In this document: positions 1-64,000 of the stretch, piece after piece | Numbering within the stretch: the first letter of the stretch is position 1 | Layout: the number at the start of each line of letters is the position of its first letter | Virus record (IMG/VR): IMGVR_UViG_3300009149_000001 | Coordinates: 1 to 64,000 of that record | Source: a virus | DNA: 64,000 nucleotides | Direction: 5' to 3' (one strand) | Made by a program: the position numbers and the translations under genes | Notes under the pieces: generated by a model | What the model was told of the DNA's origin: nothing | The model's input: only the letters and a program-made list of their open reading frames with translations | Databases searched by the model: none

Positions 1-1
1 A

Positions 2-700
2 GAAGACCCAAGATGTTATCAAGGATTTGGCACAACCACAGGTGTCCAACAAGTTAGAGACTTTTCAATCCCCGTGCATACTATAACACGAGACGGTAAA
101 ACCTTCGTTGAATTAGATACATCAGTTCCGACAGGAGCGATGAACTACGGTGGTCTACTCAAGGAAATTCTAACACATGGACAAGAGTGTAAAGCACAGC
201 TTGTCTTGAACAATATGCAAGGTGGAGTATTATCATCACAAGATTACCAATCGGGATTCTGTGACCTAAACTCAGATAACTTGTCTATTGAAGAATCAGT
301 TCAAGCAGGATGTGGAATGTCAAGTGGAGCATTTTACCACAACTTGAGAGCATCAGTTCCAGAATGGAGCCAAGCAAGAACAAGTCAAGAATCCAACTTT
401 GGAATTGACATGTCAAACAACCGTTATGACATAGTTGAAGACATTTGTGAGGGTTATTACACAAACTCATACAAAATGACTTTCAAAGAATGTCGTGAAA
501 TCAGAGATTCAAAGATTGAACTCTCAGGTGGACACGTACCAGATTTGAAAGACTATGGAATAGAACTTGAAGCCAAAGTCAATCTCTACAAAGAAGATGG
601 TGGAAAATCAATGGCTAAAGATATTGCAAAGCAAATTCTTGAAGACAAAGTTTCACAACTAATGAAACAACTCAGAGCAATGGAGAATCAATCAGATTGA
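2..700 (+). CDS. Hypothetical protein, 5'-truncated by the window edge
   Basis: The frame is open from position 2 (EDPRCYQGFGTTTGVQ...) into the ORF-track protein 74..700. Confidence 0.7.
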   Translation, partial: EDPRCYQGFGTTTGVQQVRDFSIPVHTITRDGKTFVELDTSVPTGAMNYGGLLKEILTHGQECKAQLVLNNMQGGVLSSQDYQSGFCDLNSDNLSIEESVQAGCGMSSGAFYHNLRASVPEWSQARTSQESNFGIDMSNNRYDIVEDICEGYYTNSYKMTFKECREIRDSKIELSGGHVPDLKDYGIELEAKVNLYKEDGGKSMAKDIAKQILEDKVSQLMKQLRAMENQSD

Positions 701-1086
701 TTCCCACTCTTTTTTTCTTTATTCTATGTTTAGGTAGTGGTGAATCTCAAGATTGTGACTATGAATGGGATATTTTACCACTTGATGAAATACGAGCATT
801 ATATGGTGCTGAAGGTAATATTGGTGGGTTTCAAAGAGGGAATCACATCTATGCAGTTAATATTAAAATATTAATTCATGAGGTAGGTCATTTAGAATGT
901 ATAATTAATTACTCAGATCCTACTAAGTTAAAACTTTGTCATTTTGGAATAGATACAGAGTATCTAGTTCAAGGTGTTAGACCATATCATGGTTGGGGTG
1001 GTATTACAGATAATTCTCCTCCAGAGATACGAGAGAAAGATGCATTTAGAGAGTTATTGTTTAGTAACAAGGAGTATGGAACTTGA
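697..1086 (+). CDS. Hypothetical protein with N-terminal hydrophobic segment and HExxH motif
   Basis: LFFFILCLG leader; IHEVGH; TTGA overlap with upstream gene. Confidence 0.55.
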   Translation: MIPTLFFFILCLGSGESQDCDYEWDILPLDEIRALYGAEGNIGGFQRGNHIYAVNIKILIHEVGHLECIINYSDPTKLKLCHFGIDTEYLVQGVRPYHGWGGITDNSPPEIREKDAFRELLFSNKEYGT

Positions 1087-1548
1087 ATCAATCCATAATA
1101 ACTAATACTTTAACAATGGAATATAAATTATGAAAGCATTAATATGTCCACAATGTAGTGCATTAGTGGTTAACAAAGTAATACACAATTCAAGTCACTC
1201 TATTAATGGAGCCGCAAACGCTTGGGTAGAAGTCGACCTTGTAGTGGATATAAAGGAAGATAGAGTTGCCGAGTATGAGGTATTGACTGAGGAACGCAAT
1301 AGTTGACAGATCCACTCTGTTTCTATTGTGGTGACAAAGGAGTGTCTTGGTGTGGTTGTGATTGTTGTGATGAAAAATTTATGGTGTGTGATGATTGTGG
1401 AAAAGATTTACCAGTTAAACCTTATGAACAGATGAATACTATGGACAAGGAGAAATATGCATGATAACATACACTTGTGTACATTGTAGTCAGTATCCGT
1501 GTACTTGTAAAAGACGTTGTTATGGAGTTTGTAGAGGTGGAGTTCAAC

Positions 1549-2274
1549 ATGACTGAATTAGTAATTGATTATCCAGTAAAGTATACCTCTCTCTCACAGG
1601 GTGATATTACTTTCGTATTAGCACATTTATATTTAAAGAACGTTGATTACAAACAACAAATTGATTTTCTTAAAAAGTCAGGCAGACCATTAATGTTAGA
1701 CAATGGGGCTTGGGAGTTTGGTTCATCAATGCCTCCTCGAGATTATTTAAAGATCATACAAGAGTTAGAACCAAATTATGCAGTGATTCCTGATGTCTAT
1801 ATGAATACAATACAAAGTGAAAAGATGACTATGGACTTTATGGAAATGTATAATGAAGATATTGATACAGAGTTAATGTTTGTTCCACAAGGTAACAATG
1901 CAGAAGAAGTTATAGAGTCTTACAACTCCATGGTTGATAAAATGGGAATGTTCTTTGATGTGTTAGCTGTTGCAAAACATATAGGATCTTGGGCAAATAG
2001 AGTATCCTTTACAGATGAATTAATGTCTCAAATTTATGAACCAGTTAAAAATGTTCACTTCTTAGGTTTTTGGAACTGGGATGAATTAGAACAACCCAAG
2101 TATGGTGACTGGGAGTTACAATCAATTGATACAAAGTATCCGGTAAAGAGTGCCTATGGTGAAAAGTTTAATTCACAATTAGATTATTATAATACAGATA
2201 AAGTTTTAGATCTTGATGCATTCCAAGTAGAAGTTGCATCATTCCAGGATGATTTGGTGAATAGAGGTTGGTAA
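1549..2274 (+). CDS. TGT-fold (DpdA-like) 7-deazaguanine transglycosylase
   Basis: LDNGAWE, IPDV, VPQG, VHFLG and SIDT motifs match TGT/DpdA TIM-barrel motifs; FolE/QueD/QueE/QueC nearby; start placed at ATG 1549. Confidence 0.65.
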   Translation: MTELVIDYPVKYTSLSQGDITFVLAHLYLKNVDYKQQIDFLKKSGRPLMLDNGAWEFGSSMPPRDYLKIIQELEPNYAVIPDVYMNTIQSEKMTMDFMEMYNEDIDTELMFVPQGNNAEEVIESYNSMVDKMGMFFDVLAVAKHIGSWANRVSFTDELMSQIYEPVKNVHFLGFWNWDELEQPKYGDWELQSIDTKYPVKSAYGEKFNSQLDYYNTDKVLDLDAFQVEVASFQDDLVNRGW

Positions 2275-2705
2275 TTAAACTTACTTGGAAAAATATAGAT
2301 TATGCTGTAGATGAACTGTGTGAATATTTCGACTCATCTATGTATGATGCCGTCTATGGAATAGCCAATGGTGGCATTATCCCAGCAACTCTTGTTGCAA
2401 ACAGGTTAGGTATTAAAGTCATTCATACTATCCAGAAGAATGTGGAAATACGCAATCTGGAGTATAGTATGGAGAATTACAATTCAGTTTTAATTATAGA
2501 TGATATTAATGATACAGGTAAAACTTTAAGTAAATTTATGCATTTAGATAAATATCCTTACAGTGTAGCTACACTTTACCAACGAGATGGTACTAAATGG
2601 CCTAATGTGTTATATGGTGAGAATATCCCATTCTCAGATTGGGTTGAGTTTCCTTGGGAAAATTATGATAATGAAATACCGGAAAATAACAGCAGAACAA
2701 ATTAA
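2268..2705 (+). CDS. Type I purine phosphoribosyltransferase (Gpt-like)
   Basis: GIANGG, VLIIDDINDTGKTL PRPP-binding loop, WVEFPWE C-terminal motif. Confidence 0.9.
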   Translation: MVIKLTWKNIDYAVDELCEYFDSSMYDAVYGIANGGIIPATLVANRLGIKVIHTIQKNVEIRNLEYSMENYNSVLIIDDINDTGKTLSKFMHLDKYPYSVATLYQRDGTKWPNVLYGENIPFSDWVEFPWENYDNEIPENNSRTN

Positions 2706-5037
2706 TACTAAATATGGACAATCAAAACTTAGACTCTATGGAAGAGGTGAGGACGGATCAAAACAAGCTTTTGATATTGAAGGACTCCCAAGTTATTTCT
2801 ACGCTAGTGTTGAGCCCGTTTACGGTCCCGACCTTGCATCTAAAGTCAAATCAATTGAACCTGGATACACCAGTATCTTTGGCAAGGCTTTATGGAAAGT
2901 ATACACTTACAGTCCCTACGATATCAAGCTACTCGCTGAAGGAAAGGGTGCTCATGAAAGCGACATTCCATGGACTACCAGATGTTGTATTGACCTTAAG
3001 ATTACAGATGGATTTGAAATCTCTGATATGGGAAAACCCATACCAGTTGCAGACGTTGATCACATCAAGCCAAGAATCTGGGTCTTCGATGTGGAAATTA
3101 AGTCACCTAAGAGCATTATGCCCAGTTGGCAGACACCTGAGTATGAAACGGTGTGCGTAGTATTACATGACAATTACGATGATAAACAATATGTATTCAG
3201 TATTAAAGACCAAGACGAAAAAAGCATGTGGGATGATATCCTCAAGCTTATGGACGAAAAGGATCCCGACTATATCACGGGATGGAATATTGGATTTGAC
3301 GTATCTTGGATGTTCGCAAGACTTAGCTACCTCGGGATCGATCCTAATCGATTATCGAGCATGCGTAGAGCAAGAATGCGAGACTGGACTTCCCCAGGCG
3401 GACAAATCTTTACTAACTGCAACATTGCCGGACGAATTGTATTTGACGGATTGGAAGCATATAAAACTAAAAAGAATCCTTCTGGACAACTTAGCAGTTA
3501 TAACCTACACGCCATCGCCGAGAAAGAAACAGGGGATGCTTGGGAAGACTTGGGTCCACAAATTGAAACATCATGGGCAAAGGATCCTCAAGCTGTAATT
3601 GATTATTGTAAAAAGGATATTGAAGTTGAACAAAGAATTATTTCCAAAGAACGTCTCATTGAACAAGCCATTACACTTTCTAGACTTAGTGGTTGCTCTC
3701 CAGAGAAGACTGTTAAAAAAGAGGCTATTATCGATCATGCCATCCTCCTCAGAAGAGGAAATAGAATCTTGCCTTCCAAACGTAGAAGAGATGATGTTGA
3801 GGCAAACGTTAAAGGGGCAGTGGTACTTATGCCTGAACCTGGTATACATCGAAATATGGGTGTCTTTGACGCAGCTGCACTATACCCTTCGATTATCGCG
3901 GGCTTTAATATCTCACCGGAAACAAAAAGTAAAGATGGGACTATCCACATTGAAGATGAAGATGGAAATAAGTATTCTTTCATTGACCCTAAGATACAGG
4001 AAGGCATTATGCCGCAGGCAATTTCGGAGTTTAGGCAACTAAGAGAAGATGTTCGATCAAGAAAGTATATCGCAGAGGAACAGTTCGGACACGATAGCCC
4101 TGAATATGTGGCACTTGAAGAAGAAGATACAGCAGATAAATTCATTATCACCAGTTTTTATGGAGTTAATGGATTTTCCGGATTCAGACTTTTCGATCCT
4201 GACTGCGCGAATGCTATTACAGCAGTCGGACGTAAGATTATTATCGGACTTAAAAAACATCTTGGAGAGAATGGTTTTCCCGTCGAATACGGTGACACTG
4301 ATTCGGTATTCGTTTCAATGGGGGCACTCGCAAATGGTGACAGAGTTAGCGCTCTTATTGCAGAGTACTTGGATACAACATTACAAGCAATGGGCGTTAC
4401 CGATGTCGCAATTAAAGTCAAGTTCGAGAAGTTCTTTAAATGGTGCATATTCAAACGTCGACGAGTTAGCAAAGGCAAGTATGAACCGGTTAAGAAGAAG
4501 TATGTAGCACATATGACGTGGTCAGAAGGCCAAGAAACTGATTATATGTACATTAGAGGATTTGAAACTAGACGATCTGATGTAAGTCCAATTCTTAAAA
4601 AGACAATGTTGGAGTTCTTTGATATAATGAGACGTGGTACTTTTGATGAAGCTTTAAAATATTTAAAAACAGTAAAGGATAAGTTCAAAGAGTATTCCCC
4701 AATTGAATTAGGGATTCCTCGTCAGATACATGGGAAACATCCTAAGATTGAAAATCCTTGGCAGCGTGGAGTAAGATATGGAAAAGAGTTTTGGAATTTG
4801 CAATATGACCTCGAAACCGCACCTAGCTTACTCTATCTACGGGGTACTGGTCTCAATGAATCACTTGACTGTATCTGCATCCAAGCCCAACATGAATTAC
4901 CTAAGGGATGTGTTATTGACTATGAAATTATGTTTGAAAAAATTATACAGAAGAAGTTCGAACCACTTGTCGAAGCTATGGGTAAGAATTGGAGAAAAGA
5001 AATGGAAGGCTTGAAAACAATGGATGAATGGTTTTGA
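2671..5037 (+). CDS. polB: Family B DNA polymerase with 3'-5' exonuclease and C-terminal PIP box
   Basis: FDVE, GWNIGFD and DYCKKD exonuclease motifs; DAAALYPS, KFIITSFYG, YGDTDS, KKKY and RGFETRRSD polymerase motifs; C-terminal KTMDEWF. Confidence 0.97.
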   Translation: MKYRKITAEQINTKYGQSKLRLYGRGEDGSKQAFDIEGLPSYFYASVEPVYGPDLASKVKSIEPGYTSIFGKALWKVYTYSPYDIKLLAEGKGAHESDIPWTTRCCIDLKITDGFEISDMGKPIPVADVDHIKPRIWVFDVEIKSPKSIMPSWQTPEYETVCVVLHDNYDDKQYVFSIKDQDEKSMWDDILKLMDEKDPDYITGWNIGFDVSWMFARLSYLGIDPNRLSSMRRARMRDWTSPGGQIFTNCNIAGRIVFDGLEAYKTKKNPSGQLSSYNLHAIAEKETGDAWEDLGPQIETSWAKDPQAVIDYCKKDIEVEQRIISKERLIEQAITLSRLSGCSPEKTVKKEAIIDHAILLRRGNRILPSKRRRDDVEANVKGAVVLMPEPGIHRNMGVFDAAALYPSIIAGFNISPETKSKDGTIHIEDEDGNKYSFIDPKIQEGIMPQAISEFRQLREDVRSRKYIAEEQFGHDSPEYVALEEEDTADKFIITSFYGVNGFSGFRLFDPDCANAITAVGRKIIIGLKKHLGENGFPVEYGDTDSVFVSMGALANGDRVSALIAEYLDTTLQAMGVTDVAIKVKFEKFFKWCIFKRRRVSKGKYEPVKKKYVAHMTWSEGQETDYMYIRGFETRRSDVSPILKKTMLEFFDIMRRGTFDEALKYLKTVKDKFKEYSPIELGIPRQIHGKHPKIENPWQRGVRYGKEFWNLQYDLETAPSLLYLRGTGLNESLDCICIQAQHELPKGCVIDYEIMFEKIIQKKFEPLVEAMGKNWRKEMEGLKTMDEWF

Positions 5038-5276
5038 GAGACTGGTTTAAGAAAAATTGGATGAAATACAGCCTAACCTTCGTATTTGTAGTGCATATTA
5101 TGCAGCTTCCTCATATGTTTTGGGCGGCTGATGCCTACTTAGAATTAGGTGTAGTAGCGAGACAATCTCCTATGTTGGACTTCATATTATATGGGGTAGA
5201 CTTGTTAGAGATCCCGTCAATTATTCAAGTCGGAATACTATGGATATACCATGTCAAACGTAATAAAGGAATGTAG
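5028..5276 (+). CDS. Small membrane protein
   Basis: Two hydrophobic segments; QLPHMFWAAD motif recalls small Nitrosopumilus proteins (from memory). Confidence 0.6.
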   Translation: MVLRDWFKKNWMKYSLTFVFVVHIMQLPHMFWAADAYLELGVVARQSPMLDFILYGVDLLEIPSIIQVGILWIYHVKRNKGM

Positions 5277-5634
5277 AAATTGTGTAGCTATATTTACCAC
5301 AAAATATTATAAATCACTCTGCCCTCCTTGTGATTATCAAGATCGCAAAGGATATTTAAAAGATTATAGATCTAAACTTAAATACAAGATATGGGACTTA
5401 TTAGGTGACAGGGTTTGCAACCAATGTGGGTTTGATAATGAATATTTCTTAGAAATAGATCATATAGATTCTGTTTCTGAAACAGATAAGAAACGATTAG
5501 ATTATAGTCAATTATGGGCATTAATGAAGAGAAATCCAATTATTATAACAGAATATCAATTACTGTGTATGGCCTGTAATGTTTTAAAAGAAGCGGACCG
5601 ATTAAGATTAATTCAAAATGGAAGTAGTAAGTAA
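5251..5634 (+). CDS. HNH endonuclease
   Basis: CNQCG...LEIDHI...YQLLCMACN. Confidence 0.8.
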   Translation: MSNVIKECRNCVAIFTTKYYKSLCPPCDYQDRKGYLKDYRSKLKYKIWDLLGDRVCNQCGFDNEYFLEIDHIDSVSETDKKRLDYSQLWALMKRNPIIITEYQLLCMACNVLKEADRLRLIQNGSSK

Positions 5635-5747
5635 AGGATGCGAAGCGTGCAAAATTGGATTTGAAGTTATTATTGGACAAGAGTTCTTATGGAATTACTG
5701 TCCAAGTTGTGCCAAGCCATTACAGTTGGAGGCAGAAGGAATAGAAA

Positions 5748-6515
5748 TTGAGTACTCCACAATTACCCCGATTGATACGTAAGACAGCATTTATGCAGTA
5801 TAAGAACTGTCAACGGAACTTTTGGTATTTTTATAATGATGATGAACGATATGATGGATATGGGGGTAAAAGCAGTAATCCTGCTCTACAGCGGGGTACT
5901 GATTTCCATAACGCTGCTGATTTATTCTTTGATAATATCAATGCTACCTCCTTGGATGGTTTTCGGGCCGCTTTACCTTTCGGTGATAATCTTCACTATT
6001 ATTATGATTGGTTTGCGAAGGTTGAATGGCAACGATATCAAGATTTAGAAAATAAAGATTACTTTAAACCTCTAGCTTGTGAACTCATAGTTGAAGGTGC
6101 ACTAACAAAGGGTCACGTTGACCGTATAGATCAAATTAGTGAGACAGAGTTACAAGTTGTAGAGTATAAGACAGGAAAGTCTTACGATATGTCCAAGTCT
6201 TGGGCTCCAACTAAAATGAATGCAGAGATTGGTTTCTATGCTAGGTTAATTGAGGAGGGTAAACATTACCCAGACTTGAAGATTAAATCTTGGAAAGTTA
6301 TTAACCCTACATTACAGAAACAATGGGTGAATAAGATTAGTCCTATTACATTAAGAGCAGTTGATAATTCAGTTCTTGAAATGGTTAATAAGATAGTTGC
6401 AACTGGTACATTTAGAGAAAAGTTAGAAACTCTGTTTCCTAGGACGATTACTCCATTATGTGGTTGGTGCCCATATACAGAAGACTGTTTAGATAAACCT
6501 TATATTGATGACTAA
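5748..6515 (+). CDS. Solo Cas4/RecB-like PD-(D/E)XK exonuclease
   Basis: N-terminal C; RGTDFH; GHVDRID; VVEYKTG; C-terminal CGWCPYTEDC. Confidence 0.88.
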   Translation: MSTPQLPRLIRKTAFMQYKNCQRNFWYFYNDDERYDGYGGKSSNPALQRGTDFHNAADLFFDNINATSLDGFRAALPFGDNLHYYYDWFAKVEWQRYQDLENKDYFKPLACELIVEGALTKGHVDRIDQISETELQVVEYKTGKSYDMSKSWAPTKMNAEIGFYARLIEEGKHYPDLKIKSWKVINPTLQKQWVNKISPITLRAVDNSVLEMVNKIVATGTFREKLETLFPRTITPLCGWCPYTEDCLDKPYIDD

Positions 6516-6782
6516 AGATAATGCAAATATAACTGAAACTCAAAGAGTCCTAGACCACCTACGTAGAGAGAGAGAGGAACAGGTTAGACTTGGCAGTCAA
6601 GGCGCTCTTATATTAGCTAGAAAAGAATTACCAGATACAATAGTTGAGGAAGGTCAATTAACTGTTGAACAAACATTTATAGCTTATTTGCAAACTGTGG
6701 ATCAACAAGTGCAGAATATAATGTTTTTAGAAGAGGTGTATAAATCCCATATTAAATTAATGAAAGAGAATGATAAATAATT

Positions 6783-7211
6783 ATGCCTCGAATTTATGTA
6801 GCAGGACCATTATTTAACGGTCACACTTTATCGTATGAAGCTGCCCTAGGTAACTGGGAAAAAGCTGCCTTAATTACAGACAAATTAATGCAGAAGGGTT
6901 GGGCAGTTTATACCCCACATAATAGTTATCATATGTCACAGTTTATTTCAGAACATCAAAAACGCGATATCTCCTTTGAGAGATGGATGCAACAAGACAG
7001 TTCATGGCTTAGTCAATGTTCAGCTTTATATTTCTTAGGACATAGTAAAGGTGCTGATAGAGAATTAAAATATGCTCTGGACAATGGTATTACTGTTTAC
7101 TTAAACTTGAATGAAGTACCAAATGTTGAGCCTGATAATTATTTATGTCCTGAGTGTACTGAGGTTGAACATTATCACACTCCTTATAGAGAAGAGGATG
7201 ATGATAGTTGA
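6783..7211 (+). CDS. Nucleoside 2-deoxyribosyltransferase-like protein (DUF4406/DUF1937-type)
   Basis: IYVAGP...PH...D..WL..C...SKGADRE. Confidence 0.8.
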   Translation: MPRIYVAGPLFNGHTLSYEAALGNWEKAALITDKLMQKGWAVYTPHNSYHMSQFISEHQKRDISFERWMQQDSSWLSQCSALYFLGHSKGADRELKYALDNGITVYLNLNEVPNVEPDNYLCPECTEVEHYHTPYREEDDDS

Positions 7212-7391
7212 TTCATGATCCTAGAATAGTTGAAGCTGATAGACAATTACAAGCTGATACATTAGATGAGATTAGAAAACGAGTGACCAATATTGATATA
7301 TTTATGCAACGTAATGATGCAGCTTTACGAGATATAGCCAAAGTATTAACAAGTTTAACCTTGGCGCATCTAGAACACTTTAAAAAATGGG

Positions 7392-7775
7392 ATGAGAAGA
7401 ACTGTGAATAGTGAAAGTGAATATTATATTAAGTTAATCACAGAGAAAGCTGATGACATTGTCTTTGGTATAAAGGATCATGATTATAACAGTACAGAGG
7501 GTTTTAAAGTAGATATTTTAGACTATTACCAACTAGCACCAATTGAGAATATGTTACATGATATTAACCGTAAAGTCCTTAGATTACAATCTCTTTTAAT
7601 GAGCGGCAGGGCACCAAGTAATGAATCAATTGAAGATAACTTTACAGACCTGTTGAACTATACACGCATAGGTTATGCGGTCTATCAACATTTTAAGGCC
7701 TTAAAAGAAACTAATACTATGCCTGGACACACACCTAAAGAAAAGAAAAAGAACAAAGGAAAAAAACCTAAATGA
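7392..7775 (+). CDS. Nucleotide-modification-associated helical protein (DUF1599/MazG-like)
   Basis: KDHDY...KVLRL...ESIEDNFTDLLNY pattern. Confidence 0.7.
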   Translation: MRRTVNSESEYYIKLITEKADDIVFGIKDHDYNSTEGFKVDILDYYQLAPIENMLHDINRKVLRLQSLLMSGRAPSNESIEDNFTDLLNYTRIGYAVYQHFKALKETNTMPGHTPKEKKKNKGKKPK

Positions 7776-8218
7776 TTTGGCGAATATTTACCCATATGTG
7801 CAGATTTACGCATAATGTACCTCCTGCAGAATGGCTCAATGATGATTCCTGCTTGACCCCGCATCAGCACGGCTTTGACCCAAATCCTCTTTGTAAAATT
7901 GAATTTAGATGTGCAACACAAGAGATCATCGACTTTAAAGATATCAAGAAATATGCTTTAGATATTATTTCAAATGCAGGCACGGTAATTAATCCAGAGG
8001 AGGAAGATGCAAAAGGATTCTTGATCCAACCAGCTTACTATGACTTTGGGACAATTATAACAGAAGATCTTATTGATGACTTTAAAAAATTAATGTTTAT
8101 AGCCTTAGATGAAGCCGGAGCTGGACCAATTAGAGTTCAGGTCTTTTTAAATGAGACTAGAAAATACGCTGTCTGGGATGACGGTGTAATGTTACAATCT
8201 GACGACGAGCTGTTATAA
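7772..8218 (+). CDS. queD: Divergent 6-carboxytetrahydropterin synthase (QueD-like)
   Basis: FTH...SCLTPHQH (His, Cys, HxH), IIDFKDIK and LNET glutamate; lies in the Que cluster. Confidence 0.72.
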   Translation: MIWRIFTHMCRFTHNVPPAEWLNDDSCLTPHQHGFDPNPLCKIEFRCATQEIIDFKDIKKYALDIISNAGTVINPEEEDAKGFLIQPAYYDFGTIITEDLIDDFKKLMFIALDEAGAGPIRVQVFLNETRKYAVWDDGVMLQSDDELL

Positions 8219-8220
8219 CA

Positions 8221-8469
8221 ATGGGTATGGTTTCAGGCCATTGCACAAAGTGTTATGGTTCAGGTTCAATGCGTTTTAGAGATCAGATTGGTTCAATTAG
8301 ATTTAAACCTTGTCAACATTGTAATGGTATGGGAAGAAAAATGATGCAAGATGGTGGAGGAGAACATCGTATCTCAAAGCAAATCATTAATGGACTTGGC
8401 CCAGGAATTAGAAAGGGTCATTCTAAATATGCAGCGGCAGATGGAAAGACAGGTTACGGAAGAAGATAG
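8221..8469 (+). CDS. DnaJ-type zinc-finger small protein
   Basis: CTKCYGSG and CQHCNGMG. Confidence 0.6.
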   Translation: MGMVSGHCTKCYGSGSMRFRDQIGSIRFKPCQHCNGMGRKMMQDGGGEHRISKQIINGLGPGIRKGHSKYAAADGKTGYGRR

Positions 8470-8635
8470 TTCCATTAATTTAATACTTAGTAATAACAAA
8501 TTATAATTATGAAATGTTTTGAATGTGGTTATACATCGTCATTAGATCCTATGAATCCTTTAGGTGGTCATGGTTTTTATTGTGATGGTTGTATTTTGAA
8601 ATTAGCTGAAAAATATTTAGAGGTTAGAGATTAAA

Positions 8636-9424
8636 ATGGATATGCATTTATTTGAGAAACCTTATCGTACTATTAATGGTGAGGCAGAACATATAGGAAA
8701 ACCTTGTGTCTTTGTAAGATTTCAAGGATGTAATGTTGGTTGTAAATGGTGTGATGCTATGGGAACATGGCCTCAAAAGAGAACACCTAATACCTTTACT
8801 AATGAATCCTTGATGGATTATCTAGACTTGAACTTTACACAGACTAAACGTATTTGGATTACTGGTGGTGAACCAATGGAACACTTTGCAGAGATTAAAT
8901 CATTAATTGATTATGCTGCAGAGTATAGACACATCCCAAGAATTTGGCATCTAATTACATCAGGATCTGTATATGATGAAAAGACACTTATGTGCTTTGA
9001 TCATATAACAATTGATATTAAGCCACCTAGTGCTTATGCAAAGTCAAATGCAGCTGATAATCATTTCATTAAATTATGTATGGAACATATGGATTTACAA
9101 GACAAGGTAGAGTTCAAGATGGTCGTTAATTATGATGAAGCAGATATTAAATTTGCCGAACAAAAGATTGATGAATTGGCTCATTATAAGAAAGACATTA
9201 CAATACAGCCAATGTATTGGAGTGAACCTGAAGTTAAAACTGAGCTAGCTAAAGCACAAACTATAAAGAATACTAAAGGATTCTTAGAGGCATTTCAACA
9301 ACCAAAGACTTGGCCATCATATGGACAATTTGCAGAACGATTTATGGGTAATGGGTATGAGAATTTAAGAGTACTACCACAGATGCACAAGATCTATTGG
9401 CCTGGAGAAATGAATGGTATCTAG
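8636..9424 (+). CDS. queE: 7-carboxy-7-deazaguanine synthase (radical SAM)
   Basis: TINGE, FVRFQGCNVGCKWCD, ITGGEP, PQMHK. Confidence 0.93.
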   Translation: MDMHLFEKPYRTINGEAEHIGKPCVFVRFQGCNVGCKWCDAMGTWPQKRTPNTFTNESLMDYLDLNFTQTKRIWITGGEPMEHFAEIKSLIDYAAEYRHIPRIWHLITSGSVYDEKTLMCFDHITIDIKPPSAYAKSNAADNHFIKLCMEHMDLQDKVEFKMVVNYDEADIKFAEQKIDELAHYKKDITIQPMYWSEPEVKTELAKAQTIKNTKGFLEAFQQPKTWPSYGQFAERFMGNGYENLRVLPQMHKIYWPGEMNGI

Positions 9425-9561
9425 TGAAGCCCTCACAGTGTTTACAATGTCATTAAGAGAGATTATGGACAAGTTTAACATCACTGGTGTTGTTAGGAAT
9501 GCTCGTATATCTGATAAACTTACTTGGGTTGAAGCTGATAATGTCTTAGTTTTGGAGGTTC

Positions 9562-9858
9562 ATGATGGAATCTAATAGACTAGTTAAAGATGTTACTCAA
9601 TTAGTAATGAATGAGAACAGATCTTATGGTATTACCCCATCGGAGAACCTTAATGATGAGGCAGCTAAAAACTTTACAGATGAATTTACTTATAATGCAG
9701 AGTTTGTTCTACAAGGACTACTTGCAATGAAAGCTATGAATGGTAATAGTCTGAAAGACGTTGGGTTGTATATACCAAAGAAGCCATATCCTTTAATCAT
9801 CGATAATGGTATTCAATGTTACTTGATAGCACCAAGAGGATTACCTAATGCCAGTTGA
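9562..9858 (+). CDS. Single sliding-clamp-like domain protein
   Basis: YNAEFV...PYPLII...YLIAPR resembles the last domain of PCNA; only 98 aa. Confidence 0.45.
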   Translation: MMESNRLVKDVTQLVMNENRSYGITPSENLNDEAAKNFTDEFTYNAEFVLQGLLAMKAMNGNSLKDVGLYIPKKPYPLIIDNGIQCYLIAPRGLPNAS

Positions 9859-10122
9859 AATTAAAAATGAACAAAGTACCACAGAAGAAAGAGATCTAGG
9901 TACTAAGCTCGTAGACAAATATAAACGAGAAAGTAATATCTTATTATCTGGTTATATTGAACAACATGATGTGTTATTAAGAGTTAGAAAGTCACAAGGT
10001 GATGTTATTTATATGGAACAAAAAAAGAAACCTTGGGCAGCATATAAGAAAGCTGACAAAGCATTACATGATAAATTTATGGATGATGCAGAAGTATTAG
10101 GTTTTAAGATGAGGGCAATATA

Positions 10123-10704
10123 ATGAATAAAGATTCTGTTACAGTAAATTTATTAGAACTAATGCATGCTATGGGCTGGGATAAGGATCCTAATTTTGAT
10201 GAAACACCAGCTAGAGTTACAAAGTGGTTATCTGGTTATCAATCATTAACTAAAGATGAATGTAAATCTAAATCAATTGAAGATTTAAGTAAAAGATTCC
10301 CAACTAACAATACTAACATGGTTGTAGTAGGACCAACTAAATCATTTTCATTATGTCCACATCATTTACTACCAATTGAATATGATGTCTGGGTTGGTTA
10401 CTTACCAGGTACTGAAGTATGTGGCTTGTCAAAGATACCAAGAGTGATCCAAAACTTTAGTAGATATCCATTTATTCAAGAAGACTTTACTGAAAACATT
10501 GCACTAGCAATTGAGGAAGGTTTAAAGACTAAAGGTGTTATGGTTTGGGTATCGGGTGTACATAATTGTATGAGAATGCGAGGTGTCAAACAACCAAATG
10601 CAAAGACTACTACATCAGCTTTAAAAGGATACTTTAGAAATCCACCGCCAGGTAAGGATCCTAGAGGAGAGTTCCTTGAAGCTATACGTGGAATCAATAC
10701 TTAA
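10123..10704 (+). CDS. folE: GTP cyclohydrolase I
   Basis: ETPARV, SLCPHHLLP, GLSKIPR, QEDFT, HNCMRMRGV. Confidence 0.96.
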   Translation: MNKDSVTVNLLELMHAMGWDKDPNFDETPARVTKWLSGYQSLTKDECKSKSIEDLSKRFPTNNTNMVVVGPTKSFSLCPHHLLPIEYDVWVGYLPGTEVCGLSKIPRVIQNFSRYPFIQEDFTENIALAIEEGLKTKGVMVWVSGVHNCMRMRGVKQPNAKTTTSALKGYFRNPPPGKDPRGEFLEAIRGINT

Positions 10705-10727
10705 ATACCATATAAGGAATTATAATT

Positions 10728-10952
10728 ATGAAGAAAAATTGTGAACATATAACTCAATGTGAAAAATGCGAGAGCAATATTTGCTCATATTGTGTAGAAG
10801 ATTGTGATGGGTGTTCAATTGAAGCCTGTGAACCCTGCTTTGTAGAACATATGAAGAAATGTGAAACCTGTTCAGTGTTAACTTGTCCACAAAACTTTGC
10901 TGGTAAAATGTGTTTATCCTGTGATGCTCAAGCTAATATGAAGGTATATTAA
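10728..10952 (+). CDS. Cys-rich zinc-binding protein
   Basis: Multiple CxxC pairs in 74 aa. Confidence 0.6.
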   Translation: MKKNCEHITQCEKCESNICSYCVEDCDGCSIEACEPCFVEHMKKCETCSVLTCPQNFAGKMCLSCDAQANMKVY

Positions 10953-10953
10953 T

Positions 10954-11691
10954 ATGGAAATGTGGGGCAAGAATGTTGAGTCAGTGTGGAGATCAGCAAA
11001 TACTTTACTAGAAGTTGGTTGTAAAAATACTTTAGTTATATTATCAGGGGGAATGGATTCCGCTACTTGTTTGGCATTGGTTAAGTATATGAAACCAAAG
11101 TCAATGCATGCTATTACTTTCGATTATGGACAAAAACACAATAATGAAACACTCCAAGCTCAGGAGATTGCTAACAGGTTCGACGTCGGGTGTACTGTTA
11201 TTGATCTTAATAATCTCGCTGATCATTTCAATACGGCTCTCGGGAAAAATTCAACCTTAGAGATACCTGAAAACCATGTAGAAGGTGAAGTTCCTAATAC
11301 ATATGTACCTTTCAGGAATACAATCATGTTATCAATTGCTGCAGGTTATGCAGAGAGTTGGGGATATGAACAAATTGTATATGGTGCAAATGTAATAGAC
11401 TATTCTGGCTATCCAGATTGTAGACCTGAATACATTGATGAGATGAATGATGTATTAAGAATACATGGTTCACTATCTATTCAAGCACCAATTGCATTAT
11501 TAACAAAGACTGATGTAGTAAGACTTGGTGAAAAACTACAAGTACCTTGGGAATTAACATGGAGTTGTTATAGAGGTGGAGAGAAAGCTTGTGGCAAATG
11601 TCCAAGTTGTAAGTATAGGAAAATGGGATTTGATGGAGCACAAGTTAAAGATCCAATCACTTATGAAGGACCTAGCGACTCTCAAGAGTAG
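10954..11691 (+). CDS. queC: 7-cyano-7-deazaguanine (preQ0) synthase
   Basis: LSGGMDS, FDYGQKH, TYVPFRN, YPDCR, TWSCY...CGKCPSC. Confidence 0.97.
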   Translation: MEMWGKNVESVWRSANTLLEVGCKNTLVILSGGMDSATCLALVKYMKPKSMHAITFDYGQKHNNETLQAQEIANRFDVGCTVIDLNNLADHFNTALGKNSTLEIPENHVEGEVPNTYVPFRNTIMLSIAAGYAESWGYEQIVYGANVIDYSGYPDCRPEYIDEMNDVLRIHGSLSIQAPIALLTKTDVVRLGEKLQVPWELTWSCYRGGEKACGKCPSCKYRKMGFDGAQVKDPITYEGPSDSQE

Positions 11692-11903
11692 AGGGTTTGG
11701 GCGAAGAGCCTTTATGGAGAAGAAGTACTATCTATTAAAGAAGTATGGTTTAATTAAAATGGATGAAGATTTATGAATATAAAATATTGCCCTGGTTGTA
11801 GACAAGGTTGTTTCAATGAGACACCTCTAAGTAACATATGGTATTGCCAAGCCTGTAAATTAAGAATTTACATATCATCAGTTGCCAAAGTGGAAGTTAA
11901 ATA

Positions 11904-12572
11904 ATGAAAAAAGAATATGAACTGATAGTAGACAGTCGAGAAAAGAGTAATGCTACTGATGTATTAGATAAAGCAGGTATTGCATATACTAAAGAGGCTT
12001 TGCCTACTGGTGATTATATGATTAGAGTCCCTGAAGGAGAGATCACAGTGGAAAGAAAACAAATGACGGACTTTATAGGATCTTTAATGAGTGGAAGACT
12101 TGAAGAACAACTCCGTAGACTCAGTGAGCATAAAGTTCCTATCCTTGTTATCACTGGATCATTCTCTGACTACAAGCGCTTTGCTAAATTCAAACACTTT
12201 AGCCAGGAGCATGTCGAGGGTGCAATCGCAAGTTGTGTTGTCAAGTTCGGACTTAGAGCTGTTATATGGATTCAGTCAGCACAAGACAATCCGCACGCTG
12301 CAGGAATTAAGATTACGACTAAGATCTTACAAAAGATCGCTGAAGGTAAGATTGATCAAATGCCTGATAGGAAACTCAAACGATTTAAAACAGACGCTCC
12401 ATCATTGGACATCGTACGAATGATGTGCGGTGTAAGTGGTGAAACTGGTAAGAGATTACTAACTAATTTTGGTTGTATTAAGGGAATTATAAATGCAACA
12501 GATGAGGAATTACTCAAAGTTAAAGGAATGGGTAGAACTAGAATTGCCAAGTTAAGGAAGGTATCAGAATAA
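11904..12572 (+). CDS. XPF/ERCC4 structure-specific nuclease with (HhH)2, short form without helicase
   Basis: VDSRE, GDY, VERK..DF; C-terminal HhH pair with KVKGMG. Confidence 0.93.
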   Translation: MKKEYELIVDSREKSNATDVLDKAGIAYTKEALPTGDYMIRVPEGEITVERKQMTDFIGSLMSGRLEEQLRRLSEHKVPILVITGSFSDYKRFAKFKHFSQEHVEGAIASCVVKFGLRAVIWIQSAQDNPHAAGIKITTKILQKIAEGKIDQMPDRKLKRFKTDAPSLDIVRMMCGVSGETGKRLLTNFGCIKGIINATDEELLKVKGMGRTRIAKLRKVSE

Positions 12573-12847
12573 TGAAAAATTGCACAACCTGCAAAGGACG
12601 AGGTTACATATTGAGACCATTTATCACAAGTGAAAAAATTGTTTGTGAATGCGGTGGTTGTGGGTGCGTAGACTAGTGAAATGTTTAACTTGCCCGACAA
12701 GGGGTAAACCTAGAAATTTTAAATGTTGGTTAGAATGGCAACAGTGTAATACCTGTGCTCGACGTGACCATCCTGAGTTTTATAAACAGGGGTATGATAT
12801 GCAGAGGATCCGGGTAAGTCAAAAATCAAGGAAATTATTAATTAACA

Positions 12848-13099
12848 ATGAATCGAAATAGCACGCAAATAATGGGTGAAATATTAGAGATCTCGCAAGA
12901 GTCTGTCCCTACTAGCACTATACTTCGATCCGTTAATCTACCACATCCCAGGTTCAAGGGATTTGTAACAAAATTAATTGAATCAGGGTTGTTGGTAAAA
13001 ATACAAAACAATTATGTGATTACAAATAATGGAAGAATCTACCTCAGCGAGTATAAGAAATTCTACAATCTTGCAGGCAACTTCGGATTGGAACTCTAA
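12848..13099 (+). CDS. Archaeal winged-helix regulator (HTH_45-like)
   Basis: R..TQIMGEILE...NL...LIESGLL...YVITNNGRIYL. Confidence 0.85.
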   Translation: MNRNSTQIMGEILEISQESVPTSTILRSVNLPHPRFKGFVTKLIESGLLVKIQNNYVITNNGRIYLSEYKKFYNLAGNFGLEL

Positions 13100-13403
13100 G
13101 ATTCCAGCTTGTAGATATTGTGGTACTAAAGCTAATTCAGATACTATTTTAAAACATCAAGGACTGCCCGACAAGTGTCCTAATGGTAAATGCAGAAGGT
13201 TAACTTCATATCTTACAGACAGTGAGATAAAGTTTAATGAAATAAAACGATTAGAAGGAAGATGGAAGAATCATGTTAAGAAAGAAGCTAAGGTGATTCC
13301 CAAGTCTTATTTATGTTTAGAATGTGAATTAATATATGAAACCGAATCCCTCCTCCAAAGACACTGTGAAAGGCGTCGACACATGCAAAGGCCCAGCAGT
13401 TGA
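13029..13403 (+). CDS. Zinc-finger protein with C-terminal C2H2
   Basis: CRYC..CPNGKC and CLEC...HCERRRH; start uncertain. Confidence 0.55.
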   Translation: MEESTSASIRNSTILQATSDWNSKIPACRYCGTKANSDTILKHQGLPDKCPNGKCRRLTSYLTDSEIKFNEIKRLEGRWKNHVKKEAKVIPKSYLCLECELIYETESLLQRHCERRRHMQRPSS

Positions 13404-13618
13404 TTGTTTAGATTGTCAAGATTTACATTTTAAATCTATTGCACATGAGTGCCACTGTCATTATGATAAGAAACAGTTACCTAATCTTGGTGAATTTATT
13501 GATGCAAAACTAGAAAGCGTATTTTATGTAAGAGATCAAGAAACCAAAGACTTGGTTGGATTACGATTAATGTTTGATAATGGAAAAGTTTTAACAATTA
13601 AAACTACAGAGGTACAGG

Positions 13619-14776
13619 TTGCCAGACGTATATAAGGAAATAATACTTGAACTCGAAAAAAGACACGTTGCTGACGCAAGAACAATTGGACCATTCTACA
13701 TCTCAAGCATGGCAACTCATATGCTCAACATTGTTAATCAGACCAAGAGAATCTATACTGAAGGAGGATTGCCTGCCAATCTTAGACAGCATATACTCTA
13801 CGTTGCTCCTCCAGGATTTGGAAAGTCTTATTATGTTAAACAATTCTTAGAACATGAAGACTATTCAATTTTAAAAGGTGTAACCTCATTTCCTGCCTTC
13901 TTTGAAGGTTCAATGACTGAGGCTGGTTTAATTGGTTCTATTGACCCTGCGACACCTGGCCAACCTCCTCGTAAGATGTATGGCTTGGCTGGCGGTGAGG
14001 GTTCTAATGCTATTGTTGGCATGGAAGAATTTGCAGCAATTACTAATTCTATGGTTCAAGAGTACAATGCTGGTCTTGATACTGCTTTACTTACTATGCT
14101 TGATTCGGGTATAGTCAATAAGAGATTAAGAAATGGAGATTTAAAATATACTAGTAACATGACATGGTGGGCTGGAACACAACCAGCTAGATTTGACCTA
14201 TCATCAGGGTTAGCAAGGAGGTTTATCTTTGTAACCAAGTATCCAAAGTGGGATGACTTTAAATTAATGTCACAAAGACGCAGAGCTGCTAAGGGTATTA
14301 CAAAGTCTGCGCAAAGTAGTAAGATTTTACACGATATATTAGATCAAAGGTTTGCTTTGATCAGACAAAACGTAACTGGTATCAAATTTAAGGACGAATT
14401 TTATGAATTAATGGATAAAAAGAAGATTATCCACTATGAAGAAGCCTTGTATGAGAGATTAGCCATCGGGTATTGGGCTATGAAAGAGGTATCTTTGAAT
14501 GGGGACATCGAAGTCAGACTAGATCCTGAGTTAGAACGCATAATAGAGATCGAACATGACAATAGAAAGCAAATTAAGAAAGGTGCAGTGTCATCTATGG
14601 TTTGGAACATAGTTAAAGACCTACAAAGTATCGGTAAGAAGGAATTAATGGATAAGTTGCTTGATTTGTCTATGGATTATGATGAAAGTCGGTCAATATT
14701 GAACAATTTGCTGGCTTTAGGATATTTAAAATACAATTCAGAGAATGATACGCTCATTCCTAAGAGAAGAAAATGA
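13619..14776 (+). CDS. MCM-like AAA+ ATPase, putative replicative helicase
   Basis: Walker A APPGFGKS, MTEAGLIGS, Walker B GMEEF, arginine finger GLARRF, C-terminal wHTH-like segment. Confidence 0.75.
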   Translation: MPDVYKEIILELEKRHVADARTIGPFYISSMATHMLNIVNQTKRIYTEGGLPANLRQHILYVAPPGFGKSYYVKQFLEHEDYSILKGVTSFPAFFEGSMTEAGLIGSIDPATPGQPPRKMYGLAGGEGSNAIVGMEEFAAITNSMVQEYNAGLDTALLTMLDSGIVNKRLRNGDLKYTSNMTWWAGTQPARFDLSSGLARRFIFVTKYPKWDDFKLMSQRRRAAKGITKSAQSSKILHDILDQRFALIRQNVTGIKFKDEFYELMDKKKIIHYEEALYERLAIGYWAMKEVSLNGDIEVRLDPELERIIEIEHDNRKQIKKGAVSSMVWNIVKDLQSIGKKELMDKLLDLSMDYDESRSILNNLLALGYLKYNSENDTLIPKRRK

Positions 14777-15042
14777 TTGAATATGAGCCACGGGGCCATT
14801 TGACCTTAGGCTTTAAAGATAAGTGGATATGTACATATTGCGATGTGTGGATCCCATTGATCTACTTTTTAAGACTAAGAAAATAAACAACTTGTGTATA
14901 CCATTTTTATAAGGGTAAATTTATAAAGTATTATGAAAGAGTGTGCTAATCACTATTACCAACCTAATGGATCATGTTATTGTATTCATTGTGGAAAATT
15001 AAAAAATTAAGATTATAGTCCTTCGACTCTATGATTAAAAAG

Positions 15043-15321
15043 TTATTCGCTTTTTAATTGGCCAGCTAAGGTTACTAATTTGTTACCCAAGAAGCTTGTA
15101 CCTATTACTGATACGAATACAGTAATTGCATTTGCGTCTGTGAGTTCCACATTTAGTCCTTCGATGACTACTAATGCTGCGAGTGTTGCTATTCCTAGTG
15201 AATATGCAAATTTTCTCCATACCCAAGCTTTGCTCTCATTACCGAGTGCTGTTAAGCCTGAGACAGTTAAACCTGCAATACCGGCCAGTATTAGTGTTGT
15301 TGTCATGTTTTCAAAAACCAT
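15043..15321 (-). CDS. Small three-TM membrane protein (holin-like candidate)
   Basis: Three hydrophobic helices; last gene of the structural operon. Confidence 0.55.
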   Translation of the reverse strand: MVFENMTTTLILAGIAGLTVSGLTALGNESKAWVWRKFAYSLGIATLAALVVIEGLNVELTDANAITVFVSVIGTSFLGNKLVTLAGQLKSE

Positions 15322-15335
15322 TTTTGTTCTCTCCT

Positions 15336-17507
15336 TTAACTTTCAATTGATTGATTTTGAATCTTTCTCAAGATTGCTTCAATCACGCCTGTTAGCGATA
15401 CAGATCTTAATCTTACGATCCCTGTATCAGTAGATTCTAAACTCAATTTAACACTTGAGGGAGATGCATTTATCTCCATTATTCGAAAATTACCTTGAAT
15501 TTGTTTATCAGGTTGGTATATGGGGAATGTGTCTCCCGTTTGTAGATTAGAACGATTAAATTGCGTTAAAGGAACCTCGCCTTTAATGGTTGGAGTTAGT
15601 TTATTAAATTCATTTAACAGAGTAGTTGCAACAGCAGTTAGTTGGGTTACATCAGTTAGTTGATTGTTGGCAACAGTTTTTTCATAATCAAATCTTAATG
15701 TGGTGAGTGATGAAACATTATCAGTAATTTGAATACCTGAATCACCATCTCTCTTACCAATAATATTAATTTCATTACTAAAGTTATCAACTGAAATTTC
15801 AGGAGTGGATGTGATAGTGATATCAAGTGGTTCAGTTACTACTTTTCCTTTTGTACCCATATAAACTATGAAAGATCTATTATCAAACCATACATCTTTG
15901 CCTAAGATCTCGCCTAAAACATGGAGAGCATCAAAGTGATTCTTATAAGGGAAGGCTGCAGTGACAACATCAGTTGGAAAATCTACATCTAATGACCATA
16001 CTTGGGGCATAGTAGTGTCAGCGTTTGCTGAGGCTATAATATCACCGGCAATAAGGTTTGCAGCTTTTTTATATTCCTCATGATCAGTTAAGAAGATAAC
16101 ATCACTGTTTGCATTCTCCATGGCATATTGGGTTTTAATAATGTGGATAATATCAGCTGGTGGGACTTTCATAAATCTAATTTCTTCTAATTCACCATCA
16201 GTGGTGGCAGTCTGACCAGTGTTGTTACCAATGATTAGATTGTTACCAGCATCTGAATCTGCTGTAGTGCCAGGTGCTGTTGTCTCAGTTAAAGTGGTTA
16301 AATCAACAGTTCTTGCTACACCGTTGATGTAAATGGTAGGGTTATTTGCCGCAGATGAATCATCATATTCAATATCTAATCGAAAAGGTGCGAGTATTGG
16401 TATGTCAACTGCTGTATCCCATTGGGCAGTAGTAGCGGCTGCATCCCATTCATTTTCAAATCTAAGTCTTACATTACCGGCAGTGTCTTGATCTTGGGCA
16501 ATAACACGCCATGATCCTTTACCAATAATCTCACCAACACTACCTTCACCATCAGATGTCAAGTCAATCCACATAGTTAACCAACCGTTAGCGGCATATA
16601 GATCATCAATTGTTGCACCACTAGCACAGTCTATTTTAGAATTAAGGGCATCAAAGGAGGCAGCATCAGCTATCTTACCTGTTACATAACTTATAGAAGT
16701 ATCAGTACCATCGTTATTATTTTCAGTAGAATCTAAAGAGGAGGAGTGAAGGTGCTGTACCATGTTGTACCCAAAAGTAGTCAAGGTAGTAGCACTGTCC
16801 ACTGTATAACAATTCTTCCAAACATTAACTATATCTTGTTGATTTGATGCTGCTGCATTATCATAGTAGATATAGAATTGAAAGTTTGAGGTGTCAGACA
16901 CTTTAGGTACCTTAGCCCATATGACTAATTCACCCGTGGTTGTATCGTACTTTTCAATTTCATGCGGAATAATTGTTACTCCATCCTTCTGAGTGATGAC
17001 AAAGTCATCGCCATCAGCTTGTGCATTGTTTGCGAAACTTGTGTTTGAGGGTATATTAATTAGTAATGGGAAATCTTTTATTTCGTCGGCCACTTTGGTT
17101 TTTAACACTAAACACTTTCTCCTGTGTAACCATAAAGGGTCCATCCATTTATCATCAGTATAGTTTAATTTCTTTTCACCATCATTAGTAAAGACTTTGC
17201 GAGTTAAGTGAAATGCTTTCTCACATACATCGACAATCATCAGACTAGGCGTTTCTGCCCTGCCACAAATCACACCATAGAAAGGAGTTAGAAATGGTAA
17301 GAATATTGATCGCTCTATTTGGATGTTTGCCTGTGCAAATTCATCATTAGGAATAGTTGTTTGAAATGTTTTAATTTGATTAAGTTTATCTTTTAAAATC
17401 CAATTAGATGTTTTATCAAATTTAGCTTTCGCTTTGAATGGCTGTTGCCCAACCACTCCAGCTGTATCAGCTGCATTGAATTTTATAATTGTAGTTATTT
17501 GTGTCAA
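15336..17507 (-). CDS. Tail tip/hub protein with inserted DUF2341 and LamG-like domains
   Basis: DFPLL...DGDDF...IPHEIEKY...IWAKVP...YIYYDN; LIIGN...DGELEEIR. Confidence 0.75.
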   Translation of the reverse strand: MTQITTIIKFNAADTAGVVGQQPFKAKAKFDKTSNWILKDKLNQIKTFQTTIPNDEFAQANIQIERSIFLPFLTPFYGVICGRAETPSLMIVDVCEKAFHLTRKVFTNDGEKKLNYTDDKWMDPLWLHRRKCLVLKTKVADEIKDFPLLINIPSNTSFANNAQADGDDFVITQKDGVTIIPHEIEKYDTTTGELVIWAKVPKVSDTSNFQFYIYYDNAAASNQQDIVNVWKNCYTVDSATTLTTFGYNMVQHLHSSSLDSTENNNDGTDTSISYVTGKIADAASFDALNSKIDCASGATIDDLYAANGWLTMWIDLTSDGEGSVGEIIGKGSWRVIAQDQDTAGNVRLRFENEWDAAATTAQWDTAVDIPILAPFRLDIEYDDSSAANNPTIYINGVARTVDLTTLTETTAPGTTADSDAGNNLIIGNNTGQTATTDGELEEIRFMKVPPADIIHIIKTQYAMENANSDVIFLTDHEEYKKAANLIAGDIIASANADTTMPQVWSLDVDFPTDVVTAAFPYKNHFDALHVLGEILGKDVWFDNRSFIVYMGTKGKVVTEPLDITITSTPEISVDNFSNEINIIGKRDGDSGIQITDNVSSLTTLRFDYEKTVANNQLTDVTQLTAVATTLLNEFNKLTPTIKGEVPLTQFNRSNLQTGDTFPIYQPDKQIQGNFRIMEINASPSSVKLSLESTDTGIVRLRSVSLTGVIEAILRKIQNQSIES

Positions 17508-17702
17508 ATATTACAGTTAGGACATATGACGTTACCGTCAATTACAGGTGCATTAGTATATCGTGTGTGACACTTATTACAATACCCCGATTGGCTAACC
17601 TCTGATTTGTTATAACTAATGACTTTAGGAAGTTCTTCTTTATCTACGAAACCTGTAACGGCTAAGTCTTCTTCTTCAAATCTATCTTCACTGGACATAA
17701 CT

Positions 17703-17819
17703 CTAATCGCTCACTATCATATATAATTGCACAGGGAACTCATAACTAAAGACTGGCCGTTCTCTAGTGTCTGAGGCTCCAATTTGATCAAATTTAATAA
17801 TAGTTGTAATTGTGGTCAT
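17703..17819 (-). CDS. 38-aa ORF whose N-terminus duplicates that of the 723-aa tail protein
   Basis: MTTITTIIKFDQ versus MTQITTIIKFNA; ATGA overlap with upstream gene. Confidence 0.5.
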   Translation of the reverse strand: MTTITTIIKFDQIGASDTRERPVFSYEFPVQLYMIVSD

Positions 17820-18379
17820 CGCCAAATAAACGCATAAGATATTAGAGCTGCATCACCGGAATTAAGAACTATCCCAGCTGCTAAAACACCTCGTGCAAAT
17901 AAATCACCTGTCACATCTGGGGTAAAGAATATAGCTAATTCGTTAATAGTTTGAGGTCTAGTATATTTTGTTGAACTAATAAAACCATCAATTGTTATAT
18001 GAAATGGTGATGAAGATGATCTAGTTTGAGATGTTGCAGGTATACGATCAGCTGTGGTTAAAGGGGTTTCAGTATCAGTATCACCAATGACTGGTGTAGT
18101 AGTACCTGAACCTGGTTCAATGAAACCAATATCTAAATTAGTTACTTCTGCTCCAACTAAAATATCACCCATATGTTTAAGTCCCACATCAGTTAAAATA
18201 TTATAACCAATTTGTTTAGATTTTGACCCATCTGGATGAGTAATTATAACTTGTAATTTTCCATATCTATGAATGAGCCCTAATTTAATACCAGCTGATA
18301 CTATGAAAGTTTGAACACGTCTAGGTAATTTACCATACCAATGAGATTTAGATATTCTAAAATTGTCAGTAATATTCAT
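17816..18379 (-). CDS. Putative tail structural protein
   Basis: NILTDVG...GSGTTTP..DT.....INELAIF pattern typical of tail-fibre-proximal proteins. Confidence 0.65.
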   Translation of the reverse strand: MNITDNFRISKSHWYGKLPRRVQTFIVSAGIKLGLIHRYGKLQVIITHPDGSKSKQIGYNILTDVGLKHMGDILVGAEVTNLDIGFIEPGSGTTTPVIGDTDTETPLTTADRIPATSQTRSSSSPFHITIDGFISSTKYTRPQTINELAIFFTPDVTGDLFARGVLAAGIVLNSGDAALISYAFIWR

Positions 18380-18388
18380 AATAATTAA

Positions 18389-18643
18389 CTAAGGCTTACC
18401 AGCTTTATGATCTGAATGGCCCTTCTTACCATTATGATGATGATGATACTCATGTAAAAGGTCTATTTTAGTAAATACCAGTACGTGTATTATATATGAT
18501 GAAGCAATTCCAATAGGCCAAAACACGGGATCCCCTTCAAGAGCAATATACCAGGCAGCTAGAACTGAGGCTTCAAATATAATATGAAAGCCTACTTTGA
18601 TAACATTCTTTGTAAAATGCTCTTTCCATTTCCAATTAGTCAT
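18389..18643 (-). CDS. Small membrane protein with His-rich tail
   Basis: Two TM segments; HEYHHHHNGKKGH. Confidence 0.55.
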   Translation of the reverse strand: MTNWKWKEHFTKNVIKVGFHIIFEASVLAAWYIALEGDPVFWPIGIASSYIIHVLVFTKIDLLHEYHHHHNGKKGHSDHKAGKP

Positions 18644-19410
18644 TTCTTTTTAATTATTAATGCATTCAATGCAATTGATATACCAGATATATCCTCTTTT
18701 TTAATAATAGCTGTGACTTTAGGCTTGCTAGGTGATCTGTCCACATTGCCTTCAAATGGAACATCACATATAATATTCTTGCAGGGGATAGAACCTATTT
18801 CTTTATTATCTTTCATGTACGTACAATACCAAGTATTTTCATGAATATTGTAACGAAGTGAAATATGATCAAAATCTTCTTTAATTGATTGTACTATCTG
18901 ATTTCCTATATCCCCCTTGCCAGTAAGTACAAATTCACCAGGCTTTACCTCATCCAATATCTCAATATCCTTCTTGGCTACAACAAATCTACCATGCCAC
19001 ACACCATCTTCCCAAGACATTGTACTAAACGGACAGTTGACTTTGACATTATCTGCAATATAGTTGAAAAGATGTTTATTATTTACATCCATGAAATTCA
19101 ACATCCATTTATGATTATTAGGATCGCCTTCGGCGTAAATAAATCCAATCTGTATGTGATCATAAACCATTTCAGAAGTTAATAAATTTGTATTTTTATA
19201 TTTCTTTGCAATCTCCTTAAGAGACATCGAGCCTTTGGGAGTTTCTACACCTTGATAATCATTATCAAAGTTTACAAAGTAAAATGGCTCTTTATCATTC
19301 TCAATATCAATAAATACCTTCGGAATAATCTTGAACTTTATTATGTGCCCAGTTTCTGTTTTAATCTCTATAATATGTTCATTAGATTTTATAGGTTTAA
19401 ATAATGTCAT
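18640..19410 (-). CDS. Hypothetical protein
   Basis: Long ORF; start placed at MTLFKP to avoid a long overlap. Confidence 0.6.
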   Translation of the reverse strand: MTLFKPIKSNEHIIEIKTETGHIIKFKIIPKVFIDIENDKEPFYFVNFDNDYQGVETPKGSMSLKEIAKKYKNTNLLTSEMVYDHIQIGFIYAEGDPNNHKWMLNFMDVNNKHLFNYIADNVKVNCPFSTMSWEDGVWHGRFVVAKKDIEILDEVKPGEFVLTGKGDIGNQIVQSIKEDFDHISLRYNIHENTWYCTYMKDNKEIGSIPCKNIICDVPFEGNVDRSPSKPKVTAIIKKEDISGISIALNALIIKKK

Positions 19411-19468
19411 ACTTTTTCTATTACTACAACCTCTGTACTTAAAGACTTGTGATCTAAACAACTTTACC

Positions 19469-20005
19469 TTATGATTTGATATTGTCAAAAATACAATCGG
19501 CATACGGGCCATCTTGGTTGACATAATGAAAAAAGCCTTGGGCTTGATACTTGACTCTTTTATCAGCTTCCTGTCTCCAGTGGGTTAATTCACATCCCAT
19601 GTAAATTAATCCGTCACCAGGTTCTAAAATAACTTCGTAATCCTTATCATCACTTCCTGTAATCCATATTGGCCAAGAATAATCTCCATCATACCCCAAA
19701 TTCATAGTGACGGACACTTCACAGGCTGGTCTATCTTTATGTGGTGCTAACATGGATATGGCATTATATTTTCTAGAATAATTGTATGTTGGATATAATT
19801 TATAATCGGTAAGTTTTTCAATTTTTGGTAATAGCCTAATATGTGTTTTATTAAGTTCTATATTGTTGTAAAATGCCGGAGCACCAGGAGTTAGTCTATC
19901 ATCTTTCCCAGTTAATTCTCTAAAATATTCTAATAAATTTGGAATGTCTTTGGTATGATTATTAACATCATATAATCCTCGGACTACAAGAAATCCAAGA
20001 TTCAT
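19469..20005 (-). CDS. 2OG-Fe(II) oxygenase
   Basis: HKDRPACE...LEPGDGLIY...HWR. Confidence 0.85.
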   Translation of the reverse strand: MNLGFLVVRGLYDVNNHTKDIPNLLEYFRELTGKDDRLTPGAPAFYNNIELNKTHIRLLPKIEKLTDYKLYPTYNYSRKYNAISMLAPHKDRPACEVSVTMNLGYDGDYSWPIWITGSDDKDYEVILEPGDGLIYMGCELTHWRQEADKRVKYQAQGFFHYVNQDGPYADCIFDNIKS

Positions 20006-20694
20006 TGATATTTATACGATCCTTCATTGATAGATAACCAAAAGTTAATACTAAATCGCCCATCCTCAAACTTATTGCCCAACAACTTTACCGTTTCAAC
20101 AGCATGCCATGTTGTATCAGATTGAAATATAACTGCTCTATTATGTTTAGGTTGAATTTTGAGTGTATCAGATAAATTATTTCCTGCCAATATTAATTCA
20201 CCTCCTTCGAATTGTTCAGGTTCATTGTTTAAATAATAACACAAAGTTACCAGTCTACTGTTGGTACCCAGTGATCGATCTGTATGATATCCATAGAAAT
20301 CACACATTCCGTAACGTGAAAGAATAGTCTCCGAGTAGTTAGTAGAATTTAATATATGAAAGAAGCCTTTGTTCGTAATTGATTTTAGGAACATAGGATG
20401 TAGTACTTCATCATGAAGTGCCTTTAATATCACTGATTTTTCTCTTTTATTTTCGTATAATGTATCTAAATATACGACATCATTCTGTCTGATTTTTTGT
20501 TTGTCATATTCTATTTCTTTTAGACAAGCATCACAGCCATCTTGAGCATGTGCAACACCTCGTGTTTTAGCAGGTACGTAAAATGTTTCTAATCTAGAAC
20601 ATTCTTCCAAACAAGCTTGAGCCAACTTTGGGGATAAAAAATTATCAATAATGATGTGAGGTTCTGGTGAATCGTAATAGTTAAAAGTTTTCAA
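20002..20694 (-). CDS. 2OG-Fe(II) oxygenase (prolyl-hydroxylase-like)
   Basis: YHTD...YYL...FEGGEL...PKHNRAVIF...WHAV...RFSINFW. Confidence 0.9.
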   Translation of the reverse strand: MKTFNYYDSPEPHIIIDNFLSPKLAQACLEECSRLETFYVPAKTRGVAHAQDGCDACLKEIEYDKQKIRQNDVVYLDTLYENKREKSVILKALHDEVLHPMFLKSITNKGFFHILNSTNYSETILSRYGMCDFYGYHTDRSLGTNSRLVTLCYYLNNEPEQFEGGELILAGNNLSDTLKIQPKHNRAVIFQSDTTWHAVETVKLLGNKFEDGRFSINFWLSINEGSYKYQ

Positions 20695-20799
20695 ATTCTT
20701 ATATGTCCATTAATTGTAATTCTAGTTCCATATTTAATAGGTTTGACCCTATGAGGTATCCATTACGACAATTATAATTATTTTGTCTAATACACTCAT
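20691..20799 (-). pseudogene. Internally deleted 2OG-Fe(II) oxygenase remnant
   Basis: ATG start (MSVLDKIII) joined out of frame to WIPHRVKPIKYGTRITINGHIRI-stop; 109 nt; overlaps both neighbours by 4 nt. Confidence 0.65.
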
Positions 20800-22157
20800 A
20801 ATTTTTGTATATATGATACTGTTAGACTTACAGGGTCATTTGTTGTACTCCCGTGATCATGGCTACCTCCTGTTCCCGTTGTATATGATGCTGAAGCACT
20901 GGGTGTTGGTGAAGTTAATGCGTGACTGTGTGGTCTCCATGAGCCACCACCTCCACTAGAACCATTTCCACCTGAACCACCAGCAGCAGTACTACCAGAA
21001 GTTGTATGGGTGTGACTACTAGACCCCGTATGTGTGTGAGTTGTAGCTGTATGTGTGTGAGTTGCAGCACCACCTTGTGTGCCTGGGTTTGTACAAGCAT
21101 TAGGTATTGTTCTGATATATCTATCCAATAGATTAGGAGTATTACAATTTCCATCGGCAATTCTAAATCCTGCCGGAACAGAAGAATTAACACCTGTCCA
21201 TAAACCAATTAACCCTGGTGAGACTCCAGGATTATGCAAACTAACACTGGTTTTTTTAATAACAGCTAACTCGTGATATTGTGGTAAATTGCAAGAATTA
21301 GCATGTTGATGTGCACCAGTACTACATGTTAATCCGCCAATAGTGGTACCGCTAACAGCACCAGACCCAGCTCCGTGTGCGTGACCACCGGTGATAGGCA
21401 TTGTGGCAGGATTATATCTCCACACACTAGTATTTGATGCGGGTCCAAAACATCCCACACTATGAGAATGGGATGAACCTGTGGCAGTGTGAGTGTGATT
21501 ACCATTAGAACTGTGTTGATGTGTAGCAGCCCCACCGGTAACTTGAGGATTAGTGCATGCATCTGGAACTCCTTTAATAATTTCATTGGATATATAATTT
21601 GAATTAAGAGAATAAGTAATTGGTATAGCAGAGATGGCTAAATTAGTATAAGCACTAACACCTGTTGGGATATGATTCAATCTCATACTAATTGTAGTGC
21701 TGTTCTTTATGATATGTCTAATTGTAATATTAGATGGTTCAATATTTTGTGTATCGTGAGTGTGTGCACCAGTACTACATGCTGTACTTACTGTGAATGT
21801 AGTTGATCCAGAAGTTTGATTGTGGGTATGGGCTGTACTCGAAAAGCCACTGAGCCCTGGACAACCTGTAAATGCCCCAGCGGGAGTACTTGATCCACCA
21901 GTATTAATGGTGTGAGTATGTCCTGGTGTAGGAGATCCAGCAGCGTGAGTATGACCAGCTACTGCAGTAGGTTCACAGTGGGTATTTGCACCAAGACTAG
22001 TACCTGGATTAGTACATAAGTTGGGAATATTTTTTGGATATTTAGCAAACAGACTACTTTCGTCTATAAATTCTCCTGGTAAATCTCCTGCGTTACCATC
22101 ATGTAATAATACTAAAGATGAAGGTACACGAGCTTGTCTAAAACTTCGAGATACTAA
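20796..22157 (-). CDS. His-rich tail fibre/needle protein with three tandem repeat units
   Basis: Three IPN.CTNP..GGA.TH.H...HxH repeats; frame open for 157 codons upstream of ATG 21686 with no ATG/GTG/TTG. Confidence 0.75.
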   Translation of the reverse strand, partial: LVSRSFRQARVPSSLVLLHDGNAGDLPGEFIDESSLFAKYPKNIPNLCTNPGTSLGANTHCEPTAVAGHTHAAGSPTPGHTHTINTGGSSTPAGAFTGCPGLSGFSSTAHTHNQTSGSTTFTVSTACSTGAHTHDTQNIEPSNITIRHIIKNSTTISMRLNHIPTGVSAYTNLAISAIPITYSLNSNYISNEIIKGVPDACTNPQVTGGAATHQHSSNGNHTHTATGSSHSHSVGCFGPASNTSVWRYNPATMPITGGHAHGAGSGAVSGTTIGGLTCSTGAHQHANSCNLPQYHELAVIKKTSVSLHNPGVSPGLIGLWTGVNSSVPAGFRIADGNCNTPNLLDRYIRTIPNACTNPGTQGGAATHTHTATTHTHTGSSSHTHTTSGSTAAGGSGGNGSSGGGGSWRPHSHALTSPTPSASASYTTGTGGSHDHGSTTNDPVSLTVSYIQKL

Positions 22158-22519
22158 TTACAGTCACCACACAAAATAATTACATCATCTTCTATCTTGG
22201 TAACATATGACAGTCTTCCTTTGAGAATACTATTGTAACCAACAATTCTTGGTTTTGTTGTTCTTGAAATTTTATGGGTAGGTTGATCTAGAGTATGACC
22301 AAAGGCTTGATCACCTGTAGTGCCTATAAAATTACATTTATCACATTTGTATGCAGATACATCTTGTTTAATTTCTTGTTTAACTACTTTAGTTTCAAAT
22401 TTCTTTTTACATTTTTGACATGCTTTAGGTACTACACCACCGCCTATTTGTAAGACATTACCAACTTCGTCTTCCTGTGCATTACCCGATTTAATAAATT
22501 TCCACTTCATATTCCCCAT
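22154..22519 (-). CDS. Zinc-finger protein
   Basis: CQKC, CDKC...H....H, CGDC. Confidence 0.6.
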   Translation of the reverse strand: MGNMKWKFIKSGNAQEDEVGNVLQIGGGVVPKACQKCKKKFETKVVKQEIKQDVSAYKCDKCNFIGTTGDQAFGHTLDQPTHKISRTTKPRIVGYNSILKGRLSYVTKIEDDVIILCGDCN

Positions 22520-23061
22520 ACCTCCAACTGTTGCATGGTCGCGGTACCAGAAGTTGTATTTTCTAAAAAGAATTCTATTGTATGAACTGCATTATTAGAC
22601 CATCCTGTTGCATCAATGGTACCTGTTACTTTTACATATGATGTTGAAGCTGTAGATAAATCCAAGTCACCTGAACCTGTAAGATCATGCCCTACACGGA
22701 GGTGTGCTGTGTTTGCTGAAGCCTTTAGCATGGCAACAATTGTAATTGTATTACCTGTATATCCTTCGGCGCTTTTAATAAAATCAATATCTTTAACTTG
22801 AACCGGTGAAGTTGTAGTTCCTGTAACTATTGTAGAATCAGCCCCAATTAATACATTAAGATTTCCTCTCGTATCTGTAGCTCCACCTCCAATTTGAACT
22901 TGGAGAAATCCAACTGTGCTATTATATGTAATATCGCCAACCTCATTATCTACAGCTGATATTCCTGCAATTTCAGCCTCGGTACCTTTTCTAATTCCCT
23001 TGTTGTTTGCAGATCTTTCTGTAATAGTATCACCGTCAGTCCATTTAAGCAAAGCCATCAT
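22507..23061 (-). CDS. Tail-associated beta-sandwich protein
   Basis: C-terminal about 110 aa paralogous to the C-terminus of 42618..45461. Confidence 0.65.
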   Translation of the reverse strand: MMALLKWTDGDTITERSANNKGIRKGTEAEIAGISAVDNEVGDITYNSTVGFLQVQIGGGATDTRGNLNVLIGADSTIVTGTTTSPVQVKDIDFIKSAEGYTGNTITIVAMLKASANTAHLRVGHDLTGSGDLDLSTASTSYVKVTGTIDATGWSNNAVHTIEFFLENTTSGTATMQQLEVWGI

Positions 23062-23318
23062 ACTTCTACCTCAAATGTTTGACCAGTCATACTCTTGTTT
23101 ATTTCTTTCTCTGCGTTTTGAACTAACGGGACAGCCTCATCCTTAAATATTGCAATTATCATATCAATTGTAGTATTTAATTCAAATTGTTGTTGATATA
23201 TACGAGGAGTCTTTAGAAGCCCATTAACAATATCATTATCAGTTGTCCATTTAATTGCAACCCTACGACCTTTTTTATTAATAACGTCTGATTTAAGATC
23301 TGATAGTATTTTAGTCAT
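23058..23318 (-). CDS. Hypothetical protein
   Basis: ORF coupled within the tail operon. Confidence 0.5.
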   Translation of the reverse strand: MTKILSDLKSDVINKKGRRVAIKWTTDNDIVNGLLKTPRIYQQQFELNTTIDMIIAIFKDEAVPLVQNAEKEINKSMTGQTFEVEV

Positions 23319-23620
23319 TGTGTTATTTCCTCTAATATTTCAATTTCTTTTGAAGTTGTAAAATCCGAAAAGGACCGTTTTTTTGCATTTCCAAGCCAAT
23401 CTTTTAATATAGGCTCAGGATGCTTTTTTGCTTCATCTAAGATATTATATAGTTCAATATAATGTTTAATTAAATTATAGGGCGTCCAGCCATTAGGAAT
23501 ATTAATAACATTGATCATTTTATTATGTTTTAGACAATCTTCAATATGAATCATCTGATCTATAATAGATCGTTGACGCATAAGTATATAATCTAGCCTA
23601 TTAAGATGTTCCAATTTCAC
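23315..23620 (-). CDS. Hypothetical protein
   Basis: ORF coupled within the tail operon. Confidence 0.5.
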   Translation of the reverse strand: MKLEHLNRLDYILMRQRSIIDQMIHIEDCLKHNKMINVINIPNGWTPYNLIKHYIELYNILDEAKKHPEPILKDWLGNAKKRSFSDFTTSKEIEILEEITQ

Positions 23621-24233
23621 TAAGTCCTATGCGTGCAGTTCCTATAAGAAATGGAGATGCTAAGATGGAAACCTTAAGCAATTCACCAAAAGCCCCACCA
23701 TCATCAACGGTTTCACCAGGTAGTGCAGTAGCATCATGATTAATTAATAAGTTAAATGTAATAGTTTGTGAAGCTCCTTGTTCTGTTTTTCTCTTTAACC
23801 AGAAAGGTACACCTTCTCCCTGTCTTAACATTCCTATTGGAATTCTAACTGTATCCCATGCACCATCATCAGCATTCTCTTCACCAAAAAATGTTACACC
23901 CGTTGGAGTTACATCTTCAGTTGCAATAGTGGGTGCAATACCAGTAGTTCGACCATCACCTTTACCACTAGGATCAAGTCCAATTGATACTTGAGATAGC
24001 GCTGGATTAGTTGATAATTCTAAAGTAACACCTGTATATGTTGTTGCATCTGGATTATAAATATAAGCAGCCCTATATTCTGTTTTACCAACGAGACCTT
24101 CTGATCTTGAAACATCATCAAATAAATTTTGTGAAGTATTATCAATAACAAGAGTATCTGATCTTTGTCCACCTAATGAACCTTTAGGAGCTGAATTAAG
24201 TTGTCCACCTGCTAAACTAATTCCTATAGTCAA
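23601..24233 (-). CDS. Tail structural protein
   Basis: SLGG...NLFDDVS..E...G.TEYR..YIYN...FWLKR motif seen in siphoviral tail proteins. Confidence 0.7.
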   Translation of the reverse strand: MTIGISLAGGQLNSAPKGSLGGQRSDTLVIDNTSQNLFDDVSRSEGLVGKTEYRAAYIYNPDATTYTGVTLELSTNPALSQVSIGLDPSGKGDGRTTGIAPTIATEDVTPTGVTFFGEENADDGAWDTVRIPIGMLRQGEGVPFWLKRKTEQGASQTITFNLLINHDATALPGETVDDGGAFGELLKVSILASPFLIGTARIGLSEIGTS

Positions 24234-24327
24234 TGTTGTTCACACCTACCACATATATCACGATTTAAGTTAATAACTCTAACACATCCACAATCACATG
24301 GGCAAACTTTGGGAAGAGGATAATCGC

Positions 24328-25941
24328 TCATCTTTTTCTCCTCAAAGCCATACGTTGATTGAATGCAAATATACCTTCATTGGCACGATACTTTACATAA
24401 GTATCATCATCCCCGACTGCTAGTATTGTTAAAATTCCCCCAACATTTGTATTAGTTGCACCTGATATTACACCAACACACACGACAGCTAGATTAGTAA
24501 AAGACCAAGTGATATTATCTAAAACAGTAGAACTAGTAGCTGTAATCACACTACCAATTGGTCTTTCAACAAAGCCTATGTAACCTAGTGTATCATTTGC
24601 AGTTAAAGTATCATACCAAGCCATCCAATTATCATCTAATAATAAAATTCCAGTATCTACATCTGAATCATTAGTAAATGTAAAAGGATTAACCGTTGGA
24701 GATAGATTGAGTGGATTTCCCCTATTGGTGTCATCAGTTTTAAGTTGATTAAAATCTTGTATCTGGGTTGCTGTAGTTCCTGTAGATAAAGCAACTCTTT
24801 CTTTAACTGTATTAATTCTAAATTCTTTTGATGTTGCAGCAACTCGAACATATGGTGTACCTCGTCTAATATTAATTTCATGTTCTAATATACCATACTT
24901 TACATTCATTACAACTTGAGAATTATTAAATCTGGTAAATATTATATCGTGTAATGTTGTTGCAAGATCACCTTGAGTTGATTTTGGAATAACCTCCCCA
25001 GTTAAGGCCCAAGCTGTTCCACTCCAACCCCACACTTGCATACCAGGAGTTGTAGGTCTAAACCATAATCTAATAATACCGTTTTCAACTATTCTATCAC
25101 CTGTAAATTCATGATCAGATGAATAGACTTCTTCCCAATTAGTTTCATCTATATCAGATGTTATTATAGTATCAAAGACTTGAACACGACCAATTAATCT
25201 GGTTGATAAAGCGACATCATAAGTTAAGAATATCTTAGGATAAAAGATCCATATAAAATCAGACTTTACGGTCTTAGTAGTTGTTTGATCTGTTACTAAT
25301 TGTAAGAATACTTTACACTCAGCAATGTTTGCCAAGAGAGATCCTATATAAACCCGTGTCTTGGCTCCCGAAGCGGATTTATCTTTTAAATAGAATTTAG
25401 TAATACCTTCGTCAAGGAAGTCAAGTTCAAAATTGATCTCCGTTGACGCAGATGACATTGCTGTTGTAGATAATACAGTAGCAACGCCCCCCACTATTTC
25501 TCGAAAAATGACTTGTGGATTAGCTGCTCCGATTTCGAAATCAATTTGCAAAGCGTCTAGAGTTGCTAGATCTTGGAATTCATATCTTACCTTTTCATCT
25601 CCTGATGCAAGTGTTGCATCTTGTAATTCCATATGACCTACAATTTTAAGGCCCGGATAAAAGTACATGAAAGGGTTAAAGGTTGAGGTCTTTGTTACTT
25701 CAAATGTGTCATTACTAAAGGCAGCTATTTCTAATTTACCTGCTGTTACATTGGCTGAATCTCCTCCAATATCACCTGTACTATTAGAGGCCATCTCAGC
25801 ACCAATTGCCGCATTATAATGTGAACCTATTAAAAAGTTAATGATTGGCACACTACCATCTTTAGTTAATCTATTAAATGATTTTGAAAGTGGTGAAAAT
25901 GTACCAGCCCCACTAGGGGGAGAGAGAGAGATATGTGCCAT
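24328..25941 (-). CDS. Minor tail protein
   Basis: 537 aa, beta-rich, downstream of tape measure. Confidence 0.65.
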   Translation of the reverse strand: MAHISLSPPSGAGTFSPLSKSFNRLTKDGSVPIINFLIGSHYNAAIGAEMASNSTGDIGGDSANVTAGKLEIAAFSNDTFEVTKTSTFNPFMYFYPGLKIVGHMELQDATLASGDEKVRYEFQDLATLDALQIDFEIGAANPQVIFREIVGGVATVLSTTAMSSASTEINFELDFLDEGITKFYLKDKSASGAKTRVYIGSLLANIAECKVFLQLVTDQTTTKTVKSDFIWIFYPKIFLTYDVALSTRLIGRVQVFDTIITSDIDETNWEEVYSSDHEFTGDRIVENGIIRLWFRPTTPGMQVWGWSGTAWALTGEVIPKSTQGDLATTLHDIIFTRFNNSQVVMNVKYGILEHEINIRRGTPYVRVAATSKEFRINTVKERVALSTGTTATQIQDFNQLKTDDTNRGNPLNLSPTVNPFTFTNDSDVDTGILLLDDNWMAWYDTLTANDTLGYIGFVERPIGSVITATSSTVLDNITWSFTNLAVVCVGVISGATNTNVGGILTILAVGDDDTYVKYRANEGIFAFNQRMALRRKR

Positions 25942-26486
25942 TATATACTGAAAATCTTCTCCAATACATTAATAAAACTATCAAAGTCAAATGAATCATT
26001 GGTACCGTCTGGTATGTCTGTGCCTATACCATCTTCATCAGATGTTGGATCTACTACATCAGAATCAGATATAGCACCTTGATCACCAAATTGTACAAAT
26101 GTTATAGTGTAACTGTGAACTGGTCCTACCCCACCAACAAAACCTGAATCGGTCACTGACTGGGCAGCTACAGCTCCAATCTCGGATTTATTAACTGCAT
26201 ATCGTCCGTTATAGAAAGCAAAGTTTGGTTCAGCTACCTCATCAACTGTAATCTGAATAGATGGTTCATCAGCGTTCTTTGTTAGCTCCCATAGAGCAAA
26301 TGCTTTAAAAGATGGCCAAATTAATCCTGTAATTTCAAGTTCATATAAATCAGGTCCAGTATCTGTTGGCATTGGAAAGTCAAACAGAATCTGTTTTGCC
26401 TCTTGTTTTCTCATAACACGTCTCTTAATGGATGATGGGGCAATTGGTAATGTTATAGGACCAAAAGACCAAGCACTATCGGGCAT
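25941..26486 (-). CDS. Distal tail (Dit)-like protein
   Basis: Directly after tape measure; FGPITLPIAP..I.R...ELEITG...YTITFVQ. Confidence 0.6.
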   Translation of the reverse strand: MPDSAWSFGPITLPIAPSSIKRRVMRKQEAKQILFDFPMPTDTGPDLYELEITGLIWPSFKAFALWELTKNADEPSIQITVDEVAEPNFAFYNGRYAVNKSEIGAVAAQSVTDSGFVGGVGPVHSYTITFVQFGDQGAISDSDVVDPTSDEDGIGTDIPDGTNDSFDFDSFINVLEKIFSI

Positions 26487-26487
26487 T

Positions 26488-29400
26488 TTAGACTACTCCT
26501 GAGGCAAGCAATGTATCCTTATTACCTATTTCTTTATTTAACACCTCGGAGACAGCGGCGGCAATTTGAGCTGCGGTTTCCTCAGATGCTGAGCCTTCAA
26601 TTGTAATATTGATGCCTCCCACGTTAACACTCTGGGTTGCTTGAGCATTAGCAAGTGCTGCTAAGTCAATCTTTTCACCAAGGGCTTGGGCTAATAATTT
26701 ATTAACAGTTTGTTGAAGATCACCTATTTCACCAAAGGATGTACTAGTACCTCTGCCTGATATTGAAAAATTACCTTTTCTAGATACCTCTAATGTGGCT
26801 AATCTACGTGCAGCTTCAGTTCCCTCTAATGCAAGTTTAGTCAAGGCTACTGAAACATTACTAGATGCCTCTTGAGAATCAATTATGAAATTAGTTAATC
26901 GAGCAGTCTCTAATGTTAAGTTAGTAACTTCAGTTTGTTCCAGCTGTTGAGCTGCTGATAACATTTTAGTTCTTAAAGTGTTAAAGTCAACTTGAATAGT
27001 GTTTGCATCTGAAGCACCTTTCTGAATTTTAAAGCTAGTGTGCAAGTCAGTTGTTTTCTTTGTTAAAGCATCAGCTTGACCTAGATATTCATTTGACCAT
27101 TTTATAGTTCTGTCAACCCACACTCCTTTCAATTCTTCTAATCCTTTAACCATCTCATCAATTGTATCCCTTGGAATAATTTCACCTACTCCCTCACCAT
27201 TATCTGGTGCTGGTTGGAAGTTTGTACCATCAACATTAATGCCTGGTGATCCTTCTGGGAATCTAGATTCTATCTCAGGGGCTTCATTAGCTCCTCTTGC
27301 AAGTGCAGTGTTTTCAGAAGCTTGAGATGCACCTTTTAATACACCGGCAACAAGTTGTGCAATTCCTGGTGGTAGTATACTTGTAATAGCATCAATAAGA
27401 GTGTTTCCTAAGTTTTCTGTAACCGCAGTTATAAAGGCCTCTCTAATGGCATCACCAATTGCAGCACCTATAAGAGCTGCTTTAGTTACTATATTAGCAT
27501 TTTGACCTAATTCATCTAATGTTTTACCTGTTAATGCTGTTAAACCATCACCGCCAATAATTAATCCCAGAAATCCAGCTACTAATTCAGTGGCGATCTT
27601 TTCACCAACCTCCATAGCTTTTTCAAGATTACCTGTTACAACAGCTTCCCATAATTCACCCCAATCAGTTGCGGCAAATGCATCTTGCATATCTAAGATC
27701 CAATTAGATGCTGCCTCACCTAAAGCTAATCCCATAGCAACACCTGCGGCTTCCATACTAGCTGCAAATGCTTGGAACACTACAAGCATTGCATCAAGTC
27801 CCTCTAGATCTTCATCTTCAATTTTCTGTATAACTTGATCCCATTTTTTACTAAATTCATCCATTGCACCAACAGAGTCTGCCCACATTATAACAAGGAT
27901 TGCTGCTACAGCTGCAAGGGCTACAATCAATCCAGGTATATTGCCAGCGATTCCAGCAATTGCAAGACCTAAGGCAAGCATACCACCTGAGACTGCAATC
28001 TCAGCTGCTTGATCAGAATTATCAATCTCATCTGTGAATAGTACAAAGAGATTCTTTGCGGCAAACACAGCTATAACAATTCCTGCTATAACGGCAATAA
28101 TAGTTAGTAATGTAAATCTTAATCCTTTAGCTGCAACTTGTGTTCCAACCATAGCTCCAGTTGCACCACTGTTACCAGCACCTAGTACTAGGGTTAATTT
28201 AAGAAGCAATGATGTAAATGCTGCAACTACTTTACCAACGGATGCAATGATTAAAGTGGCAACAAGTAATCCTATAAAGCCAATGAAGAGTTTAATAAGC
28301 CCTGCCATAACACTCTTGTGTTCTCTGAAAAAGTCAGCTAATTTTTTAACTTGTTTTGCTAAAGTCTTTACAATAGGTAATAACTCTTTGCCTAAAACAT
28401 CACCCAATTCCAAGGCCATTTCTTGCAAGCCACCATCTCTAACTAGGGCTTGAACAGCTTCAGATACTCCTGCAATTGCTGGTGATAAGCCTTGTGTGAA
28501 TATAGTCTTTAATGCATTTAATGAATTAGTCATCTTCTTCATATTGGCTTGGGCAGTGTTACCTAAGATGCCTTCAAGGGCCGATGAATCACCTGCTCTA
28601 GCTGCTGCTACAGCCATATCAATTTCTTCCTCAGTTACTTGTGTTAATTTTGCTAATGCATCAGCTGCTCGAATCTCAAGCCCCATCTGGTCTTCTAAGA
28701 ATAATTTAAATGCATCAGATGAAGTACCAGCCTTATCTAAAGCTTTCTTAGTGTCTTTAAGGAAATCAATAAATGGTACTAAGTTACCATTATTATCAAG
28801 TAGTTTAATACCCATATCTTCCAAGACTGGGTTAAGTTTTAATGCATTATTTTTAAGTCCGAAGAACAACTGTCTGAGATTTCGACCTGCTGCACCTGCC
28901 CCTTGACCAAGTCTATTACCTAGGAGACCAAGCAATGCCCCTGTTTCTTCTACATCTAATCCAAAGTCTCGTGCTTGGGAGGATGCAAATCCAAAGGATC
29001 TAGAAAGTTCATCCAGTGTAATTGCTGAGGACTGGTTGACATTGATCATTACAGATGTTACACGGGCTGCCTCAGATAGACTAAGTCCAAAGTTGTTCAT
29101 AGTCTTAATTAAGGTCTTTGCTGATTCAGCTGAATCAACTTGCTCAATTGTCATTAATCTAAGTACTTGTTTTGTAACACCTATTAATTTATTACTCTTT
29201 TCTAATTCTGTACCAGTAAGATCTGTTGCCTTACCAATCTCTCGCATGGCATCTGATACTTCAGTGATACTAAAGATAGTACCACCTGCACCCATATCAA
29301 ATATAGCATCATTAAGATGTGATACAGCCATTGCTGACTCCTCTGTTTGACCTGAAAAGTCAATACCAGATTGTGCAATAGCCCTGGTCATTGAATCTAA

Positions 29401-29694
29401 TGAGTCAGCACCTTCTCTAATTATTTCACCGAAAAATCTCTTAATACTACCTAATACTCTTTGGGCAATGCCCTCCAAGAATGTAAACTGGAATGCCATG
29501 AAACCAACACGATCTGCTGATCTACTTAAAAATTTATTATTCTCTGCTAATGCTCCGTTCTGTTTACGGATGTTTTTCAACATAGAGCTAAAGCCCTTAT
29601 TGCCTATTACTGAAATTTTCTTTAGAGATTGCTCTACCTTGATGAGGTTATTGAGCCCCTTTAATGTTGCCCGTATATCTATATTGATTGCCAT
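26488..29694 (-). CDS. Tail tape measure protein
   Basis: 1068 aa, helical and Ala/Gly-rich; TP901-type core (FGLDVEETGALLG...AGRNLR); hydrophobic middle region. Confidence 0.93.
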   Translation of the reverse strand: MAINIDIRATLKGLNNLIKVEQSLKKISVIGNKGFSSMLKNIRKQNGALAENNKFLSRSADRVGFMAFQFTFLEGIAQRVLGSIKRFFGEIIREGADSLDSMTRAIAQSGIDFSGQTEESAMAVSHLNDAIFDMGAGGTIFSITEVSDAMREIGKATDLTGTELEKSNKLIGVTKQVLRLMTIEQVDSAESAKTLIKTMNNFGLSLSEAARVTSVMINVNQSSAITLDELSRSFGFASSQARDFGLDVEETGALLGLLGNRLGQGAGAAGRNLRQLFFGLKNNALKLNPVLEDMGIKLLDNNGNLVPFIDFLKDTKKALDKAGTSSDAFKLFLEDQMGLEIRAADALAKLTQVTEEEIDMAVAAARAGDSSALEGILGNTAQANMKKMTNSLNALKTIFTQGLSPAIAGVSEAVQALVRDGGLQEMALELGDVLGKELLPIVKTLAKQVKKLADFFREHKSVMAGLIKLFIGFIGLLVATLIIASVGKVVAAFTSLLLKLTLVLGAGNSGATGAMVGTQVAAKGLRFTLLTIIAVIAGIVIAVFAAKNLFVLFTDEIDNSDQAAEIAVSGGMLALGLAIAGIAGNIPGLIVALAAVAAILVIMWADSVGAMDEFSKKWDQVIQKIEDEDLEGLDAMLVVFQAFAASMEAAGVAMGLALGEAASNWILDMQDAFAATDWGELWEAVVTGNLEKAMEVGEKIATELVAGFLGLIIGGDGLTALTGKTLDELGQNANIVTKAALIGAAIGDAIREAFITAVTENLGNTLIDAITSILPPGIAQLVAGVLKGASQASENTALARGANEAPEIESRFPEGSPGINVDGTNFQPAPDNGEGVGEIIPRDTIDEMVKGLEELKGVWVDRTIKWSNEYLGQADALTKKTTDLHTSFKIQKGASDANTIQVDFNTLRTKMLSAAQQLEQTEVTNLTLETARLTNFIIDSQEASSNVSVALTKLALEGTEAARRLATLEVSRKGNFSISGRGTSTSFGEIGDLQQTVNKLLAQALGEKIDLAALANAQATQSVNVGGINITIEGSASEETAAQIAAAVSEVLNKEIGNKDTLLASGVV

Positions 29695-29894
29695 CAGTCT
29701 AGGTACTTGGGATTAGTTTTGTTTTTCATTCTATCTCTCCGTGGGTTGGCCTTCGCCTTGTTTGGTGGGTTCTTCATCTCATGCTCTTGTTTCTTACTTA
29801 CTGCACTAATGATCGTCAAGGATAATAAAACTCCCTCTACATCGTCAAGTTCGTAACCGAGTAATTGATGCGGCATTGCTGATTGCACTGCCAT
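29694..29894 (-). CDS. Tail assembly chaperone, -1 frameshift extension (GT-like)
   Basis: Reached from the upstream chaperone by -1 slip at A-AAA-AAA (29936-29942); the frame is open in between. Confidence 0.8.
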   Translation of the reverse strand: MAVQSAMPHQLLGYELDDVEGVLLSLTIISAVSKKQEHEMKNPPNKAKANPRRDRMKNKTNPKYLD

Positions 29895-29905
29895 GCAAAG
29901 TGAAC

Positions 29906-30340
29906 CTATACTTTGACCGATTGTTGAGTCTGCAATTTTTTTCGGTTTGCGTCCCCAAGACTATCAAGACCTGTTATCTCGACAATTTTGTTAAAGATTT
30001 CTACAACTGAATTGAATGGAATATCATCAACTGATAATTCATCCTCTCCTACTGCATCACCAATAACCACTGTTGGAGAAACTATACACTTTGGTATAAT
30101 TGCTTTCATCATTGGATATATTGATTTCTGTAGTTTGGCTGCTTGATCTTGGGACATATTTTCACCGTCTATTACATCTGACTCTGAAGGTAAGCCTTGG
30201 AATTTGTCAAAATTTTCTAATAAAAGAGTGAATGGAATGGGTTTTAAAACCCATTCGTACTCTTCATCAGAATCCTTTGTTACAAATTTAACTTGGTTTT
30301 TACCCTTAAGTTTTTGTAGTGTTGGATTCATATGTTTCAC
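29906..30340 (-). CDS. Tail assembly chaperone (G-like)
   Basis: Between tail tube and tape measure; slippery heptamer near 3' end. Confidence 0.82.
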   Translation of the reverse strand: MKHMNPTLQKLKGKNQVKFVTKDSDEEYEWVLKPIPFTLLLENFDKFQGLPSESDVIDGENMSQDQAAKLQKSIYPMMKAIIPKCIVSPTVVIGDAVGEDELSVDDIPFNSVVEIFNKIVEITGLDSLGDANRKKLQTQQSVKV

Positions 30341-30349
30341 CTATATTGT

Positions 30350-31324
30350 TTATCCCGTGAACTGAGCGTTGGTTTCTGCGTTTTCAACAACAATGATAAT
30401 TGGATCACCATTGGAGTCGTCTTCTGCAGTATAATCAACGGTCTGCACGTACCTTTCGATATTATCAGTAGGTAATTTATTGGTATCGAGTGAAATCTTT
30501 GGCAAGTTGGTATTAACGGCACGTGCTGCAATAGTTGCAGAGTGTGCGGCGTTCATCTCAAATTGCACTTCGGTTTCATCTATCCAATCAGTATAGCGTG
30601 TTGATGCATCATATAGTAAGTCAAATGATCCAGTTACTTCCAAGCCGGCTACTATGCCTGCTGAAAGGTATGCGGATCCTAGACAATATGCGTCATCAGC
30701 TACGTTGTTCTCGACTGAGATTGAAACTGATTCGAAACAATCTGTTCCGCCACCGTCAACTTGAGTCGTTACTTCAACTCCACCAAATGTTCTTTCCGTT
30801 GTTGAATATGCTGGAAAGAAGCTGGCTTCGCTATCTGTTTTTAAAGTACCTAAAGGAGAAAGTTCTCTTCTGAATATTACATCAAATGATGCACTAAATA
30901 CTTCAGAGGGAGAATAATCTAAGGTAAAGCCATTTACAATACCGCCCACATACTGATGTTCTTTTAAATCACGACCAATGGCTGCTCTAAAGAAAGGCAA
31001 TGTTTTGCCTTTGGTTACAGTGTGTTGATTGTGTGCTGTAGTTGGGGTATCGGTAACTGTTGTAGCTGTACCTAGTCCATAATAAAGTAAGGATGTTGCT
31101 CCACTAGCGAACACTGGAGTATCGATTGGGCCTCCGAATTTCTTTGGTCCTTGAATACGATTTCTCTTGGTTCTACCTGTGGAAGTCTGGGGATAAATAT
31201 ATTGATGATCGCCTGTGATGTCTTCACCTGATACATCGAGCTTATGGTCATTAACCCCAAAAGCGCCGAATGATTCACTAGTAAAGTCGGCTTTTGTTTC
31301 AAATTGGAAATATCTATCTACCAT
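30350..31324 (-). CDS. Major tail tube protein
   Basis: Position; beta-rich; SVSISVENN...EVTGSFDL. Confidence 0.85.
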   Translation of the reverse strand: MVDRYFQFETKADFTSESFGAFGVNDHKLDVSGEDITGDHQYIYPQTSTGRTKRNRIQGPKKFGGPIDTPVFASGATSLLYYGLGTATTVTDTPTTAHNQHTVTKGKTLPFFRAAIGRDLKEHQYVGGIVNGFTLDYSPSEVFSASFDVIFRRELSPLGTLKTDSEASFFPAYSTTERTFGGVEVTTQVDGGGTDCFESVSISVENNVADDAYCLGSAYLSAGIVAGLEVTGSFDLLYDASTRYTDWIDETEVQFEMNAAHSATIAARAVNTNLPKISLDTNKLPTDNIERYVQTVDYTAEDDSNGDPIIIVVENAETNAQFTG

Positions 31325-31339
31325 TTTTTTGTTACACCT

Positions 31340-31759
31340 CTATCTTCTAACGTCTTTTTCACATCTGATTATAATCCGTATGGGAATAGCTAGCATGTTC
31401 TTGCTTGACAACTCTCCGTCTCCTGGGGCAATGGATACCAAAGCTTTGAAGACGAGGTCATTGATTGTAGATAGGTTAAATTTGTCATATACCTTCTCGG
31501 CCACAGTGAGGGCATTGGTAAATGCTGTCTGTTGACCTTCAGCATTAGCCCAGTATAATAAGTCACATATTACATTAAATTCCATAGTCACACTATGTTG
31601 AGTTAAACCACCAGCATTCTCTGCTGGACCTGCTTTAACTTCTACTTCAAATCTACCAGGTACTGGTAAGTGTCTACCTTGCCAAAGAAACACTCTAGTT
31701 CCTTCAGCGTCATCAGCTAAGTCTGGTAATGTTTTCAATTGCGTTACAATCTCAGCCAT
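31340..31759 (-). CDS. Tail terminator-like protein
   Basis: Position and size. Confidence 0.6.
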   Translation of the reverse strand: MAEIVTQLKTLPDLADDAEGTRVFLWQGRHLPVPGRFEVEVKAGPAENAGGLTQHSVTMEFNVICDLLYWANAEGQQTAFTNALTVAEKVYDKFNLSTINDLVFKALVSIAPGDGELSSKNMLAIPIRIIIRCEKDVRR

Positions 31760-31779
31760 AAGGCCTGTGTAAGTTCCGA

Positions 31780-32238
31780 CTATAGGCGTAGCCCTTTCCT
31801 CCAGTCTTTTTCAAATCTTTCTAATATCATCCTAGTTCTCTCTTCTATCTTAGGAATAGCTGCTTGCACATAATTTCGAGCACGGACACCTGGATGGGTT
31901 CCAGTAGTAATCCTACGCCCCAAAACTGGTACATATCTGCCTTGTGATGAATTAGTACCTTGATCAACATAGTTTGCATAAGGTAACATTGAACCTATTT
32001 TAATACCTGATCTTAAATCAATACCTTGACCAGCAGGAGTCTTAGATAATGATCTCATAGAATTACGAAGTTTACCTGTTGAGACAGGAGTGTACTTTTT
32101 AAGGATAGTAACGCTCTCTCTTTCGACTTTACCCATTACTTGGTTAAATCGTTGGACTGATACAATTGTACGCCACTGTTGTAATTTCTGAATATGATTC
32201 CTAGGGTTAATTCGAACTGATAAAAACTTATTGGTCAA
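31780..32238 (-). CDS. HK97 gp10-like neck/tail completion protein
   Basis: TPVSTGKLRNS...YANYVDQGT...HPG. Confidence 0.85.
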   Translation of the reverse strand: MTNKFLSVRINPRNHIQKLQQWRTIVSVQRFNQVMGKVERESVTILKKYTPVSTGKLRNSMRSLSKTPAGQGIDLRSGIKIGSMLPYANYVDQGTNSSQGRYVPVLGRRITTGTHPGVRARNYVQAAIPKIEERTRMILERFEKDWRKGLRL

Positions 32239-32629
32239 ATTGCTCAGAGGTTGTCATTGCGGATATTGATGGATCAATACCGATTAATGTTTCTTCACTT
32301 ACATTGCCCATGTCTAAATCGACTGGTTCAAGTGATATTCTGTTTATGAAAAACTCTGCGACTTTACGAAAATGCTGAATCTTAATTTTATCGGCAATAC
32401 TGATATTACCTAATTCTTGGGAGATACCTTCTGTGTATGCACCATATGATAACCAAGCTGCCATAGCGGCAATTGCATCATCTACTGATGCTGCGTCAGC
32501 AAGTGGATCTGCTACATCATCAATTACTCTTTTTGATCTATCGATGTTGGCTTGGAAGGTTGCTGTAGTTAAACCTGCTGATGCACTAATATCTAGTAGT
32601 GCCTTTACATCTGCGACGAGAACTGTCAT
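32228..32629 (-). CDS. Head-tail adaptor
   Basis: Helical 133-aa protein after MCP, starts V.DVKALL. Confidence 0.65.
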   Translation of the reverse strand: MTVLVADVKALLDISASAGLTTATFQANIDRSKRVIDDVADPLADAASVDDAIAAMAAWLSYGAYTEGISQELGNISIADKIKIQHFRKVAEFFINRISLEPVDLDMGNVSEETLIGIDPSISAMTTSEQFDQ

Positions 32630-32707
32630 TATTTCTCTATCTCATCCCGTAATTCTTGATCTGGTGAGGGAAGCAAGTAATAGCACAATCTGTGCAATAG
32701 ACAAGCT

Positions 32708-32926
32708 TTATTTTCCTTTTGTGTAACCATAATGCTGGGCCTCCTTTGATATAGCTAATCCTGTAGTGAATATAGATGCCACTAATGCTATGACAAGAGT
32801 TTGTTCAAATCCTAAACCTACATCATAAATTGATTCAGCAACCCCACCACCAAGTAGTGGTCCGAAAAAGGAAACACCAAAGTTTCCAAGGACTCTTGCT
32901 GCTGATTTCTTAGCACTAAATGCCAT
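32708..32926 (-). CDS. Small two-TM membrane protein
   Basis: Two hydrophobic segments. Confidence 0.55.
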   Translation of the reverse strand: MAFSAKKSAARVLGNFGVSFFGPLLGGGVAESIYDVGLGFEQTLVIALVASIFTTGLAISKEAQHYGYTKGK

Positions 32927-32981
32927 TTCGGGAGTTGTTTTTTTTCTTTTTTTTAAAAAAAAGAAAAAGATGGGTAACTTA

Positions 32982-33989
32982 CTATGCTACGCCTGTTATC
33001 TTTGCGATTCTTGCGTTTGTAGTAGTTGATCCATCTAATGGTTCAGGAATACCTGTGTATTTAAACCACTGCTTTGTGATAATGTCCTCACCACGAGAGT
33101 TTCTAATTCTCTCTTGGGCTGGTACAATACCGCCACCATCGAAAGTTCCGAGGAATCCGATTGATGGGTCTGCGAGTGGTACAACCAAAGCATCGTTGCT
33201 AATAGGCCAAGTAGGTTCTACTCTTGGTTTACGTGTTAGAATGATTCTAACTTTGTATTCTGTTTGCAAAAAGTCTTTAATTGGTTGTGTAATATTTCTG
33301 ATTAATTTGAGCTTCGTTACTCCTACAAATGATTCTGCAGGAATAATTAATCCAAATGCCTGAGGTCTATTGATCATACTGGCAGGAATATTAGAGTTCT
33401 TAATAATGTTTGCAATGGCTTGAGCTAAGTCATCTTCAGGTGTTGCTGAAGCTGATGCCCATGTACCTGTTGCGGCAACAGTATTAGATGTGTCAGCTAA
33501 GGTATTTAGTTGTGTAAGGACGTGTTTGTCTCTTACTTCTGCTAAATGCTCTGCTGCTCTTCTAATTGAATCCTGTTCTAACCATCCAGCTGCTCCTCTT
33601 AATTTAGCATCGTCAGATATGAAATATCTGGTTTCTGCCATTTGGAGGTCTACTTTCTGGAGGTTGTATGTGATAGGCTCTGATCTCTCTGTAGGTGCAA
33701 TTGACTCTACGGGTACCGGATAGGTAGCTCGTACAGCATCGTCACCTGGAGCGAAAATTTGTGCTTCCAATCTATCCATTGCTCTTGTAGTGATCACATC
33801 AGATGATGCGGCTATAAGTGCGGATTCTTGGTAAATTTTCTCTCTGATTACAGTGAGTTGAACTACTTCATCAAAAGTTGCTTCTCCGAATTTAGCTATG
33901 TCGTCTTTGGTCCAAGACATTAACTGATCTGAGGTTGCGGCATAAGGAATGCTTTGAGGGTTACTAAATTTTGCAATTGAGTTAGTCAT
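32982..33989 (-). CDS. Major capsid protein (HK97 fold)
   Basis: 335 aa after scaffold/decoration genes; ATGTW...PEDDL; C-terminal IAKITGV; followed by T-rich terminator. Confidence 0.85.
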   Translation of the reverse strand: MTNSIAKFSNPQSIPYAATSDQLMSWTKDDIAKFGEATFDEVVQLTVIREKIYQESALIAASSDVITTRAMDRLEAQIFAPGDDAVRATYPVPVESIAPTERSEPITYNLQKVDLQMAETRYFISDDAKLRGAAGWLEQDSIRRAAEHLAEVRDKHVLTQLNTLADTSNTVAATGTWASASATPEDDLAQAIANIIKNSNIPASMINRPQAFGLIIPAESFVGVTKLKLIRNITQPIKDFLQTEYKVRIILTRKPRVEPTWPISNDALVVPLADPSIGFLGTFDGGGIVPAQERIRNSRGEDIITKQWFKYTGIPEPLDGSTTTNARIAKITGVA

Positions 33990-33994
33990 CTTAT

Positions 33995-34561
33995 CTATCC
34001 TTGTCCTACCGTACCAATGTTCAATTTACATAGAATCTTTCCGGTTCCTGCAGCTGCAGCAGTTGTACCTGCTATGACTGTTTCTTCAGCTCTACCTACA
34101 ATCTGTGCTAGTTCTTTTAATCTGGCATCAACCTCATTAGATGAGTTTGAGACAGAAGAATCTGGCAAAGCTGTTTTAGTGCTGTTTGCGGTTCCGTATT
34201 GATCAACTTTACCACTACCTGTACAGATAAGTGAATCGCCTCTTACGATGGCGACGTTATTAACTGCTAGTTGCAATTTGGCCCATCCTTCAGCAAAGAC
34301 TGGAAAGCCTTTTTCACCGATTTCTGATCCAATTAATTGCAATGTAGATGGTTCGTTAAAGTCGAAGGGATCTCTTGAAGATCTATAATTAACACAAGCT
34401 GGAATGTCTGTTGCACCACACAAGTTTACCTTGTTAGTTGAGCTTTCGACTTGGTATTTGAGTACGTAACCAGAGTCTGCGAATGAAGTTGCGTCTATGA
34501 CTTGCATATTCCAAAATTCACCGTGTTCTCTAGTTAGGCCTGCGCCTGATCCAGTTGCCAT
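33995..34561 (-). CDS. Capsid decoration/cement protein
   Basis: Between scaffold and MCP; AIVRGDSL...GKV...IVGRAEE pattern. Confidence 0.65.
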   Translation of the reverse strand: MATGSGAGLTREHGEFWNMQVIDATSFADSGYVLKYQVESSTNKVNLCGATDIPACVNYRSSRDPFDFNEPSTLQLIGSEIGEKGFPVFAEGWAKLQLAVNNVAIVRGDSLICTGSGKVDQYGTANSTKTALPDSSVSNSSNEVDARLKELAQIVGRAEETVIAGTTAAAAGTGKILCKLNIGTVGQG

Positions 34562-34563
34562 GA

Positions 34564-35226
34564 TTAAAGAGTCTTCTCCTTTGATTCAGTTGGTTCTTGC
34601 ATACCGAAGTTTGCTCTAGCTGCTCTCACTCTAGATGCACCGTCTTGCTCTTCTGGAGCAGGGGCTGCAAATTTAGCGTTAGACTCAGCTTGTTTGTTTG
34701 CACTTTCTAATGAAAGAGACAATTTTGACATTGCTTCTTTATAAGGAGTTACAACAGTTTTTACAAGTGAGGCAACAATGACTTTATCTTCTGTTTCCAT
34801 GTTAAGACTTTTGATTAATTCAACATCAAGATTTTCATCTAATGCGATTAATTCTGTACATTGTTCTGAAAATTTGGCTAATGCCATTTTCTCTTGTTTT
34901 TCAGATAGTTGTTTTTCGACTTCGGACATTTTAGTTACGATTGGTTTGTCTGTAGAAATACCTGCTTCATTTAATTTCTCAGAAGAGAATTTAATGATTT
35001 CTTGCAGTTTTTGTACTTCTTCAGGGTCAATTGTATTCTTGCTTTCGACGACTGGAGCTTTCAAAGAAAGTCCTAGTAAGTCTGCTGCATTAATGTCTTT
35101 GCCTGCTTCGGATGCTAAGGCTTCTTTGAGTTGTGCGAGTTGAGTGCTCAATTCTTCAGAATTATTCTTTAAATAAGGGTTTTCCGTAGAGTCATTATTA
35201 TTGATCTTTGGGGTTTCATTATTCAT
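34564..35226 (-). CDS. Scaffolding protein
   Basis: Acidic coiled coil between protease and capsid genes. Confidence 0.7.
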   Translation of the reverse strand: MNNETPKINNNDSTENPYLKNNSEELSTQLAQLKEALASEAGKDINAADLLGLSLKAPVVESKNTIDPEEVQKLQEIIKFSSEKLNEAGISTDKPIVTKMSEVEKQLSEKQEKMALAKFSEQCTELIALDENLDVELIKSLNMETEDKVIVASLVKTVVTPYKEAMSKLSLSLESANKQAESNAKFAAPAPEEQDGASRVRAARANFGMQEPTESKEKTL

Positions 35227-35228
35227 TT

Positions 35229-36125
35229 TTATATCACCTTTGTTATCCAACAAATTTTACATGCGGGTCGTTTTACGACCGACAACTTGTCAGTTATACT
35301 ATCGAATGGAATCCACGCTTGAAATTCCTCATTCCATACAGACCGAAATCTGAATTCATAAGAAAGACCAATGTCGCCTGCGGACAGGGATGTGGCTCCA
35401 TGATATTTACCCTTAACACGAATGTGATTTATAGGTTCACGGACCAACAGGACTTCGGTGACATCGCCATCGAGTGCAAGTTCGTCGCTTGGATGTTCTG
35501 TGTTAAGTGGGATTCGTTCACCAGCTTCTAATTTTCTTTGCTGGGACTTTGCAACTTGTTCTACAAAAGATGCTGTGTATAAATAAGGTACGCCAAACAT
35601 GTCAGTCCATGTTCCTTCTGCTGCTGCTATACCTTCGAAGGTTTGATCCTCCATGTTTAATGAAATGTCTAAATTAAATTTACCTGCTATCTCTTGTTGT
35701 TGTGTCTTATCAAGATCTGAGAATTTAGCTGTGTTAGGATTCTTACCTGGTTTCCAAAACACCCAACCATGTGTTGCTTCACCAAATAATGATTTATCAA
35801 AGACGTTTGGGATCTTTCTAATAATCCAATCACCTGTTAGTTTCTCACCATTCATTGTGACTTTAAAATGTTTATCTGTTTCTTCTAAGACAGTTAAATC
35901 ACCTTTGTCTAATATTGAATAGATACCATCTGCTGTGTCACCTTCAAAGCTCATCCACGATTCAGATCTAGTATCCTCTGACTTTAACCCAAAGAGGCGA
36001 GTTGTATTTGGATTATCACTTAAGGTGGCCATTAAGCCTGTCTTTGAAAATTCAAAGAACTGTAATTTATCATCTCCAAAAGAAAGCTGATATTTATCGT
36101 CTATTTCATGTACGACAAATTTCAT
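35229..36125 (-). CDS. Prohead serine protease with N-terminal degenerate LigD phosphoesterase-like domain
   Basis: C-terminal half: LNTEH, GLSYE, LSVVKRPAC; N-terminal half: FVVHE...FEG...ILDKG...GEKLTGDW. Confidence 0.78.
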   Translation of the reverse strand: MKFVVHEIDDKYQLSFGDDKLQFFEFSKTGLMATLSDNPNTTRLFGLKSEDTRSESWMSFEGDTADGIYSILDKGDLTVLEETDKHFKVTMNGEKLTGDWIIRKIPNVFDKSLFGEATHGWVFWKPGKNPNTAKFSDLDKTQQQEIAGKFNLDISLNMEDQTFEGIAAAEGTWTDMFGVPYLYTASFVEQVAKSQQRKLEAGERIPLNTEHPSDELALDGDVTEVLLVREPINHIRVKGKYHGATSLSAGDIGLSYEFRFRSVWNEEFQAWIPFDSITDKLSVVKRPACKICWITKVI

Positions 36126-36508
36126 ACTTGCTCATACTCCGTTAAGAATTGAAGATCATGGGGTAAAGTTGGATCAATAGGTAATAGATCAGATATTAAT
36201 TCCTCAACTATTGAGTTCTTAGAAAACTTGATTTCTTTATGTAATGTAATATAATCTATGATTGGTTCAATTCGATCACCATTAAAGATAAAATCCCAAT
36301 GAACTTCATATGTACCAGCTTCATCATCTTTATTGAAGGAATGTGTTGCGGTCCAACCCTTATCAGCTGTGCCGGGTTGTAACTCACGAACGATCTTTCC
36401 TTCTTTCATAAGTGTAACTGATTTAACTTTAACTAAGTCCTTTGCCTCAATATCGGCCTCGTCTAGAGAGGCTGAGAACTTGCAGAGTTTATTAGGATAT
36501 GTTTTCAT
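36122..36508 (-). CDS. Ig-like head-associated protein
   Basis: GTYEVHWDF strand; lies between portal and protease. Confidence 0.55.
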   Translation of the reverse strand: MKTYPNKLCKFSASLDEADIEAKDLVKVKSVTLMKEGKIVRELQPGTADKGWTATHSFNKDDEAGTYEVHWDFIFNGDRIEPIIDYITLHKEIKFSKNSIVEELISDLLPIDPTLPHDLQFLTEYEQV

Positions 36509-36717
36509 CTTTAGTATTTAATCCGATTATGGCAACAGCCGTTCGGATCGTACTTATAAGTTGCCTGGTCTGGATATCAAAGTGATGGACCATTAGGTTA
36601 AATCCAGTAATTCGAAGCGTGAAATTAAAATCATTTTATCGCTCAGTGACCTCAAACACACCCATTGCCTTTGGTTTACGCTTACTAGGAACTTTGTTTA
36701 CTAGTGGACAATTACAA

Positions 36718-38259
36718 TCAGTTTCCACCACGTCTATCTCCTCGTGTGTTATTGTTACGATCTTTTTGACCTTGAGATTGTTGGTCACTAGTTGGTGAAT
36801 CTTGTTTCTCACCTTTAAGTCCTGCTGCTATATCTTTATTAGTTTGACCACTTTGGTCGGCTACGCCTGCACCTGGGTTTTGTGTATCTTCAATCCATGT
36901 CTTCAAGTCTTCTTCTTGTTCTTCAGTAAGTGGATCTTTACCCATTACAGCTCTAATTTCAGATGTAGTAAATGATTTAGTGACTTGCATAGTTGCTGCA
37001 ATCTTTGCTAATTCTGTTCTATCTTTATCTAAGATGAGTCTAGTTTTTAATACAAGTCGTTCTACAACTTCTTCTTTAATACCTGGTTCAATCATCTGAA
37101 CATGACGTCTAACTAGAGCTTCATATTCTTGTTTAATAGTATCAAGGTAAATTTCAGCACGAAGTGCTAAGAATGAGGATGCTTGGTTAAGTGATGTAAA
37201 ACCACCGCCACCTGAACCAGCCCCCATTAAATTAGGAGGAGTACCAGTTGGGCCACCAATTAGTTCGTTGATTTGATTAATGATAGGTGATGGGTCGTTA
37301 TAGTTAGAGCTCTTTGGTTCTACGTAGGTAATTTCGGTATTCATACCGGTAACAAAGCCTTGATCAGCTGATCTATATTGATTAACTGCAGCATATCCAT
37401 TAATGGCAGCCTCTGCTGCGGTTTTTGCGGCAGCTAGTTTTTCTGCATGAGTTCCTTGGAATTTAGATGGATCAAATGGTGTTAAGTCTAATTTATGGTG
37501 TTCTCTAGGCATTGCTCTATTTCTCCATACTTGGTCATTTTGAATCAAGATTTGTTTCCACATCAAGATACTAATCAAAGAATTAATAGGTGCTGTTGAC
37601 CAAACATTAAAAGTCCATCGTCCTAGGTTATCTCTAATCCAAGATCTTTTATTATCAAAGGATACATGGAATACTCTATCCCATCTTATAATTTGGGTTT
37701 TAACATCAATCTTACCATCTTGTTCATCTACTGCATAATATTTAGGATCACTTATAACAAAGTCTCCGCCAGTTTCACCAATTTGAGATCTCTTATCAAC
37801 TGCTGAGATAACAAACATTGGTAATGGTACAAGATCTTCAATTCCTTTACCGAATTTAATTTGATCTACGGCATCTCCGTACTTCCAGAGATCTTTTGTA
37901 TATCTATAAAATAATCGAGGACCATTAAGTTTTCTATGTAGAGCGTTTGCAACTTTCATTGCTTTTCTTTCTGATGGTGTTTCTACTTTATCATCAACAT
38001 CTTCAGGTCTTAATGTAAAGTCACCAACTGCTTTTTGAACCATGATTGCCATGAGTTCAATTGCTGAGAACAGTCTCTCGTCCCCATTTACTAGATTATC
38101 TGCAAGTGTATATCTGTCTTTTGAATTTCGTAAATCTTTGGCTTCGTTTAATCGCCCACCAATAATAGATGCTGCTGTGATTGCAATAGGCTCTGTGGGT
38201 TTAGTTGATCGATCTATAGGGTCTGTCCTAAATGCTGCTTTAATCCAATCTAAGTTCAT
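36718..38259 (-). CDS. Portal protein
   Basis: 513 aa after TerL; LWKYGDA, VFHVSF, TSEIRAVMGKDPL. Confidence 0.9.
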   Translation of the reverse strand: MNLDWIKAAFRTDPIDRSTKPTEPIAITAASIIGGRLNEAKDLRNSKDRYTLADNLVNGDERLFSAIELMAIMVQKAVGDFTLRPEDVDDKVETPSERKAMKVANALHRKLNGPRLFYRYTKDLWKYGDAVDQIKFGKGIEDLVPLPMFVISAVDKRSQIGETGGDFVISDPKYYAVDEQDGKIDVKTQIIRWDRVFHVSFDNKRSWIRDNLGRWTFNVWSTAPINSLISILMWKQILIQNDQVWRNRAMPREHHKLDLTPFDPSKFQGTHAEKLAAAKTAAEAAINGYAAVNQYRSADQGFVTGMNTEITYVEPKSSNYNDPSPIINQINELIGGPTGTPPNLMGAGSGGGGFTSLNQASSFLALRAEIYLDTIKQEYEALVRRHVQMIEPGIKEEVVERLVLKTRLILDKDRTELAKIAATMQVTKSFTTSEIRAVMGKDPLTEEQEEDLKTWIEDTQNPGAGVADQSGQTNKDIAAGLKGEKQDSPTSDQQSQGQKDRNNNTRGDRRGGN

Positions 38260-38261
38260 TT

Positions 38262-39821
38262 TTAAAATCTTCCCATATAATATGATTGCACACCATTAGT
38301 ACTCAAGCGTGCTTCCTCTTGTTCTCTACGTACAAACGATATAAGCTGTGCAGCGGTGTCAGCCATGTCTTTGGACCCAGTGCGAGGGTGATCCACTTTT
38401 TGATTCTTGATAAGGAGTAATTCGTAAAATTCTTTGAAGAGATATTTGGATCTGACGACAGTTGCACGTCCAAGGTATAAGTCGTTTCTTGCGATGATCC
38501 AATCTGACAAGTTGAGGACGTGGTGTTCTGTGCGGATTGAGTCCAATCGAACAAGATCAAGGAGGGTATTGTGCAGGTAAATGTCGTACACGTAGGAAGT
38601 GACAGGGAAGACGGCAATGAGTCGTTTGATGATGTCGGCAACGTCATTAGTATTTATTTCTTCGCCCTTGGCTGCCTTAAACACTGTGGAACCTATTATA
38701 CGGACAGAATCATCTTGAGCATGATATCCTATTGATAATCCAAAAGCATCGTTCTTAATGGCAGGATCTACTGCTATATACCAATCTGTGTAATCTGGGT
38801 AAAGTCTTAGATCTAAACGAGATTCGTCAATTAGGGGGATAAATCCTTCTCTTGATTTAGGATCTGGTTCTCCTATGAATAAGTTGGTTAAAAAGAAGTC
38901 TTTCTCGATCTCCTCAAGTATTGCAGGATTGAAGAATGCCTCCTGCTCTAATGATGGGTTCGCACCAAAATCCCTGTCGAACGAAATAGGGTCTCTCTTT
39001 CTCTCAGCTGCGAGCGTTACTTTATCCATGTTAGGATTAAGATCCCATGTTGCTTTCCAAATTGGAATGCACCAAGCCCATTTCTCTTCTACAGCTTGAG
39101 CATGCAATGTTGTGATGAAATCTCCTTTATATTGGGGGGATGAAATAGCAACTCTAACATTCTCATTCCATTTAGTAAAAGTACCTGTGGATTTGGATAA
39201 TTTGAAGTAAACCTCTTTTGGACCATTACGAGCTGAATTATCTTGAAATGATGAAACTTCGTCTGCAACAAAGGATTTAATTGTTCTTCCTACGTTACCG
39301 CCTGTACTGCTACCTAAAGCCTTTAAGGTAATGTATTTAGGGAATTTAATGGTGTTATAGGTAGCTGTAGGGTTTAATGACATAAAGTATGGTGAATCCA
39401 TGATAAGTTCCTTTCCTCTTCTAAAGACTGTATCTAAGGCCTGAGTTTCGTTAGGTGCTACATTAACACACATGATTTCAGAGTTCTTTGCAATACCATA
39501 GTGTTCTTGAGGATTATCTAGAAATTCCAACCGTGCGATCTCATATAGACTAATACATGCCGCAATTGTTGTTTTACCTCCTCTCATCCCTGAAACGAAA
39601 ACTAGTTCAGATTTAATACGTCGTCCAGTCTCATCAAACTTGTAAAATGAACGTAAAATCTCTTTTTGAGATTCCCAGAGTTCCATACCAACACCTGCTG
39701 GATCTTCAAAGAATGCTACTACATCATTTGACCATTCTAACTTCTTAATTAATTTTTCACCCAGTGACAGTTTCTCGTATAGAGAAACATCACAAGTAAT
39801 ATCAAGACGGGTTGTTGTCAA
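38262..39821 (-). CDS. terL: Terminase large subunit
   Basis: GMRGGKT Walker A, VADE Walker B, ISSP, AVDPAIKND, DHPRTGSKDMAD. Confidence 0.96.
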   Translation of the reverse strand: MTTTRLDITCDVSLYEKLSLGEKLIKKLEWSNDVVAFFEDPAGVGMELWESQKEILRSFYKFDETGRRIKSELVFVSGMRGGKTTIAACISLYEIARLEFLDNPQEHYGIAKNSEIMCVNVAPNETQALDTVFRRGKELIMDSPYFMSLNPTATYNTIKFPKYITLKALGSSTGGNVGRTIKSFVADEVSSFQDNSARNGPKEVYFKLSKSTGTFTKWNENVRVAISSPQYKGDFITTLHAQAVEEKWAWCIPIWKATWDLNPNMDKVTLAAERKRDPISFDRDFGANPSLEQEAFFNPAILEEIEKDFFLTNLFIGEPDPKSREGFIPLIDESRLDLRLYPDYTDWYIAVDPAIKNDAFGLSIGYHAQDDSVRIIGSTVFKAAKGEEINTNDVADIIKRLIAVFPVTSYVYDIYLHNTLLDLVRLDSIRTEHHVLNLSDWIIARNDLYLGRATVVRSKYLFKEFYELLLIKNQKVDHPRTGSKDMADTAAQLISFVRREQEEARLSTNGVQSYYMGRF

Positions 39822-40338
39822 TCTTTCTTATAACATCTTTTAATGACACTGCAAACTTGCTCTTACATAAAGGACAAGAATCTTGCATAATTGTGCCAAC
39901 TAATTGATTATACTCAACATGCATGTTTTGTACGTTAATGTTACCATTGTCTTTGAATTCATTTTGTAATTTTTGTAAAGTCTCAGTATAGTGTCTAAGT
40001 TCAGCTAATGCTGATAAATATGTTTTGAGCATGATTGGATCTGGATTAGCTAGTATTTGTTGTTTAAGTATTTTCATAACTTCTTTTAGGTCATCTAGTC
40101 CTCCTATGACTTCACCTACTTTATCTACAATGTGATCAGTGATTTCAGAACGATCAGCTAATTGAATTGCGACTTGAGGTTTAACGTGATTGTTAATATG
40201 ATTACGCCATGAGTAGAGTTTACAATCTAACAGTTCTATACATTGAGATGATGTCTTACGTTTTTCTAGATAATCTATTTCAATGCCAGTAATGTCATCC
40301 ATTATACAGAGTTCACAGTTAATCGGTTTTATTGCCAT
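39802..40338 (-). CDS. Terminase small subunit (putative)
   Basis: Directly upstream of TerL; CxxC...H..NH zinc/HTH N-terminus and helical C-terminus. Confidence 0.65.
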   Translation of the reverse strand: MAIKPINCELCIMDDITGIEIDYLEKRKTSSQCIELLDCKLYSWRNHINNHVKPQVAIQLADRSEITDHIVDKVGEVIGGLDDLKEVMKILKQQILANPDPIMLKTYLSALAELRHYTETLQKLQNEFKDNGNINVQNMHVEYNQLVGTIMQDSCPLCKSKFAVSLKDVIRKIDNNPS

Positions 40339-40738
40339 TTTCCTTCCTTAAAGTATTGTTCTTGTTTGCAAGTGTTACATCTACGTTTGAATGATACAGT
40401 TCCGGAGACTTCAACAAATCTGTGGTCTTCTCCTCCCCAACACTTGGTCATGATATATATGGTAGGATCCGGTTCAAGAAGGTTAAGGACCCTATACATC
40501 AACCCAAGGGAAAGTAGAATTAATCAGACGGTCATGGAATGTTTATGAAGTATAAAATCCTTATAGTAATCTCATGTCAGAATTCACGAAAATTGCATTT
40601 CGATTAAATGATGGAACAGTAGCAGAGACAATGATGCCTATCGACAAAGTCGAAAAGATCATACTAAAAATTGGTCCTGAAAACTGTTGGATCGTATAAT
40701 CAAGCCCACCGCACACGTAATCTAGTGATTCTGGTATT

Positions 40739-41266
40739 TTATACTAAATCATCTACATCTACAACAGATAGGCCTCTTAGGTAAACCCATGTGAGTCCTT
40801 GTCTTGCCCAGATGTTTAATTTCTTAAATTTGCCTTCAATGTGGCGATCGTGTACTTCTGCTGTAGAGAAATTAAGCATAGTTCCTTTTTTATTACCAGT
40901 CCAGTCAGTATTACGTAATGCTACTTTGTGAGTAAGTTTTTTGTAAAGTAGTAATGAATGTGATCCTTCATGTGTTATTACTATGTAGTTTTGGCGTAAT
41001 ACCCTACGGAAAATGTCGGATATGATGTTAGTCCTTTTGTCCTCTAGGTATAGTTTTACTTTACCCATACCAGTTACACCACCAACACCTTCTTTACCGT
41101 CGAAGAAAGGATCTAGAGGTGCTGCTGAGGATGGATAGATATCCCATTCCCAATTTTTCCAATATAAGTAAAAGTCACCTGATTTATCAAGCATGTCGTA
41201 TATGAACATACCAATTAGGCGTTTGTATAATTCTTCGTTTAAGTTCTCAGTGTGAAATCTAATCAT
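40739..41266 (-). CDS. HExxH metallopeptidase-like protein
   Basis: ITHEGSH...EVHD. Confidence 0.5.
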   Translation of the reverse strand: MIRFHTENLNEELYKRLIGMFIYDMLDKSGDFYLYWKNWEWDIYPSSAAPLDPFFDGKEGVGGVTGMGKVKLYLEDKRTNIISDIFRRVLRQNYIVITHEGSHSLLLYKKLTHKVALRNTDWTGNKKGTMLNFSTAEVHDRHIEGKFKKLNIWARQGLTWVYLRGLSVVDVDDLV

Positions 41267-41543
41267 AGTTCATCAACTTTATTATAAAATGGTCTTGTTC
41301 ACCAGAAGGGTCATGTTTATATTTATCAAGCCATAACTTTGTATATTCCCCATTTAGACCTAATAATGCCCAGTCAATTAATCCATGAATCCATTCGTGA
41401 ACAACAGTATCCATAACATCTTGAGTACCTTCCATCATGAAAGGTAAGTAGTAGGTGATTATTAAAGTATCTGGATTATAGTCTGCACGATGCTCTGCAG
41501 CTTCGCACAAATCTTTATCTATTACAAAATCCTCATAGAACAC
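41259..41543 (-). CDS. Small HExxH metallopeptidase-like protein
   Basis: DTVVHEWIH...EQDH. Confidence 0.55.
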   Translation of the reverse strand: MFYEDFVIDKDLCEAAEHRADYNPDTLIITYYLPFMMEGTQDVMDTVVHEWIHGLIDWALLGLNGEYTKLWLDKYKHDPSGEQDHFIIKLMNYD

Positions 41544-41547
41544 GAAA

Positions 41548-41757
41548 TTACATTGATTTAGGAGACTTTAAAGCAGCGGGGCGGATCTCATAGATCCCTC
41601 TGGATGGTTTAAATATTAACTCATCATATTGGAGCTGATATAAAATAGTTGCAATATGACCAGAAGATCCAAACTTGGTTATTATTTCTTTATATAGTCT
41701 GGGCTTGACTTTGATAAAGTCTAAAAGTTGGGATTTGCGAGAAAGATGAGCGTCCAT
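41548..41757 (-). CDS. Small wHTH protein
   Basis: ILYQL...IFKPSRGIYEI wing. Confidence 0.6.
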   Translation of the reverse strand: MDAHLSRKSQLLDFIKVKPRLYKEIITKFGSSGHIATILYQLQYDELIFKPSRGIYEIRPAALKSPKSM

Positions 41758-42510
41758 CTAGGCTAAGCCGCCAGGAATGTTATTGAACCTTTCGATAGCA
41801 ATACCATTTCTGACTGAATCCTTTACATCTTGTCTACAATGTTTAAGGATGTAGTTAATTGACTTTTGCCATTGGGGGCTGTCTTTAAATCTCACCTTAT
41901 ACCAATATTCGAGTTCAACGAATGTTTTATCCGAATGACCTGCAACTATTAGGTTTAGGTTGTTTAAAGTATTACGGTTGGCCTTTAGGGTTGTTTTCAT
42001 CTTTCTCCATGTATCAGAGAATTTAAGTTTACCATAGTCAGGAATGAGCTCTGGTTGATCAGTTAATAAACATCTTGATCTAAAGAAAGGCATATCAAAT
42101 TTAGTTGAATAATGGCCTTCTATCATGTCACAGTCCTTCATGCAGAGAGAGAGATTCTGTAATAGGACTCTATCAAAGTTAAAGTTATTTTTTGCAACAG
42201 CGGATGAAATGTCTTTTTTAGAAATGTGGTATTCAAAAGATTCTTTTTTATTGGTTACAATATCACGACGTGTAAAGCAAAAGCATATCATGAAATTTTG
42301 ATATGGATTAAAGTCTGAGGTTTCAATGTCCCAATAACCAATGTATCTAATACCGCGTTCTAAATATCTGACTTGAATGTCAGTTAATTTCTTTTTAAAT
42401 TTCTTTTCTAATATTCTACGATCTGCTTCAAATTTAAGTACACGTTTCTCATATGCTGATAAAAATAATCCTTCTTTACGTTTTTGTTTTAATTCTGATT
42501 CCAAAGACAT
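41758..42510 (-). CDS. DEDD / RNase H-like 3'-5' exonuclease
   Basis: WDIETS, GHYSTKFDMPF, HCRQDV. Confidence 0.85.
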   Translation of the reverse strand: MSLESELKQKRKEGLFLSAYEKRVLKFEADRRILEKKFKKKLTDIQVRYLERGIRYIGYWDIETSDFNPYQNFMICFCFTRRDIVTNKKESFEYHISKKDISSAVAKNNFNFDRVLLQNLSLCMKDCDMIEGHYSTKFDMPFFRSRCLLTDQPELIPDYGKLKFSDTWRKMKTTLKANRNTLNNLNLIVAGHSDKTFVELEYWYKVRFKDSPQWQKSINYILKHCRQDVKDSVRNGIAIERFNNIPGGLA

Positions 42511-42617
42511 AATTTAATAATTAAATAGTACTATTAGTATTCTATGGATAGTCTAAAAAAAGGTTAAAATCCTTCTGACCATTTTGCAGTAAATGTAGAC
42601 TGTGTTGAGATATTTAA

Positions 42618-45461
42618 CTACTCAGCCCAGAATTCTGTCATATCCATAGTAATAGTATCACCTGCACCATCATCCATGAACACCTCAACTGTGTGTCTAT
42701 CTGATGATAATGCTGAAACATCAATGGTTCCAGTTTTAACTTCAAAGGCAGCACTAGTGGTGGTTAATACTAGAGAATCTGATGCTGAACCATCTAATCT
42801 AATTCTAATATTTGCAGTTGTACCCACATTACTGGTTTTTATTCTAACTGCAACAGTTAAAGTCTGGGCATCAATTGTTGCTGCATTTTTAATAAAATCT
42901 ATATTCTTAACTTCTGTTGCTGTAGTTCCAACAACTGTAACTGGAGTTGAATCTGCACCTAATAATGCTTTACCACCACCACCATCTTGGAAGGTTGGTG
43001 CTGCTCCTGCACCATTTGAGGTTAACACTTGTGTTGCTGTACCCACAGCTACTGTTGTTGGAGATCCTGCTGCATCCCAAGTGATAAGTTCACCATCTGT
43101 TCCGTTTGCTAACATGGCTACATCTACTGCACCTGCTGCGATTGTAGTAGCATTACCAACTGAAGTTACATCTCCTGTTAAGTTTGCGTTAGTTGTAACA
43201 TTACCTGATGTTAGACCTGCTGCTGTTCCAGTAAGATTAGTTGCTACTCCAGATACTGGTGTACCTAGTGTTGGAGAAGTTAAGGTTAATCCTGCTATTG
43301 TTGTGTTTGTTGAACCAGATGCAATAGATGTGCTACCTATTGTTGGTGCTAAATATGAAGCTACAACTGCCCATGTATCGTCACCTCTAAGGAATGTAGT
43401 TGCATCTTTAGTTCCTGTTGCTGTAAGTCCTGTAGTTGCTGGTAATCCAGTTGCATTAGTTAAAATACTTCCTGCTGCCACTGTTCCTAATACTGGTGTT
43501 ACTAAAGTAGGACTTATTAATGGTGCTTTAAGATTTAATTGTGTTGTAACTATTGCTGGCACATTAGGTAAAACTACAGTTCCAGTGAATGTAGGACTTG
43601 CAAGTGGTGCTTTACTAGCAATAGTACCAACACTTGTTACAGATGCATCATCATAAGCGTTTGTATCTGCATTACTTTCATATTGAGTTTTAATGGTTGC
43701 TGGTGTTAAGTTTGCTTGTGCTATAATCCAATGTGATTCTAATGTTGCTGTATCTTGTTTTGCAATAATTGAATCTCCTACTTCGAGTGGTATTGTAAAG
43801 AATGTACCAGCGACACTTGTTACATAATGATCTCCCTTAGTAATTGCAATAGGAGTTGTATCTAAATCAGGAGAGTTTGTACTTGCATTATAATCACCTT
43901 TTAATGTAATATCACTAGTTAAAGCAGTACCAATTTCAGTATCAACATAGGCCTTTACTGATTGTTGTGTTGGAACTCTTGTATCTAAATCACTTGCCAT
44001 ATTATCTTCATCAATAGCAATACCTAATCCTGCTGTAGTTGTATCTGATAACATCAATGCTCCTGCTGCATTTACATTAGTTGCATCTGTTACATCTGCG
44101 AGTGCTTCTATGCCATCTACTTTAGTTTGTAGAGCAGAGCCTGCTAATCCTGCTGGAGTAATTGTTCTAAGGGCATCAGTACCAGTATTAATTTCTGTTA
44201 TTGTTGCTAATTCTGCTACACCTGAAACAGTTGAACTTGCTGCTACTTCATCACCTGTATTAGTTCCGCTGGTATTTTGTAAAATAGTTTGTTCAGCATC
44301 AGTAATTGTATTTGTATTTGCCTCTAATTCTAAAGCGGTTTTAATTTCCGCCCCTGTTTGGTCAGCGGTTGCACTTGCTTCAATAGCATCAAGTTTAGCA
44401 GACCTTGCAGACCCCTCAATATCTGCACAAGTTACCGCCCTTGTTGTATCTGTACCCGTATCAAGTTCAGCAATGGTTGCAAGTTCTACAACGCCCTCAA
44501 CGGTTGCACTTGCTGAGACTTCATCACCTGTGTTAGTTCCTGATTGATTTCCTAATGTAGTTACATTAGCATCAGTAAATGCATTTGTATCTGCATTTAA
44601 TTCATATGCTGTCTTTATTTCGGCATTACTTTGATCTGCTGTAGCAGAAGCTTCAATACCATCTAATTTAATTTTATCTAATTTTGGCATTAACCCATGA
44701 AGTAAGGTAGTTGCATCTCTAGTAGTGATATCTGTTGCTGCAGCCATTGAATCTATTGTATTAGTTTTTACTTGAGTATCAAAGTTTGAAACAGTTGAGG
44801 CTAATTGAGTACCTGTATGATTGACTCTAGCTAATGGATCTGTTGCAAGTTTACTTAAATCAATAGCTGCACCAGCTTTAATATCAGCATTTTCAATATT
44901 TGTTATACTATTACCTGTGCCATCTGCATTAATTGTCTTATTTGTTAAAGTATGAACAGATGTATCAGTTAATACATTAGCACCAATATCTAAAGAATCA
45001 GCATTAGCAACAATGTTACCTGTAGTACCAATAGCATTAATAGTATTAGCTGTTTTGGTTAAACCAGTACCAGCTGTTATCTGACCAGTACCTGTAAATT
45101 GTGTAAATGTTAAAGATGTGGTATCAAGTGTAATAGGATCATTAGTTGTAATAACAAAACCTTGATCTGCATTTACAGTTCCTTCTTCAATCCATAAATA
45201 CATTGATGATGTTAATTTTTCATTATTATTTGCATCTTCTGATCTTGACCATGCCCCAGAGGAAGTGACATAAATACCATTATCTTCACCTGAAGATTGG
45301 TCTTTAACTAGTACTCTGGATTTACTTGTAAGAACACCATCAATGGTTTGTTCACCATATAATGTTAAATTACCAGTACTTGCGACTTTAACGGAATCTT
45401 TAACATCAAAAACTGTTGGGATTTTAACTTGATCTAAAGTCCGCTTGTCTAAATCAGCCAT
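42618..45461 (-). CDS. Large mosaic fibre/adhesin (head or tail fibre)
   Basis: SVKVAST.NLTL.GEQTIDG...RVLVKDQ...NGIY N-terminal module; repeated DGIEASATADQ..AEIKTA and GV.ELAT..E..TGTD units. Confidence 0.8.
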   Translation of the reverse strand: MADLDKRTLDQVKIPTVFDVKDSVKVASTGNLTLYGEQTIDGVLTSKSRVLVKDQSSGEDNGIYVTSSGAWSRSEDANNNEKLTSSMYLWIEEGTVNADQGFVITTNDPITLDTTSLTFTQFTGTGQITAGTGLTKTANTINAIGTTGNIVANADSLDIGANVLTDTSVHTLTNKTINADGTGNSITNIENADIKAGAAIDLSKLATDPLARVNHTGTQLASTVSNFDTQVKTNTIDSMAAATDITTRDATTLLHGLMPKLDKIKLDGIEASATADQSNAEIKTAYELNADTNAFTDANVTTLGNQSGTNTGDEVSASATVEGVVELATIAELDTGTDTTRAVTCADIEGSARSAKLDAIEASATADQTGAEIKTALELEANTNTITDAEQTILQNTSGTNTGDEVAASSTVSGVAELATITEINTGTDALRTITPAGLAGSALQTKVDGIEALADVTDATNVNAAGALMLSDTTTAGLGIAIDEDNMASDLDTRVPTQQSVKAYVDTEIGTALTSDITLKGDYNASTNSPDLDTTPIAITKGDHYVTSVAGTFFTIPLEVGDSIIAKQDTATLESHWIIAQANLTPATIKTQYESNADTNAYDDASVTSVGTIASKAPLASPTFTGTVVLPNVPAIVTTQLNLKAPLISPTLVTPVLGTVAAGSILTNATGLPATTGLTATGTKDATTFLRGDDTWAVVASYLAPTIGSTSIASGSTNTTIAGLTLTSPTLGTPVSGVATNLTGTAAGLTSGNVTTNANLTGDVTSVGNATTIAAGAVDVAMLANGTDGELITWDAAGSPTTVAVGTATQVLTSNGAGAAPTFQDGGGGKALLGADSTPVTVVGTTATEVKNIDFIKNAATIDAQTLTVAVRIKTSNVGTTANIRIRLDGSASDSLVLTTTSAAFEVKTGTIDVSALSSDRHTVEVFMDDGAGDTITMDMTEFWAE

Positions 45462-45463
45462 GA

Positions 45464-45847
45464 TTAAGATTGGCCCTTATGCCAGATATTTACATTAGTG
45501 GTTAATGAAGTATGTTTAATTTGAACTATAACTCTTGAATAAGGATTTGATAATGTTTCCACAGCTGGGGCTGTGCCAGTTGCAACACTAGTTGAAGATT
45601 TTAATACAACCCAGCCTTTATCATCATCATTGGTACCTGTAGGATCTACTATATTAGCATATACCCCTAGATTACCTAAAATCTGATAATCTAAATCCCC
45701 GCCTGTTTTATTATGAATTATAAAAGTAGAATCTCTAATTGAACTAGTTGATACATCTAAAGCTGTTACAAATGAAGAAGTAGTTGCTTTATCTAAAATT
45801 TGGTCATGTTGAATGGTTACCCCATTCCCTAGTAATACTGACGTCAC
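45464..45847 (-). CDS. Putative virion beta-sandwich protein
   Basis: 127 aa, beta-rich, upstream of the fibre gene. Confidence 0.55.
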   Translation of the reverse strand: MTSVLLGNGVTIQHDQILDKATTSSFVTALDVSTSSIRDSTFIIHNKTGGDLDYQILGNLGVYANIVDPTGTNDDDKGWVVLKSSTSVATGTAPAVETLSNPYSRVIVQIKHTSLTTNVNIWHKGQS

Positions 45848-45869
45848 GTTTTATAATAATATTTGTTCA

Positions 45870-46550
45870 TTAAGTAGGTTCTTGGCCACGACAGGGCTGG
45901 ATTTAAGGCGTTGTCTATCTAAATAGCTCGGATGTTGTGAGTTCAGCGTTTCAGGGAGTTTTTCTATTTCTAGACCGAGAGTCACCTGAATCATCATCTC
46001 CAGCATAGAAATGCATTCCTATACCTTTACTATCAGGGCCGAGCCCGGTTCTTTCTCAATATCGAGGGATAATTCACGTTCACAGGTAATCACTCCCATT
46101 ACTAAACTTCTCGCCTCTGTCAGGATTTATAGGATGGCAACCCTATGAGTGTTTATGACTGATTAATTTCAACCTGATTTACTCAGATAATAGTAACTAA
46201 TTAATATGCGATATAGTAGCGGGATCCTATAGAAGGACGTTAGTCTTTATATGTATGGGTGAGTTGATGAAACCGACTTCCACACATGCTATCTCTCTAA
46301 GTACAGGTTTTGCCTGTAAGCATTCGGCTACGGGAGTTATCAACTTCACAACACCAAATCTAGAGGAACAACGTAACGTATAATATACTAGTAATTAATT
46401 CAATGAATAGCTTATGGCCATTAACCATACTTCTATGGCTTTTCACCATATGGACCCTTGAGACCCTTAAATATTGAGAAAAATCGTATACAAATGTGTG
46501 CCCTCAGCGACCTACGTTCCCTACTATGGTGAGGGGGATCGAGGGCAAAC
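45870..46550 (+). ncRNA. Candidate structured non-coding RNA region
   Basis: No ORF of 60 aa or more; helices TACAGG/CCTGTA, ATAGG/CCTAT, GAGTTGATGA/TTATCAACTT, TGCCCTC/GAGGGCA; G-U pairs favour the + strand. Confidence 0.45.
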
Positions 46551-46574
46551 CGGGGTATATAAACTTTTATTTTT

Positions 46575-46593
46575 AATAAGGTAATACCTTATT
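46575..46593. promoter_or_regulatory. Perfect 9-bp inverted repeat, candidate operator
   Basis: AATAAGGTA-A-TACCTTATT next to a minus-strand TATA box at about 46555-46565. Confidence 0.45.
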
Positions 46594-46636
46594 CTTTTAA
46601 GATTAAAATAAAAAAATAAAAAAAGATTATATTACC

Positions 46637-46906
46637 TTATTCTTTTAAGGTAAAATAATATTGTTTAGGTGAACCTACCCGAACTATAATATTTTGTTTT
46701 CTAAGTTCTGTTAACACATGGTTAATGTGTTGGGTACGTTTACCTAACTTCTCTGAAAAGTTTCTTTGTGTAAAACTTGTATTAGGGTATTCTTTGAATA
46801 CCTTAATCATAGTTTCTTTTAAACTATTTTCAGTAGTTCTAACGACCTGGTTTTCTAAATCTTTAAACTTAGAAACTAGGTCGTTGTCTTTTTGAACATT
46901 TGTCAT
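46637..46906 (-). CDS. wHTH protein, paralogue 1
   Basis: FTQ..F..KL.KRTQHINHVL..L.K..II.R.GS.KQYYF; own TATA motif at 46926-46947. Confidence 0.85.
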   Translation of the reverse strand: MTNVQKDNDLVSKFKDLENQVVRTTENSLKETMIKVFKEYPNTSFTQRNFSEKLGKRTQHINHVLTELRKQNIIVRVGSPKQYYFTLKE

Positions 46907-47246
46907 TAACTATAGTAAGTAATAAGGGTAATATAAACCGGTGTATTAACCCAACCTTCTTATAGTAAGTCGCGCGGCACCCATTATCTTTTCCTAATAT
47001 AAATGTTTCATCCATGTAGCCCCTCGCGCGTAGACACCCCCCTCAATACGACGGTCTATATAGCCCGGGGGGGTATAGAAGGTGAGGGTCTAGAGTCCCC
47101 TCCCACGGGTGCTTCTTTTTTGTCCCGGGTTTGGTTTCGGCTCCGATACTTTATCTAACCCGCGGTTCTATATGAATGGTAGTAACGGGAGCTTCGAGAC
47201 CCGGTCCAATACTACGGTATATATTAGGGAAGAGATTAGAGTAAGT

Positions 47247-47348
47247 ATGGAAGAGAAAGTTCAACTCACCGCAATGGAACAGTTCTTTGTGGGTGAGATA
47301 ATCGACATCGCGGTATTCGCGGAAGTTCAAATCGCCGAGGGCGATTAA
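47247..47348 (+). CDS. 33-aa acidic microprotein (cassette)
   Basis: Repeat motif TATA about 25 nt upstream; T12 tract after stop. Confidence 0.6.
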   Translation: MEEKVQLTAMEQFFVGEIIDIAVFAEVQIAEGD

Positions 47349-47415
47349 CTTTTTTTTTTTCTCTAAGTCCCCATGCAATACGACCATTCATATAACGAAA
47401 CAGATAAGATAGATT

Positions 47416-47574
47416 ATGAAATATCTCAACGATGTAGTAGCTTTTTATGAAGAGCTATTAAAAGATGTAGAAAAAGAAAAACTAGTAAGAGCAGTAGTAA
47501 TAGAAATGATAAATGATATTACTATTGAGAATGTTAGTTTTAAAAACTTAAGAAAAGATTTATTTAAAGAATAA
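47416..47574 (+). CDS. 52-aa microprotein (cassette)
   Basis: MKYLNDVVAFYEELL...; motif upstream, T tract downstream. Confidence 0.7.
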   Translation: MKYLNDVVAFYEELLKDVEKEKLVRAVVIEMINDITIENVSFKNLRKDLFKE

Positions 47575-47978
47575 ATTTTTTTTTTATTTTTTTTAGGTGT
47601 TTGTCGGGTGAAAAACTTTTGCCTCTGATTCTAATATCTACTTTCCCTTATATGAATGTTTAATCGGGTGAGGCCTTCGAAGACATGTCTTGTCCCCTCG
47701 CGGCGGGTGACTTGGACTTTTGTGAGTTGAGTGTGAGAAGGGGTGAGTGGAAGGTGACTCCACTCGTTTTCACCTTTTCCCCTTTTCGTGGTGAGGCGGC
47801 TGCTCGGGGTGAGAATCTGTGTCTCACCACGGTCCTAGGACACTTCCGTGTCGTCGCACTCCGTTCCTCATTAGGATCTATTATCTAATCACCGTACCGT
47901 TATATGAATGGTAGTATTGGAGTTGAGTCCGGGGCCTCCTTTCCTACCAGTTATATTAGGGAAGAGATAAGTGATAAT

Positions 47979-48113
47979 ATGACACAACGAATAAGTCAAA
48001 GTCGATATGAAGTAATAATCTTCGGAAAAGTCGATGAAACGTATAATGAAAAATATTATACGATAGGTGGAGTAAAGAATAGAATTCGAGAATTAGAAAA
48101 ACTCGATTTCTAA
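47979..48113 (+). CDS. 44-aa microprotein (cassette)
   Basis: MTQRISQSRYEV...; motif upstream, T tract downstream. Confidence 0.7.
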   Translation: MTQRISQSRYEVIIFGKVDETYNEKYYTIGGVKNRIRELEKLDF

Positions 48114-48252
48114 TTTTTTTTTAATTTTGTGAGGTGAGTTCGTTTAGCCACTGATTCTAATATGTACGAAGGATAATATATATGTTTCATCTGAGTCGGG
48201 GGCCGGAACTCCAATACTACCAGTTATATTAGGGTAGTGTGTAGTATAAGGT

Positions 48253-48429
48253 ATGAGAGAAAGATATGAGTTGAGTAGAGAACTCCTTCACACCCTTCAG
48301 GGTGTTTGGGATGAAGAGGGTGAGAGTTTCTCCTTCGTTCTCTTCGTACTCTCTCAACTCCAGAAGGAGGATAAGTTAAGTCTCCGACACGACGAAGAGA
48401 AGAACGAGTGGATCGTAAAGATTCCTTAA
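48253..48429 (+). CDS. 58-aa microprotein (cassette)
   Basis: MRERYELSRELL...; motif upstream, T tract downstream. Confidence 0.7.
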   Translation: MRERYELSRELLHTLQGVWDEEGESFSFVLFVLSQLQKEDKLSLRHDEEKNEWIVKIP

Positions 48430-48559
48430 CCTTTTTTTTTAATTTATCGGGTTGAGTTTTTTCGACTCTGATAGATAAGAAGATGAAAGGGTAATATAAA
48501 TGTTTCATCAGGGGAGCCCCCAGCCTACGGTTTATATAACCCAGGCGGTTAGTGTAAGT

Positions 48560-48751
48560 ATGAGAGATGAAAGCCTCCTATGGCAACTCAAGAAGCGAAA
48601 CGCAGCAAAGACACATTGTCTCCGCGGCCACGAGTTGCCAACACATCGCGATAGCCACGGCCGTCGCTTTTGTAAGAAGTGCGATTGTATCCGCGCCAAG
48701 CGAGCAAACGCAATCGTTCAAGCCAACAAGCACAAGTTGTGGTTTGAATAG
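48560..48751 (+). CDS. 63-aa zinc-binding microprotein (KTHC.RGH...CxxC)
   Basis: Motif usually found appended to HNH endonucleases; cassette structure. Confidence 0.72.
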   Translation: MRDESLLWQLKKRNAAKTHCLRGHELPTHRDSHGRRFCKKCDCIRAKRANAIVQANKHKLWFE

Positions 48752-48814
48752 TTTTTTTTTTTACCTAAGTCAGCAATTACTACCATTCATATAGAGCTAA
48801 TGTGTATGTATATT

Positions 48815-48961
48815 ATGACACAAATAACAGATGGAGAAGATCTTTTGTTCCTCGCAAAACTCGCACAGCGAGATGGCTGGAGCAAAACAAAATTCGCAAC
48901 TTTCGCAGGCATCCACCCGACGGCCGCTGGATACCTCTATGACACGGAGGCTATCGCATGA
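48815..48961 (+). CDS. 48-aa HTH-like microprotein (cassette)
   Basis: GWSKTKFATFAGIHP; motif upstream. Confidence 0.6.
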   Translation: MTQITDGEDLLFLAKLAQRDGWSKTKFATFAGIHPTAAGYLYDTEAIA

Positions 48962-49248
48962 GCGATGCGTGTGTCTTCGGAAAGTGTCGGAGGTGCGGAC
49001 AAGTGAAGTGCTCCCACGCGGACAAGACCATGGAGGGTGACCTATGACGTGGTATCATTGGCAAGGCAAGTGGTATTCAAAGTCCACACTGGACGTGAAT
49101 GGACTTAGCACGTTTGGGTTGTCGAGGTCACGAGTGTGATACTTGGTGGTTGGCTGCTCCTGGCACTCGTGGTTGGGGTTGCCGCCTGGATGGCGATGTG
49201 AACGGGTCCAATACTACCACTTATATTAGGGAAGGTGATAGTGATAGT

Positions 49249-49392
49249 ATGGTGAGAGCAACAATCACATTCACACTCGAGTATCCCAATGACGCACCTA
49301 TGTCAATTCTCGAAAGTGAAGCAGATGAAATGCAACAAGCACTCCAAGACGAGTACGAGGTTGAGGTAGACACTGAAGTCTGCTTCAACTAA
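49249..49392 (+). CDS. 47-aa acidic microprotein (cassette)
   Basis: MVRATITFTLEYP...; motif upstream, T tract downstream. Confidence 0.68.
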   Translation: MVRATITFTLEYPNDAPMSILESEADEMQQALQDEYEVEVDTEVCFN

Positions 49393-49593
49393 TTTTTTTC
49401 TATAGGCAAGCGCAACATTCATATTAGCCTTTCACCTTCTTATCTAGTTGAGTTAAATTTTTTTAAAAAAAAAAAATTCATAAAATCCTATAAGTCCCCA
49501 CTGGGCTTTCCCCGCGGAAAGGGCGGTGAGTCTAGTATATAAGGGGCGCCGCAATCCTACCAGTTATATAACGGAAGCGATATATTATATTTA

Positions 49594-49872
49594 ATGACAA
49601 ATCAAAAAGCAAGCAGCGACGAAAAAATCTTAGAATCTTTTAAAGATTTAAAAGATCAAGTAGTCGCTCCTAATGCAAATAGCTTAAGCGAAGTTATTAT
49701 GAAGGTATTCAAAGAATATCCTACTACTAGCTTCACTCAAGGAAATTTTGCAGCTAAGCTTTCTAAGAGAACGCAACATATAAATCATGTGTTAACAGAT
49801 CTTAGAAAGAAGAACCTTATTATAAGGGAAGGTTCTGCAAAACAATATTATTTCAGATTAAATTCTGAATAA
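49594..49872 (+). CDS. wHTH protein, paralogue 2
   Basis: Closely similar to 46637..46906 (KVFKEYP.TSFTQ, KRTQHINHVLT). Confidence 0.85.
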   Translation: MTNQKASSDEKILESFKDLKDQVVAPNANSLSEVIMKVFKEYPTTSFTQGNFAAKLSKRTQHINHVLTDLRKKNLIIREGSAKQYYFRLNSE

Positions 49873-50114
49873 TTTTTTTTTATTTTTTTTAAAGTCTCAA
49901 TCCGACCATTTATATTAGCCTTTGTGATAATAAGAGTGGCGTTTAGAAGTTTGTTCCGCGTTTCCCCCCGCATAGTAGTGGGTAATACCTTTATTCCTTA
50001 CTTTAATTAATTTTAATTGATAAAATCCTATAAGTCCGCCCCCGCCCGTCGCGTAGGACTTGGCGGAATGCCCGCATACGCGCTGCCCGCCGTGCCCGTG
50101 CTGCCCTTGCCCTT

Positions 50115-50975
50115 GGGGCGGGCACTACATAAGCAGTTTTGGTCGGCCCTAAAATGTATATTCTTTGGGCGGGCCCTACAATAGGGGGTTTTGGTGGACT
50201 AAAATGGGGCGGTCACTACAATAGAACTCTTCACCGGCCCTAAGGTTCCTTTGTCGGGCCCTACAATAGCAGTTTGGACGTGGCCAAAAGTGCTTTACCG
50301 TCCCCCTGACCGACCGGGTCACTATATAGCAAACACAAGACATATATGAACCACAGCAGGCCTATACGCAGCTATATAGAACTATATAGTTAAGGCGGGT
50401 AAAGTGTTCCACCGATTAGTCAGAGGAAAATATTTATATAGTAGTTTTGTTAATAATATGTAATGACAAATCAAGTAAAAGTTCCAATGGGTCCAGTTGA
50501 GGCAAAACCTGCAACTAAGACTATTGGGGCAAAGAAAGGCGTAGTAGAGTCATTTGAGGACTTAAAGGGACAACAAGTACCAACCGGTGCAGAAATGTCT
50601 ACAGGTTCTAATGGGGCTTTAATCGTCAAAATCTTTCAGGCATATCCTGACACTGTATTCACACAGAGACAGTTCGTGGACAGATTGGACATTTCAAATC
50701 CGTTCGTCAACCACATTCTACACGGGCTAATGAAAAAGGGCATTGTGAGCAGAGTCGGCAGTCCTAGAAAGTACTATTATTCATTAGTAGTCAAATCGGT
50801 CCAATAGGGCCTTTTTTTTATTTACGGTAGAGGGGGCACCTAGGGCATTAGTTATTCCTACTTAGCGGACACTACATAAGGGATTTTGGTGTGGCCAGAA
50901 TTCATTGTGGTTTATAGGGGCAACAGATGTCTAGTAAGGGCGAGCAATACAACAGCGATTTCATTGTGGCCAAAA
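50115..50975 (+). repeat. Iteron-like direct repeats CGG(G/T/A)C(A/C)CTACA(A)TA(A)G
   Basis: Copies at about 50123, 50174, 50214, 50259, 50320 and 50870, after a GC-rich TGCCC-repeat patch. Confidence 0.65.
50463..50807 (+). CDS. wHTH protein, paralogue 3
   Basis: YPDTVFTQ...VNHILHGL.KKGIVSRVGSPRKYYY. Confidence 0.85.
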   Translation: MTNQVKVPMGPVEAKPATKTIGAKKGVVESFEDLKGQQVPTGAEMSTGSNGALIVKIFQAYPDTVFTQRQFVDRLDISNPFVNHILHGLMKKGIVSRVGSPRKYYYSLVVKSVQ

Positions 50976-51081
50976 ATTACTATTTTTCCCCCGATTATCA
51001 ATATAATAATATTTATATATTAGTAAAAGAATATATAGTAATGACAAATAGAAATAGAAAAGTCCTAAGGAGCACCAAGGC

Positions 51082-51324
51082 ATGCTGAACGATTACGTTA
51101 TAGATCAAGCAATGTTTGACTGTGGCGAGATTATCAGTTATGCAATGGTAATGCGTAGAGAGCTAATAAAGGCAATGAAAGATACTACAGATCTTGCAGA
51201 TTCAGTCTGTGAGATCATGGATGACTATCTTCCGGCCATTATGAGTACGGCTATGAAAATCAATGCAGAGCACCAAGAGGACATGAAAAACCTACTAGAA
51301 CACAAGTGTGAGGGCAACCTATGA
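51082..51324 (+). CDS. Hypothetical protein
   Basis: ORF in the early region. Confidence 0.55.
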   Translation: MLNDYVIDQAMFDCGEIISYAMVMRRELIKAMKDTTDLADSVCEIMDDYLPAIMSTAMKINAEHQEDMKNLLEHKCEGNL

Positions 51325-51686
51325 TCACTGTGGACGGTATGAGTCAAGCTGACTTAATCAAGTCGTTTGCTGGCTTAGAACAAACCGAGTTACCTACTAG
51401 AGGTGAAGTTAAATCACTCAAGTCACAGGGTAAAGTCAAGTCAAAGCGTCGTATTGCGATGATTCCAAAGCACAGAAAACCATCACAGGTTTCTGGTCAC
51501 AATTTGAACAAACGAATTGAGGCAGCAGACAAGCTATGGAAGAACACATGGATGTCACAACGAGGTGTCTTATTAAGACACGTTGGAGTCCAGTTCGACG
51601 AAGAGATGACAGCTTTAGCAAACTGTGTCGAGTGTCCCCAAATCGTGGTAGACTTTTTTATGAACCACGGAGGTCTAAAGAGATGA
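51321..51686 (+). CDS. Hypothetical protein carrying the N-terminal SFxxL motif of the wHTH paralogues
   Basis: DLIKSFAGLEQ. Confidence 0.6.
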   Translation: MITVDGMSQADLIKSFAGLEQTELPTRGEVKSLKSQGKVKSKRRIAMIPKHRKPSQVSGHNLNKRIEAADKLWKNTWMSQRGVLLRHVGVQFDEEMTALANCVECPQIVVDFFMNHGGLKR

Positions 51687-51753
51687 CCGATGAATATCAA
51701 GTTAGATCAGACATGGAACAAGTTAGAGCTATCATAGCAATGATAACTATTCC

Positions 51754-52074
51754 TTGTCTAAAGAGGAGGGAGGCATGAAGAGCTTTCCTAGTAAGTACAA
51801 AGGCAAGTGCAATACTTGCAATGGACCTATTCCAGCGGGCACCATGATCAACTGGTCCCGTGAATTAGGGGCATTCCATGTCAATTGTGAAGTCATTATT
51901 GATGGCAAATCACAGCAAACATTGGCAGATGAATGGGATCGTGAACACGCCAACGAACCAACTTGTTTAGATCGTTTCGAGGCAATGAGAGTCGATCCAG
52001 TGTACAAAGATGTACCAGAAGATGCAATCTATACCTATGCATCCCAGGATACGAGGAGGAATCCATACCGATGA
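51754..52074 (+). CDS. Zinc-binding hypothetical protein
   Basis: SKYKGKCNTC...I..G...HVNC; likely start at MKSF. Confidence 0.6.
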   Translation: MSKEEGGMKSFPSKYKGKCNTCNGPIPAGTMINWSRELGAFHVNCEVIIDGKSQQTLADEWDREHANEPTCLDRFEAMRVDPVYKDVPEDAIYTYASQDTRRNPYR

Positions 52075-52666
52075 CTCGTATCATGTGTGGTATTCATGGG
52101 GAGGTTGAGTCAACTACATGGGAAGGGGAACAAGTATGTCCTTGGCATCAAAGAGTGTCACAGTCCGAAGAAGGACCTGTCTTCATGTACGAAGAGTTCA
52201 ATCAGGATGGGGAAGAATGGTAGCACCACCCCTTAACATAGGAGAGAGAGAGGAGGACGGAGTCGTCCTTCAATGACCTTCAAACTTTTTTCTTATCATT
52301 TCATGCGAGTGTTCGAAGGAACATTCATTTTCACTAATGACGAGTTAGAGGAGGTGGGACTAGGATAGACGAACCATCACGAGTCGAATATAGTGGATAT
52401 GGCTACGACCACCACGGTATAGCAGTTACAGTAACACTTGAGGACATTGGCAAATATGCTGAAGAAGTCAAGAAAGAACTAAAGGAGACACATCCTGAGG
52501 GGTACACTGTAGCTACCATGATAGCTCAAACCGGGCTTTTCAAGTTACAAGATAACTTACCGTCGTGGTTAGACATAGACACGTCGGACTGTATGGAAAC
52601 ATACAGTGTCGACTGACGGCCTACTTTATATACATAGGGCAGGTAAATCTTGCCTAAATTTCAGTA

Positions 52667-52963
52667 ATGGAAGACACAGAATTACGAGACGCATACTGCG
52701 ACCTACTAAAGGCGATGTGTCACTTCAAAATCCAGGACAACAACTTAGTCATTACAATTGACTATAGTGATCCAGGGTTTGCGGAGTGGGACTATCTCAA
52801 ACTCACAGACAAGGCCTACAAGGAGACCATGAAAATGCTTTCAGAAGAAGGCAAGAAGATCTCTGATTGGGTCAGTGAGAACTTTAGAGTCAAGTATGTC
52901 GTACGCAAACCATGTAACTGTCATGTACATCATGACGAAGAATGTGACTCACTATCAATGTGA
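52667..52963 (+). CDS. Hypothetical protein
   Basis: ORF with upstream TATA. Confidence 0.55.
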   Translation: MEDTELRDAYCDLLKAMCHFKIQDNNLVITIDYSDPGFAEWDYLKLTDKAYKETMKMLSEEGKKISDWVSENFRVKYVVRKPCNCHVHHDEECDSLSM

Positions 52964-53452
52964 GCTACACCTTTTTTTCCTTGTCAAATATAACAGATCA
53001 TACAAGAGAGTGTCTTTGTCAAGATTGTGATAATGCTAAGGCTACGTTCTCATACGAACAGAGTCATGATGCAGATCCAATACTAATGGCAGTAGCACTG
53101 TTGTTAGATACACTTGATGTCAACAGCTGTACAGTTGTGGGCTATCGAGGCAATCATTGGACTATCGAGGATAGCAGAGGATGACTAGTAGTACATTAGT
53201 CAAACCAGTCTTCCCCGAAATTCCAGACAAAGACGCAAAAGAATTACTTGTCGAACTCTATGTCACTAGTGGCAGAAAGAGAGGAGCAAGACACACAGCT
53301 GACGGTACCAACTGTCCTAAGCATAGGAGAAACTGGTATCTCAAATCCAAAGGAATGCCTACGGGCTTCTAATTTCTTTTTTTCCTAAGTGTGGCAGTAG
53401 ATAAATATTTAAATATAATAAAAAGAAATAATAGTATCAATAAATAATACTT

Positions 53453-53605
53453 ATGAGCGAAGCACAAACGTCATTATTCGTTAAGTTAAGTTCAGATAGG
53501 CATGTAAAACTAAAGACCTATACAGCTCTAAACGGTCAATCGATGGTACAAGTCATCGAGGACTGGATAGACACATTGAACTTTAACTTTAAGAAAAATG
53601 ACTGA
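53453..53605 (+). CDS. Ribbon-helix-helix protein (50 aa)
   Basis: TSLFVKLSSDRHVKLKTYTALNGQSMVQVIEDWID; upstream TATA. Confidence 0.75.
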   Translation: MSEAQTSLFVKLSSDRHVKLKTYTALNGQSMVQVIEDWIDTLNFNFKKND

Positions 53606-53990
53606 AATAATAAGGGCTAATGCGGAATATTCATTAGGTCCAGGAGATTACAGCAGGTGTGAGTATTGTAAAAACAATGCTAAACACACTCATGGCAGTG
53701 ATCCTCAACCTATCAATATGAAACCATTAAGCAGATACAAAATGATCAGTGAGCTTAAGAAGTTTTGTGATGAAGGCGAACAAGCCTTCTTCAAAAAATC
53801 AGAAGAGTTCGAAGGTCAGGAATCTGGAACAGGTATATGGACTGGCGGTGAAGGAAGTCCATCCAAAGATGAGATGGGCTTGTGGAACTACTGGGGAGAA
53901 AACCATCCAGAGATTGATCAATTCCTCGAGACGAGGGGTTGGTACCAAGAATGGTATGATGCAGGAACAGTTATGCTGTATCCCATCTAA
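53598..53990 (+). CDS. Hypothetical protein
   Basis: HPEIDQFL..RGWY.EWYDAGT motif common in viral proteins; T-tract terminator. Confidence 0.65.
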   Translation: MTEIIRANAEYSLGPGDYSRCEYCKNNAKHTHGSDPQPINMKPLSRYKMISELKKFCDEGEQAFFKKSEEFEGQESGTGIWTGGEGSPSKDEMGLWNYWGENHPEIDQFLETRGWYQEWYDAGTVMLYPI

Positions 53991-54411
53991 CCTATTTTTT
54001 CTTGCAAACATATATAGACAGTACGGGTAATGATACAGGTATCATTATCCACAAACCAGAGCCTACTATGTATACAATGGTGAATGGATATCGCATCAAA
54101 AATTGGTGTGGATTCGGTTCAAAGTGTCCAGATAGGTGTCTCTTTCTCTCACACCCAGAGGTGTTGGAGGAAATATTCGATTCAGAGCGTAACAACCTCT
54201 AATCACTTTTTTACTTATGGAAACTAAACACGCACAAGCTATCAGGGAGACACAATGGTGTCTTCAAGAGGCATATAAGGAAGCAATACGAGTCAGTGGT
54301 ATAACAGATTGGTCTGATCACGAACAAGAAGACAAGGTGTTATTAAATAGACACGTTGAAGTCTTGCAAGTAGAAATTGCAAAGATGCTTCAAACAGCAC
54401 TTCACAGTTAA

Positions 54412-54630
54412 CATAGTTCCCAAACTTGAGCAAGTTCTACGACGACAGTCGTTACTAAGAACCTCTACGATCGAGTCGGAACGGTTAAACAACGTATTAG
54501 GAACAAATCCGGTATAAACTACAAGACACTATCCCTGTATGTAATACAGATAAGGACAAAGTTATGCCTAAACTTCCGAAGAAGTTCCACTCCAGAGTTA
54601 AGCGATGAAGGAGTAGGGCCGGAGATTACA
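54412..54630 (+). ncRNA. Candidate structured RNA, about 220 nt
   Basis: AACTT/AAGTT, AACTTC-CGAA-GAAGTT, CTGTAT/ATACAG, ACTCC/GGAGT, TCCGG/CCGGA; no ORF. Confidence 0.5.
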
Positions 54631-54633
54631 GTA

Positions 54634-54936
54634 ATGAATATATCAGACATTATAGACGAGTGCTATAAGTGTGAACCATATCGCAAGCTTGAGAGAGCTT
54701 GTCTAAATGGTCCTGTGAAATACGAATATTCGTGTTCAGAGGAAACACAAGAAGCACTCGAAGAAGCTGATCCAACAGGTAGAGCGTTGGAGGCAAAGTG
54801 TACAAACTTAGCAGAAGTACAGGCAGCAGATGCAATCAGTGAAGAAGCATTGCACAAGCATGTTCTCGTTTGTACAGAGCATGGATGTACTCTATTAAGA
54901 GAGTATAGACACGAGCTAAAAGTTCCGGGTTATTAA
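54634..54936 (+). CDS. Cys-containing hypothetical protein
   Basis: ORF in the early region. Confidence 0.55.
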   Translation: MNISDIIDECYKCEPYRKLERACLNGPVKYEYSCSEETQEALEEADPTGRALEAKCTNLAEVQAADAISEEALHKHVLVCTEHGCTLLREYRHELKVPGY

Positions 54937-54988
54937 CCCACATTTTTGATGAACGTATCAACGATTCATAACGGAGGATACTAACGGT

Positions 54989-55372
54989 ATGAAAGTACCT
55001 GCAGCATTCTTCGAAGTTAGCCCTCACTGGGCTAAAGCAATTAGTGAAGCAAAGACAGTAAAAGAACTATCTGGCAATAAAGATAGTGGCGGATCAGTCC
55101 GAGAATTTGGCGATCGCTCTATTCAAAATGCACAGAGCTGTATAGTCGGCGAAGCACACCACAATACATTCAAGTGGGGTAGCTGCCAAGAATGCGATGC
55201 ATTCAGCAGTCGATTCGGTGACATTCTCACAGGAGAATTAGACACCAAAGGCAATAGAAAACAACAGTTAGTTCAAAATATCACTGACTTCACATCTCAT
55301 TGGAGAGAGGAGCACAATCCTTTAGTTCACTTAGACATTGAAACTGAAGATGAGCTTCCAGTCATACCTTGA
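54989..55372 (+). CDS. Hypothetical protein
   Basis: CIVGEAH...C..C...H motif. Confidence 0.6.
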   Translation: MKVPAAFFEVSPHWAKAISEAKTVKELSGNKDSGGSVREFGDRSIQNAQSCIVGEAHHNTFKWGSCQECDAFSSRFGDILTGELDTKGNRKQQLVQNITDFTSHWREEHNPLVHLDIETEDELPVIP

Positions 55373-55647
55373 ATAGTGTGACATCCAAACTTTTTATTAA
55401 AAGTTTCGAGACATTGCTTAAAGGTTATAACGACTCATACGGTCGAATGACAGATGACAACATGACAAAACTTGTTCCAACCGTCAAGAAAGACGGTGAC
55501 AACTATAACATATGGAATACAGATGATCGAGTAATGGGTCACGTGTTAATCGAATTAGTCATAGCTGCAACAAAACATATGTGCGGTGGCTCATACTATG
55601 TCGATTATAACCAAACAGCCAAGAGATTGGAAATCCATATTTTTTAA
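55369..55647 (+). CDS. Hypothetical protein
   Basis: TTGA-coupled ORF. Confidence 0.55.
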   Translation: MNSVTSKLFIKSFETLLKGYNDSYGRMTDDNMTKLVPTVKKDGDNYNIWNTDDRVMGHVLIELVIAATKHMCGGSYYVDYNQTAKRLEIHIF

Positions 55648-55649
55648 GG

Positions 55650-56290
55650 CCCAGAGTACTAACACTACCTGGAATGTTTTAAAGAAAGACACAGCGACCT
55701 CGACTTGATTTCGAGCGAGAGTTCCTGGGGAGACAGAGTAAGCTAGTCAAATGATTAGTCCTACCCCTTCCGAATATACAATGAGCGATCTAGTTCAGCC
55801 AAAAACATACCTAACTCTGATCATAAACGGATAATGCCGCATGAACAGCAGTACACACTAGTGGGATAAGTTGGTTGCTTCCCATACAGGCAGAATGACC
55901 TCGTTTGAGTATAATAGAGAATGGTCAAGTGAGTTAAGGGCATCTATGCCACCGTCGATTAGGACCTTAAACCGACGATATTAAATAGATAGCGTGCATA
56001 CTCTTACAAAAAGGCGCGTACGGCGAATCAGTAAATACTTTTGTATGGATGTAATAGATTCAGTCAGGAGGTTGAAGGCACATCACCAACAACCTTAGGC
56101 TGGGTCGATGATTTATAGTCATTAAGATGTAGCAGTTGCAACTGTGCGAACTGAGATAACTTCTTTCGTGGCAGGTGTATTAAAGCAGAGGCCTTGTGGA
56201 GCGGGGTATGAGCAACAACAACTCATAATCCGTGTCGAAACATGGTTGCTGGGGAGATCACCTTTCACCACTTCTATTAAACACCTTTAA
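55650..56290 (+). ncRNA. Large ornate structured ncRNA candidate, about 640 nt (ROOL/GOLLD-like)
   Basis: More than 10 helices readable by eye with + strand G-U pairs; no credible ORF; more GC-rich than the flanks. Confidence 0.68.
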
Positions 56291-56343
56291 CCTATTATGG
56301 ACATTAGATAAATCTTTATATAATATAAAAATTAATAATACTT

Positions 56344-56637
56344 ATGAAAGAAAAATCCGAGAGCTCGGTAATAGCTTCTTTCAAAGAACTAGAGGGTCAA
56401 ACACCTGTTGTGTCACAATCAGCAGGCCAATTGATTCTATCTATTGCAAAGAAAGCACCTAAAACAGCTTTCAACCAAAAGATGTTCAGAGAAAAAATGC
56501 TAGAGATTGAAGGAGCTGCAACAAGCAATCCTGCAATTAATGGAGCCTTAAGAAAATTAGCCGATGGTGGTCTTATCGAAAGAGAAGTCCAAGGGAAGCA
56601 TGTCTTTTACAGACATATTAAAGCAACAACAAAATAG
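56344..56637 (+). CDS. wHTH protein, paralogue 4 (divergent)
   Basis: VIASFKELEGQ...FNQK...SNPAINGALRKL...LIER...FYR. Confidence 0.8.
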   Translation: MKEKSESSVIASFKELEGQTPVVSQSAGQLILSIAKKAPKTAFNQKMFREKMLEIEGAATSNPAINGALRKLADGGLIEREVQGKHVFYRHIKATTK

Positions 56638-56684
56638 TCAAAGTCAAGTAAAACTTAAACTTTGAATTATTTTTTTTTTTAATT

Positions 56685-56939
56685 ATGAGCGTTAAAAATA
56701 ATATTAGCATATTGGGTGTTGGATCCATTATTATTGGTCTTATATCATGGTCATTTAGTCTATGGGTAGAAGGTTTCTACTTCATACTAATTGGTCTTGC
56801 TATGGCAGTAATCCAGATGTTCTGGGGTACTTCAGGCAAATTCCAAGAAGTATTGGATAAGCACACAGGTGCATATGATCATGAACTTAGTAACAGTCCA
56901 AAGGACAAACCAACAAAGCCACAGAGGAGACAGTGGTAG
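56685..56939 (+). CDS. Two-TM membrane protein
   Basis: Two hydrophobic helices; coupled to the ATPase. Confidence 0.65.
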   Translation: MSVKNNISILGVGSIIIGLISWSFSLWVEGFYFILIGLAMAVIQMFWGTSGKFQEVLDKHTGAYDHELSNSPKDKPTKPQRRQW

Positions 56940-57907
56940 GTTTTCTTAATATAGGTACAAGGTTACCTGAAGAGTATATTACAAGACGATGTGCCATACT
57001 GGCAAAAGTCGATTCTGGTAAAACATATACTGCAGGTAAGATTCAAGAGCAGATGGCCAAGAAAGGTTTACCCTTTGTGGTCATAGATCCAATGGGAGCT
57101 CATTGGGGTATCAGGACTAAATATCCTGTGTTAATCCTAGGTGGTGCTCATGGAGATCTTGAACTTCAGCCTGGGGATGGAAGGTACATAGCCGGTTTGG
57201 TTGTGGCCCAAAATCTCACTTGCATCCTTGATATCAATGAGTTTTCAAAGGACAATCAGCAAAGATTTGCAGCTGACTTTGGAGACGAACTTTTCCTATT
57301 GCACAAGAAGACATCTAGTCCAAGACATCTATTCTGGGAGGAAGCCGATATATTCGCACCCCAGAGAGGAACTGCTATGTCATTGCAGGTCTTGGATACC
57401 TTAGTTAGACGGGGACGGCAATTCGGGCTGGGCAGTACACTTATCACCCAGCGTCCAGCCGTTCTCAATAAAGACGTATTAACACAAGCAGACATTTACT
57501 TATTCCTAAACATTATCGAGGAGGGAGCAATCAAGGTAGTAAAAGATCTACTGTCAGTTGTATCCAAAGAAGAGCGTAAGATGTACATAGACAGTATGAA
57601 AGCCTTCAAAAAAGGCGAGATGTTGTTATATAGTCCAGCTTGGTTGCAGAAGATTAAGATCTTCCAAGGAGCAAAGAAGGAGACATACCACGCAGGAGCA
57701 ACACCGGTATATGGGGAGACTCAAAAGATTCCCACTCTATTGAAATACGAAACAATGCATATTAAAAATGCGTTGAATAAATTAGCAGGTAATGAGGAAG
57801 AGTGTAACAGCAGGCCAATCATTGAGGAGAAAGACCTTAAAGCCTTGAAACCGGTTATATTCATTTCAGCAGCTATAATAGCAGTAACAATGGCGATGAT
57901 ACTATGA
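56933..57907 (+). CDS. HerA/FtsK-family ATPase (DUF87/DUF853-like) with C-terminal TM anchor
   Basis: AKVDSGKT, VIDPMG, EEADIFAP, RRGRQFG, ITQRPA; hydrophobic C-terminus. Confidence 0.9.
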   Translation: MVGFLNIGTRLPEEYITRRCAILAKVDSGKTYTAGKIQEQMAKKGLPFVVIDPMGAHWGIRTKYPVLILGGAHGDLELQPGDGRYIAGLVVAQNLTCILDINEFSKDNQQRFAADFGDELFLLHKKTSSPRHLFWEEADIFAPQRGTAMSLQVLDTLVRRGRQFGLGSTLITQRPAVLNKDVLTQADIYLFLNIIEEGAIKVVKDLLSVVSKEERKMYIDSMKAFKKGEMLLYSPAWLQKIKIFQGAKKETYHAGATPVYGETQKIPTLLKYETMHIKNALNKLAGNEEECNSRPIIEEKDLKALKPVIFISAAIIAVTMAMIL

Positions 57908-58215
57908 GAATTAATGAACTAGAAGAAGCAAGACTTCGTGAGCTATACGAACAAGCCAACGATAAAGATGATGATCCATCCTGGCAACTAATTCGTAGCT
58001 ACTACGATACATTAGGTAAGAAGTATGGCTTTGATCCAAGACGTGTTATGATTAATACAAAGGGTGAGGTTACAAAGAGGTCTTACGAGACAGTGTATGT
58101 AGTACATGACTCAGCCAAGTCAGTACCAATAGCAGTATATAGAACTAAACAACAAGCTATGGAACATAGCATGAATGAGCCAACACTTCATTGGGATGAG
58201 GTTGGTCTTTACTAA
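57904..58215 (+). CDS. Hypothetical protein
   Basis: ORF coupled to the ATPase. Confidence 0.6.
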   Translation: MRINELEEARLRELYEQANDKDDDPSWQLIRSYYDTLGKKYGFDPRRVMINTKGEVTKRSYETVYVVHDSAKSVPIAVYRTKQQAMEHSMNEPTLHWDEVGLY

Positions 58216-58419
58216 CTTTAACTTGGAAAATAAAAAATTATTTGAATTGGTCGTCGTAAGACGAGTAAGAGATGGCAAACTTAAATGTGAGTTTGAAACA
58301 GAGTTAACCTGTGATGATAATGTTGATGTATTCAATGTTATCGAGCAGCTTAACAATTCTATCACGAGATGCTTCAATGTATTACGTGAAAAGCCAATAA
58401 CAGATTTACAGTAAACGAT

Positions 58420-58680
58420 TACAAGGCAGGATCCAGGTCTCAGACCTAACGTAGGATATACGGAAAACCCAGTGCCGAAAATATCATAAGTTTACAAAGG
58501 AGTCGGAAGAAAGCATGCATTGATAGAGTTCCACACGAGCCCCTTAGTGCGTATCCTTTCGACCCTTTATTCCAGTTAACAGACGGTAGTATTAATTACA
58601 CTACCAGTTGACAGTAGATCTGACTAGTCATGATGACGCATTTAGCTATGTAAGCCGGTACATCCCACTACTCAGACTAC
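58420..58680 (+). ncRNA. Candidate structured RNA, about 260 nt
   Basis: AGGTC/GACCT; long stem AAAGG.GTCGGAAG/CTTTCGACCCTTT; GGTAGT/ACTACC inside GTTAAC/GTTGAC. Confidence 0.52.
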
Positions 58681-58961
58681 TATATTACAATGAACTATTT
58701 AATACAATGCGCTTATGGTGACACAGAATGTGATCCAGAGGGCAATGAACCAAAACAGATGTGTGATGAACACAGCAGGGATTGGCATGACGCAAGAGCG
58801 GAGTCGTACAATGACCTTGATTAGAGGCCTAAAATGTTAGCCATAGGTAACGGCGAGAAGTGTCCTTGGTGTGATTTAATTGTCACTGAGGATACAGATG
58901 TTACTACACACATGACGGAGAATCATAGGACAGAGTTTATGAAGGAGGTCTTCGGAAACTA

Positions 58962-59252
58962 ATGTTTCAAGATCCTTATCTCCCTCCTGGGTGTACAACA
59001 TCAATGTGTGAACCAGATGATGATCCATGTGCAAGATGTGGACATTTTTACAGTGCACACTATGATCCAGATAGCGGTGAGGTAATAGCATTACCTTGTC
59101 AGCGAGATCATATAGGTTATGATGCTGAAGGTCCTGAGCTTAACTCAGAGGGCGAAGTAGTACATGCATGTGATGCTGTTATTAATAATCGAACTAAAGA
59201 ACAATGCGAATGCGAAGGTTACTTAGAGGGAGAGTATTGTCCTGATGAGTAA
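58962..59252 (+). CDS. Cys-rich acidic protein
   Basis: CARCGH...H...C..CEC. Confidence 0.55.
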   Translation: MFQDPYLPPGCTTSMCEPDDDPCARCGHFYSAHYDPDSGEVIALPCQRDHIGYDAEGPELNSEGEVVHACDAVINNRTKEQCECEGYLEGEYCPDE

Positions 59253-59815
59253 TTGTGCATGTGGCGCGAATCATGTGGATGAGGGGTTTAAATTATGAAC
59301 GAATATAAAAATCATATCTTTCTAATTGAGAGTAAGACCGAGTCAGTGGTTGAGGTAACCTTCAAACAAGCTTTAATCGGACTTGAGTGGTACAATCGGG
59401 ATATAGATATTACTGATAGTTTAGCACTTGGTGCTGAGTATTTCACTCGATGTTTTCCAGAGCTATGTATGGATACAGAAGATACACATAGTGAGGTAAC
59501 AGGTATCATAGGACCAGTAAATCTTGTTGAGTGATCAAGAAATATTCACACATCTACGTCATGATATTAGACTTAGAGAAAAAAATCTAATTTGTTTAGA
59601 TTGTAAAATAATATTATCACGCTGGGACGAGTGAGAGAGAGACACATACTAATGAACGAATCAAATGAATGTCAAGCAACTGATTGTCAGAATATAGGAC
59701 ACCGAGTGAAGGCTGTAATAGCCTTTGATGACAAACCTGATGAGATACATACAATATGGTATTGTCAGATGCATCAATCCTTAACTGCAGCTCGTAAAGG
59801 GTTTAAAAATTAGAC

Positions 59816-60001
59816 TTGACCGATTTTACAGAAAAAGAAATAGAGGTCTTCGAGTTCCTAGACAATCTTAGGGAATCCGGAGTTACGAATATGTTTGGTG
59901 CAGGATCATACATTAAGGAATCATTCCCTGATGTAAATTCAACCAAATATCTGTCCAAATGGATGGAAACATTCGAAGAAAGATACCCAAATGGCGATTA
60001 G
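59816..60001 (+). CDS. Small conserved viral protein (DUF5049-like)
   Basis: FLDNLRESGVTNMFGA. Confidence 0.7.
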   Translation: MTDFTEKEIEVFEFLDNLRESGVTNMFGAGSYIKESFPDVNSTKYLSKWMETFEERYPNGD

Positions 60002-60679
60002 ATACATAACTATATCTAATCCCTAAACCTTTTTTTCTAATAAATTCAATATATTATCATGATAGGTATTAAAGAATCAATTCACAGCGCATTAATTACT
60101 TTGGTACTTAACAGAGAACAAGGCAAGAATTGCTTTGCACAGTTTCAATGTGAGTATTGTATGAACAAATGTACTATACCCCGAGAGGGAGAGAGTAAGT
60201 CTATATTAGGTTGTTGTCGATGTAGTGAAACAAACTATTTGACCGAGTACGAAGTGATAATAACATGAGATTAAACAATGACAATTGTTACATATATTGT
60301 AACAAGAAAACCATGCCCGGTAGATTCTATATGCAAGTCTACTTAGGGGAAGGGGTTTCGAATACTACTGAAGCATGGAAAGCGATACAATTAATAATAC
60401 AGAACCAGAAGTAGAGTGGACAGAAACTAAACATATGATGTTTTGTGAAAGTCAAATCAACTTAGCAGGCCGGTGTACCGGATGTAGGTGTAAGTGTCAT
60501 CGCTCCTAGATGTAGAGGTATATGTCACCGTACACAGGTGGGATTTAAAATGTATTCACATGCCAAGTTTTGTTCTAAATGTAAATGGTGGAGACCAAGG
60601 GAGAACACCTTCTGTGAGTGTTGCACTCAAATATTAAGAAGCAGACCGCGATCATATAATAATGGAACGAATATAACTT

Positions 60680-61318
60680 ATGAAATCAAAAGAATCGAAA
60701 ACAGCGAAAAAGGATTTGTCACTCCCCACAGGTGAGGCTCAAATTGAGACTTGTCACTTGGGTATACCTATTACAGAGTATGAGAGGGATAGCATAGATG
60801 AATCATCCTATATCCATGAACACCTTACAACCTTAAACTTTATAGTAAAAGAGTTTAATTGTAAAAATATCCTAGAGATAGGTACAGGTCCTGGTGAAAG
60901 CTTAATGGCTATGTCAGAAAATAATCCACATGCACATATAACATCAGTTGATATTGAATATGCCCATAAAGCTTATGATAAATTGATGTTTAGGATGCAT
61001 AATATGTATAATGACTATCCTCTTAACAATGTGACCTTTATTAAAGGTGACTCGGCTAAATTAGATATGTTAGCTTGGTGGGATTTAGTATTGATAGACG
61101 GTGGACATACATATGCTCAAGTTAAAAAAGATATAACACAAGTGCAATCATGGGTTAAAGATGGAGGATTTATGATATTTCACGATGTAACTAATCCAGC
61201 TTGGCCTGGTGTACGTAAAGCAGTTGAAGAGTATTTAGAGAAAGACCATACTTGGACTAGATACCAATGGTTTAACTGTAATGGTCTTCTAGTATTAAGG
61301 AGAGAATTAGTTGACTGA
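60680..61318 (+). CDS. Class I SAM methyltransferase (Methyltransf_24-like)
   Basis: ILEIGTGPG, SVD, GDS, LIDGGHTY, GGFMIFHD, WPGV. Confidence 0.9.
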   Translation: MKSKESKTAKKDLSLPTGEAQIETCHLGIPITEYERDSIDESSYIHEHLTTLNFIVKEFNCKNILEIGTGPGESLMAMSENNPHAHITSVDIEYAHKAYDKLMFRMHNMYNDYPLNNVTFIKGDSAKLDMLAWWDLVLIDGGHTYAQVKKDITQVQSWVKDGGFMIFHDVTNPAWPGVRKAVEEYLEKDHTWTRYQWFNCNGLLVLRRELVD

Positions 61319-61973
61319 TTGTATACACCAACCAATTGTTGATAGTGAATCAGATGCTAGAGTCTTTTGCAAATATTGTGGTGCGGAGTGGTTTCACAGA
61401 TGAATGTTAATATGATAATGCAAGGACTAGCTCAGATGCAAGATGACATCTATGCCTTTTGGTTAGATGACGCTAACTCCCAACAAGATAAAGACCAAGC
61501 TATACGTGACTTTGGTAAGTGCTTGGATACTATTTTAGATTTAACCTCGCCCGCTACGATTGCAAAGGAAGTTGTTATACAGACCTTGTTAGATAAACAG
61601 AACAAAGGTAAGTTGGCTGCCCTGAAGGAGGAGTTAGGATGAGTACTAATTGTTCTAAATGCCATGAGTCTATTTATTTTTCAGCACCTTATTACAGGAT
61701 AGTGACCGAGTATGAAGGTACTTTTAAAACCTCGACCACGAATGAATACCAACATAAGAAATGTTATGAGGACAAGACATGAGGGGACTTTGCCAATTTT
61801 GTTTTTCATCTAATGAAGAGGTCACCATACATAAGGGAATGCCATCATGCCTAAAATGTGGTAAGGATAAAATTTAATATGCCTTTATCTAGATATTTTA
61901 GATGTGAGAGATGCCAGATTAACTTTGGTAGTATGGAGCAGTTAGGTCAACATAAAAACCAGGAGCACTCAGA

Positions 61974-62663
61974 TTGGTAGATGTATTTATAGCAGCCGAG
62001 ATTGGTTGTAATTGGCATGGCGATTATGAATTATTAAAACGAATGTGTCGTAAAGCACAGGAGGCTGGATGCAATGCAGTTAAGTTTCAAGCACTATCAC
62101 AGCCACTAATTGATCGTCATCCTGAATGGAATTGGTATGAATCAGCAAGTGTTAACGAAATGAACATAGACTTTATCTCTTTATTAGTTACTTCAATGGG
62201 TTTGGAAATGTTTGTTACGCCTTGTTATCCTGAAGCTGTGGAGTTTATTGATCCTTATGTTACTATGTATAAAATTAGATATGCTGATAGAAATAACAAA
62301 GAGATATTAGAAGCTTGTCTTGCTACCGGTAAAGAGGTCATACTTTCAACTGATAGGATGATTGATGATTACGAGTCTAAATACAAACATGGTCAATTAA
62401 AACAGATATATTGTATTCCAAAGTACCCAACTGAGTACGGCGAATTGAACTTCGATATGATAAAGTTATTAAGGGGGTACTCTAATCATTGTTTGAACCC
62501 TATTGCAATACTTAACGCTGTCAGACATGGTGCAGAATATGTCGAATTTCATATCACTGATGACAGAAATGAATTTGCTATTGATAACAAAGTATCACTC
62601 AGCTATGCAGAAATGGATGAAGTCGTTAAATGGATAAGGAGCTATGAAAGAAATCCATTTTAG
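61974..62663 (+). CDS. neuB: Nonulosonic acid synthase (NeuB/PseI family), no C-terminal AFL domain
   Basis: AAEIGCNWHG, AVKFQ, YKI, YP, GYSNH, VEFHIT. Confidence 0.9.
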   Translation: MVDVFIAAEIGCNWHGDYELLKRMCRKAQEAGCNAVKFQALSQPLIDRHPEWNWYESASVNEMNIDFISLLVTSMGLEMFVTPCYPEAVEFIDPYVTMYKIRYADRNNKEILEACLATGKEVILSTDRMIDDYESKYKHGQLKQIYCIPKYPTEYGELNFDMIKLLRGYSNHCLNPIAILNAVRHGAEYVEFHITDDRNEFAIDNKVSLSYAEMDEVVKWIRSYERNPF

Positions 62664-62765
62664 TATTGAAGTAGATGAACTAACTGATAGACAGAGAGAG
62701 CGTTTACATATTCTTATTCGAACTGAATTACAACGAAATACTGAACATCTGGTGATTAAAGGATT

Positions 62766-63383
62766 ATGGCCAATCCCGGAATAATTATACAAGCTCGCTT
62801 GACGAGTGACAGATTTCCAAATAAGATGCTCTGTCCTTTGTACGGTAAACCTGTTATACAATGGACTGTTGAAGCATGCCTGAAATCTGGTTTGCCTTTT
62901 GTAGTTGCAATTCCAGATAAGAGAACTGACTGGGGTCTAGCTGAATGGTTTAAGTTATATGATCCTACAATTGAAGTGTTTTCAGGTCATCCAGATGATT
63001 TAATTTCTAGATTTAAGCATGTAAATAATGTAATGGATTTTGATCCTATTATTAGAGTTTGCGGTGACTCACCAATGATGAAGGTGTCTGATATACATGA
63101 TGCTATGTATCAATTTAATAAATATGGTACATATCAGAGAGTAAACTTGGTAGAAATCTTTTCACAAAAAGAATTAGATTATGCTGCCAACAATGATCCG
63201 TTTATGGCTCGTCGTGAGGATTGTGTTAATATATTAAATCAGACAGTTGATTATCCAGAGGATATAGATAGAATAGAGGGTGAATGGTTATTGGATAACT
63301 CCCAAGATAATAATATGGAATTAAACAAAAATAGAATTAATAATGATTTATCAGATTATCAATCAGGAGAAACAGGACTTTAA
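62766..63383 (+). CDS. Cytidylyltransferase (SpsF/NeuA/KdsB-like)
   Basis: IIIQARLTSDRFPNK, RVCGDSP, TVDYPEDI. Confidence 0.9.
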   Translation: MANPGIIIQARLTSDRFPNKMLCPLYGKPVIQWTVEACLKSGLPFVVAIPDKRTDWGLAEWFKLYDPTIEVFSGHPDDLISRFKHVNNVMDFDPIIRVCGDSPMMKVSDIHDAMYQFNKYGTYQRVNLVEIFSQKELDYAANNDPFMARREDCVNILNQTVDYPEDIDRIEGEWLLDNSQDNNMELNKNRINNDLSDYQSGETGL

Positions 63384-63830
63384 ATGAACGGATTAAAAAT
63401 AACTGATGAGTCTTTAAAAAAACATCAAGAAGAAAGACAAACAGCAGCAGCTTTAGGATTTAAATTAATCAAACAATTTGTAACAGATTATCCGAACACT
63501 GAATATCCATCAGTTGATGATAATTTAATTGAAACATTTTGTAGAGGTGCTAGATTATTGGGTATGTATCACATGGTATTACCAGAAGATGATACATTTT
63601 GTCCGACTTGTAAATACACGACAGGTAAATTAAAGAATTGTCTATCACTTCATACAATGGAAGGTTCGGGCAAAGATTCAACACTTTGTATATATTGTAG
63701 TTATGAAGGAACTATACAAGATTTGGGAATGAGTTTATCATTTGGTGATGAAGAAGATCATGATTGGAACATACAGAAAGAACATGACTATTATAATAAA
63801 GCCATATTAAAAGCAGAGGGTTGGAATTGA
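63384..63830 (+). CDS. Zinc-ribbon hypothetical protein
   Basis: CPTC and CIYC. Confidence 0.55.
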   Translation: MNGLKITDESLKKHQEERQTAAALGFKLIKQFVTDYPNTEYPSVDDNLIETFCRGARLLGMYHMVLPEDDTFCPTCKYTTGKLKNCLSLHTMEGSGKDSTLCIYCSYEGTIQDLGMSLSFGDEEDHDWNIQKEHDYYNKAILKAEGWN

Positions 63831-64000
63831 CTAATAGAGTATTAATAGTTGGTGCAGGGCCTTCCCTCAAATCTAATATAGCTGATTTTAAAAGGTTAGG
63901 AGATTTCGATGGGACTGTTATTGCTACTGATGCAGCTATTCAGCATTTACTCAGAGCGGATATCGTACCAACTGTCGGTGCTTGTCTCGAAGATCTTGCG
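63827..64000 (+). CDS. DUF115/MAF_flag10 (Maf/MptE-like) protein, 3'-truncated
   Basis: MTNRVLIVGAGPSL...VIATDAA..L....IVP. Confidence 0.8.
   Translation, partial: MTNRVLIVGAGPSLKSNIADFKRLGDFDGTVIATDAAIQHLLRADIVPTVGACLEDLA

Follow-up and report, generated by a model that had tools for sequence, protein, structure and literature searches.

The 64-kb window analyzed here, the whole stretch of DNA under study, is part of a complete 74-kb genome (74,198 bp; GC content, 0.37) of an uncultured tailed virus, probably one infecting archaea. In it, two genes for winged-helix (wHTH) paralogs flank a 3-kb array of small open reading frames (ORFs) and repeated TATA elements of two types: type A, a 26-nt element, and type B, which joins a purine-rich BRE to a TATA box. 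Reading from left to right, with scores from a type A PWM, the array contains the following.

46637 to 46906, minus strand: wHTH1 (89 amino acids [aa]), winged-helix paralog at the left edge, 64% identical to wHTH2
46926 to 46951, minus strand: degenerate type A (score, 7.6) at leaderless distance from the ATG at 46906, the putative proximal promoter of wHTH1; the same in L205, a contig from a relative
46995 to 47012, minus strand: type B copy 1, predicted distal promoter in sense with wHTH1, kept upstream of the L205 wHTH gene
47041 to 47066, plus strand: type A without an ORF (score, 20.1), no ATG at the usual distance
47165 to 47190, minus strand: type A without an ORF (score, 26.8), back to back with 47204 to 47229
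47204 to 47360, plus strand: cassette 1, with type A at 47204 to 47229, a 33-aa ORF at 47247 to 47348, and a hairpin with T11
47373 to 47594, plus strand: cassette 2, with type A, a 52-aa ORF at 47416 to 47574 (GC content, 0.23), and a hairpin with T10AT8
47566 to 47680, minus strand: type B module 2, spanning about 100 nt between an oligo-T run and the TATA at 47648 to 47665, facing cassette 2
47666 to 47896, no strand: ORF-free, GC-rich unit (GC content, 0.54; rich in GGTGAG) downstream of the minus-strand type A at 47897 to 47922
47897 to 47922, minus strand: type A without an ORF (best score, 37.6), back to back with 47936 to 47961
47936 to 48122, plus strand: cassette 3, with type A, a 44-aa ORF at 47979 to 48113, and a hairpin with T9
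48105 to 48205, minus strand: type B module 3, TATA at 48174 to 48191, converging on cassette 3 and paired back to back with the type A of cassette 4
48209 to 48440, plus strand: cassette 4, with type A, a 58-aa ORF at 48253 to 48429, and T9
48423 to 48522, minus strand: type B module 4, TATA at 48492 to 48509, near-palindromic, with purine-rich flanks on both sides
48517 to 48762, plus strand: cassette 5, with type A, a 63-aa ORF at 48560 to 48751, and T11
48772 to 49201, plus strand: cassette 6, with type A, first ORF at 48815, no T tract
49206 to 49399, plus strand: cassette 7, with type A, a 47-aa ORF at 49249 to 49392, and a strong hairpin with T7
49404 to 49476, no strand: type B module 5, copy at 49404 to 49429, in inverted orientation compared with module 4, with T7 and A12 after it
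49549 to 49890, plus strand: cassette 8, with type A (score, 36.1), wHTH2 (92 aa) at 49594 to 49872, and a hairpin with T9AT8
49895 to 49920, plus strand: type A without an ORF at the right edge (score, 29.1), its downstream sequence partly conserved in L208, another contig from a relative

The eight ORFs headed by type A encode 33 to 92 aa. Apart from the two wHTH proteins and the 63-aa ORF of cassette 5 (ORF63), which carries a zinc-finger word of the HNH endonuclease kind (phrog_826; E value, 2.6e-5), the small proteins of the array gave no family match. wHTH1 had weak matches to HTH domains of the MarR/TrmB/Crp type, and its family, with 17 members, weakly matched generic MarR/TrmB-type winged helices and no other family. 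In cassette 6, four tiny ORFs of 48, 29, 31, and 21 aa overlap, and the 21-aa product is hydrophobic. The GC content shifts between neighboring cassettes from 0.23 to 0.61, compared with 0.37 for the genome. The type A copies at 47041 to 47066 and 47165 to 47190 face each other across a GC-rich unit of 150 nt (GC content, 0.57), and the ORF-free unit at 47666 to 47896 gave no folding signal (z, −1.3 and −0.8). A separate array of 39-nt repeats adjoins the region at 50114 to 50974.

The PWM, built from the type A copies, located 12 copies in the 74,198-bp genome, 10 on the plus strand and 2 on the minus strand, all within 47041 to 49920. Matches in the array scored 20 to 38 and the next best in the genome scored 12; shuffled genomes gave 3 to 15 matches scoring above 6. 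A degenerate 14-nt core pattern had seven matches, only in the array, and its reversed control had none. Together with five type B copies and the wHTH1 promoter (46926 to 46951, minus strand), the type A copies make 18 TATA elements, in agreement with the original prediction of about 18. That prediction was right that the unit is repeated, but its length of about 22 bp was too short: the promoter element spans 26 nt, and the repeat extends to about 50 nt when the stretch to the ATG is included. Type A is made of an upstream word, CCAATAC, a word at the BRE position, (T/G)ACC(A/G), and a TATA octamer; in full, the BRE position reads C(T/G)ACC(A/G)N, with C, A, and C invariant. There is no purine-rich BRE directly 5′ of the type A TATA, and the canonical purine/adenine positions, absent here, are present in type B, which bears out the earlier remark that the type A BRE is unusual.

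The archaeal TATA box lies at about −30 to −23, and transcription of leaderless mRNAs starts at the ATG or adjoining it. The first base of the type A octamer stands 29 nt before the ATG for the ORFs at 47247, 47416, 47979, 48560, 48815, and 49249, 30 nt for that at 48253, and 31 nt for that at 49594, and the eight ORF starts previously said to follow a TATA are correct in every coordinate. From this distance, transcription is predicted to start at the ATG or 1 to 2 nt before it, which puts the octamer at about −29 to −22 from the ATG and centers it about 26 nt upstream of the predicted start in all eight units. The ATG is preceded by a T in seven of the eight, and no Shine-Dalgarno word was found before any of the eight ATGs, as the leaderless archaeal spacing proposed earlier would have it. 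On this basis, the type A copies are probably promoters of archaeal geometry whose transcripts would be leaderless. A pure gene-promoter reading leaves four copies unexplained, those without an ORF (47041 and 49895 on the plus strand; 47190 and 47922 on the minus strand).

A rival reading takes the host to be a bacterium and the repeats to be promoters read by a polymerase or sigma factor specific to the phage. Type A is somewhat T7-class-like, in that its AATAC(G/T)AC ... TATA ... GGGAAGAG pattern recalls the T7 promoter; hairpins occur at all seven terminators, and the nearest TerL relatives in the phage collection come from bacterial phages, at 23 to 24% identity. However, the spacing is 3 nt beyond that of the T7 class, the GGGAAG word is present in only four or five copies, and the 20-nt gap between AT box and ATG, which has no Shine-Dalgarno word, suits leaderless starts of archaea but not bacterial starts. 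A Pfam search of the seven largest ORFs found no RNA polymerase, single-subunit or other, and the three ORFs that matched families matched other kinds. The genome yielded no sigma factor, TBP, or TFB, and sigma-70-type promoters were not enriched in it (13 found versus 9.4 expected). The virus also encodes a short ERCC4+HhH nuclease, for which the closest cluster of cellular proteins is archaeal, and this gene and the MptE-like one point to archaea. We consider a bacterial host very unlikely.

Alternatively, type A might be the normal promoter consensus of an archaeal host, in which case nothing about it would be virus-specific and the array would be just small genes in a run, with a standard promoter before each. 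The TATA octamer and its spacing are indeed standard for archaea. Moreover, a word reading AC-N-AC-(A/G)-G beside the TATA box is kept in distant relatives (contig L210) and could reflect a BRE variant of a host lineage. Yet the type A word is missing from the type B copies and from the other promoters of this virus at leaderless distance (50433, 56315, and 60651, with 17727 on the minus strand); these carry other words, which are purine-rich at 50433 and in type B. The element is private to the array, although leaderless-type promoters occur elsewhere in the genome. CCAATAC lies upstream of the reach of TFB, which points to an added operator. Four single matches, all in bacteria, were found in 185,579 species genomes for a strict 21-nt form of type A, weak evidence in that this form covers only 3 of the 12 copies. 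On balance, we regard an ordinary host consensus as improbable.

The 3′ ends of the cassettes are as regular as their promoters. Six of the seven runs of nine or more T in the genome lie within 47350 to 49883, and a hairpin stands directly against the T run at each of the seven cassette ends that have one (z, −1.8 to −6.7, with −2.25 for cassette 1, −4.0 for cassette 3, and −6.7 for cassette 7). The expectation that most of the ORFs end in a T tract therefore holds for seven of the eight units. Type A follows a terminator within 15 to 25 nt at 47350, 48752, and 49873, and does so in L205 and L208 as well; the short composite form consists of hairpin, T run, a TAAGTC word, and type A promoter. 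Terminators made of a hairpin and a T run are more typical of bacteria, which counts against an archaeal reading of the cassettes.

Type B copies 1 to 4 have the purine-rich word GA(T/A)(G/T)AAACA at the BRE position, and copy 5 carries GCGCAACA on the plus strand. Judged by these words, the type B elements would be ordinary strong BRE/TATA promoters. Beyond the array, a purine-rich BRE-like word with a TATA was found only at 50427, the putative wHTH3 promoter, and at 25242, probably a chance site. The type B module is a portable unit of about 100 nt beside a terminator; modules 2 to 5 belong to a six-member alignment, and modules 4 and 5 form an inverted repeat (85% over 40 nt). Module 2 is 80% identical over 110 nt to positions 969 to 1076 of L205, where it stands behind a different gene, and module 5 is kept in L207 and L208 and, in a diverged form, in L210 to L213. 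Four of the five type B copies aim back into the 3′ ends of cassettes 2, 3, 4, and 7 and would probably give rise to antisense or convergent transcripts damping those genes. All four back-to-back pairs listed in the original prediction exist, with a minus-strand partner of type A in two (47165 to 47190 and 47897 to 47922) and of type B in the others (48174 to 48191 and 48492 to 48509).

Short metagenome contigs from relatives, found in runs labeled soil, seawater, and permafrost, share parts of the array and combine the same elements with other genes, in another order and orientation. L205 has five type A copies in 1,981 nt, and L207 and L208 each have one or two together with a type B module. 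The more distant L210 shares the layout but has other upstream words. The L205 counterpart of cassette 1 keeps the promoter and the 5′ end, with a diverged protein, and the cassette 3 protein is conserved in L205. Compared with L208, identity is about 93% over 48535 to 48773 (94.8% in ORF63, or 182 of 192 nt), is lost at the type A promoter at 48772 to 48797, and is regained at the T tract at 49393. It is 80 to 95% across the intergenic stretch at 49411 to 49570 and about 70% at 49571 to 49610, just before and across the wHTH2 start codon, and it drops within wHTH2; the 115 nt upstream of wHTH2 are about 93% identical and the protein is 48% identical. L208 is without cassette 7, and about 280 nt of other sequence replaces cassette 6. 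In metagenome assemblies of soil runs at 80% likeness, where some joints have short flanks, one X4 contig has 280 nt in place of 48772 to 49411 (joint, 48771/49412), one 428-nt contig from each of two runs has 15 nt in place of 48123 to 48214 and so lacks type B module 3 (joint, 48122/48215), and one contig from run X2 joins 48168 to 48487, which indicates a relative without cassette 4.

The identity breakpoints fall on promoters and terminators. The original prediction held that the repeats could let cassettes be shuffled, a proposal that invariant cassette content among relatives would have contradicted; both content and order vary, with breakpoints at shared control sequences. Because the control sequences are kept whereas the intervening genes vary, homologous recombination among the copies would add, delete, replace, and invert cassettes in related viruses. 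A dedicated site-specific mover that recombines at the repeat, either resembling an integron or consisting of a miniature mobile element, might also explain why cassettes and type B modules are present, absent, or inverted from one relative to another and why the breakpoints lie at repeats. But the breakpoints lie within long shared stretches, as homologous recombination predicts, the units carry their own promoters, which integron cassettes do not, and none of the ORFs scanned near the array was seen to encode an integrase or transposase; such a mover seems to us highly improbable.

The repeats might also act mainly by binding protein, as an operator or decoy array (a sponge) for wHTH or TBP/TFB, or as part of a locus for replication or partition. 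TATA elements are very dense here, at 18 in 3 kb, four type A copies have no ORF, three wHTH paralogs bracket the region, and the 39-nt repeats adjoin it. Pure binding would need neither the fixed 29 to 31 nt from octamer to ATG in eight copies nor the terminator that follows, however, and it would not call for the conservation of orthologous small proteins (the 63-aa ORF differs at four amino acids, and the 44-aa ORF is conserved). We give this explanation little chance.

The reading that we favor, and consider likely, is that the array consists of virus-specific promoter-terminator cassettes for single accessory genes, probably early and probably wHTH controlled, shuffled by recombination at shared control sequences. 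The region would then be a hyperplastic zone of accessory genes in a tailed virus of archaea. Its building blocks would be composite regulatory cassettes, in each of which a lineage-specific type A promoter drives one tiny leaderless gene that ends in a hairpin and oligo-T terminator. One regulator class would most likely set all type A promoters together, and the flanking wHTH1 and wHTH2 are the best candidates because the wHTH2 gene itself has a type A promoter. The link between wHTH type and type A comes from a few short contigs and is confounded by relatedness, which weakens this reading. By analogy with other viruses, the cassette genes probably have early anti-host or anti-defense roles.

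Without the BRE purines, type A may be weak or silent unless a helper is present. It is conceivable, if rather unlikely, that general host factors alone cannot use type A at all, so that it needs a dedicated reader, and that antisense transcription from type B switches the cassettes off; the virus would then run a two-layer switch on top of archaeal basal transcription. A private word would replace the BRE position, with CCAATAC as a second word just upstream, and the reader would be one of several host TFB paralogs or a wHTH1 or wHTH2 activator that recruits TFB/TBP. The eight cassettes would fire only with that reader present.

In practical terms, the array singles out eight to eleven tiny genes of an uncultured and probably archaeal tailed virus, and type A offers a natural test case of how far an archaeal promoter may depart from the canonical BRE while remaining a promoter, and of who reads it. 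Several parts of the arrangement resemble known systems. The OOP antisense RNA of phage lambda comes from a short promoter just 3′ of a gene and directed into its 3′ end; four type B copies are placed likewise with respect to cassettes 2, 3, 4, and 7, an analogy of layout only.

T4-type phages have promoter-early stem-loop (PeSL) cassettes in hyperplastic regions (Arbiol et al. 2010, PMC2839356; Comeau et al. 2014, PMC4122927), and the shuffling proposed in the original prediction corresponds to the model described for them. Like PeSLs, the array repeats terminator-plus-promoter composites, a stem-loop followed by a promoter, between small, nonessential ORFs without assigned function, and in both, insertions, deletions, and replacements between relatives map to the repeats. 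PeSL promoters, however, are early, bacterial, and sigma-70-like, whereas those of the array are TATA-type and predicted to be leaderless, and the two show no sequence relationship. Mini-circles and promoter and terminator activity have been demonstrated for PeSLs; those of the array are predicted from sequence. Because its promoters are archaeal in type and not sigma-70-like, the array is an analog of the PeSLs and not a member, and PeSL-like shuffling at shared control sequences would extend to this virus group.

The original prediction did not recognize the layout from any described archaeal virus, but comparable ones occur in HGTV-1, HF1/HF2, and rudi-, lipothrix-, bicauda-, and fuselloviruses. 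In HGTV-1, a haloarchaeal tailed virus, a TATA-plus-inverted-repeat motif precedes most left-end ORFs, and its authors likened the motif to PeSLs and suggested that it acts in regulation and shuffling (Sencilo et al. 2013, as summarized in PMC3950731). By that description, both viruses are tailed archaeal viruses in which a conserved TATA motif recurs upstream of many small ORFs within a single genome region; HGTV-1 differs in its halophile host lineage and in its motif, and no antisense module figures in the summary. HF2 and other haloferacalesviruses have class I and II intergenic repeats (Russ, Pfeiffer and Dyall-Smith 2021, PMC8707807) that, like type A, are private to the virus, are absent from the rest of the genome, contain AT-rich promoter motifs, and are conserved among relatives; HF2 also has long counter-transcripts. 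The HF2 repeats differ in that they head longer units at fixed positions, while the array has single tiny genes in variable order, and their promoter activity was shown with a reporter gene, while that of the array is predicted.

Viruses of Sulfolobales place virus-specific early regulatory sequences before anti-defense genes, repeated regulatory motifs precede small genes in rudi-, lipothrix-, bicauda-, and fuselloviruses, and the gene for the wHTH protein Aca8 shares its upstream early motif with the genes of which Aca8 is the predicted repressor (Bhoobalan-Chitty et al. 2024, PMC11065993). In the array, too, small single genes share a core-promoter regulatory sequence that is far better conserved than the genes themselves. 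Type A heads eight single-gene or micro-operon units, and wHTH2 carries it as Aca8 carries its motif, a precedent for the reading that we favor. Those motifs contain a strong purine-rich BRE, which type A lacks, and early expression and two anti-defense functions were demonstrated for them, whereas the array is known from its sequence. By analogy with SIRV2 and T4, the array genes would be the likeliest place for anti-host or anti-defense functions in this virus. The layout itself is therefore already known from other viruses, and what is new in the array is its noncanonical BRE position and its convergent type B modules.

A single promoter-like element, type A, recurs throughout the array at 46926-49923 and is private to this part of the genome. 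A weight matrix built from the 26-nt type A copies found 12 sites scoring 20 to 38 in the whole genome, all between 47041 and 49920, and the next best site scored 12. The element begins with CCAATAC and continues with C(T/G)ACC(A/G); after one free base comes the TATA octamer, T(T/C)ATAT(A/T). Within type A, the bases C, A and C are invariant. With five copies of a second element, type B, in which a purine-rich BRE-like word adjoins the TATA, and the promoter of the winged-helix gene wHTH1, the elements number 18. This matches the first count, and the repeat array as originally observed is thus borne out.

Eight type A copies precede an ATG, and the ORFs opened there (cassettes 1 to 8, plus strand) encode 33, 52, 44, 58, 63, 48, 47, and 92 amino acids. 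The distance from the first base of the octamer to the ATG is 29 nt in six of these units, 30 nt in one, and 31 nt in one. The base before the ATG is a T in seven of the eight, and none has a Shine-Dalgarno word between octamer and ATG. An octamer about 29 to 31 nt before the ATG, with no Shine-Dalgarno word, is the look of a leaderless archaeal mRNA, and on sequence grounds the eight units look like promoters of that geometry. In cassette 6 (48815-49201), four tiny ORFs (48, 29, 31, and 21 amino acids) overlap to form a micro-operon; the second carries two CxxC-like pairs, and the last encodes a hydrophobic peptide. The whole genome has seven T runs of at least 9, and all but one fall in the array. 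Within 47350-49890, a hairpin abuts the T run at all seven cassette ends, with z scores of -1.8 to -6.7. The archaeal terminator usually described is a bare oligo-T; these have a stem-loop in addition to their long T run.

Other explanations of the repeat were considered. It could encode a shared N-terminal peptide, as several ATGs have an open frame before them; this was rejected on account of a TAG 6 nt before the ATG at 47416, copies that have no ORF, and copies on both strands. Four copies (47204-47229, 47936-47961, 48209-48234, and 49206-49231) resemble T7 class III promoters, running AATAC-G/T-AC, TATA, and GGGAAGAG, and are 3 nt longer. That spacing is too long for T7-class promoters, and since no single-subunit RNA polymerase was found among the Pfam matches of the largest ORFs, we attribute the resemblance to chance. 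A dyad operator, CCAATA ... TATTAGG, was rejected because only four or five copies have the dyad. The only Rfam match, to RAGATH-19 inside the wHTH1 coding sequence, reached 31.8 bits, well below the gathering score of 85.6, and was likewise put down to chance.

Four type A copies have no ORF. Two of them face each other across 47067-47164, and one reads into the 230-nt GC-rich unit at 47666-47896. The ORF-free GC-rich units, with a GC content of 0.54 to 0.57 in a genome of 0.37, are as follows.

47013-47164: ORF-free GC-rich unit
47666-47896: ORF-free GC-rich unit

On the plus strand, the word GGTGAG is locally nine-fold in excess, with 11 of the genome's 25 copies in 4.9% of its length, and these units contain a large part of that excess. 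GGTGAG is part of the Shine-Dalgarno sequence. In the one unit examined (47666-47876), neither strand was found to fold better than shuffles. The ORF-free units may be what is left of lost cassettes, or they may represent binding sites or small RNAs.

All five type B copies are predicted to be able to fire leftward, one of them in sense with wHTH1. The other four are each aimed into the 3' end of a cassette (2, 3, 4, or 7), with a predicted start 3 to 52 nt past the stop codon, and we read them as putative antisense or convergent promoters. Those at 48174 and 48492 have a second purine-rich flank on the opposite side and could fire both ways. The four back-to-back pairs of the original prediction are all present, the minus partners being two type A and two type B copies. 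The type B unit at 49404-49476 has diverged counterparts in four relatives (L210 to L213); the unit and these counterparts keep a GTTGAG word and a T run right at the predicted start.

A metagenome scan for relatives returned nine contigs, mostly short. On the 1,981-nt contig L205, type A occurs five times. Cassettes 1 and 3 have counterparts there, which lie, with a wHTH gene, in a different order and partly on the opposite strand; L205 also has an extra minus-strand cassette that is missing from the window. Over 110 nt, the type B module behind cassette 2 shares 80% identity with an L205 module that lies behind a different gene, and six type B modules can be aligned. Contig L208 (1,324 nt) is collinear with 48535-50187. 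It matches cassette 5 at 182 of 192 nt, and identity breaks at the type A promoter at 48772-48797. Beyond the break, its counterpart of cassette 6 lacks the middle ORFs; what remains is a first ORF that has diverged, matching at just 20 of 48 amino acids, and a 20-amino-acid hydrophobic peptide. Cassette 7 is missing. Identity resumes at the T run at 49393, is 80 to 95% over a 160-nt intergenic stretch to 49570 and about 70% around the start codon, and drops within wHTH2 (44 of 92 amino acids). Three further rearrangements are seen when contigs from four public runs are aligned to the array. The type B module at 48123-48214 is swapped for 15 nt in contigs of two runs, cassette 4 is lost where 48168 joins 48487, and 48772-49411 is swapped for 280 nt. 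Neighboring cassettes range in GC content from 0.23 to 0.61, around the genome value of 0.37. The distant relative L210 shares the architecture: its single-gene cassettes are divergent, TAAGTC comes after a T run, and its wHTH genes lie in tandem. Its upstream words differ from those of the window.

The units thus differ among relatives by whole-cassette events; control sequences are conserved, the intervening genes are variable, and the changes are bounded by control sequences. The original interpretation holds in two respects, namely, a promoter class with a private word at a fixed distance from the ATG, and shuffling, as seen in the breakpoints of relatives at control sequences. Searches further afield returned little. 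The weight matrix found no second array in about 2 Mb of collected loci, exact searches of IMG/VR with the type A core gave single scattered matches only, and a strict 21-nt type A pattern gave four single matches, all bacterial, in 185,579 genomes. Protein-guided searches with wHTH2 and the wHTH family alignment found nothing in IMG/VR or species genomes, and a search with the large terminase (TerL) found two short contigs, neither reaching the array region. The gene for a 947-amino-acid fiber led to hundreds of loci, and L130, the best of the candidates looked at, lacks synteny.

The window covers bases 1-64000 of its parent IMG/VR record, which is 74,198 bp long, is rated complete, and has a 98-bp repeat at its ends. 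Genes are on the plus strand except between about 15 and 46.9 kb, where they are on the minus strand, and the array sits exactly at the point of divergence. Marker genes are listed below.

2587-5037: family B DNA polymerase (PolB)
11904-12572: short (222-amino-acid) XPF-like nuclease, ERCC4 plus helix-hairpin-helix; nearest atlas cellular cluster archaeal, most others viral
26488-29694, minus strand: tape measure
30350-31324, minus strand: tail tube
36718-38259, minus strand: portal
38262-39821, minus strand: large terminase (TerL)

The terminase, portal, tail tube, and tape measure genes indicate a tailed virus, for which an archaeal host is favored on several lines of genomic evidence. No sigma factor, TBP, or TFB was found encoded in the genome, sigma-70-type promoters are not enriched in the region, and no RNA polymerase domain appears among the Pfam matches of the seven largest ORFs, four of which (513 to 947 amino acids) match no family. 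The ERCC4 nuclease, an MptE-like gene, and the archaeal promoter geometry point the same way. TerL is only 23 to 24% identical to bacterial phages, and atlas look-ups with PolB and the ERCC4 nuclease gave no host leads beyond mixed or archaeal ones.

Three wHTH genes, paralogues of one another by sequence comparison, lie in or beside the array.

46637-46906, minus strand: wHTH1
49594-49872, plus strand: wHTH2 (the ORF of cassette 8)
50463-50807, plus strand: wHTH3

A database search gave a family of 17 members, the closest homologues being P0003, P0005, P0006, and P0008. The wHTH genes of the window start directly at leaderless distance from the promoter; in two relatives the start at that distance belongs to a short ORF upstream of the wHTH gene (L205 680-733 and L210 1138-1193), and the L205 wHTH start has a GGTGA-type ribosome-binding word. 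Host RNA polymerase with TBP and TFB would start at the ATGs, and the common type A word would place all units under joint control by one factor, which would be wHTH1 and/or wHTH2. The type A copy of wHTH2 is among the best (score 36.1), and the region upstream of this gene is far better conserved than the protein. A weak hint is that type A was seen in four of six records having a wHTH with a KRTQH(I/V)N helix versus none of four with the SNPF type only, a small sample confounded by relatedness.

The purine and adenine of the archaeal BRE matter most for TFB binding, and the BRE position of type A is without them, so its promoter perhaps needs a helper. The same feature underlies a stronger reading, that general host factors alone cannot use type A, which would have a dedicated reader (a TFB paralogue or wHTH1/2) and type B as an antisense off-switch; we consider this unlikely. 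In the preferred reading, the cassette genes are probably early and host-directed, by analogy with other viruses alone (PMC11065993, PMC2839356).

Other sequences around the wHTH genes were noted. Just past the wHTH1 terminator, a purine-rich BRE-like word and TATA box (46553-46562, minus strand) are likely the promoter of the long structural-gene operon. The near-palindrome AAGGTAATACCTT occurs just outside both array ends (46577-46593, 46630-46650, and 49981-49995), close to where wHTH1 and wHTH2 end, and also in the contigs L208 and L209; it may serve as an operator or form a terminator hairpin. On either side of wHTH3, at 50114-50288 and 50861-50974, lie a total of six copies of a repeat of about 39 nt, parts of which recur in L206 to L208; these copies may be origin iterons or wHTH3 operators.

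The layout had been thought new to archaeal viruses, which is wrong, as three comparable cases are known. In HGTV-1, a conserved motif of a TATA plus an inverted repeat precedes most left-end ORFs, and its authors likened it to the promoter-early stem-loops (PeSLs) of T4-type phages (PMC3950731). The intergenic repeats of HF2 are virus-private, genus-conserved, and proven promoters, with long counter-transcripts present (PMC8707807). Sulfolobales viruses have virus-specific regulatory sequences common to early single genes, including the gene for the wHTH protein Aca8 (PMC11065993). PeSLs themselves combine a terminator with a promoter and bring about modular shuffling (PMC2839356, PMC4122927). 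The array appears to work like all four systems and to be a sequence relative of none, HGTV-1 being compared by description only. Because it differs from PeSLs in not having sigma-70 promoters, and because type A does not have the strong BRE of the Sulfolobales anti-defense motifs, we regard the array as an analogue found in a new virus lineage.

Follow-up and report, generated by a model that had tools for sequence, protein, structure and literature searches.

Does a gene-free stretch of about 700 nt in the genome of a tailed virus encode a non-coding RNA (ncRNA), and if so, of what kind? The stretch lies in a 74,198-bp IMG/VR virus record with direct terminal repeats, of which the first 64 kb, referred to here as the window, were analysed. 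An initial annotation had read it as an ornate ncRNA of about 640 nt in an archaeal virus, either ROOL-like or of a new class.

Genome setting and extent of the stretch

The window encodes a family B DNA polymerase and a tape-measure-like protein, as well as the following two proteins:

36718-38259, portal
38262-39821, large terminase

Among deposited phage genomes, the best matches of the polymerase are haloarchaeal tailed viruses (~25% identity). Many genes in the window are preceded by a TTTATATA box ~29 nt 5' of the ATG, a spacing that corresponds to the archaeal pattern of leaderless transcription. Given the polymerase matches and this promoter pattern, the assignment to an archaeal virus made at first is reasonable.

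Positions 55648-56343 (~700 nt) contain no ORF of more than 49 aa on either strand, and the ORF-free stretch is thereby borne out. It starts directly 3' of the stop codon of a 92-aa ORF (55369-55647) and stops at the ATG of a wHTH gene (56344-56637, 97 aa). The rest of the genome had been described as densely coding, but it is not free of gaps: five others of at least 300 nt, without an ORF of at least 50 aa on either strand, are present in the window:

21687-22020, ORF-free gap
46007-46636, ORF-free gap, equal in length to the stretch studied here
52277-52605, ORF-free gap
58415-58875, ORF-free gap
61666-61973, ORF-free gap

These gaps may contain further non-coding elements.

Two signals were found at the borders of the stretch:

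55636-55641, + strand, T6 tract that closes ORF 55369-55647 and likely terminates the + strand operon upstream
56314-56343, + strand, TTTATATA box (56314-56322) located ~29 nt 5' of the wHTH ATG

Oligo-T is an archaeal termination signal. Since the T6 tract likely terminates the upstream operon, an RNA made from the stretch probably needs its own start. There is no canonical TTTATATA box between 53413 and 56314, the nearest upstream TATA box on the + strand being that at 53408, and no promoter was identified for the RNA. The box-to-ATG spacing of the wHTH gene is identical to that at 50433, 51012 and 48531, and the wHTH genes of two related loci described below (L067 and L061) are preceded by similar promoter sequence. 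Because the wHTH gene has a separate TATA promoter, the gap is not the leader of that gene. The stretch contains no bacterial-type terminator and has no paralogue elsewhere in the window, and blastn against 50,697 phage records gave no match.

Downstream of the wHTH gene, positions 56933-57907 encode a HerA/FtsK-type ATPase (PF01935) with 603 homologues; its relatives in bacteria, at ~40% identity, are longer "HerA-like/DUF853" proteins. Since a canonical large terminase and a portal are present, this HerA-like ATPase is probably not the packaging motor.

Coding potential was evaluated with a related strain, introduced in the next section. Three candidate small ORFs of the stretch carry mostly non-synonymous substitutions (4 of 5, 3 of 4 and 3 of 5), and one of the strain's substitutions destroys a small-ORF start codon. 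Moreover, tblastx among the gaps of the window, L067 and L061 revealed no protein-level similarity. The stretch thus shows no coding constraint and, judged from these comparisons, is non-coding.

RNA-library contigs from the stretch

Parts of the region 55400-56700 occur in 11 public runs, and contigs of four of these were placed on the window: X2 (seawater DNA), X3, X4 and X6 (soil DNA). In X4, a marine RNA-seq run, contigs extend over 55886-56120 and 56103-56252 at depths of 11 and 5, and the flanking genes between 55000 and 57000 are without contigs. X3 comes from a second study and is labelled metatranscriptomic, yet is flagged "probably DNA"; it contains one 373-nt contig (55889-56261) at a depth of 13.8, the flanking-gene pieces having ~3. 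Hence, depths of 11 and 14 in X4 and X3 compare with 0-3 on the flanks. All three contigs are wholly inside the stretch, have no loose ends, and are ~97% identical to the window. They also have the same 11-12 differences from it in common and therefore represent one related strain present in two studies. Three more runs from one of the two RNA-labelled studies contain small shares of the stretch. Small shares of it in soil, sediment and seawater runs carry no information on habitat.

The contigs define the following segment:

55886-56261, + strand, segment seen as RNA and minimum extent of the transcript (X3 and X4 contigs; contig ends and strand not exact)

Thus, at least positions 55886-56261 (375 nt) appear as RNA, at a level far above that of the neighbouring genes. 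Coverage by marine metatranscriptomes, which the initial annotation had named as a check, was therefore obtained in the form of these contigs, although they show neither the strand nor the true ends of the RNA, and one of the two runs is the one flagged as probably DNA. Positions 55840-55892 are highly variable among strains, which alone could break the assembly there, and the lack of RNA contigs over 55648-55885 is no evidence of silence.

The stretch also contains two direct repeats, at 55687-55702 and 55888-55903 (AGRCA..GACCTCG), and at 55721-55733 and 56245-56257 (GTTSCTGGGGAGA). The first copies of both frame a 47-nt hairpin, and the second copies lie, to within a few nt, where the RNA contigs begin and end. 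The repeats could be end-defining motifs, or this could be chance.

Parts of the candidate RNA and natural variants

The sequence comparisons and predicted folds divide the stretch into the following parts:

55648-55885, + strand, 5' third of the gap with predicted hairpins at 55692-55727, 55743-55758 and 55818-55849, and P1
55862-55884, + strand, hairpin P1 (UGGGA, 13-nt loop, UCCCA)
55851-55957, + strand, cross-lineage conserved core detected by blastn (P1, G-rich linker, AU.ACCUC and UAGAGAAUG)
55893-56045, + strand, invariant block of 153 nt, identical in the window and the X3/X4 strain and unstructured by thermodynamic prediction (z +0.56 for 55886-56039)
56040-56150, + strand, variable hairpin-rich module with, in the minimum free energy (MFE) fold, a closing helix of 56040-56055 with 56135-56150
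56057-56106, + strand, long hairpin H1 with inner helix 56068-56096
56107-56123, + strand, hairpin H2
56168-56268, + strand, 3' domain, forming a long irregular hairpin in which 56168-56177 pairs with 56259-56268 as the closing helix

The 5' third may belong to the RNA as its 5' part, form an element of its own or serve as a promoter region. Within it, an 85-nt block (55665-55749) is matched at 100% identity by a contig of a soil metagenome, with adjacent parts of that run differing by 6-13%; this is a second block under high constraint, located beyond the segment that is supported by RNA. In runs X2 (seawater) and X6 (soil), P1 has seven substitutions and one insertion in its loop and a single substitution in its stem. 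The 3' domain, for which the MFE and centroid folds agree, contains the helix UAUGAG/CUCAUA and the hairpin CCGUGU-CGAA-ACAUGG. Its positions 56172-56261 (90 nt) are identical in the X3/X4 strain, and the G>A change at 56171 converts a G-U pair to A-U.

Evidence on covariation is drawn from that strain, from two strains known in part and from two distant lineages. Twelve substitutions separate the X3/X4 strain from the window; 11 of them fall within 56046-56171 and 10 within 56046-56152. In the MFE fold of 56040-56270, computed from the window alone, seven pairs are kept and one is broken, and two sites are unpaired. In one of the kept pairs both bases change (G56071-C56093 to A-U); the others show one-sided shifts between Watson-Crick and G-U pairs, mostly of the type that is expected for the + strand (A>G and C>U, giving G-U). 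On the structure of a covariance model of 56040-56152, named R1 (113 nt, 40 pairs), five pairs with one-sided changes are kept, one has a double compensatory change (56071/56093) and one is broken. The probability of such pair-keeping is about 0.01-0.05 (1.1-1.5% of random-placement trials were as good), and it is significant on one of three spans. In an energy test, the strain variant did not differ significantly from random mutants carrying the same substitutions.

A core shared with distant relatives

A metagenome scan with the neighbouring HerA-like ATPase provided the two relatives L067 and L061, besides short contigs. Their ATPases are 47% (L067) and 50% (L061) identical to that of the window, the range for relatives being 47-52%. 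The gene order in L067 is the same as in the window: a homologue of ORF 54989, a gap of 1,085 nt, the wHTH gene, the ATPase gene and a homologue of ORF 57904. L061 retains the wHTH and ATPase part of this order. With blastn, window positions 55851-55957 align to L067 positions 2940-3042 (64% over 108 nt, E 3.5e-4), and L067 positions 2850-2990 align to L061 positions 296-432 (68% over 147 nt, E 8e-10). A core of ~110 nt thus recurs at the same gene position in two distant relatives.

P1 is found at the same relative place in the three lineages, formed by other base pairs and so preserved through compensatory changes: UGGGA/UCCCA in the window, UAGGA/UCCUA in L067, a G-C to A-U double change, and GUG-U-AAG/CUUCAC in L061. 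Next to it on the 3' side are the G-rich linker, the AU.ACCUC motif, which is invariant in the three lineages, and UAGAGAAUG, which is present in two. L067 and L061 have in common a further 10-bp hairpin with two G-U intermediates. The 3' hairpin module of the window was not found in L067 or L061, either by sequence or with model R1, the L061 element ends ~60 nt past the core, and the L067 gap is split by a 59-aa ORF (3131-3310) whose ATG is preceded, at a distance of 7 nt, by a strong Shine-Dalgarno site (GGAGGTGA). This ORF has no relative in the window or the other loci compared and belongs to no Pfam family. Since the 3' module was not detected, the L061 element is short and the L067 gap is interrupted, any family formed by these elements would share a small core and have a periphery specific to each lineage.

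MAFFT alignments of the three lineages yielded no usable consensus with RNAalifold, and no strand-specific stability was seen in the L067 gap. An nhmmer search with the three-lineage core found no further copies. IMG/VR contains ATPase relatives of at most 44% identity, none with a similar gap; GTDB genomes contain only bacterial ATPases, at most 43% identical; and DNA-pattern scans of IMG/VR gave chance matches or none. Closer ATPase homologues do exist (P0002-P0010, 66-81% identical, on contigs of up to 69.9 kb).

A non-coding RNA or an untranslated spacer

As the stretch shows no coding constraint, its RNA contigs are confined to it, its substitutions tend to keep pairs, and its core is conserved in synteny, we favour, with some reserve, the reading that the gap encodes a previously undescribed ncRNA of an archaeal-type tailed virus on the + strand. 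Of the new class first suggested, there remains a probable new virus-encoded ncRNA, to which these four lines of evidence point, but it is smaller and less proven than was claimed. The core and its place, after a gene of the 54989 type and before the wHTH and HerA-like ATPase genes, are kept in the relatives. The 153- and 90-nt invariant blocks, together with a core that is kept at 47-52% ATPase identity, argue for selection on the sequence itself.

The same observations bear on another reading, which we consider unlikely. The stretch could be a cis-acting untranslated spacer without a role in trans, and its RNA a nuclease-resistant remnant of operon read-through (a long 3' UTR) or of regulatory transcription across the operator-promoter of the wHTH and ATPase genes. 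The invariant blocks and the core shared with distant lineages run counter to this, as do the T6 tract at the end of the upstream ORF and the lack of X4 contigs on upstream genes. A spacer would nevertheless account for the missing promoter, the nearest upstream + strand TATA box being that at 53408; stable hairpins would protect a 3' fragment; the stretch is located among early, regulatory-looking small genes and wHTH regulators; and its folding, described next, is not exceptional. If the RNA were such a stable UTR fragment, the finding would be an ordinary one.

Folding and the strand of the RNA

The helices that were listed initially are all present, to within 1 nt. They include CTCGA/TCGAG (55699/55711), CTAGTC/GATTAG (55743/55753), TGGGA/TCCCA (55862/55880), TGACC/GGTCA (55896/55923), AGGTTG/CAACCT (56069/56090) and AGGTGT/ACACCT (56173/56282). 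Fold z-scores were computed against dinucleotide shuffles, with the following results:

55648-56300, whole stretch, + strand z -1.66, - strand z +0.35
55648-55885, + strand MFE -65.2 and z -3.59, - strand z +0.45
55886-56039, + strand z +0.56
56040-56270, + strand z -2.68, - strand z -0.73

Two of the three parts therefore fold better than their shuffles, namely the 5' and 3' thirds, but their values lie within the range of the neighbouring coding DNA, and the middle part and the whole stretch do not stand out. In 78 control windows of 235 nt from the + strand of neighbouring, mostly coding DNA, the mean z was -2.11; values at or below -2.68 were reached by 30% of these windows and values at or below -3.59 by 17%. 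A scan with 120-nt windows gave a mean z of -1.03 for the gap versus -1.29 for the neighbours, with about equal strand asymmetry. Hairpin 56057-56106 alone is locally exceptional (z -5.6 on the + strand versus -0.8 on the - strand). Because neighbouring coding DNA reaches the same z values, thermodynamics is neutral and speaks neither for nor against a structured RNA. The supposed ornate fold is only weakly supported, and an ornate RNA of ~640 nt is unproven: the RNA seen covers the 3' 375 nt, and the folding energy is not above that of the neighbouring coding sequence.

With respect to strand, G-U pairs had been taken to indicate the + strand, and the energies agree: for 56040-56270, the MFE is -72.6 kcal/mol on the + strand and -50.5 kcal/mol on the - strand, a difference of 22 kcal/mol. 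The contigs themselves give no strand, and the TATA box of the wHTH gene (56314-56322) is nearly palindromic and also reads as a box on the - strand, from which a divergent or antisense RNA running leftwards could start. Such an RNA is improbable. Besides being 22 kcal/mol weaker, the - strand fold has a z of -0.73, and the single substitutions in helices mostly keep pairs on the + strand only. Moreover, the - strand has a T5 tract (56012-56008) in the middle of the contigs, which run across it, whereas the + strand has no T5 inside the RNA, and the contigs end 33-42 nt before the predicted - strand start.

Possible mimicry of the 16S rRNA 3' end

The motifs of the RNA raise the possibility of an anti-Shine-Dalgarno mimic or sponge. 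The G-rich linker and AU.ACCUC repeats, and a 3' CGAA-loop hairpin that is followed by GAUCACCU, would imitate the 3' end of 16S rRNA, and the RNA would bind mRNAs at their Shine-Dalgarno sites, or else a factor specific for the 3' end of rRNA. At 56230-56266, the CGAA tetraloop hairpin and then UUGCUGGGGAGAUCACCUUU resemble helix 45 and the GAUCACCUCC 3' end of 16S rRNA. AU.ACCUC is among the few columns that are invariant in the three lineages, L061 having AUCACCUC, and the motif occurs twice in the window (55696 and 55897) and twice in L067; in addition, AGGAG/GAGGT words are enriched ~5-fold 5' of ORF starts in the genome. Mimicry is nonetheless quite improbable: GATCACC occurs at chance frequency in the window, ACCUC of L067 and L061 pairs locally with GGGG just upstream, the 3' CACCU of the window is paired with AGGUG (56173-56177) in the MFE fold, and no significant complementarity to other parts of the genome was found.

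A further reading, that the RNA is the mRNA of one or more micro-ORFs or of a decayed gene, is very improbable. Micro-ORF units are numerous in this genome, and the 59-aa ORF in the L067 gap looks real, but the protein that it encodes has no relative in the window, the lineages have no similarity at the protein level, and the small-ORF substitutions are mostly non-synonymous (4 of 5, 3 of 4 and 3 of 5), with a start codon lost.

Comparison with known RNAs

The Rfam 15 covariance models gave no match at gathering score in the window and L067. In 55400-56500, with E up to 10, only four chance-level matches (E 3-7) were obtained, and there was no Rfam match to group I/II introns, RNase P RNA, SRP RNA, tmRNA, 6S, OLE, HEARO or IMES. 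The ROOL-like nature proposed at first is not supported: cmscan against Rfam at E up to 10 returned neither ROOL nor GOLLD nor, beyond chance level, any family, and the resemblance to ROOL 5' ends that was suggested along with it is dropped. Genes for GOLLD frequently have tRNA genes as neighbours, and ARAGORN finds none in the window. As the defining models fail to match, the stretch is not a member of ROOL or GOLLD. We give almost no credence to its being even a distant relative, since the likeness lies in general features (a large gene-free viral stretch with many predicted helices), whereas no model matches, tRNA genes are not nearby, and ROOL and GOLLD are large ornate RNAs described from bacteria and their phages (PMC5737381; 10.1101/2024.12.08.627333). 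What the candidate has in common with them is being a viral non-coding RNA of several hundred nt whose role and protein partner are unknown; it differs in its archaeal-type virus, its smaller size (375 nt shown, at most ~640), the lack of nearby tRNAs and the lack of a demonstrated multi-domain covarying architecture.

Weinberg et al. reportedly found in 2009 that marine metatranscriptomes are rich in IMES and other orphan RNAs. The candidate resembles them in having RNA contigs in ocean data far above the neighbouring genes, but it does not match the Rfam IMES models, and its genomic home, a complete 74-kb viral genome, is known.

Phage phi29 encodes a structured RNA, the pRNA, which acts together with an ATPase of the FtsK/HerA type. 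Here too, a stable structured RNA would be encoded by a virus, and the order of ncRNA, wHTH and HerA-like ATPase is conserved; however, this virus has a canonical terminase and portal, and there is no likeness in sequence or structure.

Archaeal C/D box sRNAs are 50-70 nt long and have a box C (RUGAUGA), a box D (CUGA), boxes C' and D', and guides of ~12 nt. Region 55748-55821 has a box C-like AUGAUUA and a box D CUGA at 55751 and 55819, and AUGAUU(A/G) is also found 5' of the core in L067 (2773) and L061 (135). In contrast to C/D box sRNAs, box C lacks its second GA and the C'-D spacer measures 28 nt rather than ~12, and with 18.7 bits against a threshold of 80 (E = 7), the region falls outside the class. 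This C/D-like part is located outside the RNA-supported segment.

In the literature, we found no ncRNA of archaeal tailed viruses described. To our knowledge, large viral non-coding RNAs (ROOL, GOLLD and pRNA) are rare and are known from bacterial phages.

Possible role of the RNA

If the gap encodes an ncRNA, as we favour, the RNA would be stable, structured and trans-acting, and would be made with the early/regulatory gene block. Its folded 5' and 3' domains would frame and protect the sequence-constrained, largely unpaired central segment, which would be its working surface. The invariant, unfolded centre overlaps the sole part that is conserved across lineages and therefore points to a sequence-specific binding surface. 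This surface would most likely bind a viral or host protein, for which the RNA might act as a scaffold or decoy.

We tentatively propose that archaeal tailed viruses have a new family of abundant RNAs, ~380-640 nt in length, with folded ends and an invariant unpaired core, encoded at a fixed position beside wHTH and HerA-like ATPase genes and seen in ocean metatranscriptomes; on the evidence available, this is possible rather than probable. If true, archaeal viruses would thereby gain, according to the searches made, their first described class of large structured ncRNAs. The candidate combines a complete viral genome, natural variants and apparent high environmental RNA expression, and would thus be a tractable entry to the role of such RNAs. 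A conserved unstructured centre with variable hairpins around it suggests a binding surface with which partners could be fished.

Other observations on folding

A "processing stem" of 55860-55885 with 56250-56272, with excision of the segment in between or a circular RNA, was considered. The duplex has a z of -1.9, and better partners exist elsewhere in the genome; this model was dropped because the flank duplex is within the chance range.

The early-gene region upstream of the stretch (window 47000-55400) folds well beyond dinucleotide shuffles throughout on the + strand, with a mean z of -2.1 for 235-nt windows and extremes of -6.5 at 53721 and -5.7 at 54561. Positions 54641-54800 are strongly structured on both strands (z about -6). 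The strong folding of this region perhaps reflects many terminator hairpins between micro-genes.
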